Source: a virus (lineage: Duplodnaviria; Heunggongvirae; Uroviricota; Caudoviricetes). From it: DNA of 45,033 nt. Positions 1 through 45,033 of this stretch are shown here, in pieces. The number at the start of each line of letters is the position of its first letter. Position 1 is the stretch's first letter. The notes under the pieces were generated by a model that saw only the letters and a list, made by a program, of their open reading frames with translations, made no database searches and had not been told where the DNA came from. The DNA is taken from the IMG/VR virus record IMGVR_UViG_3300005527_003200; one strand, given 5' to 3'. The translations under genes were made by a program, and so were the position numbers.

Positions 1-767
1 AATTTTTCTTCAAACTCACCGCGATACTTTGATCCTGCCAACAATGACCCAATTTCCAGGCTCCACACTTCGTGATCCTTAAGAAACTCTGGCACACGAC
101 CAGCCACAATTTCCTGTGCTAGTCCTTCCACAATGTGTGTTTTGCCCACACCAGGATCACCTACCATCAGCACGTTGGCTTTGAAACGGCGTGCCAGTGT
201 GGTGACCATTTCTTGAACTTCTGTGGCTCGCCCAATCATGGGCTCCAGACGATTGCCGCGAGCCGCACCTGTGAGATCTGTACAGTACTCAGTGAGTATT
301 TCTGTGGCCTGTGCTTGACTCAGCTTGGCGTCTGAGTGAGTGTAGGTCTTTTGCCAATGATCCACAAACTCCTGTTTCTTCACACCATACTTCAACAAGA
401 AGTAGTGTGCATGACTGTTGGTTTCTGCCATGATTGAAAGATACACATCAATCACAGTGAGTGTTCTGCGTCCAGTAAACATGACCTGTACATTGGCACG
501 ATTGAAAATGCGTTCCAGTGCAGTGGTCTTTCGAGGTTGTATATCTGCGCTTTTACTCACAATAGAAATCAAGCTGTTGAGGTAGCTGTCTACTTCTTGA
601 TCCAGCATGCCAGAGTCGGTGCCAAATTTGTCCAGAGTTTTTCTAAATGGCTGGTGCCGTATCAGGGCCAACAGCAAATGTTCTGTGGTCACGTATTCGT
701 GACTTTTGGAACGAGCCAATTCAATGGCGTCTTCTACGATACTTTCGAGTTCAGAATGTTGTGACAT
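1..767 (-). CDS. clpA: ClpA-like AAA+ Clp protease ATP-binding subunit (5' part; runs off the left edge)
   Basis: Manual translation, absent from the ORF track: MSQHSELESIVEDAIELARSKSHEYVTTEHLLLALIR (ClpA N-domain) ... LARRFKANVLMVGDPGVGKT (Walker A) ... LEIGSLLAGSKYRGEFEEK. Alternative start at 773. Confidence 0.93.
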   Translation of the reverse strand, partial: MSQHSELESIVEDAIELARSKSHEYVTTEHLLLALIRHQPFRKTLDKFGTDSGMLDQEVDSYLNSLISIVSKSADIQPRKTTALERIFNRANVQVMFTGRRTLTVIDVYLSIMAETNSHAHYFLLKYGVKKQEFVDHWQKTYTHSDAKLSQAQATEILTEYCTDLTGAARGNRLEPMIGRATEVQEMVTTLARRFKANVLMVGDPGVGKTHIVEGLAQEIVAGRVPEFLKDHEVWSLEIGSLLAGSKYRGEFEEK

Positions 768-795
768 GGGCATGAGTTAAGTTGTTACCTTGTGT

Positions 796-830
796 ATTGT
801 AGCACATTGTTGTGAGTAATGCAATACTCA
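796..830 (-). promoter_or_regulatory. sigma70-type promoter for clpA; -35 hexamer flanked by a 6-bp inverted repeat
   Basis: Minus strand TTGCAT(824-819)-N17-TACAAT(801-796); TGAGTA/TACTCA flank the -35. Confidence 0.65.
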
Positions 831-836
831 AAATAT

Positions 837-1613
837 TTATTTGTGATGCTTTTGGATAGCTTCACGAATTTCTGGGGCAATGTGTATGGGCAATTCGGTT
901 GATATGCGAACAAACGCATCGCCCTGCTGACCTTGACGATTGGGCAGACCACGACCTTTGAGTCTTAGCAGTGTGCCCGGTTGAGTGCCCGACGGCACAG
1001 TCATAGACAATTCATTGCCTAGCAAATCTCTAACTCGAATGTCCGCACCCAATATCAAATCAAACACATTGATTTTGCGATTGGTAATCAAGTTTAGTCC
1101 TTGCCGTTCCCAGTTTGGATCTGGTTGCACTCGATACTGCACCACTAGATCTGCGCCACCTGGGCCCAGGCCTTGGTATTGCACATTGTCTCCGTCGTCA
1201 ATGCCACGCGGTACTTCAATTTCAACTGCTTGGGCACCTTGCTGTGTACCAATGGTCACTGTGCGCTGTCCACCAGTTGCAACGTCAGCAAGACTGATCC
1301 AGAGACTCATTCTCACATGACCTCTACGAGCTTGCTGTTGCGCAAAGTTCTGTCCAAACATGCTTGAAAAAATATCATTCATGTTGAAGTGTGTGCCGTT
1401 GGGGAATCCCCCAAACTGTGGGCGTGGATTGTTGTACTCAGCTCGTTTGGCTTCGTCGCCTAGAGTGTCGTAGGCTGCTTGTATCTCTTGGAACTTGGCT
1501 GTATCGCCGCCCTTGTCCGGATGATGCTGGCTGGCCAGCCGACGGAAAGCTCGTTTGATTTCGTCTTGTGTGGCAGTTCGAGCAACACCTAGTGTTGCAT
1601 AGTGATCGGTCAT
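837..1613 (-). CDS. dnaJ: DnaJ/CbpA-type co-chaperone (J domain + C-terminal domain, no Zn finger)
   Basis: DHYATLGV...HHPDKGGD (HPD motif), G/F-rich linker, C-terminal PSGTQPGTLLRLKGRGLP...GDAFV. Confidence 0.93.
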   Translation of the reverse strand: MTDHYATLGVARTATQDEIKRAFRRLASQHHPDKGGDTAKFQEIQAAYDTLGDEAKRAEYNNPRPQFGGFPNGTHFNMNDIFSSMFGQNFAQQQARRGHVRMSLWISLADVATGGQRTVTIGTQQGAQAVEIEVPRGIDDGDNVQYQGLGPGGADLVVQYRVQPDPNWERQGLNLITNRKINVFDLILGADIRVRDLLGNELSMTVPSGTQPGTLLRLKGRGLPNRQGQQGDAFVRISTELPIHIAPEIREAIQKHHK

Positions 1614-1614
1614 G

Positions 1615-1647
1615 AAAAAGGCCCTGTATGTTTAATTATACAGGGCC
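1615..1647 (-). terminator. Intrinsic terminator-like hairpin directly upstream of dnaJ
   Basis: Minus strand GGCCCTGTAT-AATTAAAC-ATACAGGGCC (10-bp stem) followed by TTTTT. Confidence 0.7.
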
Positions 1648-1663
1648 CGGTACTGGTTGTCAA
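1635..1663 (-). promoter_or_regulatory. Consensus sigma70 promoter for dnaJ
   Basis: TTGACA(1663-1658)-N17-TATAAT(1640-1635), perfect consensus. Confidence 0.85.
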
Positions 1664-1664
1664 A

Positions 1665-1742
1665 TTAACGAAACTTATTGTAGTAGTCCCAGCACCACCA
1701 GCCAATGCCAGCAGCCACCACAACAAACAATAACCATTCCAT
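1665..1742 (-). CDS. 25-aa single-TM microprotein
   Basis: MEWLLFVVVAAGIGWWCWDYYNKFR*; start overlaps the upstream stop (TAATG). Below the ORF-track cutoff. Confidence 0.6.
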   Translation of the reverse strand: MEWLLFVVVAAGIGWWCWDYYNKFR

Positions 1743-1948
1743 TACTTTTTCTCCGGCACTTTGGTGCCATCTAGTTTTTTGTGCTGTTTGACTTCTTTAC
1801 AGCTTTGCTTGGTCTTGCCTGTTTTGGGATCTTTTACTTCCTTGCCGTCTTTCTTTACGTCAACGCAGACTCGTTTGGTTTCTTTGGCTTCGTCAGCAAT
1901 TGCTGGCAAACTAAGAATTAATCCTGCTACAAATATAATATTTTTCAT
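1742..1948 (-). CDS. Small exported basic protein
   Basis: Signal peptide MKNIIFVAGLILSLPAIA, then a Lys-rich region with two Cys; RBS AAGGA. Confidence 0.7.
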   Translation of the reverse strand: MKNIIFVAGLILSLPAIADEAKETKRVCVDVKKDGKEVKDPKTGKTKQSCKEVKQHKKLDGTKVPEKK

Positions 1949-1969
1949 TTTGATTTTCCTTTTTAGTTA

Positions 1970-2506
1970 TTATCGTTCTGGATAGTCAGTTATGGCTGGC
2001 GGAGCTTTTTTACCACCAAACCCAATGGTTACTTCAGTAAATCCAGCCGCTGGTGCTCCAAAGCCTGTTGCAGGTGCGCCTCCAAATGCGCTTCCGCCTC
2101 CCAGGGGTTGTGAGCCCCAGGTGTTTGTGGTTGGTGCACCAAAACCACCGGGTGCGGCTGGCTGTTGTACTGATCCCGGAGGCGTATATGTTGTACCGAC
2201 ATTTGATGGTAAGTTGATTCCGCCATTGTTGGCTCCTCCTAGTTTTTCTTGTGTGCGACCATAAGCCGCAATACCCAGCACAGCACCCATGGCAATGTGA
2301 TACAGGCCTGCACCTTGCAAGGTGATAGGTTGCCACTGCACGTTGACTTGACCTTTTGAAAGGCTTTGTAGTATAGACCACAACACTGGAAATATCACAA
2401 AATCTGCAATGCAGGTCAGCATGTATGACCAACCCATCATGGGCCGCCATTTTGAGTTCATCCAGTCTTCTTTTTTCTTTTCTGATTCTGACATTTTTGT
2501 TGTCAT
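1970..2506 (-). CDS. Putative holin (GTA-type 3TM holin-like) with G/P-rich C-terminal tail
   Basis: KWRPMMGW...TM...QWQPITLQGAGLYHIAMGAVLGIAAYGRTQEK resembles the recalled GTA_holin_3TM pattern; lies near the lysis genes. Confidence 0.6.
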   Translation of the reverse strand: MTTKMSESEKKKEDWMNSKWRPMMGWSYMLTCIADFVIFPVLWSILQSLSKGQVNVQWQPITLQGAGLYHIAMGAVLGIAAYGRTQEKLGGANNGGINLPSNVGTTYTPPGSVQQPAAPGGFGAPTTNTWGSQPLGGGSAFGGAPATGFGAPAAGFTEVTIGFGGKKAPPAITDYPER

Positions 2507-2518
2507 GTTGTTTCCTTA

Positions 2519-2833
2519 TTAAGTTGATAGTGTGATTGGGAATATTGTGCCAACCTTAGGCGTATCCCAAAAAATGTCAATGTAAGTAGGACCATAGTCA
2601 TCCCACTGCGTAATAGTTGCTGTGGTGCTGTCCTGAAAAGTGATTGTACTACCCACTGGATATGTGGCAATCACTGTGGCACTGTATGGTATTCCTGCGG
2701 CTTGAGGATTCCACCCTGTTACCCCACCTGTATCGCTGGTGGGAATGACCAATGGAGGCGGAGGTGGTGCGGCTCCGCTGGTTAGTTGAAGACCTGTGCC
2801 TAAAGTAATACCTGAACCTATTATCATTGCCAT
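2519..2833 (-). CDS. Putative virion accessory protein with N-terminal IGxGIxLG motif
   Basis: MAMIIGSGITLGTGLQL, poly-Pro linker, small beta-rich domain. Confidence 0.65.
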   Translation of the reverse strand: MAMIIGSGITLGTGLQLTSGAAPPPPPLVIPTSDTGGVTGWNPQAAGIPYSATVIATYPVGSTITFQDSTTATITQWDDYGPTYIDIFWDTPKVGTIFPITLST

Positions 2834-2836
2834 ATA

Positions 2837-3565
2837 TTAATATCCAAATCTTGTTTTGTATTGAGCGTACAAACCTTGTACGTCTCCCAGCGTTAATATT
2901 CCGTTGTAGGCCTTGACAAATCCTATGTCGCCAGTTTGCACTTCGGTGCCTGCTGAACGACTGAATAATCTTATTTGATTGGGGCCGCCGCCGCTGCCTA
3001 GATTAGTGGCTGTAAAAGAAGTGGTAGTTGGTTGAGCACTTGTTGCTGTGTACACTTGGCCTAGGCCGGTGCTGGCGTTCCAAGTACCCCATATAAAGTT
3101 CCACACAGCATTTGTTCCTGAGCTGGGCAAGTTAACTGCATAGTTGGGATAGAATGCATTTACAAAACCATTGTAGGCACCCATCATCCAGTCTCTAGTG
3201 GCTTCACTTTGTGTGTTTAACAATCTACCAGAACTTGTGACCGACAACTTGTAGGTTGCAAACACTGAATAACTCTGACCAGTACTCCAGTTGGGACCGC
3301 CGCGGATACTGTCAGTTCCAGTGGCGTTAGATTTTCTGAACAACCCACCATTGTCAGCTTGCCAGCTAATACTGCCGCCTGCATTGGCCACTGTTAGTGT
3401 GCGTTCTCCTGTGGTACCTGTTCCTTCTGTGACTGATCCGTTGGTGGGCACAGCTGAGTAATTGGCTGCATCTAAATCATAAATCAAACTCACTGTTGGC
3501 GCAAACCCACCACCAGCAGTGACTCCTGGTCCTATTTCAATTCCGGGTCCTATTACTATTGGCAT
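2837..3565 (-). CDS. ConA/LamG-like lectin-fold virion protein with N-terminal IGxGIxIG motif
   Basis: MPIVIGPGIEIGPGV; LIYDLDAANY...SVFATYK...WNFIWGTW...GDIGFVKAYNGILTLGDVQGLYAQYKTRFGY is typical of LamG_3-like domains. Confidence 0.7.
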   Translation of the reverse strand: MPIVIGPGIEIGPGVTAGGGFAPTVSLIYDLDAANYSAVPTNGSVTEGTGTTGERTLTVANAGGSISWQADNGGLFRKSNATGTDSIRGGPNWSTGQSYSVFATYKLSVTSSGRLLNTQSEATRDWMMGAYNGFVNAFYPNYAVNLPSSGTNAVWNFIWGTWNASTGLGQVYTATSAQPTTTSFTATNLGSGGGPNQIRLFSRSAGTEVQTGDIGFVKAYNGILTLGDVQGLYAQYKTRFGY

Positions 3566-3566
3566 A

Positions 3567-5114
3567 TCATGTCCTCATGCTTGTGTTACTTACTGACACT
3601 GGGCCGCTTATGTTGCCGCCGCTGGTTGTGTTAAATGCCTGATAGGCAAATCTATTGGGTCCACCGTGCAGAATTTCTTCATTGCTGTAGTCAGTTTGCG
3701 ATCCTGTGTCATACAGCATGTTGGGAGTGCTCATAGCAATGACCTTGGCTCGTATCTGTGCTGGGGTAGCTGTGGGGTAAACTTGTAGCAGTTGAGCAGC
3801 CAGGCCAGCGACATTGGGACTGGCCATTGACGTGCCTGAAATACTCATTATCAAGTAGCTGGCATTGAATGGATATGGTGTGGTAGCACCAAATGCATTG
3901 CTGGTACTGGTGGTACTCACAATGTTTGTGCCAGGTGCATAAATATCCACCCTGGGCCCAGATTCACTAGAGCCACTTTTGTGTTCAGGATTGTCATATC
4001 CAGTGCTGACGTTGCCCACACAGATCACTCCATCAGCACTGGCCGGTGATCCGCCGCGCATGTAATACCTAGGAGTGCTTGTTTGATAAAAAAAGTTATC
4101 GTAATCAGGGCCGCCTGGCACATCTAAAGTTTGATAGTAATTGCCGGCTGCGCCCACTAACACCACACCTGCTGCCAGCAATTCGGCCACATCCACATCC
4201 ACACTGTCTACTCTTACACCAAAGCGATTGGATGCACTGCCAATCATACCAAATGTAGCTTGTTTGGCAGACCCACTCCAGGGCGTTCCACGATAAATGC
4301 CACCATTGATACTGGTGAACGTGTTGATGTAACTCCAGCTCATGTTTACAACTGTGGGTCGTTTGTATCCTGTGGCGGGGTCCACAGTTTTGTTGTTGTG
4401 CCACCCTTTGATGCAGTCAAACACATCTGTGGTTGATATACCATTGGTGGGTGCCACGTTGAGTCCACTCACAGTCATACAGTAAATTCTAGCATTTTTA
4501 GCACGACCGTATGTTTTGCCCGCGGCAATGCCACAACAGTGTGTGCCATGTCCGTCATAGTCGGTGTAGAAATTAGCAGGCATGGTACCTGCAATACCTG
4601 ACGCTGTGTACCAGTCAATTTGTTGTACTCTAGTCACGCCAGCTGCATCCGTAAACTCAGGATGGTCAACTTGCAGTCCTGAGTCTTGTACCACAAAGTC
4701 TACTCCAGTGCCGTCCAAGGGATAGTTGTAGGTCAATGTACCTGATGAACCAGGAGTGTTCATTGTGGTTGAATTCAGTCTAAACAACCCCCAATTGATT
4801 CCAAGATTGTTGGCAGGATTGGTGCCGGGACTTTTGTAATACAAGCCAGTTTGTGAGGCATTGTTGTGGATTTCAATATCTGTTCGTTGCTCAGGCGGTA
4901 TCTCCACACAATACACTCTGGGGTCTTGACGCAGTTTGTCTGCTTCGTCATCAGTTAACTCATACCAACACTGGCGTAGACTGGTGGGACGTTCATTCAC
5001 AATTGCCACCCCGCGTTGGGGCACGTAGACGCTGCCTGATCCGTCAGTTTCTATTTCCTGCCAGAAAGCATCATAATCAACACCTTCATTTAATGCTACG
5101 TTATATGTGGTCAT
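3567..5114 (-). CDS. Subtilisin-like serine protease (S8) with N-terminal prodomain
   Basis: Triad motifs VDFVVQDSG (D), DGHGTHCCG (H), SGTSMASPNVAG (S), oxyanion AAGN. Confidence 0.92.
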   Translation of the reverse strand: MTTYNVALNEGVDYDAFWQEIETDGSGSVYVPQRGVAIVNERPTSLRQCWYELTDDEADKLRQDPRVYCVEIPPEQRTDIEIHNNASQTGLYYKSPGTNPANNLGINWGLFRLNSTTMNTPGSSGTLTYNYPLDGTGVDFVVQDSGLQVDHPEFTDAAGVTRVQQIDWYTASGIAGTMPANFYTDYDGHGTHCCGIAAGKTYGRAKNARIYCMTVSGLNVAPTNGISTTDVFDCIKGWHNNKTVDPATGYKRPTVVNMSWSYINTFTSINGGIYRGTPWSGSAKQATFGMIGSASNRFGVRVDSVDVDVAELLAAGVVLVGAAGNYYQTLDVPGGPDYDNFFYQTSTPRYYMRGGSPASADGVICVGNVSTGYDNPEHKSGSSESGPRVDIYAPGTNIVSTTSTSNAFGATTPYPFNASYLIMSISGTSMASPNVAGLAAQLLQVYPTATPAQIRAKVIAMSTPNMLYDTGSQTDYSNEEILHGGPNRFAYQAFNTTSGGNISGPVSVSNTSMRT

Positions 5115-5115
5115 A

Positions 5116-5862
5116 TTAAATTAAATTGGCCCAGGCACCATTTTCGTAACCCTGAAACTTGTTAGTAGATGAGTTGTAAATCATGTCACCATTGGCTGCA
5201 ATTGTGTTGGCAATTTGTGCTGTGGTTAAACTAGGCAGTCGGAACGTGCCACCGCCAACTACTCTAACTGCTGACACAGCTGACAGATCCAAGTTTGTGG
5301 CTGAACTCAGTGTGGGTGTGCCTGCGCCGCCACCTATAAAGTTTGCGGCTGTTACGTTGCCAGTAACGCTGACAAAACTAAATGCATCTGCTCCAAATCC
5401 ATTACCTACTAGGTTGCCGGACAAGTTGCCGCTGAGTGATGCCACTCCACCTGAAATTCCAGTCAACTGTGATCCATTGCCCACAAAGAAACTACCAATG
5501 ATATTAGCGCCAGATGTGATGGTTCCTGTAGCAGAAATCAATCCTGTGGTGTTGAGGTTGCCAGCTTGTACATTACCTGTGGCACTCACTGTGGCGCCTT
5601 GTACCAGGGCCACAGACGTTACGTTGCCACCACGCACATTGCCAGTGGCCAACACGCCTGATGCTGTGTTCACGTTGCCTGTGGCTGTAACCAAGCCGCC
5701 TGTGTTCAAGTTGCCGCCTGTGATGTTGCCGGTCACAGAAGAAAAATATGTTTTCAAGTTGCTGCCTGAAATTTGATAGGTAACTCCACTGCTGACCACT
5801 GGCACAATGGCTGCATCAGTCATTGCGGCTAGTGAAGTTAGTTGTGATATTTTAATGGGCAT
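5116..5862 (-). CDS. Fibre-like virion protein with TGN repeats
   Basis: N-terminal IKISQL, TGNxxGGNLxTxG repeats, C-terminal GDMIYNSSTNKFQGYENGAW module typical of phage fibres. Confidence 0.75.
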   Translation of the reverse strand: MPIKISQLTSLAAMTDAAIVPVVSSGVTYQISGSNLKTYFSSVTGNITGGNLNTGGLVTATGNVNTASGVLATGNVRGGNVTSVALVQGATVSATGNVQAGNLNTTGLISATGTITSGANIIGSFFVGNGSQLTGISGGVASLSGNLSGNLVGNGFGADAFSFVSVTGNVTAANFIGGGAGTPTLSSATNLDLSAVSAVRVVGGGTFRLPSLTTAQIANTIAANGDMIYNSSTNKFQGYENGAWANLI

Positions 5863-5871
5863 GTGCTTTCC

Positions 5872-6033
5872 TTATTCTGTAATAATCTCGTCGCTGGGCG
5901 GCGAGTTTGCCAATTCTGTTGTGATGGGATCATCCGACTCTGTGGTAATGGATGTGGCCGAAGGTGTGGGCGGTGCAACTGCAACACTTATGCCCCCACC
6001 AATGGATATGCCCCCACCAATTGCTAATGGCAT
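5872..6033 (-). CDS. 53-aa protein with N-terminal IGxGIxIG motif and acidic ITTE repeats
   Basis: MPLAIGGGISIGGGISVAVAPPTPSATSITTESDDPITTELANSPPSDEIITE*; ATG follows the endolysin stop directly (TAAATG). Not in the ORF track. Confidence 0.75.
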   Translation of the reverse strand: MPLAIGGGISIGGGISVAVAPPTPSATSITTESDDPITTELANSPPSDEIITE

Positions 6034-6648
6034 TTAGGCTCCCAACACATGCAGTGCATGTTCAGTGTGTTTGATGCGATCCTCAAGACCAATGTAGCCA
6101 CCGTTGATGGCCCGTGTTAGACCTTTTGCGTCATTGGCATCTGCAAATCTATTTAGATTGTTCTGTTCCCAGTACCAACAAGCTGACTGTGCGGCACCTT
6201 CAAAAGTGGCTAGATATTCTGCGGCTTCGGCTTCAGAAATACTCAGGCTGCCTGCAAAGAATGTGTAGTTGTCCTTGCCTGTCAACTGTATTAGCCCACG
6301 ACCACAATAGCGCCAGCCATCGCCTGATGCTTCGTCGCCGTTGCCCATTCTATTGGCATAGACTCTGTTGGCAATACGTTCAGGCCGGTTGGCATACTGT
6401 GCAGCCAATTCAGCTGTGGGGAAATACTTGGGGAAAACTTTTTGTAGGCTTGCGGCTTTGTAGTTGAGATTTTCTTTGATGAAAATAAAATTTCCTGACT
6501 CATGAGCGCATTGTGCAACAAAATGTGCCACACGTAGGGGTGTGTCAATGCCGTAGTCATCTAACAGTTGATCTAGGGCTTCGTGCCAGTGATCAATGTG
6601 GGGATTCTTTACCATTTGTTTTAGTTGTTGTACGGATAGTATGCTCAT
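6034..6648 (-). CDS. Endolysin, glycoside hydrolase family 19 (chitinase-like lysozyme)
   Basis: FVAQCAHESGNF (catalytic E), YCGRGLIQLTGKDNY, SACWYW, TRAINGG. Confidence 0.9.
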   Translation of the reverse strand: MSILSVQQLKQMVKNPHIDHWHEALDQLLDDYGIDTPLRVAHFVAQCAHESGNFIFIKENLNYKAASLQKVFPKYFPTAELAAQYANRPERIANRVYANRMGNGDEASGDGWRYCGRGLIQLTGKDNYTFFAGSLSISEAEAAEYLATFEGAAQSACWYWEQNNLNRFADANDAKGLTRAINGGYIGLEDRIKHTEHALHVLGA

Positions 6649-6953
6649 TTTGCACCTTCAAATATTTTTTTCTGTACTGAGTACCACTCAATCCAAGCAT
6701 CTGCTTTCACAGCACAAGCATAGTAAGTGGTGTAGTTTTGTACCACAGTTCGACCAACGTCACTGAGTCGAGCTTCACCTGGAATCTGTTCCAGTTGTGG
6801 GCACGGCACCATGGCTGATCGTCCGGGTGCATCTGGAAACTTGGCCACAACAGGCACCACAGTGCTGCACCCAGTGATGGCCAACATCAGCATCACAACA
6901 ATTGCAAATATAATCAAACTGGAAACAAGTTGTTGATCCTGTTGATTTTTCAT
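6645..6953 (-). CDS. Putative o-spanin (Rz1-like lipoprotein)
   Basis: Hydrophobic signal with lipobox LAITGC, Pro-rich periplasmic part; ATGA-coupled to the endolysin. Confidence 0.72.
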   Translation of the reverse strand: MKNQQDQQLVSSLIIFAIVVMLMLAITGCSTVVPVVAKFPDAPGRSAMVPCPQLEQIPGEARLSDVGRTVVQNYTTYYACAVKADAWIEWYSVQKKIFEGAK

Positions 6954-6954
6954 G

Positions 6955-8346
6955 TCAGCAGTTCCATTTTCTCAATGCTAGAGCCTTGCGTGTGGGTTTG
7001 CCGTTGGGTTTTTTCATTGGGCCTTTAACGCCTGACATTCTGGCGCAGAATGATTTGCGTCTTTTTGCTGCCTTAGAGCCTTTCTTTAGTTTTGAAGGCT
7101 TGGTGGTCACGGCCATTTGCAATTTTGATCCAGGATTTTCTCTACGATATGATGCCACACCTTTGGCGTTTAATCCGCCTTTTTTGCTCTTGCCTTCTTT
7201 ACGTCGCCAGGCGGCTGTTTCATACAGCACATTGTCCGGCATGGCTTCAAACTGTTCCCACACTAGATCTTCGCTCACACGATTTTTCACAGCCATTTCT
7301 GCTACCAACTCTTGCATGGCTTCAAACATTTCATCCACTTCGGGATCCACTTCGTCTGACGCTTCCTCTGAATACATATAGTCCCACACAGCAACCAGCA
7401 TTGACTTGGCCACAGCAATCTTTTCTTGACACCATTCAGGCAAGTTATCACCTGATTGAATTAGATCGTCAATACCTTCTACAGCACGTTGTAGCGTTTC
7501 TAAGTTGTTGTCGGCCATGCCTGCTTCGTCGTCATACTCGCCATTGTAGTCTTCCGCTACACCTTGCTCACTAAATCGCTGACGATAACTGTTGGGATTC
7601 ATTGACGATCTAGAACCAACTACAGCATTACCTTCGCCACTCAGCAACAAATCATACATGAGTTTGATTACTTTTAAAGGGCTGTTCATTCTTTCCAGGG
7701 CATTTTTAAACCATTCAACTTTTTCTGGTTTCATTGGCTTGGCACTGGGCTTGCTGATCAATGCCAGTGCCTGTGCTTTCAACGTGGACAAGTCTCTGAT
7801 TTGTTCAAGACGTTTTAGATCCTCAATATCAAAGTTGTAATCAGCTTTGCCTTCCGCCACACCTTGCTGATCTTTGGGCTCGTCAAACAAGGAGTCTATG
7901 GCTTTTTTGCCGCCATACAACACAGCCAACACAATGCCAGCAGGGATGGCATATTTAAAAGCCAAAGCAGACAGGTCAAGCAATGTTTTCTCGTCAATGG
8001 CCGTGCCCACCTTGGCAGCAATATCTTTGGCAATGTCTGCCACAGAAGATCCAATTTCGTAAGCACCAGCACCCATGCCAATTTTTCCAGCATTCTTGGC
8101 TGCAATTTCTGTGCCAGCTCGAGCAGCCTGACCTGCACCGCGAGCTCCTGCTTGTCCTGCTTGGCCAAGAACCTGTGCTATTTTTGGGGCAGCAGCCATG
8201 AACAGTCTTGCACCTGCTGCCAACAACGGCGCAAATTCATCAAGCTGTTGTTCTTTGACCATGCCGGCCTTTTTCTTTTTAGCAATAGCAATGGCTGCCT
8301 GTTGAGCAGGCGACGCTGCTTCTAGTATTACGTCATTTAGTTTCAT
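6955..8346 (-). CDS. Modular putative internal head protein (C-terminal DUF6321-like basic domain)
   Basis: Likely start MKLNDVILE at 8346; modules separated by VKE/LDE/QGVAE/LYE motifs; C-terminal AAWRRKEGK...RRKSFCARM...ALRKWNC. Confidence 0.65.
   Translation of the reverse strand: MKLNDVILEAASPAQQAAIAIAKKKKAGMVKEQQLDEFAPLLAAGARLFMAAAPKIAQVLGQAGQAGARGAGQAARAGTEIAAKNAGKIGMGAGAYEIGSSVADIAKDIAAKVGTAIDEKTLLDLSALAFKYAIPAGIVLAVLYGGKKAIDSLFDEPKDQQGVAEGKADYNFDIEDLKRLEQIRDLSTLKAQALALISKPSAKPMKPEKVEWFKNALERMNSPLKVIKLMYDLLLSGEGNAVVGSRSSMNPNSYRQRFSEQGVAEDYNGEYDDEAGMADNNLETLQRAVEGIDDLIQSGDNLPEWCQEKIAVAKSMLVAVWDYMYSEEASDEVDPEVDEMFEAMQELVAEMAVKNRVSEDLVWEQFEAMPDNVLYETAAWRRKEGKSKKGGLNAKGVASYRRENPGSKLQMAVTTKPSKLKKGSKAAKRRKSFCARMSGVKGPMKKPNGKPTRKALALRKWNC
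7551..7868. repeat. 18-nt direct repeat pair 300 nt apart encoding QGVAE linkers
   Basis: cttccgctacaccttgct (7551-7568) and cttccgccacaccttgct (7851-7868), 17/18 identical. Confidence 0.85.
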
Positions 8347-8803
8347 TTTTTGGTGCCTCCGCTGCACGATTTATAGTGGTAATGAATTCTCGAGGAATTT
8401 CACACTGTCCACCAGGTGCAAATTTTACATCGTACTTGACTATTTCTCTGTCAATATACTGTATGATGTCTTGACCTCTACGAGTGATGTATTCAGTTTT
8501 CTTCACAACTCGTTCCACAATCTTTACATTTTCCCGTGCGCTTTCAGCTTCAGCAATCTTTAGTTTTTGTTCCACTTCAGCCACACGCTCGCGCCATTCT
8601 GCTTCCACTGCGTATCCGCCGCGAAAGTAAACTCCTAGCACCAAAAGTGCAATGCCCAGGACTTTAAAGGGCAACTGATATTGCCACACTAGAGGAATAC
8701 GATGCGCAAAAAATCCTGCTACAGTAAGCACAAGGCCCGCTAATAACAGGATGTTACAAAACCATAAGATCAAGGCATCAGGAAGAAAATGTAAAATCCA
8801 CAT
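8333..8803 (-). CDS. Putative i-spanin (Rz-like)
   Basis: Two N-terminal TM segments, coiled coil EAEWRERVAEVEQKLKIAE, C-terminal Cys; lies upstream of the o-spanin and endolysin. Confidence 0.62.
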   Translation of the reverse strand: MWILHFLPDALILWFCNILLLAGLVLTVAGFFAHRIPLVWQYQLPFKVLGIALLVLGVYFRGGYAVEAEWRERVAEVEQKLKIAEAESARENVKIVERVVKKTEYITRRGQDIIQYIDREIVKYDVKFAPGGQCEIPREFITTINRAAEAPKNETK

Positions 8804-8808
8804 GCCAT

Positions 8809-8814
8809 TATTTA
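8809..8814 (-). promoter_or_regulatory. T4-late-like TAAATA box overlapping a stop codon, 5 nt before the ATG
   Basis: TAAATA-ATGGC-ATG; the TAA is the stop of the DUF2061 gene. Confidence 0.6.
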
Positions 8815-9015
8815 GTTGCGCCCCCAGGATACCCGAGCCCAGGCCCGTTCATGCAACCAATACAGCACAGTATTCACACCCATTTGCACAAATGCAATGA
8901 CCGAGCTAATTCCAAAACTACCAGTAATTAAATACGCAATGGTAAATGTGCTGGCGCTGCCAGTAATGCGCCAGGTCAGAGTTTTTACTAGACTACGACC
9001 ATTGCTGTCGGTCAC
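8812..9015 (-). CDS. DUF2061-like small membrane protein
   Basis: RSLVKTLTWRITGS...LYWLHERAWARVSWG. Confidence 0.8.
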   Translation of the reverse strand: MTDSNGRSLVKTLTWRITGSASTFTIAYLITGSFGISSVIAFVQMGVNTVLYWLHERAWARVSWGRN

Positions 9016-9806
9016 TTTAATCCTAATTCTTTGCGAATTTTTGTGGCTGAAATATCTGTGATTGCTTCGTCAAATGACTCTTCGCCGGCTGAATAGCCCA
9101 CGCCGCGACCCCAGCCAATATGCACAATGTTGGGCACAACTTGTATTTCATACTGGCCTTGATACAGAGGATCTAAGTCACGTCGAATAAATGATTTCAC
9201 TCGTTCCACTTCAAACGGATTAGAACCCTGCCAGCCCTGTACATCACGCACTTGAATAACAACCTGCCCTGTGCGTTCTAGCAGGCGTTCAAATAACGCA
9301 CGATGGCCGTCATGCCAGGGCTGCCAGCGACCCAGCATTTGCACAGTTTCTCGTTTGAAATCAAACACAGGACGTCGACGATTGTCGATAATGTGCTCTT
9401 TAATGAAGTCCGCCCATTTCTCACAGTTCTGTTCATTTATGCGAAAGTCGTACACTTCGGGTTCCACAAACATGGCATTGGTATCAGCATATCGACCTTC
9501 ACGGATGGTGTCTACCCATACAGTCCAATCTGCTTTGAACACATTGCGCATTTCCACCAAGGGTGCCACAAAGTCTGCTATCATGTAGTCATATGCTGTG
9601 AGCTTGTCTGCTAGTTCACGCATTCTTCGTGCTTGACGAATACGCCCGGCTTCTGAAAAGTCCCAGTCATTGTACTGTTCGCGGATTTCGTCTGCGTTCA
9701 GCCAACCCACTTGCTTGCCAGCTGCTTCTAGCTGTGCTTGCAATTCCCGTGCCAGTGTGGTTTTACCCGAGCCTGGCAGGCCCATGATTAAGATACGTTG
9801 TGGCAT
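9012..9806 (-). CDS. Fusion: adenylylsulfate kinase (CysC)-like domain + HxGH nucleotidyltransferase domain
   Basis: GLPGSGKT P-loop, LNADEIR...WDFSEAGRIRQARRM (CysC-like); LGRWQPWHDGH, NPF and ISATKIR (NadM/cytidylyltransferase superfamily). Confidence 0.8.
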   Translation of the reverse strand: MPQRILIMGLPGSGKTTLARELQAQLEAAGKQVGWLNADEIREQYNDWDFSEAGRIRQARRMRELADKLTAYDYMIADFVAPLVEMRNVFKADWTVWVDTIREGRYADTNAMFVEPEVYDFRINEQNCEKWADFIKEHIIDNRRRPVFDFKRETVQMLGRWQPWHDGHRALFERLLERTGQVVIQVRDVQGWQGSNPFEVERVKSFIRRDLDPLYQGQYEIQVVPNIVHIGWGRGVGYSAGEESFDEAITDISATKIRKELGLK

Positions 9807-10720
9807 AGTGTGTCCTTTGAATTATTTAATGATGAAACTTTGACCTTTAAAATATCTGCAACCCAACCATTTTGCACCATTTCAATGGGGTGGCATTCAC
9901 CGTAGTATTCATTGCTGACCCAGGCCTCGTGTTCTGCGTCATAATCAAACCAAGGGCTAAATCCCAGCACTAGATTGGTTCTGTCTGCGCTATCCACACC
10001 ATGCACTCGATGGGACTGATTGGTGTCCCAGGTGTAGGCCCGGCCCAATTGTAAATTGATATCCTCACCGCGGTACTGCAAATAATGATCAGGCGATTGA
10101 GTTAAAGGTATGTTTATTCTGACATTTTCATACACAGGCTCGTCTTTGTGCAGTAGATATTCAGGATTTGTACTGTCTTGTGCATGAGCACGAATCACAC
10201 TCAGTCGCGATCTTATTAGAGTTCTTGGAAAATGACTCAACAAATCACCAAATTGTTCACGTGCCACTGTGTTGGGCTGATTGAATGCATAGCTGTCATA
10301 GTATGAATTTTTTAAACGACCACGCAAGGCCAACCAAGTGCGCACGTTGCCATAAAAAAATGATTGATTGTTAATAAAACTTGAACCCAGGGTGGAATTG
10401 AATTCTGTCACAGCAGGATCACGTATGTGGGGATTGTGTGTCAAACTCAGTGACTGATATGAACTGCGTGATCGTCCTTGCCTGCTCAACCAGCCGTAGC
10501 TGCCATACAGTGCAAGAGCCTGTTCAGCTGCCTGTTGCAGTGCGCCAACAGGATAATTCAACTCACACTCATGCACTTGATTTGCTGGTTGGGGCAGGCG
10601 TCGAAACAGTCGTTCAATGTTGGTGCGTAATTTTATGTATGAAAACACTGACAGAAAAGGCGGCACATCAGCTGTACGAATCACAATCTTTTTTGTGGAC
10701 ATTTGAAATAGTAAATGCAT
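9788..10720 (-). CDS. Putative 2OG-Fe(II) oxygenase (Asp/Asn beta-hydroxylase-like fold); start uncertain
   Basis: LLHKDE (HxD), RINIPL, YTWDTNQSHRVHG (distal H), DRTNLV (R). Confidence 0.6.
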   Translation of the reverse strand: MHLLFQMSTKKIVIRTADVPPFLSVFSYIKLRTNIERLFRRLPQPANQVHECELNYPVGALQQAAEQALALYGSYGWLSRQGRSRSSYQSLSLTHNPHIRDPAVTEFNSTLGSSFINNQSFFYGNVRTWLALRGRLKNSYYDSYAFNQPNTVAREQFGDLLSHFPRTLIRSRLSVIRAHAQDSTNPEYLLHKDEPVYENVRINIPLTQSPDHYLQYRGEDINLQLGRAYTWDTNQSHRVHGVDSADRTNLVLGFSPWFDYDAEHEAWVSNEYYGECHPIEMVQNGWVADILKVKVSSLNNSKDTLCHNVS

Positions 10721-10818
10721 TTGCTGAACGCTACAATTTGCGATTGGAAACGTTCAAAAAAGAGCCCGCTGAATTGGGGCGTCTTTATTTTGTTTACAGC
10801 AAACCAGCAGCGGCTTGA
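10697..10818 (+). pseudogene. Possible 3' remnant of a displaced phage methyltransferase gene
   Basis: WTFEIVNAFAERYNLRLETFKKEPAELGRLYFVYSK* resembles the C-terminus of a SAM methyltransferase recalled from related phages; no plausible start or RBS. Recall only. Confidence 0.35.
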
Positions 10819-11366
10819 AGTTCGCGCAGATCACGCTTGACTGCGTGAATTTGTTTTTCAGGCAGGCCAGCGGCTGCTCGCCATTCATTTAGATCCTGAT
10901 CTGTGCTTTTTCTATAAGCGTCTGGCGTGAGTGGCACAGTGTCAGCAAACACCTGTTCGTCCCAGGAAAATTTGCCATTGTTGTAGTGTACCATCCAGTC
11001 GTCGGGTTCATACTCTGTGAGCGTGGAAAGATCATCCAGCAGTGTTTGCACATGCTGTGGGGCTGAACTGCGTCTGCGTATTTCCAGATAAACCAAGTAT
11101 CTGTTGGGTTTGATTTCGCCGGGTGAACGGTCAGCGTCCAGCACAAAATCATAGCCTTTTTCAAACCACGCCACAAGATCCTTGGCAGCGGCTTTGTCAC
11201 GCACAAAAAAGCTCAGCACAATGATGTCTTCGTCGTCGCCCATTTTTGAGCTGAATTCATCCACGTGAATAGTGGGCTTCATTATGCCGTCGAGGTCACG
11301 ATACTGTAGACCTTCAAGCAGAGGGTTGTGAGAGTTGTTGTTGTGCATCATTTGCTTGTGAATCAC
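10794..11366 (-). CDS. Conserved phage hypothetical protein
   Basis: 190-aa ORF in frame with the minus-strand gene flow (IHVDEFSSKMGDDEDIIVLSF); start uncertain. Confidence 0.75.
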   Translation of the reverse strand: MIHKQMMHNNNSHNPLLEGLQYRDLDGIMKPTIHVDEFSSKMGDDEDIIVLSFFVRDKAAAKDLVAWFEKGYDFVLDADRSPGEIKPNRYLVYLEIRRRSSAPQHVQTLLDDLSTLTEYEPDDWMVHYNNGKFSWDEQVFADTVPLTPDAYRKSTDQDLNEWRAAAGLPEKQIHAVKRDLRELQAAAGLL

Positions 11367-11910
11367 TTTGATTGGCTTCTTGATCTAGATCCTGCTCGTA
11401 GGCATCATCTAAATCTCCGAGGTCAATGTCCTCGTCTTCCATTTCAATGGAACCTGTACGTATTTCACTCATTAAGGCCTTGGGCATGACTATTTCTACC
11501 AGCCATACATCACGTTCCATGATCTTGGCTTTTTTGGTACCCGGGCGGTAGTCTGATGGGTCTGTAATTTTGATGGGAATCTTGATCTTTTGCTTTTTGT
11601 ACTTTATTTCGCAGTCAAATGGCAACAAGCGTCGACCACCACGTGGGTCGGGCATGAGCTTTTCAGGCCACATGAAAATACAGCCCACTGTGTACTTGCC
11701 AATATCCGGGCCTTGTACCAGTTCGCCAATGGCCCAGTTGCGAAATGCATAGATATCTAATTCGTCCAGCACACGCTCAAAGTCCAACAGCGTGGTAAGA
11801 CTGCCGTCGCTCATGTAGATGTTGCGAATATTGTCGGCTACCTGCCAATAATCTTCGTGATTTTTGAACAGTTCTTTGTCGTTGATGCCGTGTGCGTTCT
11901 TGGTTTGCAT
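11314..11910 (-). CDS. Conserved phage hypothetical protein, acidic C-terminus
   Basis: 198-aa ORF preceded by TAAATA-N5-ATG. Confidence 0.8.
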   Translation of the reverse strand: MQTKNAHGINDKELFKNHEDYWQVADNIRNIYMSDGSLTTLLDFERVLDELDIYAFRNWAIGELVQGPDIGKYTVGCIFMWPEKLMPDPRGGRRLLPFDCEIKYKKQKIKIPIKITDPSDYRPGTKKAKIMERDVWLVEIVMPKALMSEIRTGSIEMEDEDIDLGDLDDAYEQDLDQEANQSDSQANDAQQQLSQPSA

Positions 11911-11915
11911 GTGAT

Positions 11916-11921
11916 TATTTA
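11916..11921 (-). promoter_or_regulatory. T4-late-like TAAATA box
   Basis: TAAATA-ATCAC-ATG. Confidence 0.6.
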
Positions 11922-11952
11922 TGGCAAAAACACTGTGTTGTGGTTTTTGGTT

Positions 11953-12867
11953 TTATGATGCATTGCGGCCTTTGACCGTGGGGTAAATTGTGATGTTTTG
12001 TTTGGTAATAGTAGGGCAAAATTTGCACTGTGCAATAGGGTCATCTAATCGTGCCAGCCAGTCCACAGCAGGACCTGGCCAGTCATTCACTGTCAGCGGT
12101 TGATAGCTGTTTAATAACAGTCGATCTTGGTCGCTGATTGCTAGATTGTGCTGTTGGTCAAATTCAGGCATCAGGGCCACTGGCCCGCATTTGTACAGTT
12201 GGCCACGAATGAAATGATAGCATTTGTACTGAGCAAACCCGCAGGCTTGATGTGCAAAAAAAGGGTCTGAATCATGCAGTGCAAATTGTCCTTGATTGTT
12301 TCTGTACACTGCTGCATCGTGAAAACTGTTGGCCAAATGCATTCTGACCAGCACATTGTTCACATCTCGTGCTGAATAGAAAGCATGATTGTCTGAGTTG
12401 TATTTGTCAACCACATCAATTGCTGTGCCATATTCTTCATTGATTGGCTGTAAAAAACTTTTTATATTGCTTCGTATTTGATCAAAATGGTCCAAGTTGT
12501 GCAGGCTTATTTCAATATTGCCGCAGGCCAGGCCGTTGTCGGCTTTTATATTGGCAAGAGCATTGTACAAATCAGGATTGGATTTTAACTGCAATCCATT
12601 TGAAAGAATCTGTATGTTGCATTTAAAAATATCATTTAATCCCACAACCCATTCTGACAGTGTGGGGTTTAGGGTGGGTTCGCCACCCAGGATCACAATG
12701 TTTTTTAATTCAATATATTCGCCCCAGCGTCGATAGGTGTCAGCATAGTCACTCCAGCGTTGCCAACCAGTGAATCGATGATTGTTAAAACGATTGCAAT
12801 TTTCACATGTCAAATTGCATACGTTGGTGATGTAGAATTCTACTTTGTTTTCAAATGTGTATTTCAA
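11953..12867 (-). CDS. Radical SAM protein
   Basis: CNLTCENC (CxxxCxxC), LGGEPTL, SNG; C-terminal Cys cluster (CGFAQYKC...YKCGP...CKFC); TTG start. Confidence 0.88.
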   Translation of the reverse strand: MKYTFENKVEFYITNVCNLTCENCNRFNNHRFTGWQRWSDYADTYRRWGEYIELKNIVILGGEPTLNPTLSEWVVGLNDIFKCNIQILSNGLQLKSNPDLYNALANIKADNGLACGNIEISLHNLDHFDQIRSNIKSFLQPINEEYGTAIDVVDKYNSDNHAFYSARDVNNVLVRMHLANSFHDAAVYRNNQGQFALHDSDPFFAHQACGFAQYKCYHFIRGQLYKCGPVALMPEFDQQHNLAISDQDRLLLNSYQPLTVNDWPGPAVDWLARLDDPIAQCKFCPTITKQNITIYPTVKGRNAS

Positions 12868-12885
12868 TGCAATTCCGCCTGGTCA

Positions 12886-12949
12886 GTATTTAGTGATTGA
12901 ATCCATCCAGATCAGTCCACATATCTTGAAGTTGTGCTGGCCGTAAATA
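12886..12949. promoter_or_regulatory. Back-to-back TAAATA boxes for the radical SAM gene (-) and phoH (+)
   Basis: tattta at 12886-12891 and taaata at 12944-12949. Confidence 0.55.
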
Positions 12950-12952
12950 TCC

Positions 12953-13723
12953 ATGTCCATCAAGGACAAAAGGAGTATAGAAACTTTGAGCAGAAATCGA
13001 GCAGCAAAAGCACAAGCAAAACGTATGAATCAGGCGGTAGAAAACACCATCAGCTTTTCACAAGCACCCAAAGCGGCCCAACGCAGAGTAGAATTGATCC
13101 CTCGAACACGAAATCAAGAAGCTCTTGTGTTGGCTCTCATGGATCCTGATCAACATATTGTTGTCACTGCTGGACCAGCTGGTACAGGTAAAACTTACCT
13201 AGCCATGTTGGCCGCAGTAAAAGCACTTAAAGAAGGAGTATGCGATCGCATAGTACTAACACGACCTGCCGTTGAGGTAGAAGGTGAAAAAATAGGATTC
13301 TTACCTGGCACTCTTGAAAAGAAAATGGAGCCATGGACAAGACCTTTGTTTGACGTCATGCGGGAATTTTACCGCCCAGCAGACATTACGGCCATGATAG
13401 AAGAAGGTACTATCGAAATCTCGCCACTGGCATTCATGCGAGGTCGAACCTTTAAAAACAGTTATATAATCGCGGACGAAATGCAAAATGCAACTCCCGC
13501 ACAGGCCAAAATGCTGATGACTAGAATAGGGCAAAACAGCAAGATTGTGATCACAGGTGATGTGGAGCAAGCTGATCGTAGCACTGTCAATAATGGACTA
13601 TTGGATCTGTGCAATCGCTTGCAGAATCGTGATGTGAATGGTATTGCTGTGTGTAAGATGGAAACACGGGACGTTCAACGTCACCGGATAATTGGGTCAG
13701 TGTTGAAGTTGTACGCAGATTAG
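12953..13723 (+). CDS. phoH: PhoH-like ATPase
   Basis: GPAGTGKT, IVLTRPAVE, GFLPG, LAFMRGRTF, IADEMQN, ITGDVEQAD. True start may be TTG at 12986 (AGGAG RBS). Confidence 0.95.
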   Translation: MSIKDKRSIETLSRNRAAKAQAKRMNQAVENTISFSQAPKAAQRRVELIPRTRNQEALVLALMDPDQHIVVTAGPAGTGKTYLAMLAAVKALKEGVCDRIVLTRPAVEVEGEKIGFLPGTLEKKMEPWTRPLFDVMREFYRPADITAMIEEGTIEISPLAFMRGRTFKNSYIIADEMQNATPAQAKMLMTRIGQNSKIVITGDVEQADRSTVNNGLLDLCNRLQNRDVNGIAVCKMETRDVQRHRIIGSVLKLYAD

Positions 13724-14316
13724 GAGGTGATTATCGCGTAAATTTCCCGCCAATTTTTGACGACCGGAATTTGTTCGTTGACATGATTCATATTATGCCC
13801 GTGCTCCACCAGGATGCTACGTAACCCTAATTTGTGTCCAACTTCAGCATTTTCCGGTTTGTCTTCTATCCACCAACAGCCGGAATCTCTGTAGGGCTCC
13901 AGTGCTTCATTCTTATCTGCACCAGTTTCCAAACAAACAATCTGTTCAAACGCTGTTTTTCCAAACAGTTTGGCAAGATTCATTTCTCTCAGTCGCTGTG
14001 CATTTACATCTGAGCTTAGACTTGTGATGCAGTGAAATCGATAGCCATGTTCTTCATGCAGGCGTTTCACATAGTACATGGCATCTCTCAAGGGTGGCAA
14101 GAACCCAATGGCAGCTGACTCGTTAAACAGTTTGATCAGCTTGCGGCCTTGGTCTTTTGAGATGCCATAGCGGTCACCAATATCGTACACAAATTCGCCG
14201 CCGGCCTGTTGTTCGTGCCCGTGCTGTTCCATCCAGATGGCAAATGCATACTCCCAGTTAAGGAGCACGCCATCTGCGTCAACTAGGATCAATTGTTTAG
14301 GGTTGTATTTTTTCAT
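13720..14316 (-). CDS. HAD-superfamily 5'(3')-nucleotidase-like protein
   Basis: ILVDADGVLL (DxD motif), CITS, WIEDKPENA. Confidence 0.8.
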   Translation of the reverse strand: MKKYNPKQLILVDADGVLLNWEYAFAIWMEQHGHEQQAGGEFVYDIGDRYGISKDQGRKLIKLFNESAAIGFLPPLRDAMYYVKRLHEEHGYRFHCITSLSSDVNAQRLREMNLAKLFGKTAFEQIVCLETGADKNEALEPYRDSGCWWIEDKPENAEVGHKLGLRSILVEHGHNMNHVNEQIPVVKNWREIYAIITS

Positions 14317-14959
14317 AGAGTCTGAGTATTTCGCCTTGTGTGGAAAAAATATTTCCGTTTAGTTCTGTGGTTGATTTTGTGTTAATCAAGTGTACTATAT
14401 CTCGGGCTTTGTTGTCAAGTTGATTTGATAACCCACCGTCAGGATGCACACCAAAAAAACAAGCAGGAAAGTTCATTGCAAACGACTTCATGATACAAGC
14501 ATTGGTAAACTTGTTGCCAATGTAATCTGCGTAACCAACATGATTGAGTTTTGGTTGCACAATTAACTCACTCAACATCCAACCAATTTTGGTACTATGA
14601 TCAATCCGATTGCCCAACGCATGCACAAGATAAAATGGAAATTGACAAGATACAAAATAACTCTGTTGCCAATCTCTAGGATTTTGCACAGTAGATTTTT
14701 TAAATTTTGATTCGCTCAACGCTGATGCATTGTGATTGAAAAATACCAAGTCAATATGCTGTAAATTTGGAATGCATTGTCGAATGTTTGCCAATTGCAT
14801 TTTTTTCCATTCAACTGGTATCACAGTCACGTTGGGGGTGTGGACCCAAGCGTTAGCATTGCTGGTCACAAGATACACATGATAGTCGTGTGCCACAAGT
14901 TGTTCAGTCAATTTGGCGCCAAATTTTGATCCGCCGCCCATGATCAAACAAGTTTTCAT
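14297..14959 (-). CDS. Short-chain dehydrogenase/reductase-like protein
   Basis: Start MKTCLIMGGGSKFG at 14959 (ATGA overlap); IDLVFFN; YIGNK (YxxxK); GVHP. Confidence 0.65.
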   Translation of the reverse strand: MKTCLIMGGGSKFGAKLTEQLVAHDYHVYLVTSNANAWVHTPNVTVIPVEWKKMQLANIRQCIPNLQHIDLVFFNHNASALSESKFKKSTVQNPRDWQQSYFVSCQFPFYLVHALGNRIDHSTKIGWMLSELIVQPKLNHVGYADYIGNKFTNACIMKSFAMNFPACFFGVHPDGGLSNQLDNKARDIVHLINTKSTTELNGNIFSTQGEILRLYEKIQP

Positions 14960-16113
14960 ACTACCAGCTCCGGAAACACCCGGCGCCAATTGGTGCCCCG
15001 CAGCTGGTCCAAATGATCAAAATATTTGACATATCCCGAAGGATCAGACTCTACTGTTTCTAATTCTTGTGTACATCTTGCAATATTGAACCAGGAGTTT
15101 GATTTGTTTTCAATCAGTCCAGATGTCAACAATTGATTTATCTGTGTGCAAGCAAGTTGCTTGATTGCAGTGGGTGCATGCCTGGCACGTAGATATTGAT
15201 GTTTGTACAGTTGATTGATTGTGATGTCTGTAATTCCGTGCTCTTGCACAAAATATTTGATAGTATCAGTCAAGTCAGATACACTGCCCACAAACCATAC
15301 TAGATTTAATCGTATGTCATGACCAAGTGTTTTGATAGTTTTGAGATTGTTAAGAAACTGATTCCAGTTGCCGCCTTGTCTTACATAATTGAATTTATCT
15401 TCTATACAGTCTGCACTCACAGTCCAAAGAACATTTTTAAATCGTTTGAGTTCGACAAACACTGAATTAGAGTCAGTGGCTTGACTGATGTTTGAATTGA
15501 TTCTTATTGGAAGTTCTGTATTGACAAGTTTTTTGAGTAATTTAACATTGTGTTTGATCAACAACGGTTCGCCACCAGAAAGATATATCTCTTTCATGAC
15601 ATACTGATTTTGTTCAATCCTAGCAATAATGTCATCAATATTCTTGTTGTCACTTCGATTGGTTGTTATGCCTTGTTCTTGTGCAATCAAACTGCTTTGA
15701 GCCGGATTGCAATACACACATTTAAAATTGCAGGTATTGTCCCAATGTAAATCAACGCCATTAAGTTCAAATGCAGTGATATCTTCATAGTTGATATCAA
15801 AGTTTTTAAACATGGGATTATAATGATTGCGTAAATCAAAGTGCTCAGTACCAGTGGTCAGGCGATGACAAGCTGTGCAGTTTTGATTGAAAGTATCTTG
15901 TAATAAATCTTGTTTGATTGCCTGTATATCTGCTGACTGTAAGATTTGATCCAGCGGTTGATCATTTATATTGCCAAACGGAATTCCTTTGCTGCAAGTG
16001 CGAACAGCACCATCAGAAAAAATTTGAAAATGGTTCCATGGTACTGCACAAAAATGTTTTGACTCTTTGAATAAGAAAAACTTTTTCTTATGGCTCAACA
16101 ATTTCATATCCAT
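14956..16113 (-). CDS. Radical SAM protein with N-terminal SPASM/twitch-like Cys domain
   Basis: FCAVPWNH...VRTC...CTAC; CNFKCVYC; LSGGEPL; INSN. Confidence 0.88.
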   Translation of the reverse strand: MDMKLLSHKKKFFLFKESKHFCAVPWNHFQIFSDGAVRTCSKGIPFGNINDQPLDQILQSADIQAIKQDLLQDTFNQNCTACHRLTTGTEHFDLRNHYNPMFKNFDINYEDITAFELNGVDLHWDNTCNFKCVYCNPAQSSLIAQEQGITTNRSDNKNIDDIIARIEQNQYVMKEIYLSGGEPLLIKHNVKLLKKLVNTELPIRINSNISQATDSNSVFVELKRFKNVLWTVSADCIEDKFNYVRQGGNWNQFLNNLKTIKTLGHDIRLNLVWFVGSVSDLTDTIKYFVQEHGITDITINQLYKHQYLRARHAPTAIKQLACTQINQLLTSGLIENKSNSWFNIARCTQELETVESDPSGYVKYFDHLDQLRGTNWRRVFPELVV

Positions 16114-16354
16114 TCTCGTTGAACAACCGTGTTATGGTTGATTCATAGTGTTTCATGTAGTATTCTACAATTTTGTTAAAGTCTCTAGGAACTTGCACTC
16201 CGCCCATACTGCACTTCACTACCTCTAGCTTTTTAAAATCAAGAATAACATTGGCAGTGGCATGATCTCTTGTTTTGAGATTTTTGGCCACAGCCATAAC
16301 TTCATCAATTTGGCCAGTAGGCTTCTTATAGTAGGTCAGGATTAGGTATCTCAT
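16088..16354 (-). CDS. Phage hypothetical protein
   Basis: 88-aa ORF, ATGA-coupled to the clamp loader gene. Confidence 0.75.
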   Translation of the reverse strand: MRYLILTYYKKPTGQIDEVMAVAKNLKTRDHATANVILDFKKLEVVKCSMGGVQVPRDFNKIVEYYMKHYESTITRLFNENGYEIVEP

Positions 16355-17274
16355 TCAATATTACTCAGTTCAATTAAAGTGGCACTCAAGTTGATTTCCT
16401 GATCTGCACTCAATGGAATATTCACCATGCCGTTGCGTATGATCACAATGGCTTGATCCTGACGTTCAGGTGTGTCGCCCCACAGATCCAAGTTGTTGTA
16501 CATCCAAGTAAACACTTCGTCTGCATCGTCCGGGCTGGTGCTTTGTGCAATCAGTGTGCGAGCCTGGCGCACCTGTCCTGCTTTAAACAGTTCAACTGAT
16601 TTCAGTCTCCAGTCTTGTGTGCCAACATCTGCTCGACCTGGTGGCAACAACGTGCCACTTTGACTGTTGGGCTGTACCAAATTCAAACACTTGCGCAGAT
16701 CAGGGTATGTTGCTTTGATATACGTGTCCAAGGTGTCCAAATCAAACTCCACACCTTCGGTGACCAACACCGTGGCCACTCGAGCAGTGAACTCTGTGTG
16801 ATCAGTTTTGATGATATGAAAACTCTGGCATCGACTGTGGATGGGTTTCATGATCTTGCTGGGACTGTTGCAAGTTAATATAAATCTCACAGTTTGTGAG
16901 TAGTCTTCCATGAGGTTACGTAGTGCAGGCTGAACTGAGTTCACGTTCATGTAGTCAGCTTCGTCAATCAGCACAACTTTGAAAGTTCCAAATGGCATGG
17001 TCTGACAAAAAGAGATCAGCTTGTCTACCCACTCAACCTTGCGAGCTTCCTTGGATCCGTTTGCGTACATCACATCAAATTGATCCACGCCCAGTTCATT
17101 GATCAGCAGTTTGGCCAGTGTGGTTTTACCTGTGCCCGGCGACCCCGACAGCATCAAATGTGGAATGCTTTTGTCTCGTATCCATTGTTGTACTTGCTCA
17201 CGTTGTGCATCATCCACAAACACATAGCCATCGACTGTGCTAGGACGATATTTTTCTACCCATAGTTCTTTCAT
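16351..17274 (-). CDS. Sliding clamp loader subunit (T4 gp44/RFC-like)
   Basis: LWVEKYRP, SGSPGTGKTT, VVLIDEADY, RFILTCN, IHSRC (SRC motif). Confidence 0.95.
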   Translation of the reverse strand: MKELWVEKYRPSTVDGYVFVDDAQREQVQQWIRDKSIPHLMLSGSPGTGKTTLAKLLINELGVDQFDVMYANGSKEARKVEWVDKLISFCQTMPFGTFKVVLIDEADYMNVNSVQPALRNLMEDYSQTVRFILTCNSPSKIMKPIHSRCQSFHIIKTDHTEFTARVATVLVTEGVEFDLDTLDTYIKATYPDLRKCLNLVQPNSQSGTLLPPGRADVGTQDWRLKSVELFKAGQVRQARTLIAQSTSPDDADEVFTWMYNNLDLWGDTPERQDQAIVIIRNGMVNIPLSADQEINLSATLIELSNIE

Positions 17275-17480
17275 TAGTATCTGCTTCCTGGTTGTCCGGG
17301 TTCATTTGATCCGGTGCATTGTAAGTGGTGATCTGTGGAGTGCGGGCACCGTTTGTTGCCACACGTGGGACAAACAATCATTCTGGTTAGCACCCAGGAC
17401 CAACCTGATTCTGTTTCTCTGTCCTTGTTGCAATTATAGCAGAAACACTGATAGTTTGCATCCGGATCGGTAAACATCAT
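17274..17480 (-). CDS. Small Cys/His-rich (Zn-binding) protein
   Basis: CFCYNC...CPTCGNKRCPHSTDHHLQC. Confidence 0.7.
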   Translation of the reverse strand: MMFTDPDANYQCFCYNCNKDRETESGWSWVLTRMIVCPTCGNKRCPHSTDHHLQCTGSNEPGQPGSRY

Positions 17481-17668
17481 GTGCGTCCTGGCGGTAGTTT
17501 GTTGGTACCCAATTGCCGCTCAAATGAACTTTGTGTTTGTAGTTCATCAGGTAAAGGTGGCGGAACCCAACGCGGCTTGGGTTCTTTTTTGCCAAAAATC
17601 TCAGTATGTCTGGCCGCTAGTTCTTCTTGACTGACAGTTGATTGTCGTGGTCTTGATCCTTTGCTCAT
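17477..17668 (-). CDS. Phage hypothetical protein
   Basis: Likely start MSKGSRPR at 17668 (ATGA overlap). Confidence 0.65.
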   Translation of the reverse strand: MSKGSRPRQSTVSQEELAARHTEIFGKKEPKPRWVPPPLPDELQTQSSFERQLGTNKLPPGRT

Positions 17669-17895
17669 TTCTTCAGAGCCTTCCACATTTTTTCTTTTTC
17701 CAATTGTTCCAGCCACTCTTGTTCACCAGTAAAGGTAGCAGTGTCTTTGAGCATTTCTTCCACAGCAAATTTCACACGATACAAGTCTTGTTTACAAGGC
17801 CAATTGTTCCAACCAGTTTCATAATTGTCGTTTGCACCATAGTACATTTTTTGACAGTCAGCAATGACCTTGTCCACGTCCCAGTTGATTATCAT
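17665..17895 (-). CDS. Phage hypothetical protein
   Basis: Likely start MIINWDVDK at 17895, immediately after the groES stop. Confidence 0.65.
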   Translation of the reverse strand: MIINWDVDKVIADCQKMYYGANDNYETGWNNWPCKQDLYRVKFAVEEMLKDTATFTGEQEWLEQLEKEKMWKALKK

Positions 17896-17896
17896 G

Positions 17897-18295
17897 TCAG
17901 TTGTGTTGCATATGACTAGGTTTGGCTTCCACGTGAATGGCACCCGAAAATGTTTCATCTTGCGGCTGTTCGTCACTCACCAGCATGATGTCTTTTGGAT
18001 CTACTCTGCGTAGGGTTTGCTTGCCAGTTTCATCTTCTACTTCAATGCCCCTGGTCCAACGACCATGTGCCACACACACCCATTGTCCCACAGTGACTTC
18101 ATGTTGTTCTGGACCCACAGCATACACTTGTCCCCAGCGTGGACGGATACCGGTGCTTTTGCCGTTGTCGTTCAGCAACACAATACCACCTGTGGTAAAA
18201 CGTTCGTCAAAGGTCATGTCAGTCACAATCACTGAATCATTCAGTGGATGGATTTGATTCTTGTTTAATTGATGTGCGGAATATGCTAGTTTCAT
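17897..18295 (-). CDS. groES: GroES/Cpn10 co-chaperonin (T4 gp31 analogue)
   Basis: IHPLNDSVIV...TTGGIVL...GQVYAVGP...VTVGQWV...DIMLV. Confidence 0.88.
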   Translation of the reverse strand: MKLAYSAHQLNKNQIHPLNDSVIVTDMTFDERFTTGGIVLLNDNGKSTGIRPRWGQVYAVGPEQHEVTVGQWVCVAHGRWTRGIEVEDETGKQTLRRVDPKDIMLVSDEQPQDETFSGAIHVEAKPSHMQHN

Positions 18296-18495
18296 GGTGA
18301 TTTCTTGTGTGTCCGGTTGTACTGTCGATTGACTTGTGCTGTCTTGCTGTTAACCACACCGCCGCGATCGTCAACTACATCGCCTCTTGCGTTGACTTTC
18401 ATATTGCCCACTGCACGAACTTTTTCGTTTTGCAGACGCAATGCGCCCATGTCAATTGATTTTCCTTGAGCTGTTTTATATAAACTTTTTGTCAT
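18292..18495 (-). CDS. Conserved phage hypothetical protein
   Basis: TAAATA box plus AGGAG RBS upstream; VRAVGNMKVNARGD. Confidence 0.75.
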   Translation of the reverse strand: MTKSLYKTAQGKSIDMGALRLQNEKVRAVGNMKVNARGDVVDDRGGVVNSKTAQVNRQYNRTHKKSP

Positions 18496-18513
18496 GATTA
18501 TCTCCTAAAACAA

Positions 18514-18519
18514 TATTTA
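18514..18519 (-). promoter_or_regulatory. TAAATA box overlapping the stop of the DnaE fragment
   Basis: CGT-TAAATA-TTGTTTTAGGAG. Confidence 0.55.
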
Positions 18520-19035
18520 ACGCAAAAACTCCGCAGGATCTAATTCATAGTATAAACTGTTGATTTGATGCACACCCAATTTGTACAGCACAAAACTGGC
18601 TGTACTAGATCCCCGGCCCACGCCCCAAATCAAATTGTTTTGTGTCATTACATCCACAAGGTATTTGAGATAACGCAAGAGATTAAACAAGTCGCGTTCT
18701 TGAAACAACAACAGTTCTTCACCACATCGTTGTAGTTCAGCATCTGTAGTGCATAGACTCAGCACATGTTCTGCTATGTCCATTTGCTGATATTGATCAC
18801 TCATGTACCACCGGCTTTGGCACTCTCGGTCATATTCCTCTGTGGGCATGATGTCCATCAAGTCATTGTAGGCAATTAACTTGGGCACATTGTCCAACAT
18901 GAGTGCGGCTGTTTCCAGGTCCACTGACGAGTCCACTATCATGCCGTCAAAGCCCGACGGGTCAAACCCACGCATGACTAGGTCAACTAGGTCTGCTTCG
19001 TTGAATATCAGTTCACCGTGATTATTTTGCTTCAT
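18517..19035 (-). CDS. dnaE: Stand-alone fragment of DNA polymerase III alpha (N-terminal palm part, lacks catalytic Asp motif)
   Basis: RCGEELLLF...YLVDVMTQNNLIWGVGRGSSTASFVLYKLGVHQINSLYYELDPAEFLR* aligns with DnaE GPGRGSGAGSLVAYALKIT...LLFERFL. Confidence 0.82.
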   Translation of the reverse strand: MKQNNHGELIFNEADLVDLVMRGFDPSGFDGMIVDSSVDLETAALMLDNVPKLIAYNDLMDIMPTEEYDRECQSRWYMSDQYQQMDIAEHVLSLCTTDAELQRCGEELLLFQERDLFNLLRYLKYLVDVMTQNNLIWGVGRGSSTASFVLYKLGVHQINSLYYELDPAEFLR

Positions 19036-19639
19036 GCTTGCGAAAGTTGGGATAGATTACAGTATTACCAGTGGGTTCAATGCGATCTTCTGGCCACATG
19101 AGGCCATATTCGTGCCAAACATTTGGTGTGACTTTGACCACATTGTCGGGCGTTGATTCTGTTTCCAAGGTATGGTGTTGAACAGAAGGATTGTGCCACC
19201 AAGCATCTTCTGCCACTGGCCAGTGTGCAAACACACCAAGATTGTCTTCGTCGTCATGCGAGTACCAAACAGAATCACCCAGCACACTAGAGATATCCAA
19301 ACTGGTCACAGTCATTCGGCCTTCCATGATAGCATTGAGTTTGCAGTATAACATCATGCCAACAATCTGGTCAACTGGTGCTTCAGGCAGGGTGGTGACA
19401 TTGGTACCTAGCATTTGAAACATTTCTGCTTTGTCATGATCTGACGGACCAAAGAACACAGTATTGGCCAAGTCGTGATACACAAAGCATTTGAGTCTTT
19501 CTAATGCAATGTTACTGCTGGCAGCATCTTCAGTTTGAGTTAGCAAACTCACACTAACTGAATAACTGTTAAGTTGCAACTGGTCTTCGTAGTAGATGCC
19601 TGCCAAGAACTCTAGATCATATTGTAGTCGTACATTCAT
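19022..19639 (-). CDS. Phage hypothetical protein
   Basis: 205-aa ORF coupled to its neighbours. Confidence 0.75.
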   Translation of the reverse strand: MNVRLQYDLEFLAGIYYEDQLQLNSYSVSVSLLTQTEDAASSNIALERLKCFVYHDLANTVFFGPSDHDKAEMFQMLGTNVTTLPEAPVDQIVGMMLYCKLNAIMEGRMTVTSLDISSVLGDSVWYSHDDEDNLGVFAHWPVAEDAWWHNPSVQHHTLETESTPDNVVKVTPNVWHEYGLMWPEDRIEPTGNTVIYPNFRKHEAK

Positions 19640-19872
19640 CCGATATTAATTTTGTCTGAAAAGTCGTTATCGCCGGCTGCTTTTTTATAGCTTTCTGCCA
19701 GGCGGGCCTGATATGCATTGTAGTATGTTTCAAGGGCCATGCGTATCTGATCGGCAACATGCCCGTTACCAGTTCTTTGTGCCATGCCCAATTTTTTTTG
19801 TAAATCGCTCACGGTTTGACTCAGTTGTTCTTGAGTCAAATGTGATATGTCACCGATTAGTGGATGTTCCAT
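19636..19872 (-). CDS. Small coiled-coil phage protein
   Basis: 78-aa ORF 5 nt downstream of a -10 box (possibly leaderless). Confidence 0.75.
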   Translation of the reverse strand: MEHPLIGDISHLTQEQLSQTVSDLQKKLGMAQRTGNGHVADQIRMALETYYNAYQARLAESYKKAAGDNDFSDKINIG

Positions 19873-19906
19873 AATGCATTATAACATGCATTACCATCAA
19901 GGTCAA
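19872..19906 (-). promoter_or_regulatory. sigma70 promoter with an 8-bp inverted repeat around the -10
   Basis: TTGACC(19906-19901)-N17-TATAAT(19883-19878); taatgcat (19872-79) / atgcatta (19886-93). Confidence 0.75.
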
Positions 19907-21399
19907 GCCCAGTTGCCCACAGATATCATCGAACTATTGCCTAATGGAATCAATTTGATGTAACTGTTTGGCAACACAGTTGGTGCGCCGCCGGGTGCCG
20001 CCGAATATAGGAACTGTGGTGTGATTGCTGTGGCAGCATTGGTTTTCATAATGCCTTTGAGAGTGATCACAAGGTTCTCAGTGGCCGACGTTGATGCTCC
20101 AGTTACCACCAATGCTGTGGTTGATGTGCCGTAGATTCTGCTGACAGCAGTCAATGCAACACCTGTGGATGTGGTAACATCTGCAGTGTATGTAATACTG
20201 GTCAACGCACTGGATGCATTGAACAACACGGATGTGGTATGACTGGTAGTACCAGCTGCTCGAGTGATATAATACACCGCTTCAAATTCGTATGTGGTTG
20301 ACGCAGCAAGACTCACTGCACTTGGAGATGAAAATACTGCTTGTGCTGATGTGGTGTCAGTCAACGTGTTGTTGGACACTTGCACTCGTAAAAATTGACT
20401 TTGCAACTGCCCGCGCTGGCTGGCTACTGGTGTTGCGTAAAACACTGTGCCGTCATATTCAAATGCACCGGCTATTGGAGTGGTCAGCAATGATCCAGCT
20501 GTAAAATCCAATGCTGCCGCTGATGTTGTGCCGGCGCTGGGATACATGTAACCGTTGATGTTTAGGCCACTGATATTGCCTGTGGCAGTGATCAATCCAC
20601 CAGTGGTCAAGTTGCCACCAACTACGTTGCCAGTAGAAACTACTCGGCCGCCTGTGATCAAGTTGCCACCTGCTGTGTTGCCAGTAGCAGTGATATTACC
20701 AGTAGAAGTTACTGTGGTAAAAGCAGCAACTTTGCCTGCGCCAGTTGCGGTAATATTACCTGTAGCAGTAATGTCATCAGTGTTGATGTCAGCACTGGTA
20801 AAGTTGGTCAGCGCACGGTTCAAGTCAAACAGTGTGATGGTACTGCCGCCATCAGATGTGCTAAATGCAAACTCATAATAACCTGTGGCACCAAATGTAA
20901 TGGTATTGCTCACTCCAGATGTGCCAGGGCTGATGCCTTGAATACCACTCAGCCCCAAACTCACCGCAGCCGGCAGTGTGAGAGTGTGTGCAATGTTGGT
21001 GATATTAAACTGTATACGCATGTATCCATACTCGCCCGATATTGGAAAATTTTGGAATGATAAACTGATGCTGCCAGTGGTAGATATAGTTTGATAATGT
21101 CCTGTTGCGTAATTAACAGTGAGAGCACCCGAAGTACCAGTTATAGCTACTTTAGTGGCTGCAAAGTCTTTTATCAGGGCAGCATACAACAGATTGCCAC
21201 CCATATTGTTGTCCAGGGTTTGTCCAGTTAAGGCTGCTTTAAGAATTGCTTTGGCTTGGAGATCGTTAAGTTCGTCTTCAGCATACTGGAAATTCTGCTT
21301 GGTGTTGGTAAAGTTATCGCGGAATCCTTGACTGTTGTTGTCTTGTCCAGCTACAGGATATGATCCGTCAATGTTGTTTGGGTTAATATTACTTGCCAT
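19903..21399 (-). CDS. Virion fibre/structural protein
   Basis: N-terminal YPVAGQDNNSQGFRDNF with coiled coil, TGN repeats, beta-rich C-terminal domain. Confidence 0.75.
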   Translation of the reverse strand: MASNINPNNIDGSYPVAGQDNNSQGFRDNFTNTKQNFQYAEDELNDLQAKAILKAALTGQTLDNNMGGNLLYAALIKDFAATKVAITGTSGALTVNYATGHYQTISTTGSISLSFQNFPISGEYGYMRIQFNITNIAHTLTLPAAVSLGLSGIQGISPGTSGVSNTITFGATGYYEFAFSTSDGGSTITLFDLNRALTNFTSADINTDDITATGNITATGAGKVAAFTTVTSTGNITATGNTAGGNLITGGRVVSTGNVVGGNLTTGGLITATGNISGLNINGYMYPSAGTTSAAALDFTAGSLLTTPIAGAFEYDGTVFYATPVASQRGQLQSQFLRVQVSNNTLTDTTSAQAVFSSPSAVSLAASTTYEFEAVYYITRAAGTTSHTTSVLFNASSALTSITYTADVTTSTGVALTAVSRIYGTSTTALVVTGASTSATENLVITLKGIMKTNAATAITPQFLYSAAPGGAPTVLPNSYIKLIPLGNSSMISVGNWA

Positions 21400-21411
21400 T
21401 TTTTGTCCTTG

Positions 21412-24400
21412 TTAAGCCAAAATATTGGCTTTGGGAAATACGAGATATTTATCTGAGCGGTCTGACGGATCGTACATATCCACTGGTTCGATAAATTGCA
21501 AACTACCTTGATCAAATATTGTTTCTGTGCTAACCACAGTGGTAGCAGTGATCAAAGGCAGCCATTTTACATAGATTAGATCCTGCGGTGCATTGCCAGG
21601 TCTATAGAGGTATGTGCCACCAGTGTATTTTTGCCCTTGCGTGGTGGTCACATAATCATTGGTCACAGTTTGCGTGTATTCTGTTAGGTTTACAATGTAG
21701 TTTATGGCTTCGGCATTCATGACTCCGGTAGCAGTAACCAAATTTACTGTGGGCCCACCTTGAACATTGCTAATTGCAAATCGATTGTTGCTTGCGTCTA
21801 TTGACACAATGTAATACAGTTGATCACTGCTGATGCCGCCAATCAACGTTCCGGTAAAATAAATTTGATAATTTATACCAAGCAACCCAATGCTACCAGT
21901 GGTAATCCAATTTCCAATGCTGGTGGTTGCTGTACAAATTATATCTCCGCCGGTATTTTCAAGATTCACAGTGTACATGCTCATACGGTCATTGCCATAA
22001 TTTGCAGTCATGGTGCCTGCCGCTGTGCTCAACGTCACAGCAGTACTGGATCCTGCTGTGGCTGTAACTGTAAACGCTCCATAATAAACAGTCATAGATC
22101 CCGAAGCTGAACTCAATCCCAATGCTGATCCGCCTAGAGTTTCACTGACTACAATTGTGGTTGCTGTAGGAACGTCAACCACATAATAGGGTTTGGGCAG
22201 TCCAGTGGCGGCGTATCGAGAAATATTTCCAAAAACTGTGCCGCTGAACCAAACTTCATCACCTATTGCAAACGGAGTACTGCTAGACACAGTGATTCGA
22301 TTTGACCCTGTTAAAGTAGCACTAGCGGTAACGTTGCTCACAGTTCTTACATAGTATACCTCTGTTTGTGCATTGCTATTTTCATTGTCAATGCCACCAA
22401 ACGTGGTGCCAGTGAACCACACTTTGTCTCCAACTGTCATGCCTAGTGTACTGTCGCAAGTAATTACGTTTGTGGAGGCAGTTGTGGCTGTGCAGGTTTG
22501 TGCATATCCTTCATTTACCAATGGACCATAGTCATAAGTTCCTGGAATGGCCACAGCTGAGCTTGCGGCGCTGTCAAACCCTTCTTCGTCAAAACTGTCA
22601 ATGTTGTTGGACCAAGCCTGGTTGAGATCACTGTAGTTGCTGCCAGGTGATCCACTGTAGCCTTCTTGTTTGACAAATATTATTATGCTGCCATCTTCCA
22701 AATACACCTCAGCATCAGGCGCAGGGAAGCTGCCAATTATGACTTCGGTAGTACCATCTATACCACCTAGGGCGTTGATTTCGGCCAAGGTGCGACCGTT
22801 AACATCTGCAAATGCCAGTTCAGTTGCGCCGTTCACTAGACCAAGATCAGTAAATCCAGTGGTGTTCACACGATCAAACGTGGTAAGATTTGGTTGCGGA
22901 GTCCAGTCTTGTGTGGTAGTGTCCCAGTTACGGCTTAGTGTTGCATCAAGCTCATATCGATCAACTTTGAAATCAATTTTGTTCAGTTGATTGCCAAAGT
23001 ATTCTTCAAGGTAATATGCAATTTGTTTGCTGCGATTTGGTTTGGCATAACAGATCACCCAGGCAGGTGTAAATCCCAACACACGACCATTGGATTGTTT
23101 GGAAGTCATCCACAGTGGTAGTTTGGTAGAAATTTGCCCCACAACATCAATCACTTGATCTCTCATGTTGATCAAACTGTTGGGATACACTGATGTCAAT
23201 TGTGTGCTGCCATCTAAGGGATCTATAATAGCATACGGCAGTGTTACTATCTTGTTAACACTTTGTCCACTGGCATTCACTAGATTGTCAATAATTTTGC
23301 TGTAAACCACTTCGTATACAACTTCACCAGTGACTGGATCAACTGCTTGTGCAGTAGAAATTTCACCAAGCACTAGATTTTTCCAATAGTGATTTAAATA
23401 CAGACTTTCCACATAAGTTGAAAAACTGTCAGGAGCAAGTCCAAATGCATGTTCGTATTTCACACGAGTGCTAAGTCCAAAGTTAGGATCGTCTGGGCGA
23501 AATATATAGTCAGGAACAAAAATATCTGTATTGGTCAGCAGTTGTCTGAGTAACGCACGATCATTCTGTGGAGGCATAGCCAACACAAAGAGATTTTGGT
23601 AGGGTTTGTTGTACTCTCTTATCACTCGAACTGTGAATGTTTTAAACACAGAAATCACGTCTCTTGTGCCAGTGGGTGCCATGACTACTGAGAGGTTTGC
23701 TCCTGATCCTGCACCTGTTATTGTGAATGTTGCTGGGCTAGTATATCCAGCACCTTGTTCAGTAATTGTCACAGCAGTAATTGCTCCTGCGCTTGCAGTC
23801 AGTGTACCTTCTGCTTGAACCGCAGTGGCACCAATTGGAGTACTAAATTCTATAGTTGGCGAACTGTAACCAATGCCGCCGCTGTTGACAATAACTTCAC
23901 TGACTTTGTATATAATTTGTTCAGTGTCTTCAGCATAGGCATTTACTGTGAATGTAAACGAGCTGTCCCAAGTGGTTTCTTGAGTGCCTGATATGGTGCT
24001 TTGGCTGCGATCAAATGTGGTTTCTCCTAAGTCAATAGCAAACGTATTAAATGTAACACGGCCTGCTATTTCTCCTGACGGCAGCAATACTAGACCTTGT
24101 GGCAACTCATTGAATGCGCCACTCTTGAGTCTGTACAGTAGTTCTACGCCACCACGATTCACAGCTTCAACTTTGAGCAAGCTGGTTGATCCATTTTCTA
24201 TTGATCCAAGATCGCTTGGAGTGAGCCAGGTAACTTCGGCATCAACTGCTCCTGAGATAGTGAGTGTAAATGGATATAACTGACTTTGTGGAATGTCAAC
24301 TGGCACGCCTTTAAGTTCGCCAGTGGCAGTTGACAGCGTAATGGGCGATCCAACAATGCTGGTAGCAATTTGGAAAGTGGTAGTGGTTGGAATGGCCACA

Positions 24401-26031
24401 ACATAATATGTGGTGCCAGCAGTGATTCCGCCAAAACTGGTTCCTTCAAAAACCACTTCGGCACCAATATAAAAATCTGCTCTTGCAGTACTGTTGCAAG
24501 TTATTATGTTTGTGCCAGCTGTGGTTGCTGTGCAAATTACACTTTTTGCCCGTACCTGAATATTAAAACTGTAGGTTACTTCTGTAACACCTTGATCAGG
24601 AATAAAGCCATAATACCATCCTGAGTTTGGATCCAATGTCAATCCTGGTGGTAGTCCAAACCCTTGATTGACCGAAATGACGTAGTCAAGTTCGTCTTTG
24701 TCGTAGTCTTGTCCAATGAATCTGTATGCATAGTAATTGTCTCCTCGAGCAATGCCAAGATCGCTAGGATCATAATTCAACAAGAACGGAGCACGTTCGG
24801 GAGTTTCATCAGCAGTAACAAACACCGAGTCAGCAGTAATGTATGTGTCATCAGCCACAAGGTCTTCACGATTGTAAACAAATATAGTGAATGTTCTTAT
24901 GTTGCTGGTTTTACCATCAGTGATTTCCAATGTAAATTGATAGTTACGACTCACTGCTGCACTGATAAAGTCAAAAGGTACTGTGGCTATAGGTGTGAGG
25001 TCGTATCCTGGAGTTTCGTCTTCGTTGGGTGCAGGTGCAATATATCCTGAAATCAATCCACTGGTGCTCAGTCGCAATCCTGGCGGCAACTCACCAGCAA
25101 TTTTTCTAATTATCACAGCCTCATTGTTATCAGTAGTGGTGTATTCAATTTGCAATTCAACTCTATCGCCATCATAGTATTCACCAACCACACCGTTGAT
25201 TGGAGTGCTGGTCATTGACTGGCTGATACTAACTGCGTAGGTACCAGTTCCGCCCACACCGTTGATTAGCCCAATGATAGTGGTACCTACTTCGATGCCA
25301 GGCCCTTTGAGACTCATGCCCAGTTGCACAGTTCCAGACACCAATGAAGTAACGTTTAGTGTGGTTCCTGAAATGCTGCCAATAAAGCTCGCAGTATTAT
25401 TGTCTGCAAACGCACCAGCAGGAGTCACAAACTCTGGAATATCATTGCCACTCACAGTAATTTCAAACGTTCGATCTGCAATACGGTCAGGAACTTCGAT
25501 GCCGTTTACCATTTTTTCTGTATATGCTCTTAGCGTAAATTTACTGGTAACATCCTCGTTGACTTCTGTAGGAACACCTTGTAAGCTGGCAACAGCCTGC
25601 GGAACTCCAGCAATCAATCCAGTGGCACTGCATTGAACACCTGCTGGCAGTGTGCCAGCAATCATTCTGTAGTACAATGGTTTGTACAGTCTGGCTACCA
25701 GCAAGCCAGTAGCAGTGGTCAATGCTACAGCAGTGGTGGCAGTGGCAGTGGTTGCAACAGAAAATTGTGTTGCGCTGTTGATTGTAAAAACATAGTATTG
25801 TGCCAGTTGCGTCAACCCACCAAAACTAGTACCATTAAAAACAATAACCTGACCAACTATCATACCAGTGGTGCTGTCGCAAGTTATGAGATTGGTAGTA
25901 GCTGTGGTAGTAGTACAAGTTATTGGGTCGCCCACTGGTGGTGTGGTTGCCCGCATGGACTGCTGGTAAAATACACCTTCGGGTATGACCCCTAGGTCGC
26001 CTGCTGGAGTGATCCAAGTTGGTTGTGCCAT
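21412..26031 (-). CDS. Large baseplate wedge-like protein with Ig-like (LPxGL) repeats and five inserted beta domains
   Basis: W(I/L)TPxxDLG...GxLPxG(L/V) Ig/He_PIG-like units, GxGY(T/S) unit, five TN-IT...FxGTxFGG...YYV domains; located in the tail module. Confidence 0.78.
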   Translation of the reverse strand: MAQPTWITPAGDLGVIPEGVFYQQSMRATTPPVGDPITCTTTTATTNLITCDSTTGMIVGQVIVFNGTSFGGLTQLAQYYVFTINSATQFSVATTATATTAVALTTATGLLVARLYKPLYYRMIAGTLPAGVQCSATGLIAGVPQAVASLQGVPTEVNEDVTSKFTLRAYTEKMVNGIEVPDRIADRTFEITVSGNDIPEFVTPAGAFADNNTASFIGSISGTTLNVTSLVSGTVQLGMSLKGPGIEVGTTIIGLINGVGGTGTYAVSISQSMTSTPINGVVGEYYDGDRVELQIEYTTTDNNEAVIIRKIAGELPPGLRLSTSGLISGYIAPAPNEDETPGYDLTPIATVPFDFISAAVSRNYQFTLEITDGKTSNIRTFTIFVYNREDLVADDTYITADSVFVTADETPERAPFLLNYDPSDLGIARGDNYYAYRFIGQDYDKDELDYVISVNQGFGLPPGLTLDPNSGWYYGFIPDQGVTEVTYSFNIQVRAKSVICTATTAGTNIITCNSTARADFYIGAEVVFEGTSFGGITAGTTYYVVAIPTTTTFQIATSIVGSPITLSTATGELKGVPVDIPQSQLYPFTLTISGAVDAEVTWLTPSDLGSIENGSTSLLKVEAVNRGGVELLYRLKSGAFNELPQGLVLLPSGEIAGRVTFNTFAIDLGETTFDRSQSTISGTQETTWDSSFTFTVNAYAEDTEQIIYKVSEVIVNSGGIGYSSPTIEFSTPIGATAVQAEGTLTASAGAITAVTITEQGAGYTSPATFTITGAGSGANLSVVMAPTGTRDVISVFKTFTVRVIREYNKPYQNLFVLAMPPQNDRALLRQLLTNTDIFVPDYIFRPDDPNFGLSTRVKYEHAFGLAPDSFSTYVESLYLNHYWKNLVLGEISTAQAVDPVTGEVVYEVVYSKIIDNLVNASGQSVNKIVTLPYAIIDPLDGSTQLTSVYPNSLINMRDQVIDVVGQISTKLPLWMTSKQSNGRVLGFTPAWVICYAKPNRSKQIAYYLEEYFGNQLNKIDFKVDRYELDATLSRNWDTTTQDWTPQPNLTTFDRVNTTGFTDLGLVNGATELAFADVNGRTLAEINALGGIDGTTEVIIGSFPAPDAEVYLEDGSIIIFVKQEGYSGSPGSNYSDLNQAWSNNIDSFDEEGFDSAASSAVAIPGTYDYGPLVNEGYAQTCTATTASTNVITCDSTLGMTVGDKVWFTGTTFGGIDNENSNAQTEVYYVRTVSNVTASATLTGSNRITVSSSTPFAIGDEVWFSGTVFGNISRYAATGLPKPYYVVDVPTATTIVVSETLGGSALGLSSASGSMTVYYGAFTVTATAGSSTAVTLSTAAGTMTANYGNDRMSMYTVNLENTGGDIICTATTSIGNWITTGSIGLLGINYQIYFTGTLIGGISSDQLYYIVSIDASNNRFAISNVQGGPTVNLVTATGVMNAEAINYIVNLTEYTQTVTNDYVTTTQGQKYTGGTYLYRPGNAPQDLIYVKWLPLITATTVVSTETIFDQGSLQFIEPVDMYDPSDRSDKYLVFPKANILA

Positions 26032-26041
26032 ATGTTATTTC

Positions 26042-29000
26042 TTAAGCTATTTGGTCCCAAGCAGACCCGGTCCATAATCTCAAAGCGCCAAAGCTGGTAC
26101 TGTAATAAAGTTGGCCTGTAACAGGGCTTGCTGGATCGCTAGACGCAACGGGTATAATCATTCTGGATGTGGCCTGTACATTTCCACCGGTGACATTCCC
26201 AGCACTTGTCTCACCTGTGACACTTAGGCTAGTCAGTGTTCCTACAGAAGTAATATTGGGTTGTGCCGCAGTGGTCACTGTACCAGCAGTGGTAGCAGAA
26301 GTAGCAGAAGTAGCAGTGGTAGCAGATGACGCACTGGCTGCAAAAATAGCATTGGCTACTGATCCAGTAACATTAGCACCAGGAATGAAAGACAAGCCAG
26401 CGCCTGAGCCAATGAATAGAGCTGCCACTACGTTAGCAGAGGCTGAAATAGTAGTACCACTGATTACATTGGCGCCGGTGATATTACCAGTAGCGCCTGT
26501 GGTAACAAATCCGCCACCAGTGACATTACCAGTAACGGATAAATTGGCCAATGTGCCTAATTGTGTGATGTTGGTCTGTATTGATGTAGTTAGTAATCCG
26601 CTGACCTGGGTTGCTGAAACATTATTGGCAATCACATTTCCTAACGCTGACAAGTTGCCAGATGCTGAAACACTACCGCCGGTGACAATATTGGCACCAT
26701 TGATGTTGCCAGTCACTAGCAAATTATTGGTTATTTTATTAAATTGCAATCCAGATGTGGCATTGGCTGTGTTGTTGTCATTGAACAGCACAAACGTATT
26801 ACCGCCAGGTGCTGTCAAATTACCTGTGACGGTAGTAGCTATAATATTACCCACAAACAACGGTGCAATAACATTGGCAGCAGCAGAAATCTGACCAGTA
26901 GCGGTGTAATTGCCACCACTGATGTTTGCAGCTGAAGTAATGTTTCCAGTAGCAGTGACCAATCCCACAGTGGTTACATTACCACCAATCACGTTGCCTG
27001 TAGAGCTAAACACGCCAGATGAATACATGCTACCACCTGTAACAATGTTGCCACCAATCACGTTGCCTGTACTTGATACTACCCCGCCGGTGTTTATGTT
27101 GCCGCCGGTGACGTTACCTGTGGATGTGATTAGTCCACCTGTGGTTAAGTTTCCACCAATCACATTGGCTGTCACGCTGACAGTTGTGCCAGTGTGATTT
27201 GTAGCAGAAATATTTCCGCCAATGATGTTACCGGTAGCCGTGATCAACCCAGCAGTTCGTATGTTTCCTCCAGTTACGTTGCCTGTGCCAGAAATAGCGC
27301 CAGCAGCTTGCACATCACCTGTGGCGCTGACTGTGCCCTGTGCGTCAATGTTGCCCACAACTAAATTTCCATAGTTGTTGACAGTAACAACTTCACTGGC
27401 AATAGTAACTTGAACTGCGGCAATCAATTTGTCTGCAGAATTGTCGTAACCAATAAATGCTGATCTTTCAGCTGTGGTAAAATACCAAAGTTGTTCACCA
27501 CGGTCCTTACCATCATTGGTTACCAATGGTTGATTGTTTGCAGCTCTACCAATACCAATGATTGGATCCTCAACTGCTAGAGTGGTAACATTGGTATATT
27601 CTGTGTCGCCTGACACAGTTAGGTTACCAGCAATTACTGCGTCACCGCCCACAATAAGACCCGCCGAAGTCACAACATTGGCACCATTTACATTGCCTGC
27701 GGTAGAAATATTGCCGCCAATTATGTTACCACTTATGGTAAACACATTGGAAGTCTTGTCAAAAGTCATTCCAGCACTGGCGTTGGCCAAACCATTATCA
27801 TTAAAAAGAACTTGTGTGTTTGATCCAGCAACTGAAAGATTTCCAGATATGTTACCAACCACATTGCCAATGAAATTTGGAGCAGTTATGTTACCGCTTG
27901 CTGTTACAGTTCCACCAGTAAGCAAGTTGCCACCAGTGATATTGCTCACTGCACTCAACGTGGATCCTACCACCACACTGTTCACAATGTTTGCAGATCC
28001 CAACCCAATTATGTTGTTACCAGTGACGTCGCCTGTGGCACTAACTTGACCAGCTGTTCTTAAATTACCGCCTGTGACGTTGCCACTTGCGGATATAATA
28101 GTGCTGGTGATGTTGTTGGTTGAGCTGATGTTGTTGCCAGTTACGTTGGCATTGGCAACTATATTGGCGCCAGTTATGTCTCCGCTGGCAGTGATTGTGC
28201 CACCAACAGATATCAATCCAACAGTAACAAAGTTGGCGCCAATGATGTTACCTGTTGCTGATACAGTTGCACTGGTTGACAAGTTGTTACTGGTAATATT
28301 TCCTGATCCACCAAGCGCATTGCTTACCACCAATGAATTTAAATCACCAAGCGTGGTCAAACTTGAGTTGATCACGTTAGCACTGAGTGTGGTTCCTGTA
28401 AGCAACGCAGCATTTGAACTAACGCTGATGCCTGTTAATTGACTGCCGTTACCAATGACGTATGCACCTGTAACGTTGCCTGCGGCACTGATTGTGCCAG
28501 TGGCCAACACACTACCTGACAAAATTGCACTGTCACCTATTAAATTGCCAGATGCATTCACAATACCAGTGTTTATGTTTTGTGAAATAATATTGCCAGA
28601 TGAAGAAACTACTCCAGCTGTGGTTAGGTTCCCGCCAACCACATTTCCAGTAGCAGTGAGATTGGCCAGTGTGCCAACTGTGGTAAAACTGGCCGAAGTT
28701 ACGTTGGCACTGAGTACATTTCCAGTCAATAATGCTGCATTGGCCTGGCTAACCACACCAGTAAGTTGACTGCCGTTACCAATATAAAATCCGCCGGCGC
28801 TGATGTTGCCAGTGGCACTGATTGCTGAGTTTGCTAATAATGTGCCTTTTACTGTGGCACCTGTGCCCGAAACAACCAGCACGTTTGCAACGTTGGCTGC
28901 ACTCACACTAACTGTTGAATTTTCAACAATTTGAATGTTTGAAGTACCGTTAGCAATGCCCGAAATACCACCAATATTGTAGAGTTCTGTAAAATTGTCA

Positions 29001-29083
29001 TTGACAATTGTGAACGCTGTTCTCAGTGGTGATCCGGTGCCGTCGTTGGCAGTATTGCCAGTATCAATAAATTGTTGTGCCAT
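26042..29083 (-). CDS. Long tail-fibre-like protein with T4 gp9/gp10-like N-terminus and many TGN repeats
   Basis: IDTGNTANDGTGSPLRTAFTIVNDNFTELY; dozens of ATGN(V/I)xGGN repeats; C-terminal GQLYYS...WTGSAW. Confidence 0.8.
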   Translation of the reverse strand: MAQQFIDTGNTANDGTGSPLRTAFTIVNDNFTELYNIGGISGIANGTSNIQIVENSTVSVSAANVANVLVVSGTGATVKGTLLANSAISATGNISAGGFYIGNGSQLTGVVSQANAALLTGNVLSANVTSASFTTVGTLANLTATGNVVGGNLTTAGVVSSSGNIISQNINTGIVNASGNLIGDSAILSGSVLATGTISAAGNVTGAYVIGNGSQLTGISVSSNAALLTGTTLSANVINSSLTTLGDLNSLVVSNALGGSGNITSNNLSTSATVSATGNIIGANFVTVGLISVGGTITASGDITGANIVANANVTGNNISSTNNITSTIISASGNVTGGNLRTAGQVSATGDVTGNNIIGLGSANIVNSVVVGSTLSAVSNITGGNLLTGGTVTASGNITAPNFIGNVVGNISGNLSVAGSNTQVLFNDNGLANASAGMTFDKTSNVFTISGNIIGGNISTAGNVNGANVVTSAGLIVGGDAVIAGNLTVSGDTEYTNVTTLAVEDPIIGIGRAANNQPLVTNDGKDRGEQLWYFTTAERSAFIGYDNSADKLIAAVQVTIASEVVTVNNYGNLVVGNIDAQGTVSATGDVQAAGAISGTGNVTGGNIRTAGLITATGNIIGGNISATNHTGTTVSVTANVIGGNLTTGGLITSTGNVTGGNINTGGVVSSTGNVIGGNIVTGGSMYSSGVFSSTGNVIGGNVTTVGLVTATGNITSAANISGGNYTATGQISAAANVIAPLFVGNIIATTVTGNLTAPGGNTFVLFNDNNTANATSGLQFNKITNNLLVTGNINGANIVTGGSVSASGNLSALGNVIANNVSATQVSGLLTTSIQTNITQLGTLANLSVTGNVTGGGFVTTGATGNITGANVISGTTISASANVVAALFIGSGAGLSFIPGANVTGSVANAIFAASASSATTATSATSATTAGTVTTAAQPNITSVGTLTSLSVTGETSAGNVTGGNVQATSRMIIPVASSDPASPVTGQLYYSTSFGALRLWTGSAWDQIA

Positions 29084-29101
29084 AATCCAGTCCTAGTAAG
29101 C

Positions 29102-29132
29102 TATTTACCAAAACTCTGTGCACCGCTAAATA
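29102..29132. promoter_or_regulatory. Divergent TAAATA late-promoter pair
   Basis: tattta at 29102-29107 (minus) and taaata at 29127-29132 (plus), each followed by an RBS and a fibre gene. Confidence 0.7.
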
Positions 29133-29151
29133 CACCAGCTCGGAGTAAACA

Positions 29152-31419
29152 ATGTCATATATCATCAATAACAGCAGAGGACAAACAATTGCTGTGGTCC
29201 CAGACGGCACTATTAACACCACTAGCACTAGTTTGAATCTAGTAGGTCGTGCTGTGTCTAGTTATGGCACGGCAGAAAACGAAAACTATGTGTTTTTGTT
29301 GGAAAACTTTGCCAATGATACTGGACCATTGCAACCAATTTTAGGACAACTTTGGTACAATTCCAGTACTGATGTTATTTCTGTATACAGTTCTGGCAAT
29401 ACTTTCACTGCATTGGCCAGCCAAGATTATGTGCAAGCTCAAAAAATCAGTCCTGCTTTTACTGGAGTTCCCACAGCACCCACAGCCGCTGCCGGCACAG
29501 CCAACACACAATTAGCAACCACTGCATTTGTTTCCAACAGTCCACAATTAAGTGGCGTGCCCACTGCTCCTACTGCTGCGGCTGGCACAGCAACCACACA
29601 GATTGCAACCACAGCATTTGTTTCCAACAGTCCACAATTGAGTGGTGTGCCCACAGCACCCACTGCCTCATCGGGTACAGCAACCACACAGATTGCAACC
29701 ACAGCATTTGTAACTGCTGGACCAGCCTTTGCAGGCATACCCACTGCACCAACACCAGCAAATGTGTCTAACAACACTCAATTGGCTACCACTGAGTTTG
29801 TGCAAAATCAAAAAGACAGTCCAGCGTTGGTTGGGATTCCCACTGCGCCTACCGCAGCCGCTGGAACCAACACTTCGCAGTTGGCCACTACTGCTTTTGT
29901 TCAAGGCGAAAAAGTAAGTCCAGCATTTTTGGGAGTGCCCACAGCACCAACCGCAGTGGTAGGCACAGCCAACACTCAATTGGCCACCACTGGGTTTGTT
30001 TACAGTGTAACTGGTAACTTGGGAACAGCCAGTCAGCAAAATGCCAACGCTATTGCAATCACTGGTGGAACAATAACAGGTATCACTCCACTGGCTATTA
30101 TTGATGGCGGCACCGGCGGAAACACTGCTGCCACAGCTAGATCCAGTTTAGGACTTGGATCAGTATCACAACAAGATGCCAACGCAGTTGCAATTTCAGG
30201 TGGCGAGATAACTGGCATTATTGACTTGGCAGTGGCCGATGGCGGCACTGGGGCAAGTACCGCAGCTGGCGCCAGAACCAATTTGGGACTAGGAACAATA
30301 TCCACACAAAATTCCACTGCTGTAAACATCACAGGTGGTACAATTACAGGCATCACTCCATTGGCCATAAGTGCAGGTGGTACTGGGGGATTCGACGTTG
30401 TTTCTGCTAGAGACAATCTTGGACTTGGTACTATTGCTATTCAGCAGTCCAATGCAGTTGCAATCACTGGTGGTGCAATTGAAGGTGTAACCATACAAAG
30501 TTTAGCAACACCATTGCCTATTGCCAGCGGCGGAACTGGTGCAACCAGTAATGTTAATGCTCGAATTAATCTGGGTCTTAACAGCATGGCCACACAGGCT
30601 TCTGACAATGTCACTATTACTGGTGGTCAAATAAGCGGTATCAGTGCTATTGCAATTGTATCTGGCGGAACTGGCGCAACCACTGAGGTGCAAGCCAGAA
30701 CCAATTTGGGCCTTGGTACCATGGCCACTCAAAATTCGTCAAACATCACCATCACTGGCGGTACCATCACAGGCATCACTCCGTTGTCAATTGCACAAGG
30801 TGGCACCGGTGCATCAGACTCGGCCGGCGCTAGAAGTAATTTGGGATTGGAAACTGGTGCTACCACAAACGTAGGCACCATGGCCACTCAAAATGCCAAT
30901 GCAGTAACTATTGAAGGCGGTTCTATTACTGGTATCACTCCATTGACAATTCCCAATGGCGGTACCGGAGCGTCCACAGCAGGCAATGCTAGAGCAGCTC
31001 TTGGCATTCCTGATTTCCCACTGTCTCTTCTAAATGGTGGTACAGGTGCCACCACTGCGGCCGGTGCAAGAACTGCATTGCAGTTAGAGTCTGGCGCTAC
31101 TACTACAGTAGGGACAATGGCCACTCAAAATGCCAATAGTGTGGCCATCACTGGCGGCTACATAACTACATTGACTGCACCAATACCTATCGAATCTGGT
31201 GGAACAAATGGAGCCACAGCAGCAGCCGCAAGAACAAGTCTAGGGGTTCCTCCATTAACTAGAGCTATCAATACAGGCAATGGGCTGGCTGGAGGCGGCA
31301 ACTTGGCATCTGATCTCACACTCAGTATTGCAACAAACAGCAATGGCTATGGTGTAAGATACATTTCGTTTGATCTTCCAACTGGTGGTAATGACGGCGA
31401 CGTTTGGTATCAAATTTAA
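29152..31419 (+). CDS. Tail-fibre protein with two repeat families
   Basis: N-terminal DGTIN...LVG...YG...ENF...GQLWY; SPxxxGxPTAPT repeats; GGTGA...ARxxLG repeats; C-terminal GGNDGDVWYQI. Confidence 0.85.
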   Translation: MSYIINNSRGQTIAVVPDGTINTTSTSLNLVGRAVSSYGTAENENYVFLLENFANDTGPLQPILGQLWYNSSTDVISVYSSGNTFTALASQDYVQAQKISPAFTGVPTAPTAAAGTANTQLATTAFVSNSPQLSGVPTAPTAAAGTATTQIATTAFVSNSPQLSGVPTAPTASSGTATTQIATTAFVTAGPAFAGIPTAPTPANVSNNTQLATTEFVQNQKDSPALVGIPTAPTAAAGTNTSQLATTAFVQGEKVSPAFLGVPTAPTAVVGTANTQLATTGFVYSVTGNLGTASQQNANAIAITGGTITGITPLAIIDGGTGGNTAATARSSLGLGSVSQQDANAVAISGGEITGIIDLAVADGGTGASTAAGARTNLGLGTISTQNSTAVNITGGTITGITPLAISAGGTGGFDVVSARDNLGLGTIAIQQSNAVAITGGAIEGVTIQSLATPLPIASGGTGATSNVNARINLGLNSMATQASDNVTITGGQISGISAIAIVSGGTGATTEVQARTNLGLGTMATQNSSNITITGGTITGITPLSIAQGGTGASDSAGARSNLGLETGATTNVGTMATQNANAVTIEGGSITGITPLTIPNGGTGASTAGNARAALGIPDFPLSLLNGGTGATTAAGARTALQLESGATTTVGTMATQNANSVAITGGYITTLTAPIPIESGGTNGATAAAARTSLGVPPLTRAINTGNGLAGGGNLASDLTLSIATNSNGYGVRYISFDLPTGGNDGDVWYQI
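29449..30003 (+). repeat. Six ~30-aa SPxxxG(V/I)PTAPT...TQ(L/I)ATTxFV coding repeats
   Basis: Near-identical DNA at a 90-nt period (29521, 29611, 29701). Confidence 0.9.
30016..31257 (+). repeat. About nine ~45-aa TQNxxxVxITGG...GGTGAxxxxxARxxLG coding repeats
   Basis: Read directly from the translation. Confidence 0.88.
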
Positions 31420-31422
31420 TAT

Positions 31423-33630
31423 ATGGCAGAAGTAATAAGAGAAGCAGGGTACACTGGGTTTGTCCAGAGATTGACCTGGGTGCATGGCAACGCTGTGCCT
31501 GTGACTGCATACTTGTGGGGCGGTGGTGGTGCAGGCGGCGCTAGGGCGCCAACTGGGTCATTTACAACCAGTTATCAAGGCGATATTCAGCAGGATCCTT
31601 GGTTTGGTCCACTGATACCAAATAAATCTGGTTATTATGAACTTGGTTATAACGTTTTTAACGAAGGACCAGAAACCTATTACCCAATAGCATGGGTTGT
31701 GGTAATAAATGGAATTATAGTTTATGGTTCTCCAGTTCCGCCACCGCCACCTGCACCAAATCCAGCCAGACTTAATAATCCACCACCCACAATCCTGGCT
31801 AACCCAACAACGTTTCAAGGCGTAACAATATACACACAAAATGGAGTACAGTCTCCGTATTTTGTGAAAGTTTACGATTTTGATTATACCACGTACACAA
31901 GTGGCGCAGCAGTAGGCGGCACCGGCGGCGGCGGTGCGTATGCACAGGTTAATTTTACCATCAACGAAGGTGACATACTTGATGTTGCAGTAGGACAAGG
32001 TGGTGGTGCCGGCGGCGTCACTGCATTGGCCTCTGGAATAACACCAGGCGGCGAAGCTGGTGCTGGTTTACTTACATCGAGTCTTTTTAACACTGTTACT
32101 AACACTGCCTCCCCACCTGTTTATCGTGAATTCAGTCCGACCTACTGCACATTTTTAAACAATTACGGAGTTTGGGTAGACCCGCCTTCGGCATCAGTGT
32201 TTGACAGAACATATACCGTGGCATTTCCGTCGACTGGCAACTATCAATTTACCATATGCTCTAATGGACGAGCAGATTTTTATGTAGATGGTGAATTTGC
32301 GGCATTCAGTTATGATCCACAAATTCCCTGGACTGTGGGAGTTATTGTTACAGCTGGCAATAGAACTATTAGAATAGTGTCAACTGCTGCTACCGGCAAA
32401 CGAGGCGCCGTTGCATTAGTTATTGGATCTGGTGTTAATTATGCCGGTGCCCGGGGCGGTGATGGAATAGCAGGTGGTGGCGGAGCCGGGGGTGGCGGCG
32501 GCGCTACAATAATTTTAAAGAATGATGTGATAATTGGTGCAGCCGGTGGCGGAGGCGGAGGCGGAGCTGGTGGTATCACCAGTGCAGGTGCTAGTGCTCC
32601 GGGCGCACGCGGTCAGAATGCCGCAGGATTTTTTGCTGGTCAAAATGGCACCAGCAGAGTGTATTATAATGGCGGTGGCTGCGGCGGAGGCGGTGGCGGC
32701 ATCACAGGTGGCCGTGGTGGTGCATCCCCAGGTGCAGGCGGCGACGGCGGCACATCAGGATCATTTGGTGGCAGCACTGGAATTGAAGTGCAAAATCCTT
32801 CGGGTAGAACTCCTGGTGGCACAACCAACATTTATTATCGAGCAGGTGTTGCATTAGGTGGACAGTCTCAAGCCGTTGTTGGCAATCTTGAAGGAAATGG
32901 CAGAAACGGCTATGCGGTATTTGTGTTTGAAGTGCCGGACATACATGTAAAAACTGCTGGCACATGGAATCCAGTGACCAAAACTTTTGTAAAATATACT
33001 GGACTATGGCGCTTGGCTAAGAAAAAATTTATAAAAATAAACGGCGAATGGGTACCAACAATTGCATCAACCAGTCCGGTGTTTGCAAATTATCTTGGCC
33101 TTGGAACAAATCCATTGCCAGCAGATTTTGAAGAATTACCACCACCTCCTCCACCAAGTGGCGGCGGAGATGGGTATGGCGGTTGGGACGGTGGTGGAGG
33201 AGGTGGTGGTGGCAAAGTGATCTGTACAGCACTGTACGAACTTGGCTACATGGAAAAAGAAATATTTGAATACGACCAAGCCTATGGTTTATGGTTGTAT
33301 CAAAATGATTTTGTGTCTTATCGTGGCTACAGAGCCTGGGCTGATGTACTTGTACAATATGTCAAAGGGCAAGGTCGACCCATGTTGCCTAAATTGTTAT
33401 TCTGGAAAACCGCTGATGAACAACAACGATTGAGTCAGCAGTTGGCCATATCACTAGCACGAGTCATCGGTGGCGCATTCTCTAAAGAAATTGCTCGACG
33501 TGCTGGGCACAACATTCCATTCAGCATTGGAGGATGGGCATGTGTGACTGTGGGTCTTGCAGTTAACAAAGCCATTGGTTATATTGTAAAGAAAATTAAA
33601 AAGACCAGTACTATTGATTACAAGGAATAA
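31423..33630 (+). CDS. Gly-rich tail-tip/receptor-binding-like protein with a distinct C-terminal KVICT domain
   Basis: WGGGGAGG and GGGGAY...VAVGQGG Gly-rich domains, PA14-like central part, VK-x-x-G-x-W motifs, Pro/Gly linker, then GGGKVICTALYELG. Confidence 0.75.
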   Translation: MAEVIREAGYTGFVQRLTWVHGNAVPVTAYLWGGGGAGGARAPTGSFTTSYQGDIQQDPWFGPLIPNKSGYYELGYNVFNEGPETYYPIAWVVVINGIIVYGSPVPPPPPAPNPARLNNPPPTILANPTTFQGVTIYTQNGVQSPYFVKVYDFDYTTYTSGAAVGGTGGGGAYAQVNFTINEGDILDVAVGQGGGAGGVTALASGITPGGEAGAGLLTSSLFNTVTNTASPPVYREFSPTYCTFLNNYGVWVDPPSASVFDRTYTVAFPSTGNYQFTICSNGRADFYVDGEFAAFSYDPQIPWTVGVIVTAGNRTIRIVSTAATGKRGAVALVIGSGVNYAGARGGDGIAGGGGAGGGGGATIILKNDVIIGAAGGGGGGGAGGITSAGASAPGARGQNAAGFFAGQNGTSRVYYNGGGCGGGGGGITGGRGGASPGAGGDGGTSGSFGGSTGIEVQNPSGRTPGGTTNIYYRAGVALGGQSQAVVGNLEGNGRNGYAVFVFEVPDIHVKTAGTWNPVTKTFVKYTGLWRLAKKKFIKINGEWVPTIASTSPVFANYLGLGTNPLPADFEELPPPPPPSGGGDGYGGWDGGGGGGGGKVICTALYELGYMEKEIFEYDQAYGLWLYQNDFVSYRGYRAWADVLVQYVKGQGRPMLPKLLFWKTADEQQRLSQQLAISLARVIGGAFSKEIARRAGHNIPFSIGGWACVTVGLAVNKAIGYIVKKIKKTSTIDYKE

Positions 33631-33631
33631 T

Positions 33632-33877
33632 ATGTTTACCATACAAGAACTTACACAGAAATTTCATGCGCTTGATGACAGCACAAAAGACAAGGTGTTT
33701 GAACAGGTGACCAAGAACGCAGCTCAGTATAATGAAATTATACCCAACGTCCCATTATTTCTTTACATACTGCAAGGTGATGGTGGTGTTCCTGTGTGGG
33801 CCAAAAACAGTTCAATTCTGTTGCAGTATAAGGCTTGGGCATCAAACCCAAAAAATCGATCTAAACTGCAAAGCTAG
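33632..33877 (+). CDS. Small hypothetical protein, last gene of the plus-strand tail block
   Basis: Likely start ATG at 33632, 1 nt after the upstream stop, with an AAGGA RBS. Confidence 0.65.
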
Positions 33878-34181
33878 ATCCACAACCACAGGTTGAAGAA
33901 GCCTGTGGATTGTTGATTACAAAACTGGCACTCATCAAATCTTCTTTGTAGTCAATTGATGCGCCGTTGAGATATTGCATGCTCATAGCATCCACAACTA
34001 CCTTGACTTCATCATATGCAAAGTCAAAATCATCTTCGTTTTTGGTTTCTTCAAATGTGAATCCATAACTGAATCCTGAACAGCCGCCGCCCTGCACAAA
34101 CACTCTGAGCATGAGATTAGGGTTATTTTCTTCAGCAATCAGTTCGCGTAATTTTGACACAGCACCAGTTTCTAAATTCAT
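33861..34181 (-). CDS. erpA: A-type Fe-S cluster carrier (ErpA/IscA, HesB family)
   Basis: [17 protein letters not shown] and CGCGSSF; start MNLETG at 34181 overlaps the SOD stop (TAATG). Confidence 0.93.
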
Positions 34182-34729
34182 TATAGTCTTTCGTTGCAAA
34201 CGTCCCAGTTGATTATCTTCCACACGTTGTTGAGATAACCTTCTTTGTCCGCTTGATAATCTAACGCCCATGCATGTTCCCACCAGTCTACCAAACAGCA
34301 GATGTCTGTGCGTACAGCATGATTGGCGATGGTCTTGATGTCACCACCAGTACTCAAATACACCCAACCTGATCCTTGGATCTTCATGGCAGTTTCTTTG
34401 AACTGCTCCTTGAAGTCTTCCCAAGTTTTAAATTTTTCTTCTATCAACGCGAGTACTGCGCCGCGGGGACGGTTGGTAGCTTTAGGAGCCCTAAGCTGAG
34501 GGAAGAACTTATTGTGTAAAAAACTGCCAGCACGATTAAAATCCGCATTGCCTTCTCCTGCGTTGTAACGCTTTGCATAGCCTTTGGCCAAGTGGTCAAA
34601 GTGATAGTCTATTGTGGCTCGGCTCATCACAGGCTCAAGATCCTTGATGCCGTAGGGCAAAGGAGTGGTTTCCAGTTTTGCCGGACGTGTGCTTGCTTCT
34701 ACAAGATTGATGTGATTGCGAATTTCCAT
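34181..34729 (-). CDS. sod: Fe/Mn superoxide dismutase
   Basis: [13 protein letters not shown]...YH, FLHNKFF, GSGW, DWWEHAW: all four metal ligands appear present. Confidence 0.92.
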
Positions 34730-34734
34730 AAACT

Positions 34735-34740
34735 TATTTA
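34735..34740 (-). promoter_or_regulatory. TAAATA box overlapping the upstream stop, 5 nt before the sod ATG
   Basis: AAA-TAAATA-AGTTT-ATG, no SD. Confidence 0.62.
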
Positions 34741-35739
34741 TTTTGCAATGTCGGCAATTTCTGCAATCTCAGTTATTTCGCCAGTGTAAAAAAACACCAG
34801 TTTTTCGTTAGGGGTTTTATAACAACTTTTTTGTGGGTCCACCCAAGGTACTAGTTTTTCTAAATCCAGTGGTTCTTCAATGTTGTAGACCCATGCTTGT
34901 ACAGGTTCGTTTTTCAATCTAACTGAATCTCTGTTCCACTGCCCCAACAACATGCCATAACTAAAACTCCACTCTTGTGGTTTTCGATGCACAAAATTTA
35001 CTTTCCAAACTTCTGGATTGTATCTAATCAATGGCACAGTTTCTTCAGTGCAATGCACTTCGATGGTGATGGGTGTGGGTTTTTGTTCAGTCCAGTCTTT
35101 ACAAAAACGACGCCACCAGGTTTGTATTTGCATGCCCGTGGCCAACTGTGTTTGTAAAAACTGAGGAATGTATTCTGGATCGTATTTGGTATGACGAACA
35201 ATTGTACGGTCCAGGCGCATTTGTTGAGCCACATCATCAAAATGCATTTCTATTCCATGGTCAACATTGTCTAGTCCCAACATCTGTTCAAAATGTTCAG
35301 TTGACTCGATCAACGTACCAGGTCCCCATTGCGTAAAATTTGATTTAGGAGTACCGTACACAATTACTGGAATATTTTCAGCTGGCAATCCATTCAAGAT
35401 CAACGCTGCCAGTCGATTGTTGCCCACAGTAACATCGCCGGTGTCACACATCACAAATGGAGGAAAGAAAAACTTTTCTCGGCGGTACTTGTATGTCATG
35501 TCGTTTATTTTGCTAATTTTTCTTGACGCATCAGCATCATCAGACTCTATTGCAGTTTTGACCACACTGTTGAAACAAGTTTCTACATATGAATCATAAA
35601 ACGCCTGGGGAATCCCAGTCAAATAATACATTTTGAGATCAGGCATGGTTTCAAGCCAGCCGGTTCCATATTTGCGAACTATGTAGCTTGGACCGTTTTT
35701 TTGATCGGTAAGATATTGTATGCTTTCTTTTACTGACAT
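34738..35739 (-). CDS. Hypothetical protein
   Basis: Long ORF; likely start MSVKESIQ at 35739 (TAATG overlap). Confidence 0.75.
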   Translation of the reverse strand: MSVKESIQYLTDQKNGPSYIVRKYGTGWLETMPDLKMYYLTGIPQAFYDSYVETCFNSVVKTAIESDDADASRKISKINDMTYKYRREKFFFPPFVMCDTGDVTVGNNRLAALILNGLPAENIPVIVYGTPKSNFTQWGPGTLIESTEHFEQMLGLDNVDHGIEMHFDDVAQQMRLDRTIVRHTKYDPEYIPQFLQTQLATGMQIQTWWRRFCKDWTEQKPTPITIEVHCTEETVPLIRYNPEVWKVNFVHRKPQEWSFSYGMLLGQWNRDSVRLKNEPVQAWVYNIEEPLDLEKLVPWVDPQKSCYKTPNEKLVFFYTGEITEIAEIADIAK

Positions 35740-36407
35740 TATTGTTCCCTCTTTGTTGGCATTAATCGATAACCTAGACCTTTGACAAATTCCCATGACA
35801 TTGAGTCTGCTTCAAAGTCTTCTCGCATGGCTGTGCCACCATGCAGTTTGCAAAAACTATATTCTGTTGCGTAAAAATTCATTCCAGTAAAATAACTTAT
35901 GTTTGCTAATCTTTCAAGCCCCAGGCCATGATTGTGAGTACACATCTGCCAACTGTGCCCGGCCACTATCCAATGTCTACAAGGCTCCGGTAACAAGGAA
36001 GTGTGATGTAAAAAATCAACATCATTGTTAAAAAAAATACTTTGTTCGTTGTCTAACAAATATCGTTGCACAAGATGTGATGTTTGCTCATGTTGTCCTG
36101 AACTTTTTAAGATATTTAATGCAACCCAAAGATCTGCGTCTGTTGGTGTTTCTGTTGGATTGTTTCGTAGATCATTATTGTAAGTCCAACAGTACCGCTG
36201 AAAAGTGTTACGCAGACTCCGATCGTTCCAGTCAAATCGATTGTGTGTTAGGCTGTTGACTATACATTTGAAATTGTATTCTCGCAACTGATGTATGAGA
36301 TTTGCATAAAAATAGTCTTTAAAAAATTGCCCGCCTGCAGGCTCCCAACAATCCAACAAGATCAATCCATCTACAGTTGGTATTGTGTTGGTTTTTGAAA
36401 CTATCAT
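35739..36407 (-). CDS. Hypothetical protein
   Basis: 222-aa ORF, ATGA-coupled to infA. Confidence 0.72.
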   Translation of the reverse strand: MIVSKTNTIPTVDGLILLDCWEPAGGQFFKDYFYANLIHQLREYNFKCIVNSLTHNRFDWNDRSLRNTFQRYCWTYNNDLRNNPTETPTDADLWVALNILKSSGQHEQTSHLVQRYLLDNEQSIFFNNDVDFLHHTSLLPEPCRHWIVAGHSWQMCTHNHGLGLERLANISYFTGMNFYATEYSFCKLHGGTAMREDFEADSMSWEFVKGLGYRLMPTKREQ

Positions 36408-36625
36408 TTGCGTCTTGTGATACGACCTCGTGATAGATCGTATGGGCTGAATACAATTTCTACTCGATCGCCAAGAAGAACTTTGATGTTGTTGGTCCGC
36501 ATACGCCCTGACAGGTATCCAATCACCACATTATCTATGCTATCTAATCTGATGCGAAACATAGCGGCAGGCAAAATCTCCTCTACTGTTCCTTCCATAC
36601 TGATTGTTTCTTCTTGTTTGGCCAT
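36404..36625 (-). CDS. infA: Translation initiation factor IF-1
   Basis: ISMEGTVEEILPAAMFRIRL...SGRMRTNNIKVLLGDRVEIVFSPYDLSRGRITRR. Confidence 0.95.
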   Translation of the reverse strand: MAKQEETISMEGTVEEILPAAMFRIRLDSIDNVVIGYLSGRMRTNNIKVLLGDRVEIVFSPYDLSRGRITRRK

Positions 36626-36637
36626 ATAAGTGTTTAC

Positions 36638-37024
36638 TTATTCGAATTTCAATTCCGCAGTGATCTTCTTCAGTCGATCAAAACGGAAACTGCGCCATTC
36701 TTGTTTTTCTAGGTCAAACACACGAAGGCTATGTGGATCAGGTTCCTTGCGCGGTTTTTTGCTTTCTTTAACAATACCATCCACTGGTAATACTGGAGTT
36801 ATTGCAGCTGAGGGAATGAAATCCCAGTTGAGTGTGCAAAGCATTTCGCGATCGGTGCCATCTGCTTTGACAAAGGTCACTTTGATGGTACTTTTTTGTA
36901 GCAGGCTCTTGATCCAATCACGGATGATGGCCTTGTTGACATCATCTGCCTCTTGATATTGTGTGCCTGGCGCTCCCTTGAGCAGTCGCACCACTTCTTG
37001 TTTTTCCCATGTAGCCATATCCAT
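36638..37024 (-). CDS. WYL_2-like SH3 beta-barrel protein
   Basis: VTFVKADGTDREMLCTL...VFDLEKQEWRSFRFDRL; start 37024 (GAGGAG RBS) or 37066. Confidence 0.72.
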   Translation of the reverse strand: MDMATWEKQEVVRLLKGAPGTQYQEADDVNKAIIRDWIKSLLQKSTIKVTFVKADGTDREMLCTLNWDFIPSAAITPVLPVDGIVKESKKPRKEPDPHSLRVFDLEKQEWRSFRFDRLKKITAELKFE

Positions 37025-37062
37025 TTGGAGTTCTCCTCTATAAGTTAATTGACGTTTTTTCT

Positions 37063-38223
37063 TCATGCTAAAAATTTTGTCAATGCCAGCACCACATTGG
37101 TACCACCAAATGCAAAGCTGTTGTTCAAACACACATCTTGTTCATGCTCAACAACCTCAGTTGGTAGGTACACACCTTCAGGAATTGCAGGATCAGGATC
37201 AGTTAGATTCCAATTGGGAATAATTTGATTTGTTTTTAGCACAGCCAAACAAGCCAGCAGTTCCATGGCTCCAGAGTTGCCCAACAAGTGCCCGTGCAGT
37301 GCCTTGGTTGAACTGATGGGAACGCCACTGCCAAATACTTTTTGTATACTACTTAATTCAACCAAGTCTCCAACAGGTGTGCCTGTGCCATGTGCGTTGA
37401 TATAGGTCACACGACTTGGATCAATACCATTCAGTGCAGATTGCATGGCAGAGATCTGACCTTGTTCACTGGGCTTGGTTAGAGTTTCGCTGCCACAACT
37501 GATACCATATCCCACAATTTCTGCATGTATCACAGCATTTCGAACCAGCGCATGATCCAAACTTTCTAGAACATAAACAACACTGCCTTCGCCCAAGATG
37601 ATGCCATCTCGTGTGGCACTGAATGGTGCAGACTTTGTGCCCATGGCCCGCATGGCCCGCCATTGGTCCACTAAAATGGGACTGAGGCAAAATTCGGCGC
37701 CGCCGGCTGCCATAACGCTGACCTCGCCATGTTTGATGGCTTTGTATGCTTCTCCAATAGACACACTGCTGGAAGCACATGCCGCTGTGTGTGTGAACAC
37801 AGGACCTGTGATGTTGTCTTTTGACGCAATAAAACTGGCTGCGCCACTGCTCATTGATGATACCAAACTGTTTGGACGCACTCGACCTTTATCCTGGAAT
37901 TCAAGAATGGTGTTGTTCACTTCGTAGGCAGCACCTGCGCCTGTACCAATGTAAACACCATCCACACTGGTTTTTGCATCTGCTTTTGCTTGTTGGTATG
38001 CCAGCATGGTGGCGCGAGCAAACAAACTTGTGGCCGCAGTATCATAACGATCAAATTGATCATTGATGTTGCTGTGTCCTAATCCAACCTTGGCAGTGTT
38101 GGCCTGGAGAGTTTCACTAAAAATGATGCCTGATGTTCCTGCATACATGGCAGCAACAACTTGATCATAACTATTGCCCAATGGAGTAATGCAACCCACT
38201 CCTGTAATAACTACTCTATTCAT
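37063..38223 (-). CDS. fabF: Beta-ketoacyl-ACP synthase (FabF/NodE-like type II KS)
   Basis: RVVITGVG, TAACASS (Cys), YINAHGTGT (His), STKALHGHLLG (Lys/His), NSFAFGGTN. Confidence 0.93.
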   Translation of the reverse strand: MNRVVITGVGCITPLGNSYDQVVAAMYAGTSGIIFSETLQANTAKVGLGHSNINDQFDRYDTAATSLFARATMLAYQQAKADAKTSVDGVYIGTGAGAAYEVNNTILEFQDKGRVRPNSLVSSMSSGAASFIASKDNITGPVFTHTAACASSSVSIGEAYKAIKHGEVSVMAAGGAEFCLSPILVDQWRAMRAMGTKSAPFSATRDGIILGEGSVVYVLESLDHALVRNAVIHAEIVGYGISCGSETLTKPSEQGQISAMQSALNGIDPSRVTYINAHGTGTPVGDLVELSSIQKVFGSGVPISSTKALHGHLLGNSGAMELLACLAVLKTNQIIPNWNLTDPDPAIPEGVYLPTEVVEHEQDVCLNNSFAFGGTNVVLALTKFLA

Positions 38224-38969
38224 GTTTTGATCAGTCGAATAAATTGTGCCGCATAGTCAACTTCCCACCACTGCTCACGTTGATTCCACCGTTGTGGATT
38301 GGCATGATGATTGTTGTGCCATTCTCCAATGACTAGGGCTAGATAGCTATTTGAACTGGTATCCTTTGTGGCATGATTCTGATAGGTGGTCAAACCGTGA
38401 GTGTGACACACGGTGTTCACAAAACCCATGGCCAACAATGCTCCTGCATTAGCAATACTATAGCACAAAAACAATACGGGGTCAATGGCCAATAGCACCA
38501 ATGCAAACGTCAAAACAATCAATGCGTAATAATTGTGAGTGAACTTCATCCAAGGATCTCTTAGATCTCTAATGCCATCCCACATGCTGAGATTGGACAA
38601 GTTCCAATTGAACAGTATCACATTGAGAATTCCAATGTCTGGAGCATGTGGATCTTGTGCAGTGTCTGTGTGTACATGATGGGCTCGGTGGATGATGGAA
38701 TAACCAACTGGTGACCCAAAACAGGCCAAACAAGAACTCACACACAAAAATGCATGCCAAAACGGAGTGACTGTGTAACTGCGGTGTGAGAAGTATCTAT
38801 GCAATCCTGCATGGTGTGAGATGAACAACAAAAAACTGTAAAAGAACACAAGGTATATTGCGTACCACCAATGCCATTGATATACCAATACTGGTATGCC
38901 CAGCATCGCAACAATCAATTGAACTGAGAGAACCTGTTTGGTTCTGTCAGGATCACCTTGCCAAATCAT
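38220..38969 (-). CDS. Membrane fatty-acid desaturase (delta9/DesC-OLE1-like)
   Basis: Three His boxes HRYFSH, HRAHH, HNNHH, with TM segments. Confidence 0.92.
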   Translation of the reverse strand: MIWQGDPDRTKQVLSVQLIVAMLGIPVLVYQWHWWYAIYLVFFYSFLLFISHHAGLHRYFSHRSYTVTPFWHAFLCVSSCLACFGSPVGYSIIHRAHHVHTDTAQDPHAPDIGILNVILFNWNLSNLSMWDGIRDLRDPWMKFTHNYYALIVLTFALVLLAIDPVLFLCYSIANAGALLAMGFVNTVCHTHGLTTYQNHATKDTSSNSYLALVIGEWHNNHHANPQRWNQREQWWEVDYAAQFIRLIKT

Positions 38970-39244
38970 TTTTTAACACGATTGACCGGATCGTTCACAG
39001 CTTCGGTCAAACTGTCAATGATTTCTGCCAAGTTAGCTGGCTGACTCATGTCAGCAGAGTTTACTTTGATGCCAAGTTCATCTTCAACATCAAATATCAT
39101 TTCAATCACAGACAGTGAATCAATCTTGGGATTGATATTTTGCAAGTCTGCAAGAGGTGCATCCTCTGCAAAGTTGTCAATGTCTAGATCGTACTGTTTT
39201 TTGCAAATCCTCAAAATAACTGTTTTGACTTCGTCGCGTGTCAT
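38966..39244 (-). CDS. acpP: Acyl carrier protein
   Basis: Acidic 92 aa, IDSLSVIEMIFDVEDELGI (DSL phosphopantetheine Ser). Confidence 0.9.
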   Translation of the reverse strand: MTRDEVKTVILRICKKQYDLDIDNFAEDAPLADLQNINPKIDSLSVIEMIFDVEDELGIKVNSADMSQPANLAEIIDSLTEAVNDPVNRVKK

Positions 39245-39263
39245 GTTTTACCTTTCTATAATT

Positions 39264-39530
39264 TCATGCAAATTTTAACAAAAATACAAGATACTTTTTC
39301 TCATCCACAATCTCAACTTCTCGACTGTATCCATTCATGTGAGTGTCCGATGGCAACAACCGGATGCCGTATGTGTCCCGGAACCATGCTATTGTATCCA
39401 TATCAGTTTTACAATGCGTTCTGCCTTCTTCTGACTGTCGACACTTTTGCATTCGTACCCAAAAGCCAGCATCACCTAGAATGGTGTCTAGTCTTTTTTC
39501 CGGCGTTGAATACAAGTCGTTGTTAGCCAC
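39264..39530 (-). CDS. Phage hypothetical protein
   Basis: 88-aa ORF in the operon flow, ends KKYLVFLLKFA. Confidence 0.7.
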   Translation of the reverse strand: MANNDLYSTPEKRLDTILGDAGFWVRMQKCRQSEEGRTHCKTDMDTIAWFRDTYGIRLLPSDTHMNGYSREVEIVDEKKYLVFLLKFA

Positions 39531-39921
39531 GGCGCATGGTTGCTATATCATGTGCTTCTTCATTTGAGAAGATGGGCACAGCATTGGACTTGTGCATGGT
39601 ACCCACACCAATCATCTTGGTGCCAGTGTACTGCGGAATTGCCTTGCTGGACACAGGGCCCAACACAGAGTCAGCACGACTAGGAATGTTGTGTCCTGTG
39701 GGACGGCCTATAGGTGTGCTCAATTTGTAGTCCAGTGCAGGTGCTTTCATGGCACGAGTGCGGCGCTTTTGGTCAGCATCCACTTCCCACTTCTTTTGCA
39801 GTTCTTTCCACGAAGCATCAAGCTCGCGGGCTTTTTTTGCTTCCTCGGCGTTGCGAAACTTGACTTTGCCTTTGCGCTTGCCGCCAAGACTGAGACTGGG
39901 GTGGTGGAGGTGCATGCTCAT
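39523..39921 (-). CDS. Conserved T4-like phage hypothetical protein
   Basis: YTGTKMIGVGTMHKSNAVPIF motif. Confidence 0.75.
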   Translation of the reverse strand: MSMHLHHPSLSLGGKRKGKVKFRNAEEAKKARELDASWKELQKKWEVDADQKRRTRAMKAPALDYKLSTPIGRPTGHNIPSRADSVLGPVSSKAIPQYTGTKMIGVGTMHKSNAVPIFSNEEAHDIATMRRG

Positions 39922-40070
39922 GGTAGGTCTTTCAAAGGTCGCTCAGGGCGGGTGGTACAAAATTCACAGGTGGGATCGTCACACTTGGAGTCAATCCATT
40001 CATTGATCACTGGATTGTAGTAAGCGTCATGCTCCGCAGAATATGCAGTGTCTTTTTCATCATTGATCAT
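39918..40070 (-). CDS. 50-aa Cys-motif protein
   Basis: MINDEKDTAYSAEHDAYYNPVINEWIDSKCDDPTCEFCTTRPERPLKDLP*; ATGA overlaps at both ends. Not in the ORF track. Confidence 0.75.
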   Translation of the reverse strand: MINDEKDTAYSAEHDAYYNPVINEWIDSKCDDPTCEFCTTRPERPLKDLP

Positions 40071-40249
40071 TTGCTTCTGGCCTTTCTACATGCTTCGCGC
40101 ATGGCAGTTGAAAAATCAGGGCTGATTTCGCTCCAAGTGCAGTCAATCCTGCGTTCACTTGATTGCAAGGAATTACTCCACACAATAAAAACAAACATCA
40201 AAATGGCCAGAGCAACCACAGCCAGCATTATCAATGTGTCACGTATCAT
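40067..40249 (-). CDS. Small membrane-anchored protein
   Basis: N-terminal TM helix; ATGA coupling. Confidence 0.7.
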   Translation of the reverse strand: MIRDTLIMLAVVALAILMFVFIVWSNSLQSSERRIDCTWSEISPDFSTAMREACRKARSK

Positions 40250-40476
40250 TTGCGTAGGAGTTCCATGGTGTACTCAACATCTCGCATGTGAGCAACAGGC
40301 TTGAGCCAGCCGTTGTTGATGCATTCTGCAATGACTTGTTTATATTGTGCAGGACAATGATTACTAACTTCAAATCCAGCCCTAGGCACTACTCGAATGC
40401 CATCGGGCGAGAATGTGAAATCTGAATCATTTTGACGCAGTGTTTTGTGGGGGCGGCTTGCAGAAATCTTAATCAT
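40246..40476 (-). CDS. Phage hypothetical protein
   Basis: ATG lies 6 nt after a -10 box. Confidence 0.72.
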   Translation of the reverse strand: MIKISASRPHKTLRQNDSDFTFSPDGIRVVPRAGFEVSNHCPAQYKQVIAECINNGWLKPVAHMRDVEYTMELLRK

Positions 40477-40482
40477 GCATGC

Positions 40483-40511
40483 AGTATAGCATATCCTGAT
40501 TTATTGGTCAA
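40483..40511 (-). promoter_or_regulatory. sigma70 promoter; -10 flanked by ATGC/GCAT
   Basis: TTGACC(40511-40506)-N17-TATACT(40488-40483). Confidence 0.72.
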
Positions 40512-40826
40512 TTACTTAAAAAGTATTAAGGCCATCAAAACCGCTTGCACAATGAATCCTGCACCCACTGTGATGATGTTGAGCATGTCTTTGAGCACCA
40601 CTGCCCGTAAGAACAGCAGGACCAGGCCGGCCCACATAAACAGCACAATGTCCAAACTGGGTGTGCGATCACTAAGTCCGGTCATCAGCGCCAAAAGTGT
40701 GGGAATGGTTGCGGCATGAATCACAATGGCCGCTAGCCAACCTAGTGTTTCTGCGGAGATTTTTGGCAAGTGATCTTTCAGCCAAAGTTGCAGGATTTCG
40801 GCTGTGTGTTGCAAGTCAAATTTCAT
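40512..40826 (-). CDS. Three-TM membrane protein
   Basis: Three hydrophobic segments. Confidence 0.75.
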   Translation of the reverse strand: MKFDLQHTAEILQLWLKDHLPKISAETLGWLAAIVIHAATIPTLLALMTGLSDRTPSLDIVLFMWAGLVLLFLRAVVLKDMLNIITVGAGFIVQAVLMALILFK

Positions 40827-41431
40827 CGTTTATCTCCGTAAAAAATGTGTCGGCCAATCTTTTCAATACGCGGTTTGCCCCAGTTGGGATTCACATAGTC
40901 TGCATGATAATATAGGGCGTTTTTCAAGCCAGGCAATCGGAAGTTTTCCAACAGCACCTTCTTGGCCACTTCTTCGCTTTCGCGCCACAGTGGAGTATAA
41001 ACTGCTCGTGTTTTGTGATTGGTTTCGCAGTACCAGGAGAACTGGCATACTACCTTTTCATAAAACACATTTTTTTGATAAACCACGCCACACACGGAAT
41101 CAGGAAAACGTCCAGATTCCACACGGTTCATTGTGACTTGAGCCACTGCCACTTTGCCTTCAAAAGGCTCTGAGGCTGCTTCCCAGTAGATGTTACGGGT
41201 AAGGCAGTCCAGTTGTCGAGTGCGCTCGGCAGCAGACACATAGCCTGCTGGTAGATTTCCTGTTTGTTCGCGCAAGGCATCCAGTCGGCTTTGACACACT
41301 GCAATCACAGTGGCAACGACCAACCAGAAGCCTAGGGCTTTCAGGATGCGTGAGCTCCATGTGGCCCACCTGTTGAGAGAGATAGTTTTTTCTTTCATGG
41401 TAGTTTTACTTACTGGAATGGTTGCTATCAC
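40823..41431 (-). CDS. Cell-wall hydrolase, SleB/Hydrolase_2 family, N-terminally membrane-anchored
   Basis: CLTRNIYWEA, GKVAVAQVTMNRV, VCGVVYQ, QFSW, ALYYHADYVNPNW, IGRHIFY. Confidence 0.9.
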   Translation of the reverse strand: MIATIPVSKTTMKEKTISLNRWATWSSRILKALGFWLVVATVIAVCQSRLDALREQTGNLPAGYVSAAERTRQLDCLTRNIYWEAASEPFEGKVAVAQVTMNRVESGRFPDSVCGVVYQKNVFYEKVVCQFSWYCETNHKTRAVYTPLWRESEEVAKKVLLENFRLPGLKNALYYHADYVNPNWGKPRIEKIGRHIFYGDKR

Positions 41432-41454
41432 CGGAATTACCGGGCCAAAATGGT

Positions 41455-41474
41455 GCCGTTTTTAAACAAACGGC
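41455..41474 (-). terminator. Hairpin after nadE (weak terminator or processing site)
   Basis: gccgttt-N6-aaacggc 7-bp stem, short U tract. Confidence 0.4.
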
Positions 41475-41485
41475 GCAGTTAACTA

Positions 41486-42298
41486 TCAAAACTTGCAGAC
41501 CGGTATTGGCAGCATCTTGTGCATGTTTCTAGCACGAATGTCTTGGTACCGCTTGAGTTTTTTTCTATCATCTGCTGACAATTTGGCGCTGCCAGGCATG
41601 TCGGAGTCCACAGCCTTGCATCGTTGCAAAAAGTCCAAGGCCATCATGCGCTCAAGATCTGGGTAGCTCATGCCCAGTTGACCTTCGTCTGTGCGCCCAT
41701 CATCCCACAAGCCGTCGGTGGGTGCGGCATCAATGATTTCTTGTGGCAGCCCAAACTCTCTACCCATATCCCATACTTCTGTTTTCATGCAGTCGCCGAT
41801 GGGGCTGATATCCACACCACCATCACCATACTTGGTAAAGAAGCCCACACCAAAGTCTTCCACTCGGTTGCCGGTGCCTACTACAATACCACCATGGCAT
41901 TGTGCAATTTGGTACAAGGTCATCATACGCAATCTAGCACGTGAGTTGGCAAAAGCCAGTTCAACTTGTGATGCATTTTCTGCATCACAAAATGGCACAG
42001 TTTTCTTTTCAAACGCAGAGAACACAGACGTCAAATCCATGCTCATGTGTGTGACGTTTTTGTAGCGTTCCATCAACCAGGTAGCCTGCATTGAACTGCG
42101 ATTGTCCAGCTTCTTGTTTTGGCGGATGGGCATTTGCACCACAATGGTTGTGAGTCCTGTTTCGGCGCATAATGCACTCACAACAGATGAGTCAATCCCA
42201 CCTGAGATCCCTACAACTAGTGTAGAGATCTTGTTTTTTGTTGCGTATTGTCGGATCCATTTTACAATGTGCTTGATACGTTGCTTTGGTGTTACCAT
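41486..42298 (-). CDS. nadE: NH3-dependent NAD+ synthetase
   Basis: VVGISGGIDS, ARLRM, GTGN, FFTKYGDGGVDISPIGD, APTDGLW; no glutaminase domain; likely start MVTPKQ at 42298. Confidence 0.95.
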   Translation of the reverse strand: MVTPKQRIKHIVKWIRQYATKNKISTLVVGISGGIDSSVVSALCAETGLTTIVVQMPIRQNKKLDNRSSMQATWLMERYKNVTHMSMDLTSVFSAFEKKTVPFCDAENASQVELAFANSRARLRMMTLYQIAQCHGGIVVGTGNRVEDFGVGFFTKYGDGGVDISPIGDCMKTEVWDMGREFGLPQEIIDAAPTDGLWDDGRTDEGQLGMSYPDLERMMALDFLQRCKAVDSDMPGSAKLSADDRKKLKRYQDIRARNMHKMLPIPVCKF

Positions 42299-42828
42299 TT
42301 GACCTCCGGCTTGGGCATTGCTTTTAGTTTGTTCCATACTTCTGCTTTTTCCTTGCATTTCTTTTCCAGCTTGCGATAGCGTTCTCCCAGTCGGCGCAGA
42401 TCATCCCACTCTCGTTCCAGTTCAGGATTTGGTGTGAGAATGTTCAGGCGTTCTTCAACCTTTTCCATCCAGTCTTTAAGACTCTTGCCATTGATGTCAA
42501 GATCAGCTTTGTCCCCTCTAAGACTCATCTTGCCACCTTGTTCAATCGTAGATCCTACTGCACTGTAATTTGCACCAATTGTAAAACTGCCTGTGGTTGT
42601 GTTGTTTGTGGTCCAAACAGTGTTGGAGCCAGTGGCACCGTTGAGTCCACCAATGGTGTATCCGCCAGTGATGTTGGTGGTATCACTTATGATTACAGTT
42701 GGCATGGTATTTGCATCAAATGCACTTACCAATGGGGGAATAGCACCGTAAGAAGGGTCGGTTGTTAGGTCGTTATATTCGTATTCTTTGAGGTTGAGGT
42801 TTACCCAGTCGTTTTTATAAGTTGCCAT
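42292..42828 (-). CDS. Phage hypothetical protein (T/G-rich middle, C-terminal coiled coil)
   Basis: GDKADLDINGKSL...ERLNIL.PNPELE..W. Confidence 0.72.
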   Translation of the reverse strand: MATYKNDWVNLNLKEYEYNDLTTDPSYGAIPPLVSAFDANTMPTVIISDTTNITGGYTIGGLNGATGSNTVWTTNNTTTGSFTIGANYSAVGSTIEQGGKMSLRGDKADLDINGKSLKDWMEKVEERLNILTPNPELEREWDDLRRLGERYRKLEKKCKEKAEVWNKLKAMPKPEVKW

Positions 42829-42965
42829 GTTCCGTCTTTGTTGTCAATCCACTGAACGGTGTCGCCTACGGCCCAGCCTAGTTCGGCGCACAATTCAGTG
42901 CCAAGATCCAACAACAGTTCTTCAGGGTTGTTGGGATCCTCAATTACCTGTACAGTCCTAGTCAT
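42801..42965 (-). CDS. 54-aa AbrB/SpoVT/MazE-like DNA-binding protein
   Basis: MTRTVQVIEDPNNPEELLLDLGTELCAELGWAVGDTVQWIDNKDGTWQLIKTTG*; LGWxxGDxxxW swapped-hairpin pattern. Not in the ORF track. Confidence 0.7.
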   Translation of the reverse strand: MTRTVQVIEDPNNPEELLLDLGTELCAELGWAVGDTVQWIDNKDGTWQLIKTTG

Positions 42966-43653
42966 CATTTTTGATGCCAAACAGTTGCAGTAGGTTCACA
43001 AAAATGTTGATGAAGTCCATGTACAATGTGAGCGCACCTAAGATTTCTGCAGGTGTATCTGCGTCATCTGTGGATACCATTTCACGGATTTGTTGTGTGT
43101 CGTAGGCTGTGAGGCCCAGGAATATAATGATCGCAATGGCAGAGATAACCATGGTCATCACTGAACTGCCAATAAAGATGTTCACAATACTTGCAATGAT
43201 TATGGCAACAAGTCCTATGATCAAAAATTGCCCAAAGCTCTCCAAACTGCGTTTGGTAAAGTATCCGTAAAAACTCATGGTAGCAAACAGAATGGCACTT
43301 GAAGCAAACGCCATTACCAAACTACCTGTGGTATAAACATGCACAATGGCGCCCATGCTCAGGCCCATTACACCTGCGAATCCATGCAACAGTCCCACAG
43401 CCACTCGGTGTGGTGGGTTGTTGGCCAGTGCATAACTAACTCCAAATACTGCTACCAAGGGCAAGAACAGCGTGATCCATTTCATCACTCCAGTGAAAAA
43501 GAATGCCATTGCGGCTGGACTGGATGCTACTAATCCAGCTACTACGGCACTGGTCACAATGGCCATGAGCATATGATTGTACACACGCAACATGGCCGAA
43601 TTGACTTCACCTGCTGTTCTGTAAGATGTTTCCTGTATGGTTGCTTCGTACAT
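42958..43653 (-). CDS. yccA: Bax inhibitor-1/YccA family membrane protein
   Basis: MLRVYNHM, about 7 TM, LTAYDTQQI, GALTLYMDFINIFVNLL; start MYEATIQ at 43653 with GAGGAG RBS. Confidence 0.92.
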   Translation of the reverse strand: MYEATIQETSYRTAGEVNSAMLRVYNHMLMAIVTSAVVAGLVASSPAAMAFFFTGVMKWITLFLPLVAVFGVSYALANNPPHRVAVGLLHGFAGVMGLSMGAIVHVYTTGSLVMAFASSAILFATMSFYGYFTKRSLESFGQFLIIGLVAIIIASIVNIFIGSSVMTMVISAIAIIIFLGLTAYDTQQIREMVSTDDADTPAEILGALTLYMDFINIFVNLLQLFGIKNDD

Positions 43654-43795
43654 GATGTTCTCCTCGAAGTTTACTATAATGGTGAGCCCGAGCAAATTTG
43701 TTTTGAATCAATTGCTCGCGTTGCTCTCGGGACATAAACATGGGCCAAGATTCCTCATGTGGTTTATGTAATTGCTGTTCCTTATCCTTGGTCAT
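43607..43795 (-). CDS. Hypothetical protein
   Basis: ATGA-coupled to the histone-like gene; overlaps the yccA start. Confidence 0.45.
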   Translation of the reverse strand: MTKDKEQQLHKPHEESWPMFMSREQREQLIQNKFARAHHYSKLRGEHHVRSNHTGNILQNSR

Positions 43796-43977
43796 TTTGC
43801 GGCTAGTGCTTCTTTCTCAGCGGTAATTTCTTTACGGCGCTCTTTGATGGCTTTGCTCATCTCTTGCAAGGCCTTGCGGGCACGAGCGGCAGCGGCTTTC
43901 ACACCCTTGCCAGTAAATTTTTCGTTCTCTGAAATATAAGTTTCGAAAGCGGTTTTGAGTTGTTCATGATTGGTCAT
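43792..43977 (-). CDS. Histone H1-like (Hc1-type) small basic protein
   Basis: ENEKFTGKGVKAAAARARKALQEMSKAIKERRKEI. Confidence 0.78.
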   Translation of the reverse strand: MTNHEQLKTAFETYISENEKFTGKGVKAAAARARKALQEMSKAIKERRKEITAEKEALAAK

Positions 43978-44001
43978 AGATGTTTCCTTTGTAAAATACT
44001 A

Positions 44002-44030
44002 ATTATACATTGTGCGTCTCACAATGTCAA
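44002..44030 (-). promoter_or_regulatory. Consensus sigma70 promoter with a palindromic spacer
   Basis: TTGACA(44030-44025)-N17-TATAAT(44007-44002); acattgtg/cacaatgt 8-bp inverted repeat at 44007-44027. Confidence 0.85.
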
Positions 44031-44057
44031 GAAAAACTTGGAGTTTTGGCACTCCAC

Positions 44058-44303
44058 CTAGATGTAGATGTGGCGCCGGTTCCAAGTGTCCCATACTGTC
44101 ACTGCGTCCCAATTGTGTGTCCACGAAATTAAAAATCTATCAAACGCTTGTTGATGATGTAGCATCATTCGATTGCCTGACACGGTGGCGTGATCAACTC
44201 TATGTTCTTTGATCCAAGCCTTGAGCTGGCTTTCTGCTTGATTGTTGTTTCGTACAATCACAATGTACAGCGGTTCGGCTGTACGAAACTGAGTTATAGA
44301 CAT
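44058..44303 (-). CDS. Phage hypothetical protein
   Basis: 81-aa ORF, TAAATG junction. Confidence 0.7.
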   Translation of the reverse strand: MSITQFRTAEPLYIVIVRNNNQAESQLKAWIKEHRVDHATVSGNRMMLHHQQAFDRFLISWTHNWDAVTVWDTWNRRHIYI

Positions 44304-44561
44304 TTAGTGGATTATGGCACCTTTGGGAATTTGCGGTGCTAGGCGTTCAACAATATTTAATTGCGCGGCAATCTCACCAAAATTTTCTTCTATTTCGATG
44401 CGCTCTGAATCATGTTTGCTGGCAGTTTCATCGTCTACACCCATGAGTCTCATAGCGGCACCCACATGCATGGTTCGTCGGCCATTAACATACAGCACTG
44501 CCATGATCTCCAACAGCATGTTCTTTGCATAATGGTAGACTTTGTCGTCTTCGTCTTGCAT
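44304..44561 (-). CDS. Phage hypothetical protein
   Basis: Likely start MQDEDD at 44561, preceded by TAATTA-N5. Confidence 0.7.
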   Translation of the reverse strand: MQDEDDKVYHYAKNMLLEIMAVLYVNGRRTMHVGAAMRLMGVDDETASKHDSERIEIEENFGEIAAQLNIVERLAPQIPKGAIIH

Positions 44562-44580
44562 AGTATTAATTAGCACAAAT

Positions 44581-44608
44581 AAAAAAAAGCGGCCCAATTC
44601 GAGCCGCT
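44581..44608 (-). terminator. Rho-independent terminator
   Basis: AGCGGCTC-GAATT-GGGCCGCT followed by a long T run. Confidence 0.85.
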
Positions 44609-44627
44609 GTTTTTGTGCTGTGTACTA

Positions 44628-44984
44628 TCAGGCTTTGGCAGCCTCAACCAATTGCTCGGCAGTAACAGACTTGGTGGCTTTGGCTTTGACACCTTTAGCA
44701 GCCACTTTGACTTCGCCTTTCTTGGCGACTTTGGCACGTTCGGCCAGCTTGTTGGCTACCACGTAGCCGGCATCACCTTCGGTGATACCCAGGGTCTGCA
44801 AGTGTTGCAGAGCTTCTATCTTGGTCATTGCACGGGGCAACTCAACCAAGTTGATCTCAGTGCATCCAGCCTTGTTTAGGATCTTGATGCGGGCTACCAG
44901 GTCGTTTGCAAAACGAGCCTTAACGGTGCCATCGGCGTTGATTGCGGTACCAGCCACGGTAAAAGTTTTTTCAGTTGCGGACAT
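44628..44984 (-). CDS. Phage protein with Lys/Ala-rich (histone-like) C-terminal tail
   Basis: Start MSATEK at 44984 (GAAAGG RBS); tail KVAKKGEVKVAAKGVKAKATK. Confidence 0.75.
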   Translation of the reverse strand: MSATEKTFTVAGTAINADGTVKARFANDLVARIKILNKAGCTEINLVELPRAMTKIEALQHLQTLGITEGDAGYVVANKLAERAKVAKKGEVKVAAKGVKAKATKSVTAEQLVEAAKA

Positions 44985-45033
44985 AATGTTGCCTTTCAAA
45001 GTTTACTTACAGAGTTTAAAAAATGTTTTGCAT

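Follow-up and report, generated by a model that had tools for sequence, protein, structure and literature searches.

Dedicated acyl carrier proteins (ACPs) encoded together with a membrane Delta9-type di-iron desaturase are known from bacteria, namely in the JamA/JamB/JamC and TtuA/TtuB/TtuC systems (cyanobacteria, Teredinibacter), where a fatty acyl-AMP ligase loads the chain, the desaturase uses it in ACP-bound form and the product is an alkyne. The rhizobial pair NodF/NodE combines a private carrier with a KAS II enzyme, borrows the housekeeping FAS II and yields a special unsaturated chain. Its double bonds arise in the elongation cycle, and the pair has no desaturase. [quoted passage not shown] To date, the lipid genes of phages have been viewed as lone helper desaturases. 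The cyanophage vFADs are short Delta9-type enzymes with three His boxes, which occur as lone genes with no ACP or ketosynthase (KS) partner, cluster with host DesC and are read as acyl-lipid enzymes (PMC5776448). The only prior mention of a KS with a desaturase found in our literature search is one sentence of gene names, in which 'fabF, stearoyl-CoA desaturase' are listed for freshwater (Fonsibacter) pelagimyophages (Zaragoza-Solas et al., 2020; PMC7029224), with no ACP, operon, tandem arrays, phylogeny or pathway. These fabF and SCD-like genes of T4-type freshwater phages probably belong to the module family described below, and the statement in a preliminary description of our locus that no described phage has such a trio was nearly right, save for this listing.

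The locus analyzed here, an ACP-desaturase-KS cassette, resembles the Jam/Ttu systems in its dedicated ACP encoded with a membrane Delta9-type desaturase; it differs in being viral and in having a KS where those systems have the ligase; the use of an ACP-bound chain by its desaturase is putative. With NodF/NodE it shares the logic of a private carrier, a KAS II-type enzyme and borrowed FAS II, but it adds a desaturase. Unlike the polyyne core, the window has an ACP and one desaturase, and neither ligase nor thioesterase. Phage relatives with 3-9 desaturases come closer, being putatively thiotemplated and having several membrane desaturases and, in one case, a rubrerythrin gene beside the module, where the core has iron and electron-transfer helpers; in those with 3-4 desaturases, however, the KS replaces the ligase and no thioesterase is recognised, and all phage desaturases fall in a single Delta9-type clade. 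The desaturase is phage-borne, short and of Delta9 type with three His boxes, as are the vFADs, but it lies inside an ACP-KS cassette and shows only 26-34% identity to any cellular protein found. The trio, a mobile unit of carrier, condensing enzyme and desaturase, is a member of a large family of lipid-building phage modules that is essentially undescribed; the same logic recurs in many uncultivated freshwater phages, with up to nine desaturases.

Genomic setting of the cassette

The window, i.e. the whole stretch of 45,033 bp that was analyzed, corresponds to bases 65237-110269 of an IMG/VR record of 364,404 bp with direct terminal repeats, which is a complete, terminally repeated phage genome from fresh water. 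The three genes are encoded on the minus strand in the order ACP (38966-39244; ORF of 92 aa), membrane desaturase (38220-38969; 249 aa) and KAS II-type KS (37063-38223; 386 aa). Direct reading confirmed these coordinates, together with the ATGA overlaps reported to join ACP to desaturase (38966-69) and desaturase to KS (38220-23). At a third ATGA (37063-66) the KS stop overlaps the likely start, an ATG at 37066, of a WYL_2 gene (PF10902; 36638-37066, minus strand; 46.7 bits in Pfam). On the other side, 19 nt upstream of the ACP gene and with an AGAAAGG ribosome-binding site in the gap, lies a gene for a protein of 88 aa (39264-39530, minus strand; sequence read directly), whose function is unassigned and for which Pfam and PHROG searches gave no match. 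Both flanking genes are outside the cassette. Overlaps of 4 nt are a habit of this genome (a crude gene call has them at 72 of 345 same-strand junctions, 21%), and for this reason they weigh little by themselves, the weight coming from the comparative data. Promoter and terminator scans returned chance-level signals only, and base composition is even.

No phosphopantetheinyl transferase (PPTase), FabD, FabA/Z, PlsC-type acyltransferase or convincing reductase was found anywhere in the 364-kb genome, so that the absence first noticed beside the trio extends to the whole genome and host enzymes must be borrowed, as had been proposed. An off-loading enzyme is likewise absent from this phage. The sole AMP-binding gene encodes a short enzyme of 361 aa, 212 kb from the cassette; no AMP-binding gene of the JamA loader type adjoins the cassette, where the KS occupies the partner position. 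A search for Fer2 ferredoxins gave only sub-threshold matches in broken frames, and a pattern search of this genome for BFD-like small ferredoxins gave only implausible ORFs. The ACP of the cassette is the only one in the genome, which encodes six desaturase paralogs.

The three proteins and their relatives

The ACP matches PF00550 (PP-binding) with 26.4 bits (cut-off 20.8), and its putative phosphopantetheine serine, S43, lies in K-I-D-S-L, with the expected D-S-L/M. Residues K40, D42, S43 and E54 are invariant among 14 phage homologues (K40-x-D42-S43 motif). Against the NCBIfam ACP models it scores ~24 bits, with a cut-off of ~70, and its family comprises ~100 protein clusters, from metagenomes only, beyond which similarity drops sharply to generic ACPs. 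The KS matches PF00109 (113.6 bits) and PF02801 (102.8 bits) above the curated cut-offs and aligns over its full length with FabF of T. thermophilus (1j3n), with all catalytic residues in register. C149, H278, K307 and H312 (Cys-His-His triad plus Lys) are invariant among 16 phage homologues, as is the gating Phe372 in the loop F372-G373-G374-x-N376, which aligns to that of FabF. The best KS model is the NCBIfam fabF equivalog TIGR03150, at 287.8 bits against a cut-off of 493.75, and the protein remains under the cut-off of all NCBIfam KS equivalogs. It is ~20-25 residues shorter than FabF, via loop deletions, has 38-41% identity to the nearest cellular proteins, and belongs to a phage-only family of ~90-100 protein clusters well apart from cellular FabF; in the KS tree this phage clade is supported at 100/100 and sits on a long stem (1.05 substitutions per site). 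Among deposited phage proteins, the KS search returned only FabF/FabB-like genes of ≤35% identity, mostly from unannotated or contaminated records, and PHROGs gave no match for either ACP or KS.

The phage pair thus resembles housekeeping FabF/AcpP in fold, in the Cys-His-His-Lys set, in the Phe gate and in the acidic ACP helix II around the serine, but the KS is set apart by its separate clade, its long stem and its score well under the fabF cut-off. Sequence comparison supports the placement of KS and ACP in dedicated lineages, distinct from housekeeping FabF/AcpP. To this extent the earlier likening of the two to dedicated pairs stood; an affinity to NodE/NodF in particular did not. NodF (1fh1) matches the phage ACP with E = 0.29, below dozens of ordinary ACPs, and the KS best matches FabF and FabB, with only one automatic 'NodE' label; NodE/NodF kinship is therefore not supported.

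The desaturase matches PF00487 (FA_desaturase; 36.7 bits) above the curated cut-off. Its His boxes (H57-x4-H62, H94-x2-H97-H98 and H218-x2-H221-H222) and an extra ligand, H189, are invariant among 14 sequences, and the His-box ligands align to those of SCD1. All the catalytic signatures first described as intact (ACP S43, the desaturase His boxes and the KS Cys-His-His) are therefore conserved across relatives. The AF2 model (pLDDT 91) superimposes on human SCD1 (4zyo) with TM 0.79 (E 1.7e-8) and on the model of Synechocystis DesC with TM 0.81, and its structural matches include TtuB and JamB (TM 0.79-0.80). From sequence and model, the protein is predicted to be a short Delta9/SCD-type membrane di-iron fatty-acid desaturase of a module-specific phage clade. 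Pairwise identity amounts to 25% with TtuB, 21% with JamB, 26-27% with DesC/ADS and 23-25% with SCD; by this measure JamB/TtuB are no nearer than the acyl-lipid or acyl-CoA desaturases. Given equal distances (21-27%) from acyl-lipid, acyl-CoA and acyl-ACP enzymes, the substrate class is unreadable from sequence, and a complex prediction of desaturase with ACP (score 0.28, mark 0.32) speaks neither for nor against binding. Among deposited phage proteins the only match was one of 28% in Pelagibacter phage Mosig, and in PHROGs the desaturase matches one unnamed family. Desaturases on viral contigs were found by a profile search, the single-sequence query having found none. Viral desaturase loci number at least 581.

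Conservation, gain and loss across phages

Conservation of the trio as a phage-borne unit had been set in advance as a refutation test of the proposal, and the loci of the KS clade keep the linkage. Wherever a locus of the main phage KS clade is complete, an ACP gene adjoins the module, in which the desaturases number 0, 1, 3 or 4. A KS with 1-9 desaturases beside it also occurs in at least four more KS lineages from viruses, all of them very divergent (loci L103, L104, L189/L192, L211 and L219/L226). In the KS tree the three basal lineages have the order ACP-desaturase-KS, and a clade with ACP-KS only is nested, as sister to the clade with 3-4 desaturases; this topology makes ACP-desaturase-KS the apparent ancestral order. 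The tandem desaturase copies of loci L021 and L037 are pairwise orthologous. The L021 module runs ACP, four desaturases, KS and PF10118, that of L192 has a left-handed beta-helix gene followed by a KS and five desaturases, and L211 has nine desaturases. Desaturases whose genes lie between those for ACP and KS group in a single clade (SH-aLRT 99), apart from the five other desaturases of this genome and from cellular Delta9 enzymes. In contrast, inspection of 6 kb around the 80 nearest cellular desaturase loci turned up a KS, ACP or second desaturase at only four of them. ACP-KS pairs without any desaturase do occur in phages, and of 80 viral desaturase loci 41 single and 24 multi-copy ones have no KS or ACP within 6 kb; it follows that each part can function alone. 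The estimated dN/dS values (~0.09 for ACP and desaturase, 0.04-0.11 for KS) indicate purifying selection on each of the three genes.

The boundaries of the cassette (37061-39272) were delimited with contigs of related phages, which join ~37061-37067 directly to ~39263-39364. The 37067->39272 joint was found in DNA run X13 and in RNA-library run X17, and the 37061->39263, 37067->39292 and 37067->39364 joints in run X13. Since these related phages are without exactly these three genes, the trio behaves as a single cassette. In locus L003 the cassette is shifted upstream by one gene relative to the window, with another gene separating WYL_2 from the KS and a homologue of the 88-aa protein downstream of the KS. 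The same gene order is present in many viral contigs with T4-type neighbours. Sixteen DNA runs, belonging to 11 studies and all labelled as freshwater, lake-water or 'fungus' metagenomes, contain 95-100% of the words sampled from the 3-kb cassette stretch. Contigs from RNA libraries of three studies match the cassette with 90-97% similarity; such contigs cannot show transcription, DNA carry-over being possible. A DNA search of deposited phages gave no match, and protein searches of deposited phages found no cultured phage carrying the module.

A candidate carrier-bound pathway and competing readings

The reading that we favour, and to which we give an even chance of being right, is that the trio is a portable accessory cassette for one carrier-bound (thiotemplated) pathway to a phage-specified unsaturated acyl chain, with host enzymes borrowed. 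In this pathway a host PPTase would convert the phage ACP to the holo form at Ser43 and host FabD would load malonate. The phage KS would then condense an acyl chain of the host pool with malonyl-phage-ACP, giving a chain longer by two carbons on the private carrier. As this condensation puts the chain on the phage ACP, the KS would act as the loader, the role of the fatty acyl-AMP ligase in the JamABC and polyyne pathways. Host FabG, FabZ and FabI would complete the reduction, and the Delta9-type di-iron desaturase would add a double bond, drawing on O2 and on electrons from a host (or phage rubredoxin-type) donor, most likely on the chain still bound to the phage ACP. Finally, host acyltransferases may transfer the unsaturated acyl group from ACP, so that the envelope lipids of the infected cell are remodelled. 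What we infer comprises all substrates, the binding of the desaturase's substrate to ACP, the KS as loader and the place where the product ends up. The further products and roles put forward in the preliminary description (an alkyne or polyene, lipid A, protein acylation, a signal) are conjecture.

Several observations argue for one pathway: the strict adjacency of ACP and KS, the similar sizes of their metagenome-only families, the module-specific desaturase clade, the apparently ancestral ACP-desaturase-KS order, the repeated association of KS with desaturases, the joint gain and loss of the three genes, dN/dS values of ~0.04-0.11, and the absence of partner enzymes from the genome. Precedent is given by JamB and TtuB, which have the same Delta9-type fold family and work on ACP-bound chains (PMC9828172). 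Against it stand the equidistance of the desaturase from three substrate classes, the separate occurrence of the parts, the tight packing that is the norm of this genome, the chance-level promoter and terminator scans and the lack of an off-loading enzyme. If the parts do cooperate, phages would build acyl products of their own, beyond tuning host lipids, which would constitute a new class of viral metabolism with bearing on membrane biology in infection, on phage-phage exclusion and possibly on virus-made bioactive lipids. The family also offers enzymology a resource of very small (~250 aa), diverse membrane desaturases and compact ketosynthases.

A less probable explanation, though one to be taken seriously, is that the three are separate helper genes with a shared aim, i.e. 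membrane fluidity or the supply of unsaturated fatty acids in cold fresh water. The desaturase would then be an ordinary acyl-lipid or acyl-CoA Delta9 enzyme acting on host lipids, like the cyanophage vFADs, the KS and extra ACP would boost or de-regulate host type II elongation (FabF-type 16:1 -> 18:1), and the genes would travel together because they are co-selected and not because they pass an intermediate. Lone phage Delta9 desaturases active on C16 lipids are established (PMC5776448, PMC7678222), and the proximity of the window enzyme to DesC/ADS, which is as high as to any other group, the retention of every FabF catalytic and gating residue in the KS, the many phages with desaturases alone or ACP-KS pairs alone, and the freshwater, lake-water or 'fungus' labels of the source runs are all in line with this explanation. 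However, a helper FabF has no evident need of a private, diverged and always adjacent ACP, and the module desaturases form a clade distinct from the stand-alone desaturases of the same genome. Fluidity alone hardly accounts for old, subfunctionalised arrays in which 3-9 desaturases accompany a KS, and neither KS nor desaturase is host-like when compared with the nearest cellular proteins.

It is unlikely, in turn, that the unusual acyl-ACP serves as donor for a left-handed beta-helix (LpxA/LpxD/PglD-like) acyltransferase, with a nucleotide sugar, lipid A or a glycoconjugate as acceptor and an altered cell surface (e.g. excluding superinfecting phages) or a decorated phage component as outcome. 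Such a role is suggested by loci L189 and L192, in which a gene for a hexapeptide-repeat acyltransferase lies directly upstream of a KS and four or five desaturases that group within the module clade, and by the second desaturase cluster of this genome, which includes a hexapeptide transferase, an Asp/Arg-hydroxylase-family protein (PF05118) and a TauD dioxygenase. The transferase has similarity to NeuD/PglB and LpxD/LpxA, but it scores far under the LpxA/LpxD cut-offs, is encoded 245 kb from the cassette and has no tie to the single ACP; moreover, no acyltransferase adjoins the trio here or in its closest relatives.

We consider it quite improbable that the cassette is a minimal, one-desaturase version of a specialised-metabolite pathway as in jam/ttu/cay/pgn, in which the carrier-bound chain becomes a reactive polyene, alkyne or polyyne released as toxin or signal. 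Relatives with 3, 4, 5 and up to 9 tandem desaturases plus KS point in this direction, as does a predicted metal hydrolase (PF10118) that follows the KS in L021 and L037, a possible position for a release enzyme; this genome has no PF10118 homologue, and a literature search on the family gave nothing useful. Next to the L021 module is a rubrerythrin gene, of which this genome encodes a homologue, along with a rubredoxin-like stretch; polyyne formation is boosted by ferritin and rubredoxin (PMC9828172). Locus L104 joins an AMP-binding enzyme, a Trp-halogenase-type enzyme, a desaturase and a KS. The cassette itself, however, has a single desaturase of no specific JamB/TtuB similarity and no adjoining thioesterase or ligase, whereas known polyyne cores require three desaturases, a ligase and a thioesterase (PMC9828172). 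The broader extension of the carrier-bound reading, in which uncultivated T4-type and giant phages use a KS-loaded private ACP with 1-9 desaturases to make polyunsaturated, conjugated or acetylenic lipids and the trio is the minimal, ancestral form, is doubtful, with perhaps some prospect of being right; if true, it would amount to a virus-made specialised lipid (a toxin, a signal or a radically remodelled membrane) without described counterpart.

Finally, an artefact (chimeric assembly, mis-joined host DNA or decaying genes) is of negligible probability: the record is a metagenome assembly, yet no evidence of such an origin was found, and the many DNA runs and studies with the stretch, the shared order in viral contigs with T4-type neighbours, the even composition, the intact frames and the purifying selection all speak against it. 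Host insertion or chimerism was rejected and the viral context upheld, as contigs of an independent metagenome run span both internal gene junctions with zero differences.

The three genes and their genomic setting

The cassette consists of three minus-strand genes. Their reading frames, exactly at the positions proposed in the preliminary description, are 38966-39244 for the ACP (92 aa), 38220-38969 for the desaturase (249 aa) and 37063-38223 for the ketosynthase (KS; 386 aa), and each product gives a Pfam match above the curated cut-off. The catalytic signatures it reported as intact are all present and invariant in relatives, namely K40-x-D42-S43 of the ACP, H57/H62, H94/H97/H98, H189 and H218/H221/H222 of the desaturase, and C149, H278, K307, H312 and the F372-G-G-x-N gate of the KS, which aligns residue for residue with T. 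thermophilus FabF. The ATGA overlaps claimed for the ACP/desaturase and desaturase/KS junctions are read directly in the sequence, and at a third ATGA the end of the KS gene meets the probable start codon of the adjoining gene, which encodes a WYL_2 protein. The overlaps alone are weak evidence, since 72 of the 345 same-strand junctions (21%) show four-base overlaps when genes are called crudely across the entire genome; the genes flanking the trio on both sides are packed equally tightly.

Within the IMG/VR virus record, which spans 364,404 bp and carries direct terminal repeats, the window occupies bases 65237-110269. The neighbourhood of the trio includes a clamp-loader-like ATPase and, all on the minus strand, a homologue of the translation initiation factor IF-1 (36404-36625), a SleB-type cell-wall hydrolase (40823-41431), an NAD synthetase (41486-42358) and a subtilase (3567-5114); a radical SAM/SPASM enzyme is encoded at 14956-16113 (minus). 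Sixteen DNA runs, drawn from 11 studies with freshwater, lake-water or 'fungus' metagenome labels, contain the 3-kb trio stretch almost unchanged, and in a run not flagged as a possible source, contigs without differences span the KS/desaturase (37121-38447) and desaturase/ACP (38652-39119) junctions. Base composition is even over the region, and dN/dS is ~0.09-0.11 for each gene against L025, the closest relative, with synonymous sites saturated. This multi-run presence, the bridged junctions, the even composition and the low dN/dS rule out a chimera or decaying DNA, and the terminal-repeat record places the trio in a viral context; the host insertion previously named as an alternative is rejected.

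Phage lineages and gene-order history

The best curated model for the KS is fabF (288 bits against a cut-off of 494), and curated ACP models reach ~24 bits against cut-offs of ~70. A search of 5.8 billion proteins retrieved ~90 KS clusters of 380-395 aa with 42-96% identity, all metagenomic, beyond which identity steps to 38-41% for ordinary FabF (~410 aa); the ACP profile returned ~100 clusters, all of them metagenomic, before a steep fall to generic ACPs. In the maximum-likelihood tree, the phage KS form one clade (100/100 support, stem of 1.05 substitutions per site) beside cellular FabF, and the protein search found no member of it in any deposited phage genome. By these scores, clusters and tree, the KS and ACP are phage lineages rather than housekeeping genes, which agrees with their earlier description as dedicated and distinct from FabF/AcpP. 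The NodF/NodE-like affinity also suggested was not borne out, the NodF match to the ACP being insignificant (E = 0.29) and no specific kinship being found. A clade of their own (SH-aLRT 99, in a tree built without named reference desaturases) unites the desaturases situated between ACP and KS genes, apart from both the cellular Delta9 enzymes and the five additional desaturases encoded here. The nearest cellular desaturases are 26-34% identical, and of the 80 nearest cellular loci only 4 show, within 6 kb, a KS, an ACP or a further desaturase.

The co-occurrence survey envisaged in the preliminary description finds the trio conserved together: the order ACP-desaturase-KS recurs in other viral contigs and assemblies (L025-L028, L035, L023, L200-L206). 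Further contigs carry ACP-KS (L029-L031, L034, L038), ACP-KS-desaturase (L032, L033), or ACP and KS enclosing three (L037) or four (L021) desaturases, these orders being simple longest-ORF calls in neighbourhoods of ~6-7 kb on contigs many of which are fragments. T4-type replication genes (gp32, gp59, late-transcription coactivator, RNase H, PhoH) adjoin the module in many phage-KS contigs. All three basal lineages of the KS tree have ACP-desaturase-KS, and the clade with ACP-KS alone lies nested beside its sister, the three-/four-desaturase clade; the simplest history is an ancestral trio, with a single later loss of the desaturase and a single tandem expansion. Orthologous pairs link the tandem copies of L021 with those of L037, so these arrays are old and subfunctionalised.

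Contigs of related phages, from a lake-type DNA run and an RNA-library run, join ~37061-37067 straight to ~39263-39364, omitting exactly the KS, desaturase and ACP genes, with a left breakpoint common to four contigs of one run and one contig of another. They are moderate evidence that the trio behaves as a unit, because the matching sides are short (25-67 bases). The relative L003 lends independent support: there, the cassette lies between homologues of the 132-aa and 88-aa genes, unlike in the window, where it lies between the 88-aa gene and WYL_2. The trio-skipping contigs and this different site show that the cassette is an accessory unit gained, lost and moved whole.

A proposed carrier-bound pathway and its alternatives

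The genetics of the trio is established by its conservation and joint inheritance, the specificity of its clades, the selection on it and its intact active sites; every chemical step is inferred, and we give about an even chance to the trio encoding one carrier-bound pathway. The KS would move a host acyl chain to the private ACP and extend it, taking the loading role held by the acyl-AMP ligase in jam and polyyne systems; the desaturase would act next on this chain, most likely still carrier-bound, and host acyltransferases would use up the unsaturated product. The genome-wide profile searches detected a single ACP, no phosphopantetheinyl transferase, malonyl transacylase, FabA/FabZ or PlsC-type acyltransferase, and only marginal short-chain dehydrogenase matches distant from the cassette, in line with the absence of PPTase, reductase and acyltransferase next to the trio noted earlier. 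Since these enzymes are absent from the genome, the pathway would have to use those of the host for carrier activation, malonyl loading, reduction and off-loading. The predicted desaturase structure (pLDDT 91) matches human SCD1 (TM 0.79) and also DesC models. TtuB (decanoyl-ACP acetylenase) and JamB (hexenoyl-ACP acetylenase) are among the same structural matches, so enzymes of this fold can use ACP-bound chains; with identities of 21-27% across all three substrate classes, the sequence assigns none.

The main rival, held as less likely, is that the proteins are separate membrane-fluidity helpers, like cyanophage vFADs: each part is also found without the other, but neither the private ACP nor the clade of module-specific desaturases nor the old arrays of several desaturases would be explained. 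Sugar or lipid A acylation as the destination is improbable and a specialised polyene or polyyne product slightly more so, both being suggested mainly by relatives, not by the window phage.

The proposed pathway resembles JamABC and the polyyne cores as a carrier-bound desaturation system, and NodFE in its dedicated ACP/KAS II pair. The trio differs from all of them in being virus-borne and in having its own protein clades, and from JamABC and the polyyne cores in the KS at the loader position. Phage desaturases that occur singly are already on record as helper genes (PMC5776448, PMC7678222, PMC11480375), and 'fabF, stearoyl-CoA desaturase' are named in one sentence as peculiar to freshwater pelagimyophages (PMC7029224). 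The literature search found no paper describing a phage ACP-desaturase-KS operon, a private ACP or phage tandem desaturase arrays; the earlier statement that no phage with this trio is described thus holds for the operon and yields for the two genes already named.

Other lipid genes and wider phage modules

Five further short (234-260 aa) Delta9-type desaturases are scattered in the genome (G000), and six in one phage genome is unusual. They lie in the genome stretches L016 (4549-5313, minus), L017 (8862-9593, minus; 10333-11115, plus), L018 (6815-7519, plus) and L019 (7000-7755, minus). The L018 enzyme looks host-derived, given its 377 bits on the NCBIfam DesA-family model (cut-off 400); it adjoins a 683-aa CHASE2 sensor-adenylate/guanylate cyclase fusion (L018:7521-9572; G000 135521-137572, minus), with a FecR-domain protein near. 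The L017 cluster (8134-11988; G000 348134-351988) comprises a PF05118 Asp/Arg-hydroxylase-family protein, a desaturase, a hexapeptide-repeat transferase (NeuD/PglB, LpxD/LpxA-like), a divergently oriented desaturase and a TauD dioxygenase, and may modify a sugar-linked or lipid A-type acyl chain; an akin TauD-desaturase...Asp_Arg_Hydrox set recurs in another locus, L190. In L016 (5770-6564), and likewise in an unrelated viral contig carrying rIIB (L191:5213-6064), a Band_7/SPFH gene for a membrane scaffold is found close to a lone desaturase, possibly a recurring membrane-remodelling pair. The only AMP-binding enzyme of the genome (FadD-like, 361 aa) lies 212 kb from the cassette, with no evident link to it, between a TctC-type solute-binding protein homologue and a radical SAM protein (L020:6810-11902; G000 314810-319902). 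A rubrerythrin (145 aa), followed by a rubredoxin-like stretch in another frame (L185; G000 355102-355666, minus), has a close homologue (E 6e-69) in the rubrerythrin of L021 (12-503), which lies ~1.2 kb upstream of the four-desaturase module there, and could be an electron/iron helper for di-iron desaturases or a mere oxidative-stress gene.

Desaturase-profile matches were found in at least 581 viral stretches. Among the best 80, for which gene orders were tabulated, 41 loci have one desaturase, 16 two, three three, four four and one five, although these may hide divergent carriers because the ACP profile is narrow; nine have ACP-desaturase-KS, and single loci have two or three desaturases followed by ACP, ACP-three desaturases-KS, KS-four desaturases (L219), KS-five desaturases (L226) and a KS among nine desaturases in 12.7 kb (L211). 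In the last (1-12729), the very divergent KS and the desaturases are accompanied by a PP-loop-like ATPase and a RimK-type ATP-grasp enzyme. Two short contigs, in which no ACP was detected, combine a hexapeptide-repeat acyltransferase, a short 354-aa Cys-His-His KS and four or five tandem desaturases (L189:1465-6266, L192:43-5488) beside a T4-type clamp-loader gene, and one desaturase of each (P0152, P0145) falls inside the module clade. In L104 (2118-7735), a 107-kb viral contig, an AMP-binding enzyme, a Trp-halogenase-type flavin enzyme, a desaturase, a 199-aa protein and a divergent KS stand in a row, a set which we take to resemble jamaicamide JamA-D. In the KS tree, these KS lineages beyond the main phage clade are extremely divergent and fall outside the FabF group, so the pairing of phage KS and membrane desaturase is either very old or repeatedly arisen; a functional link is favoured in both cases.

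A PF10118 predicted metal-dependent hydrolase, absent from the genome of the window, directly follows the KS in the three-/four-desaturase modules only (L037:8152-8784, L021:6179-6799) and is a candidate for a release or tailoring step. L021 also carries a 59-aa ORF (1275-1454), immediately upstream of its ACP gene, whose C-x-C...C-x-x-C pattern is reminiscent of BFD-type [2Fe-2S] ferredoxins.
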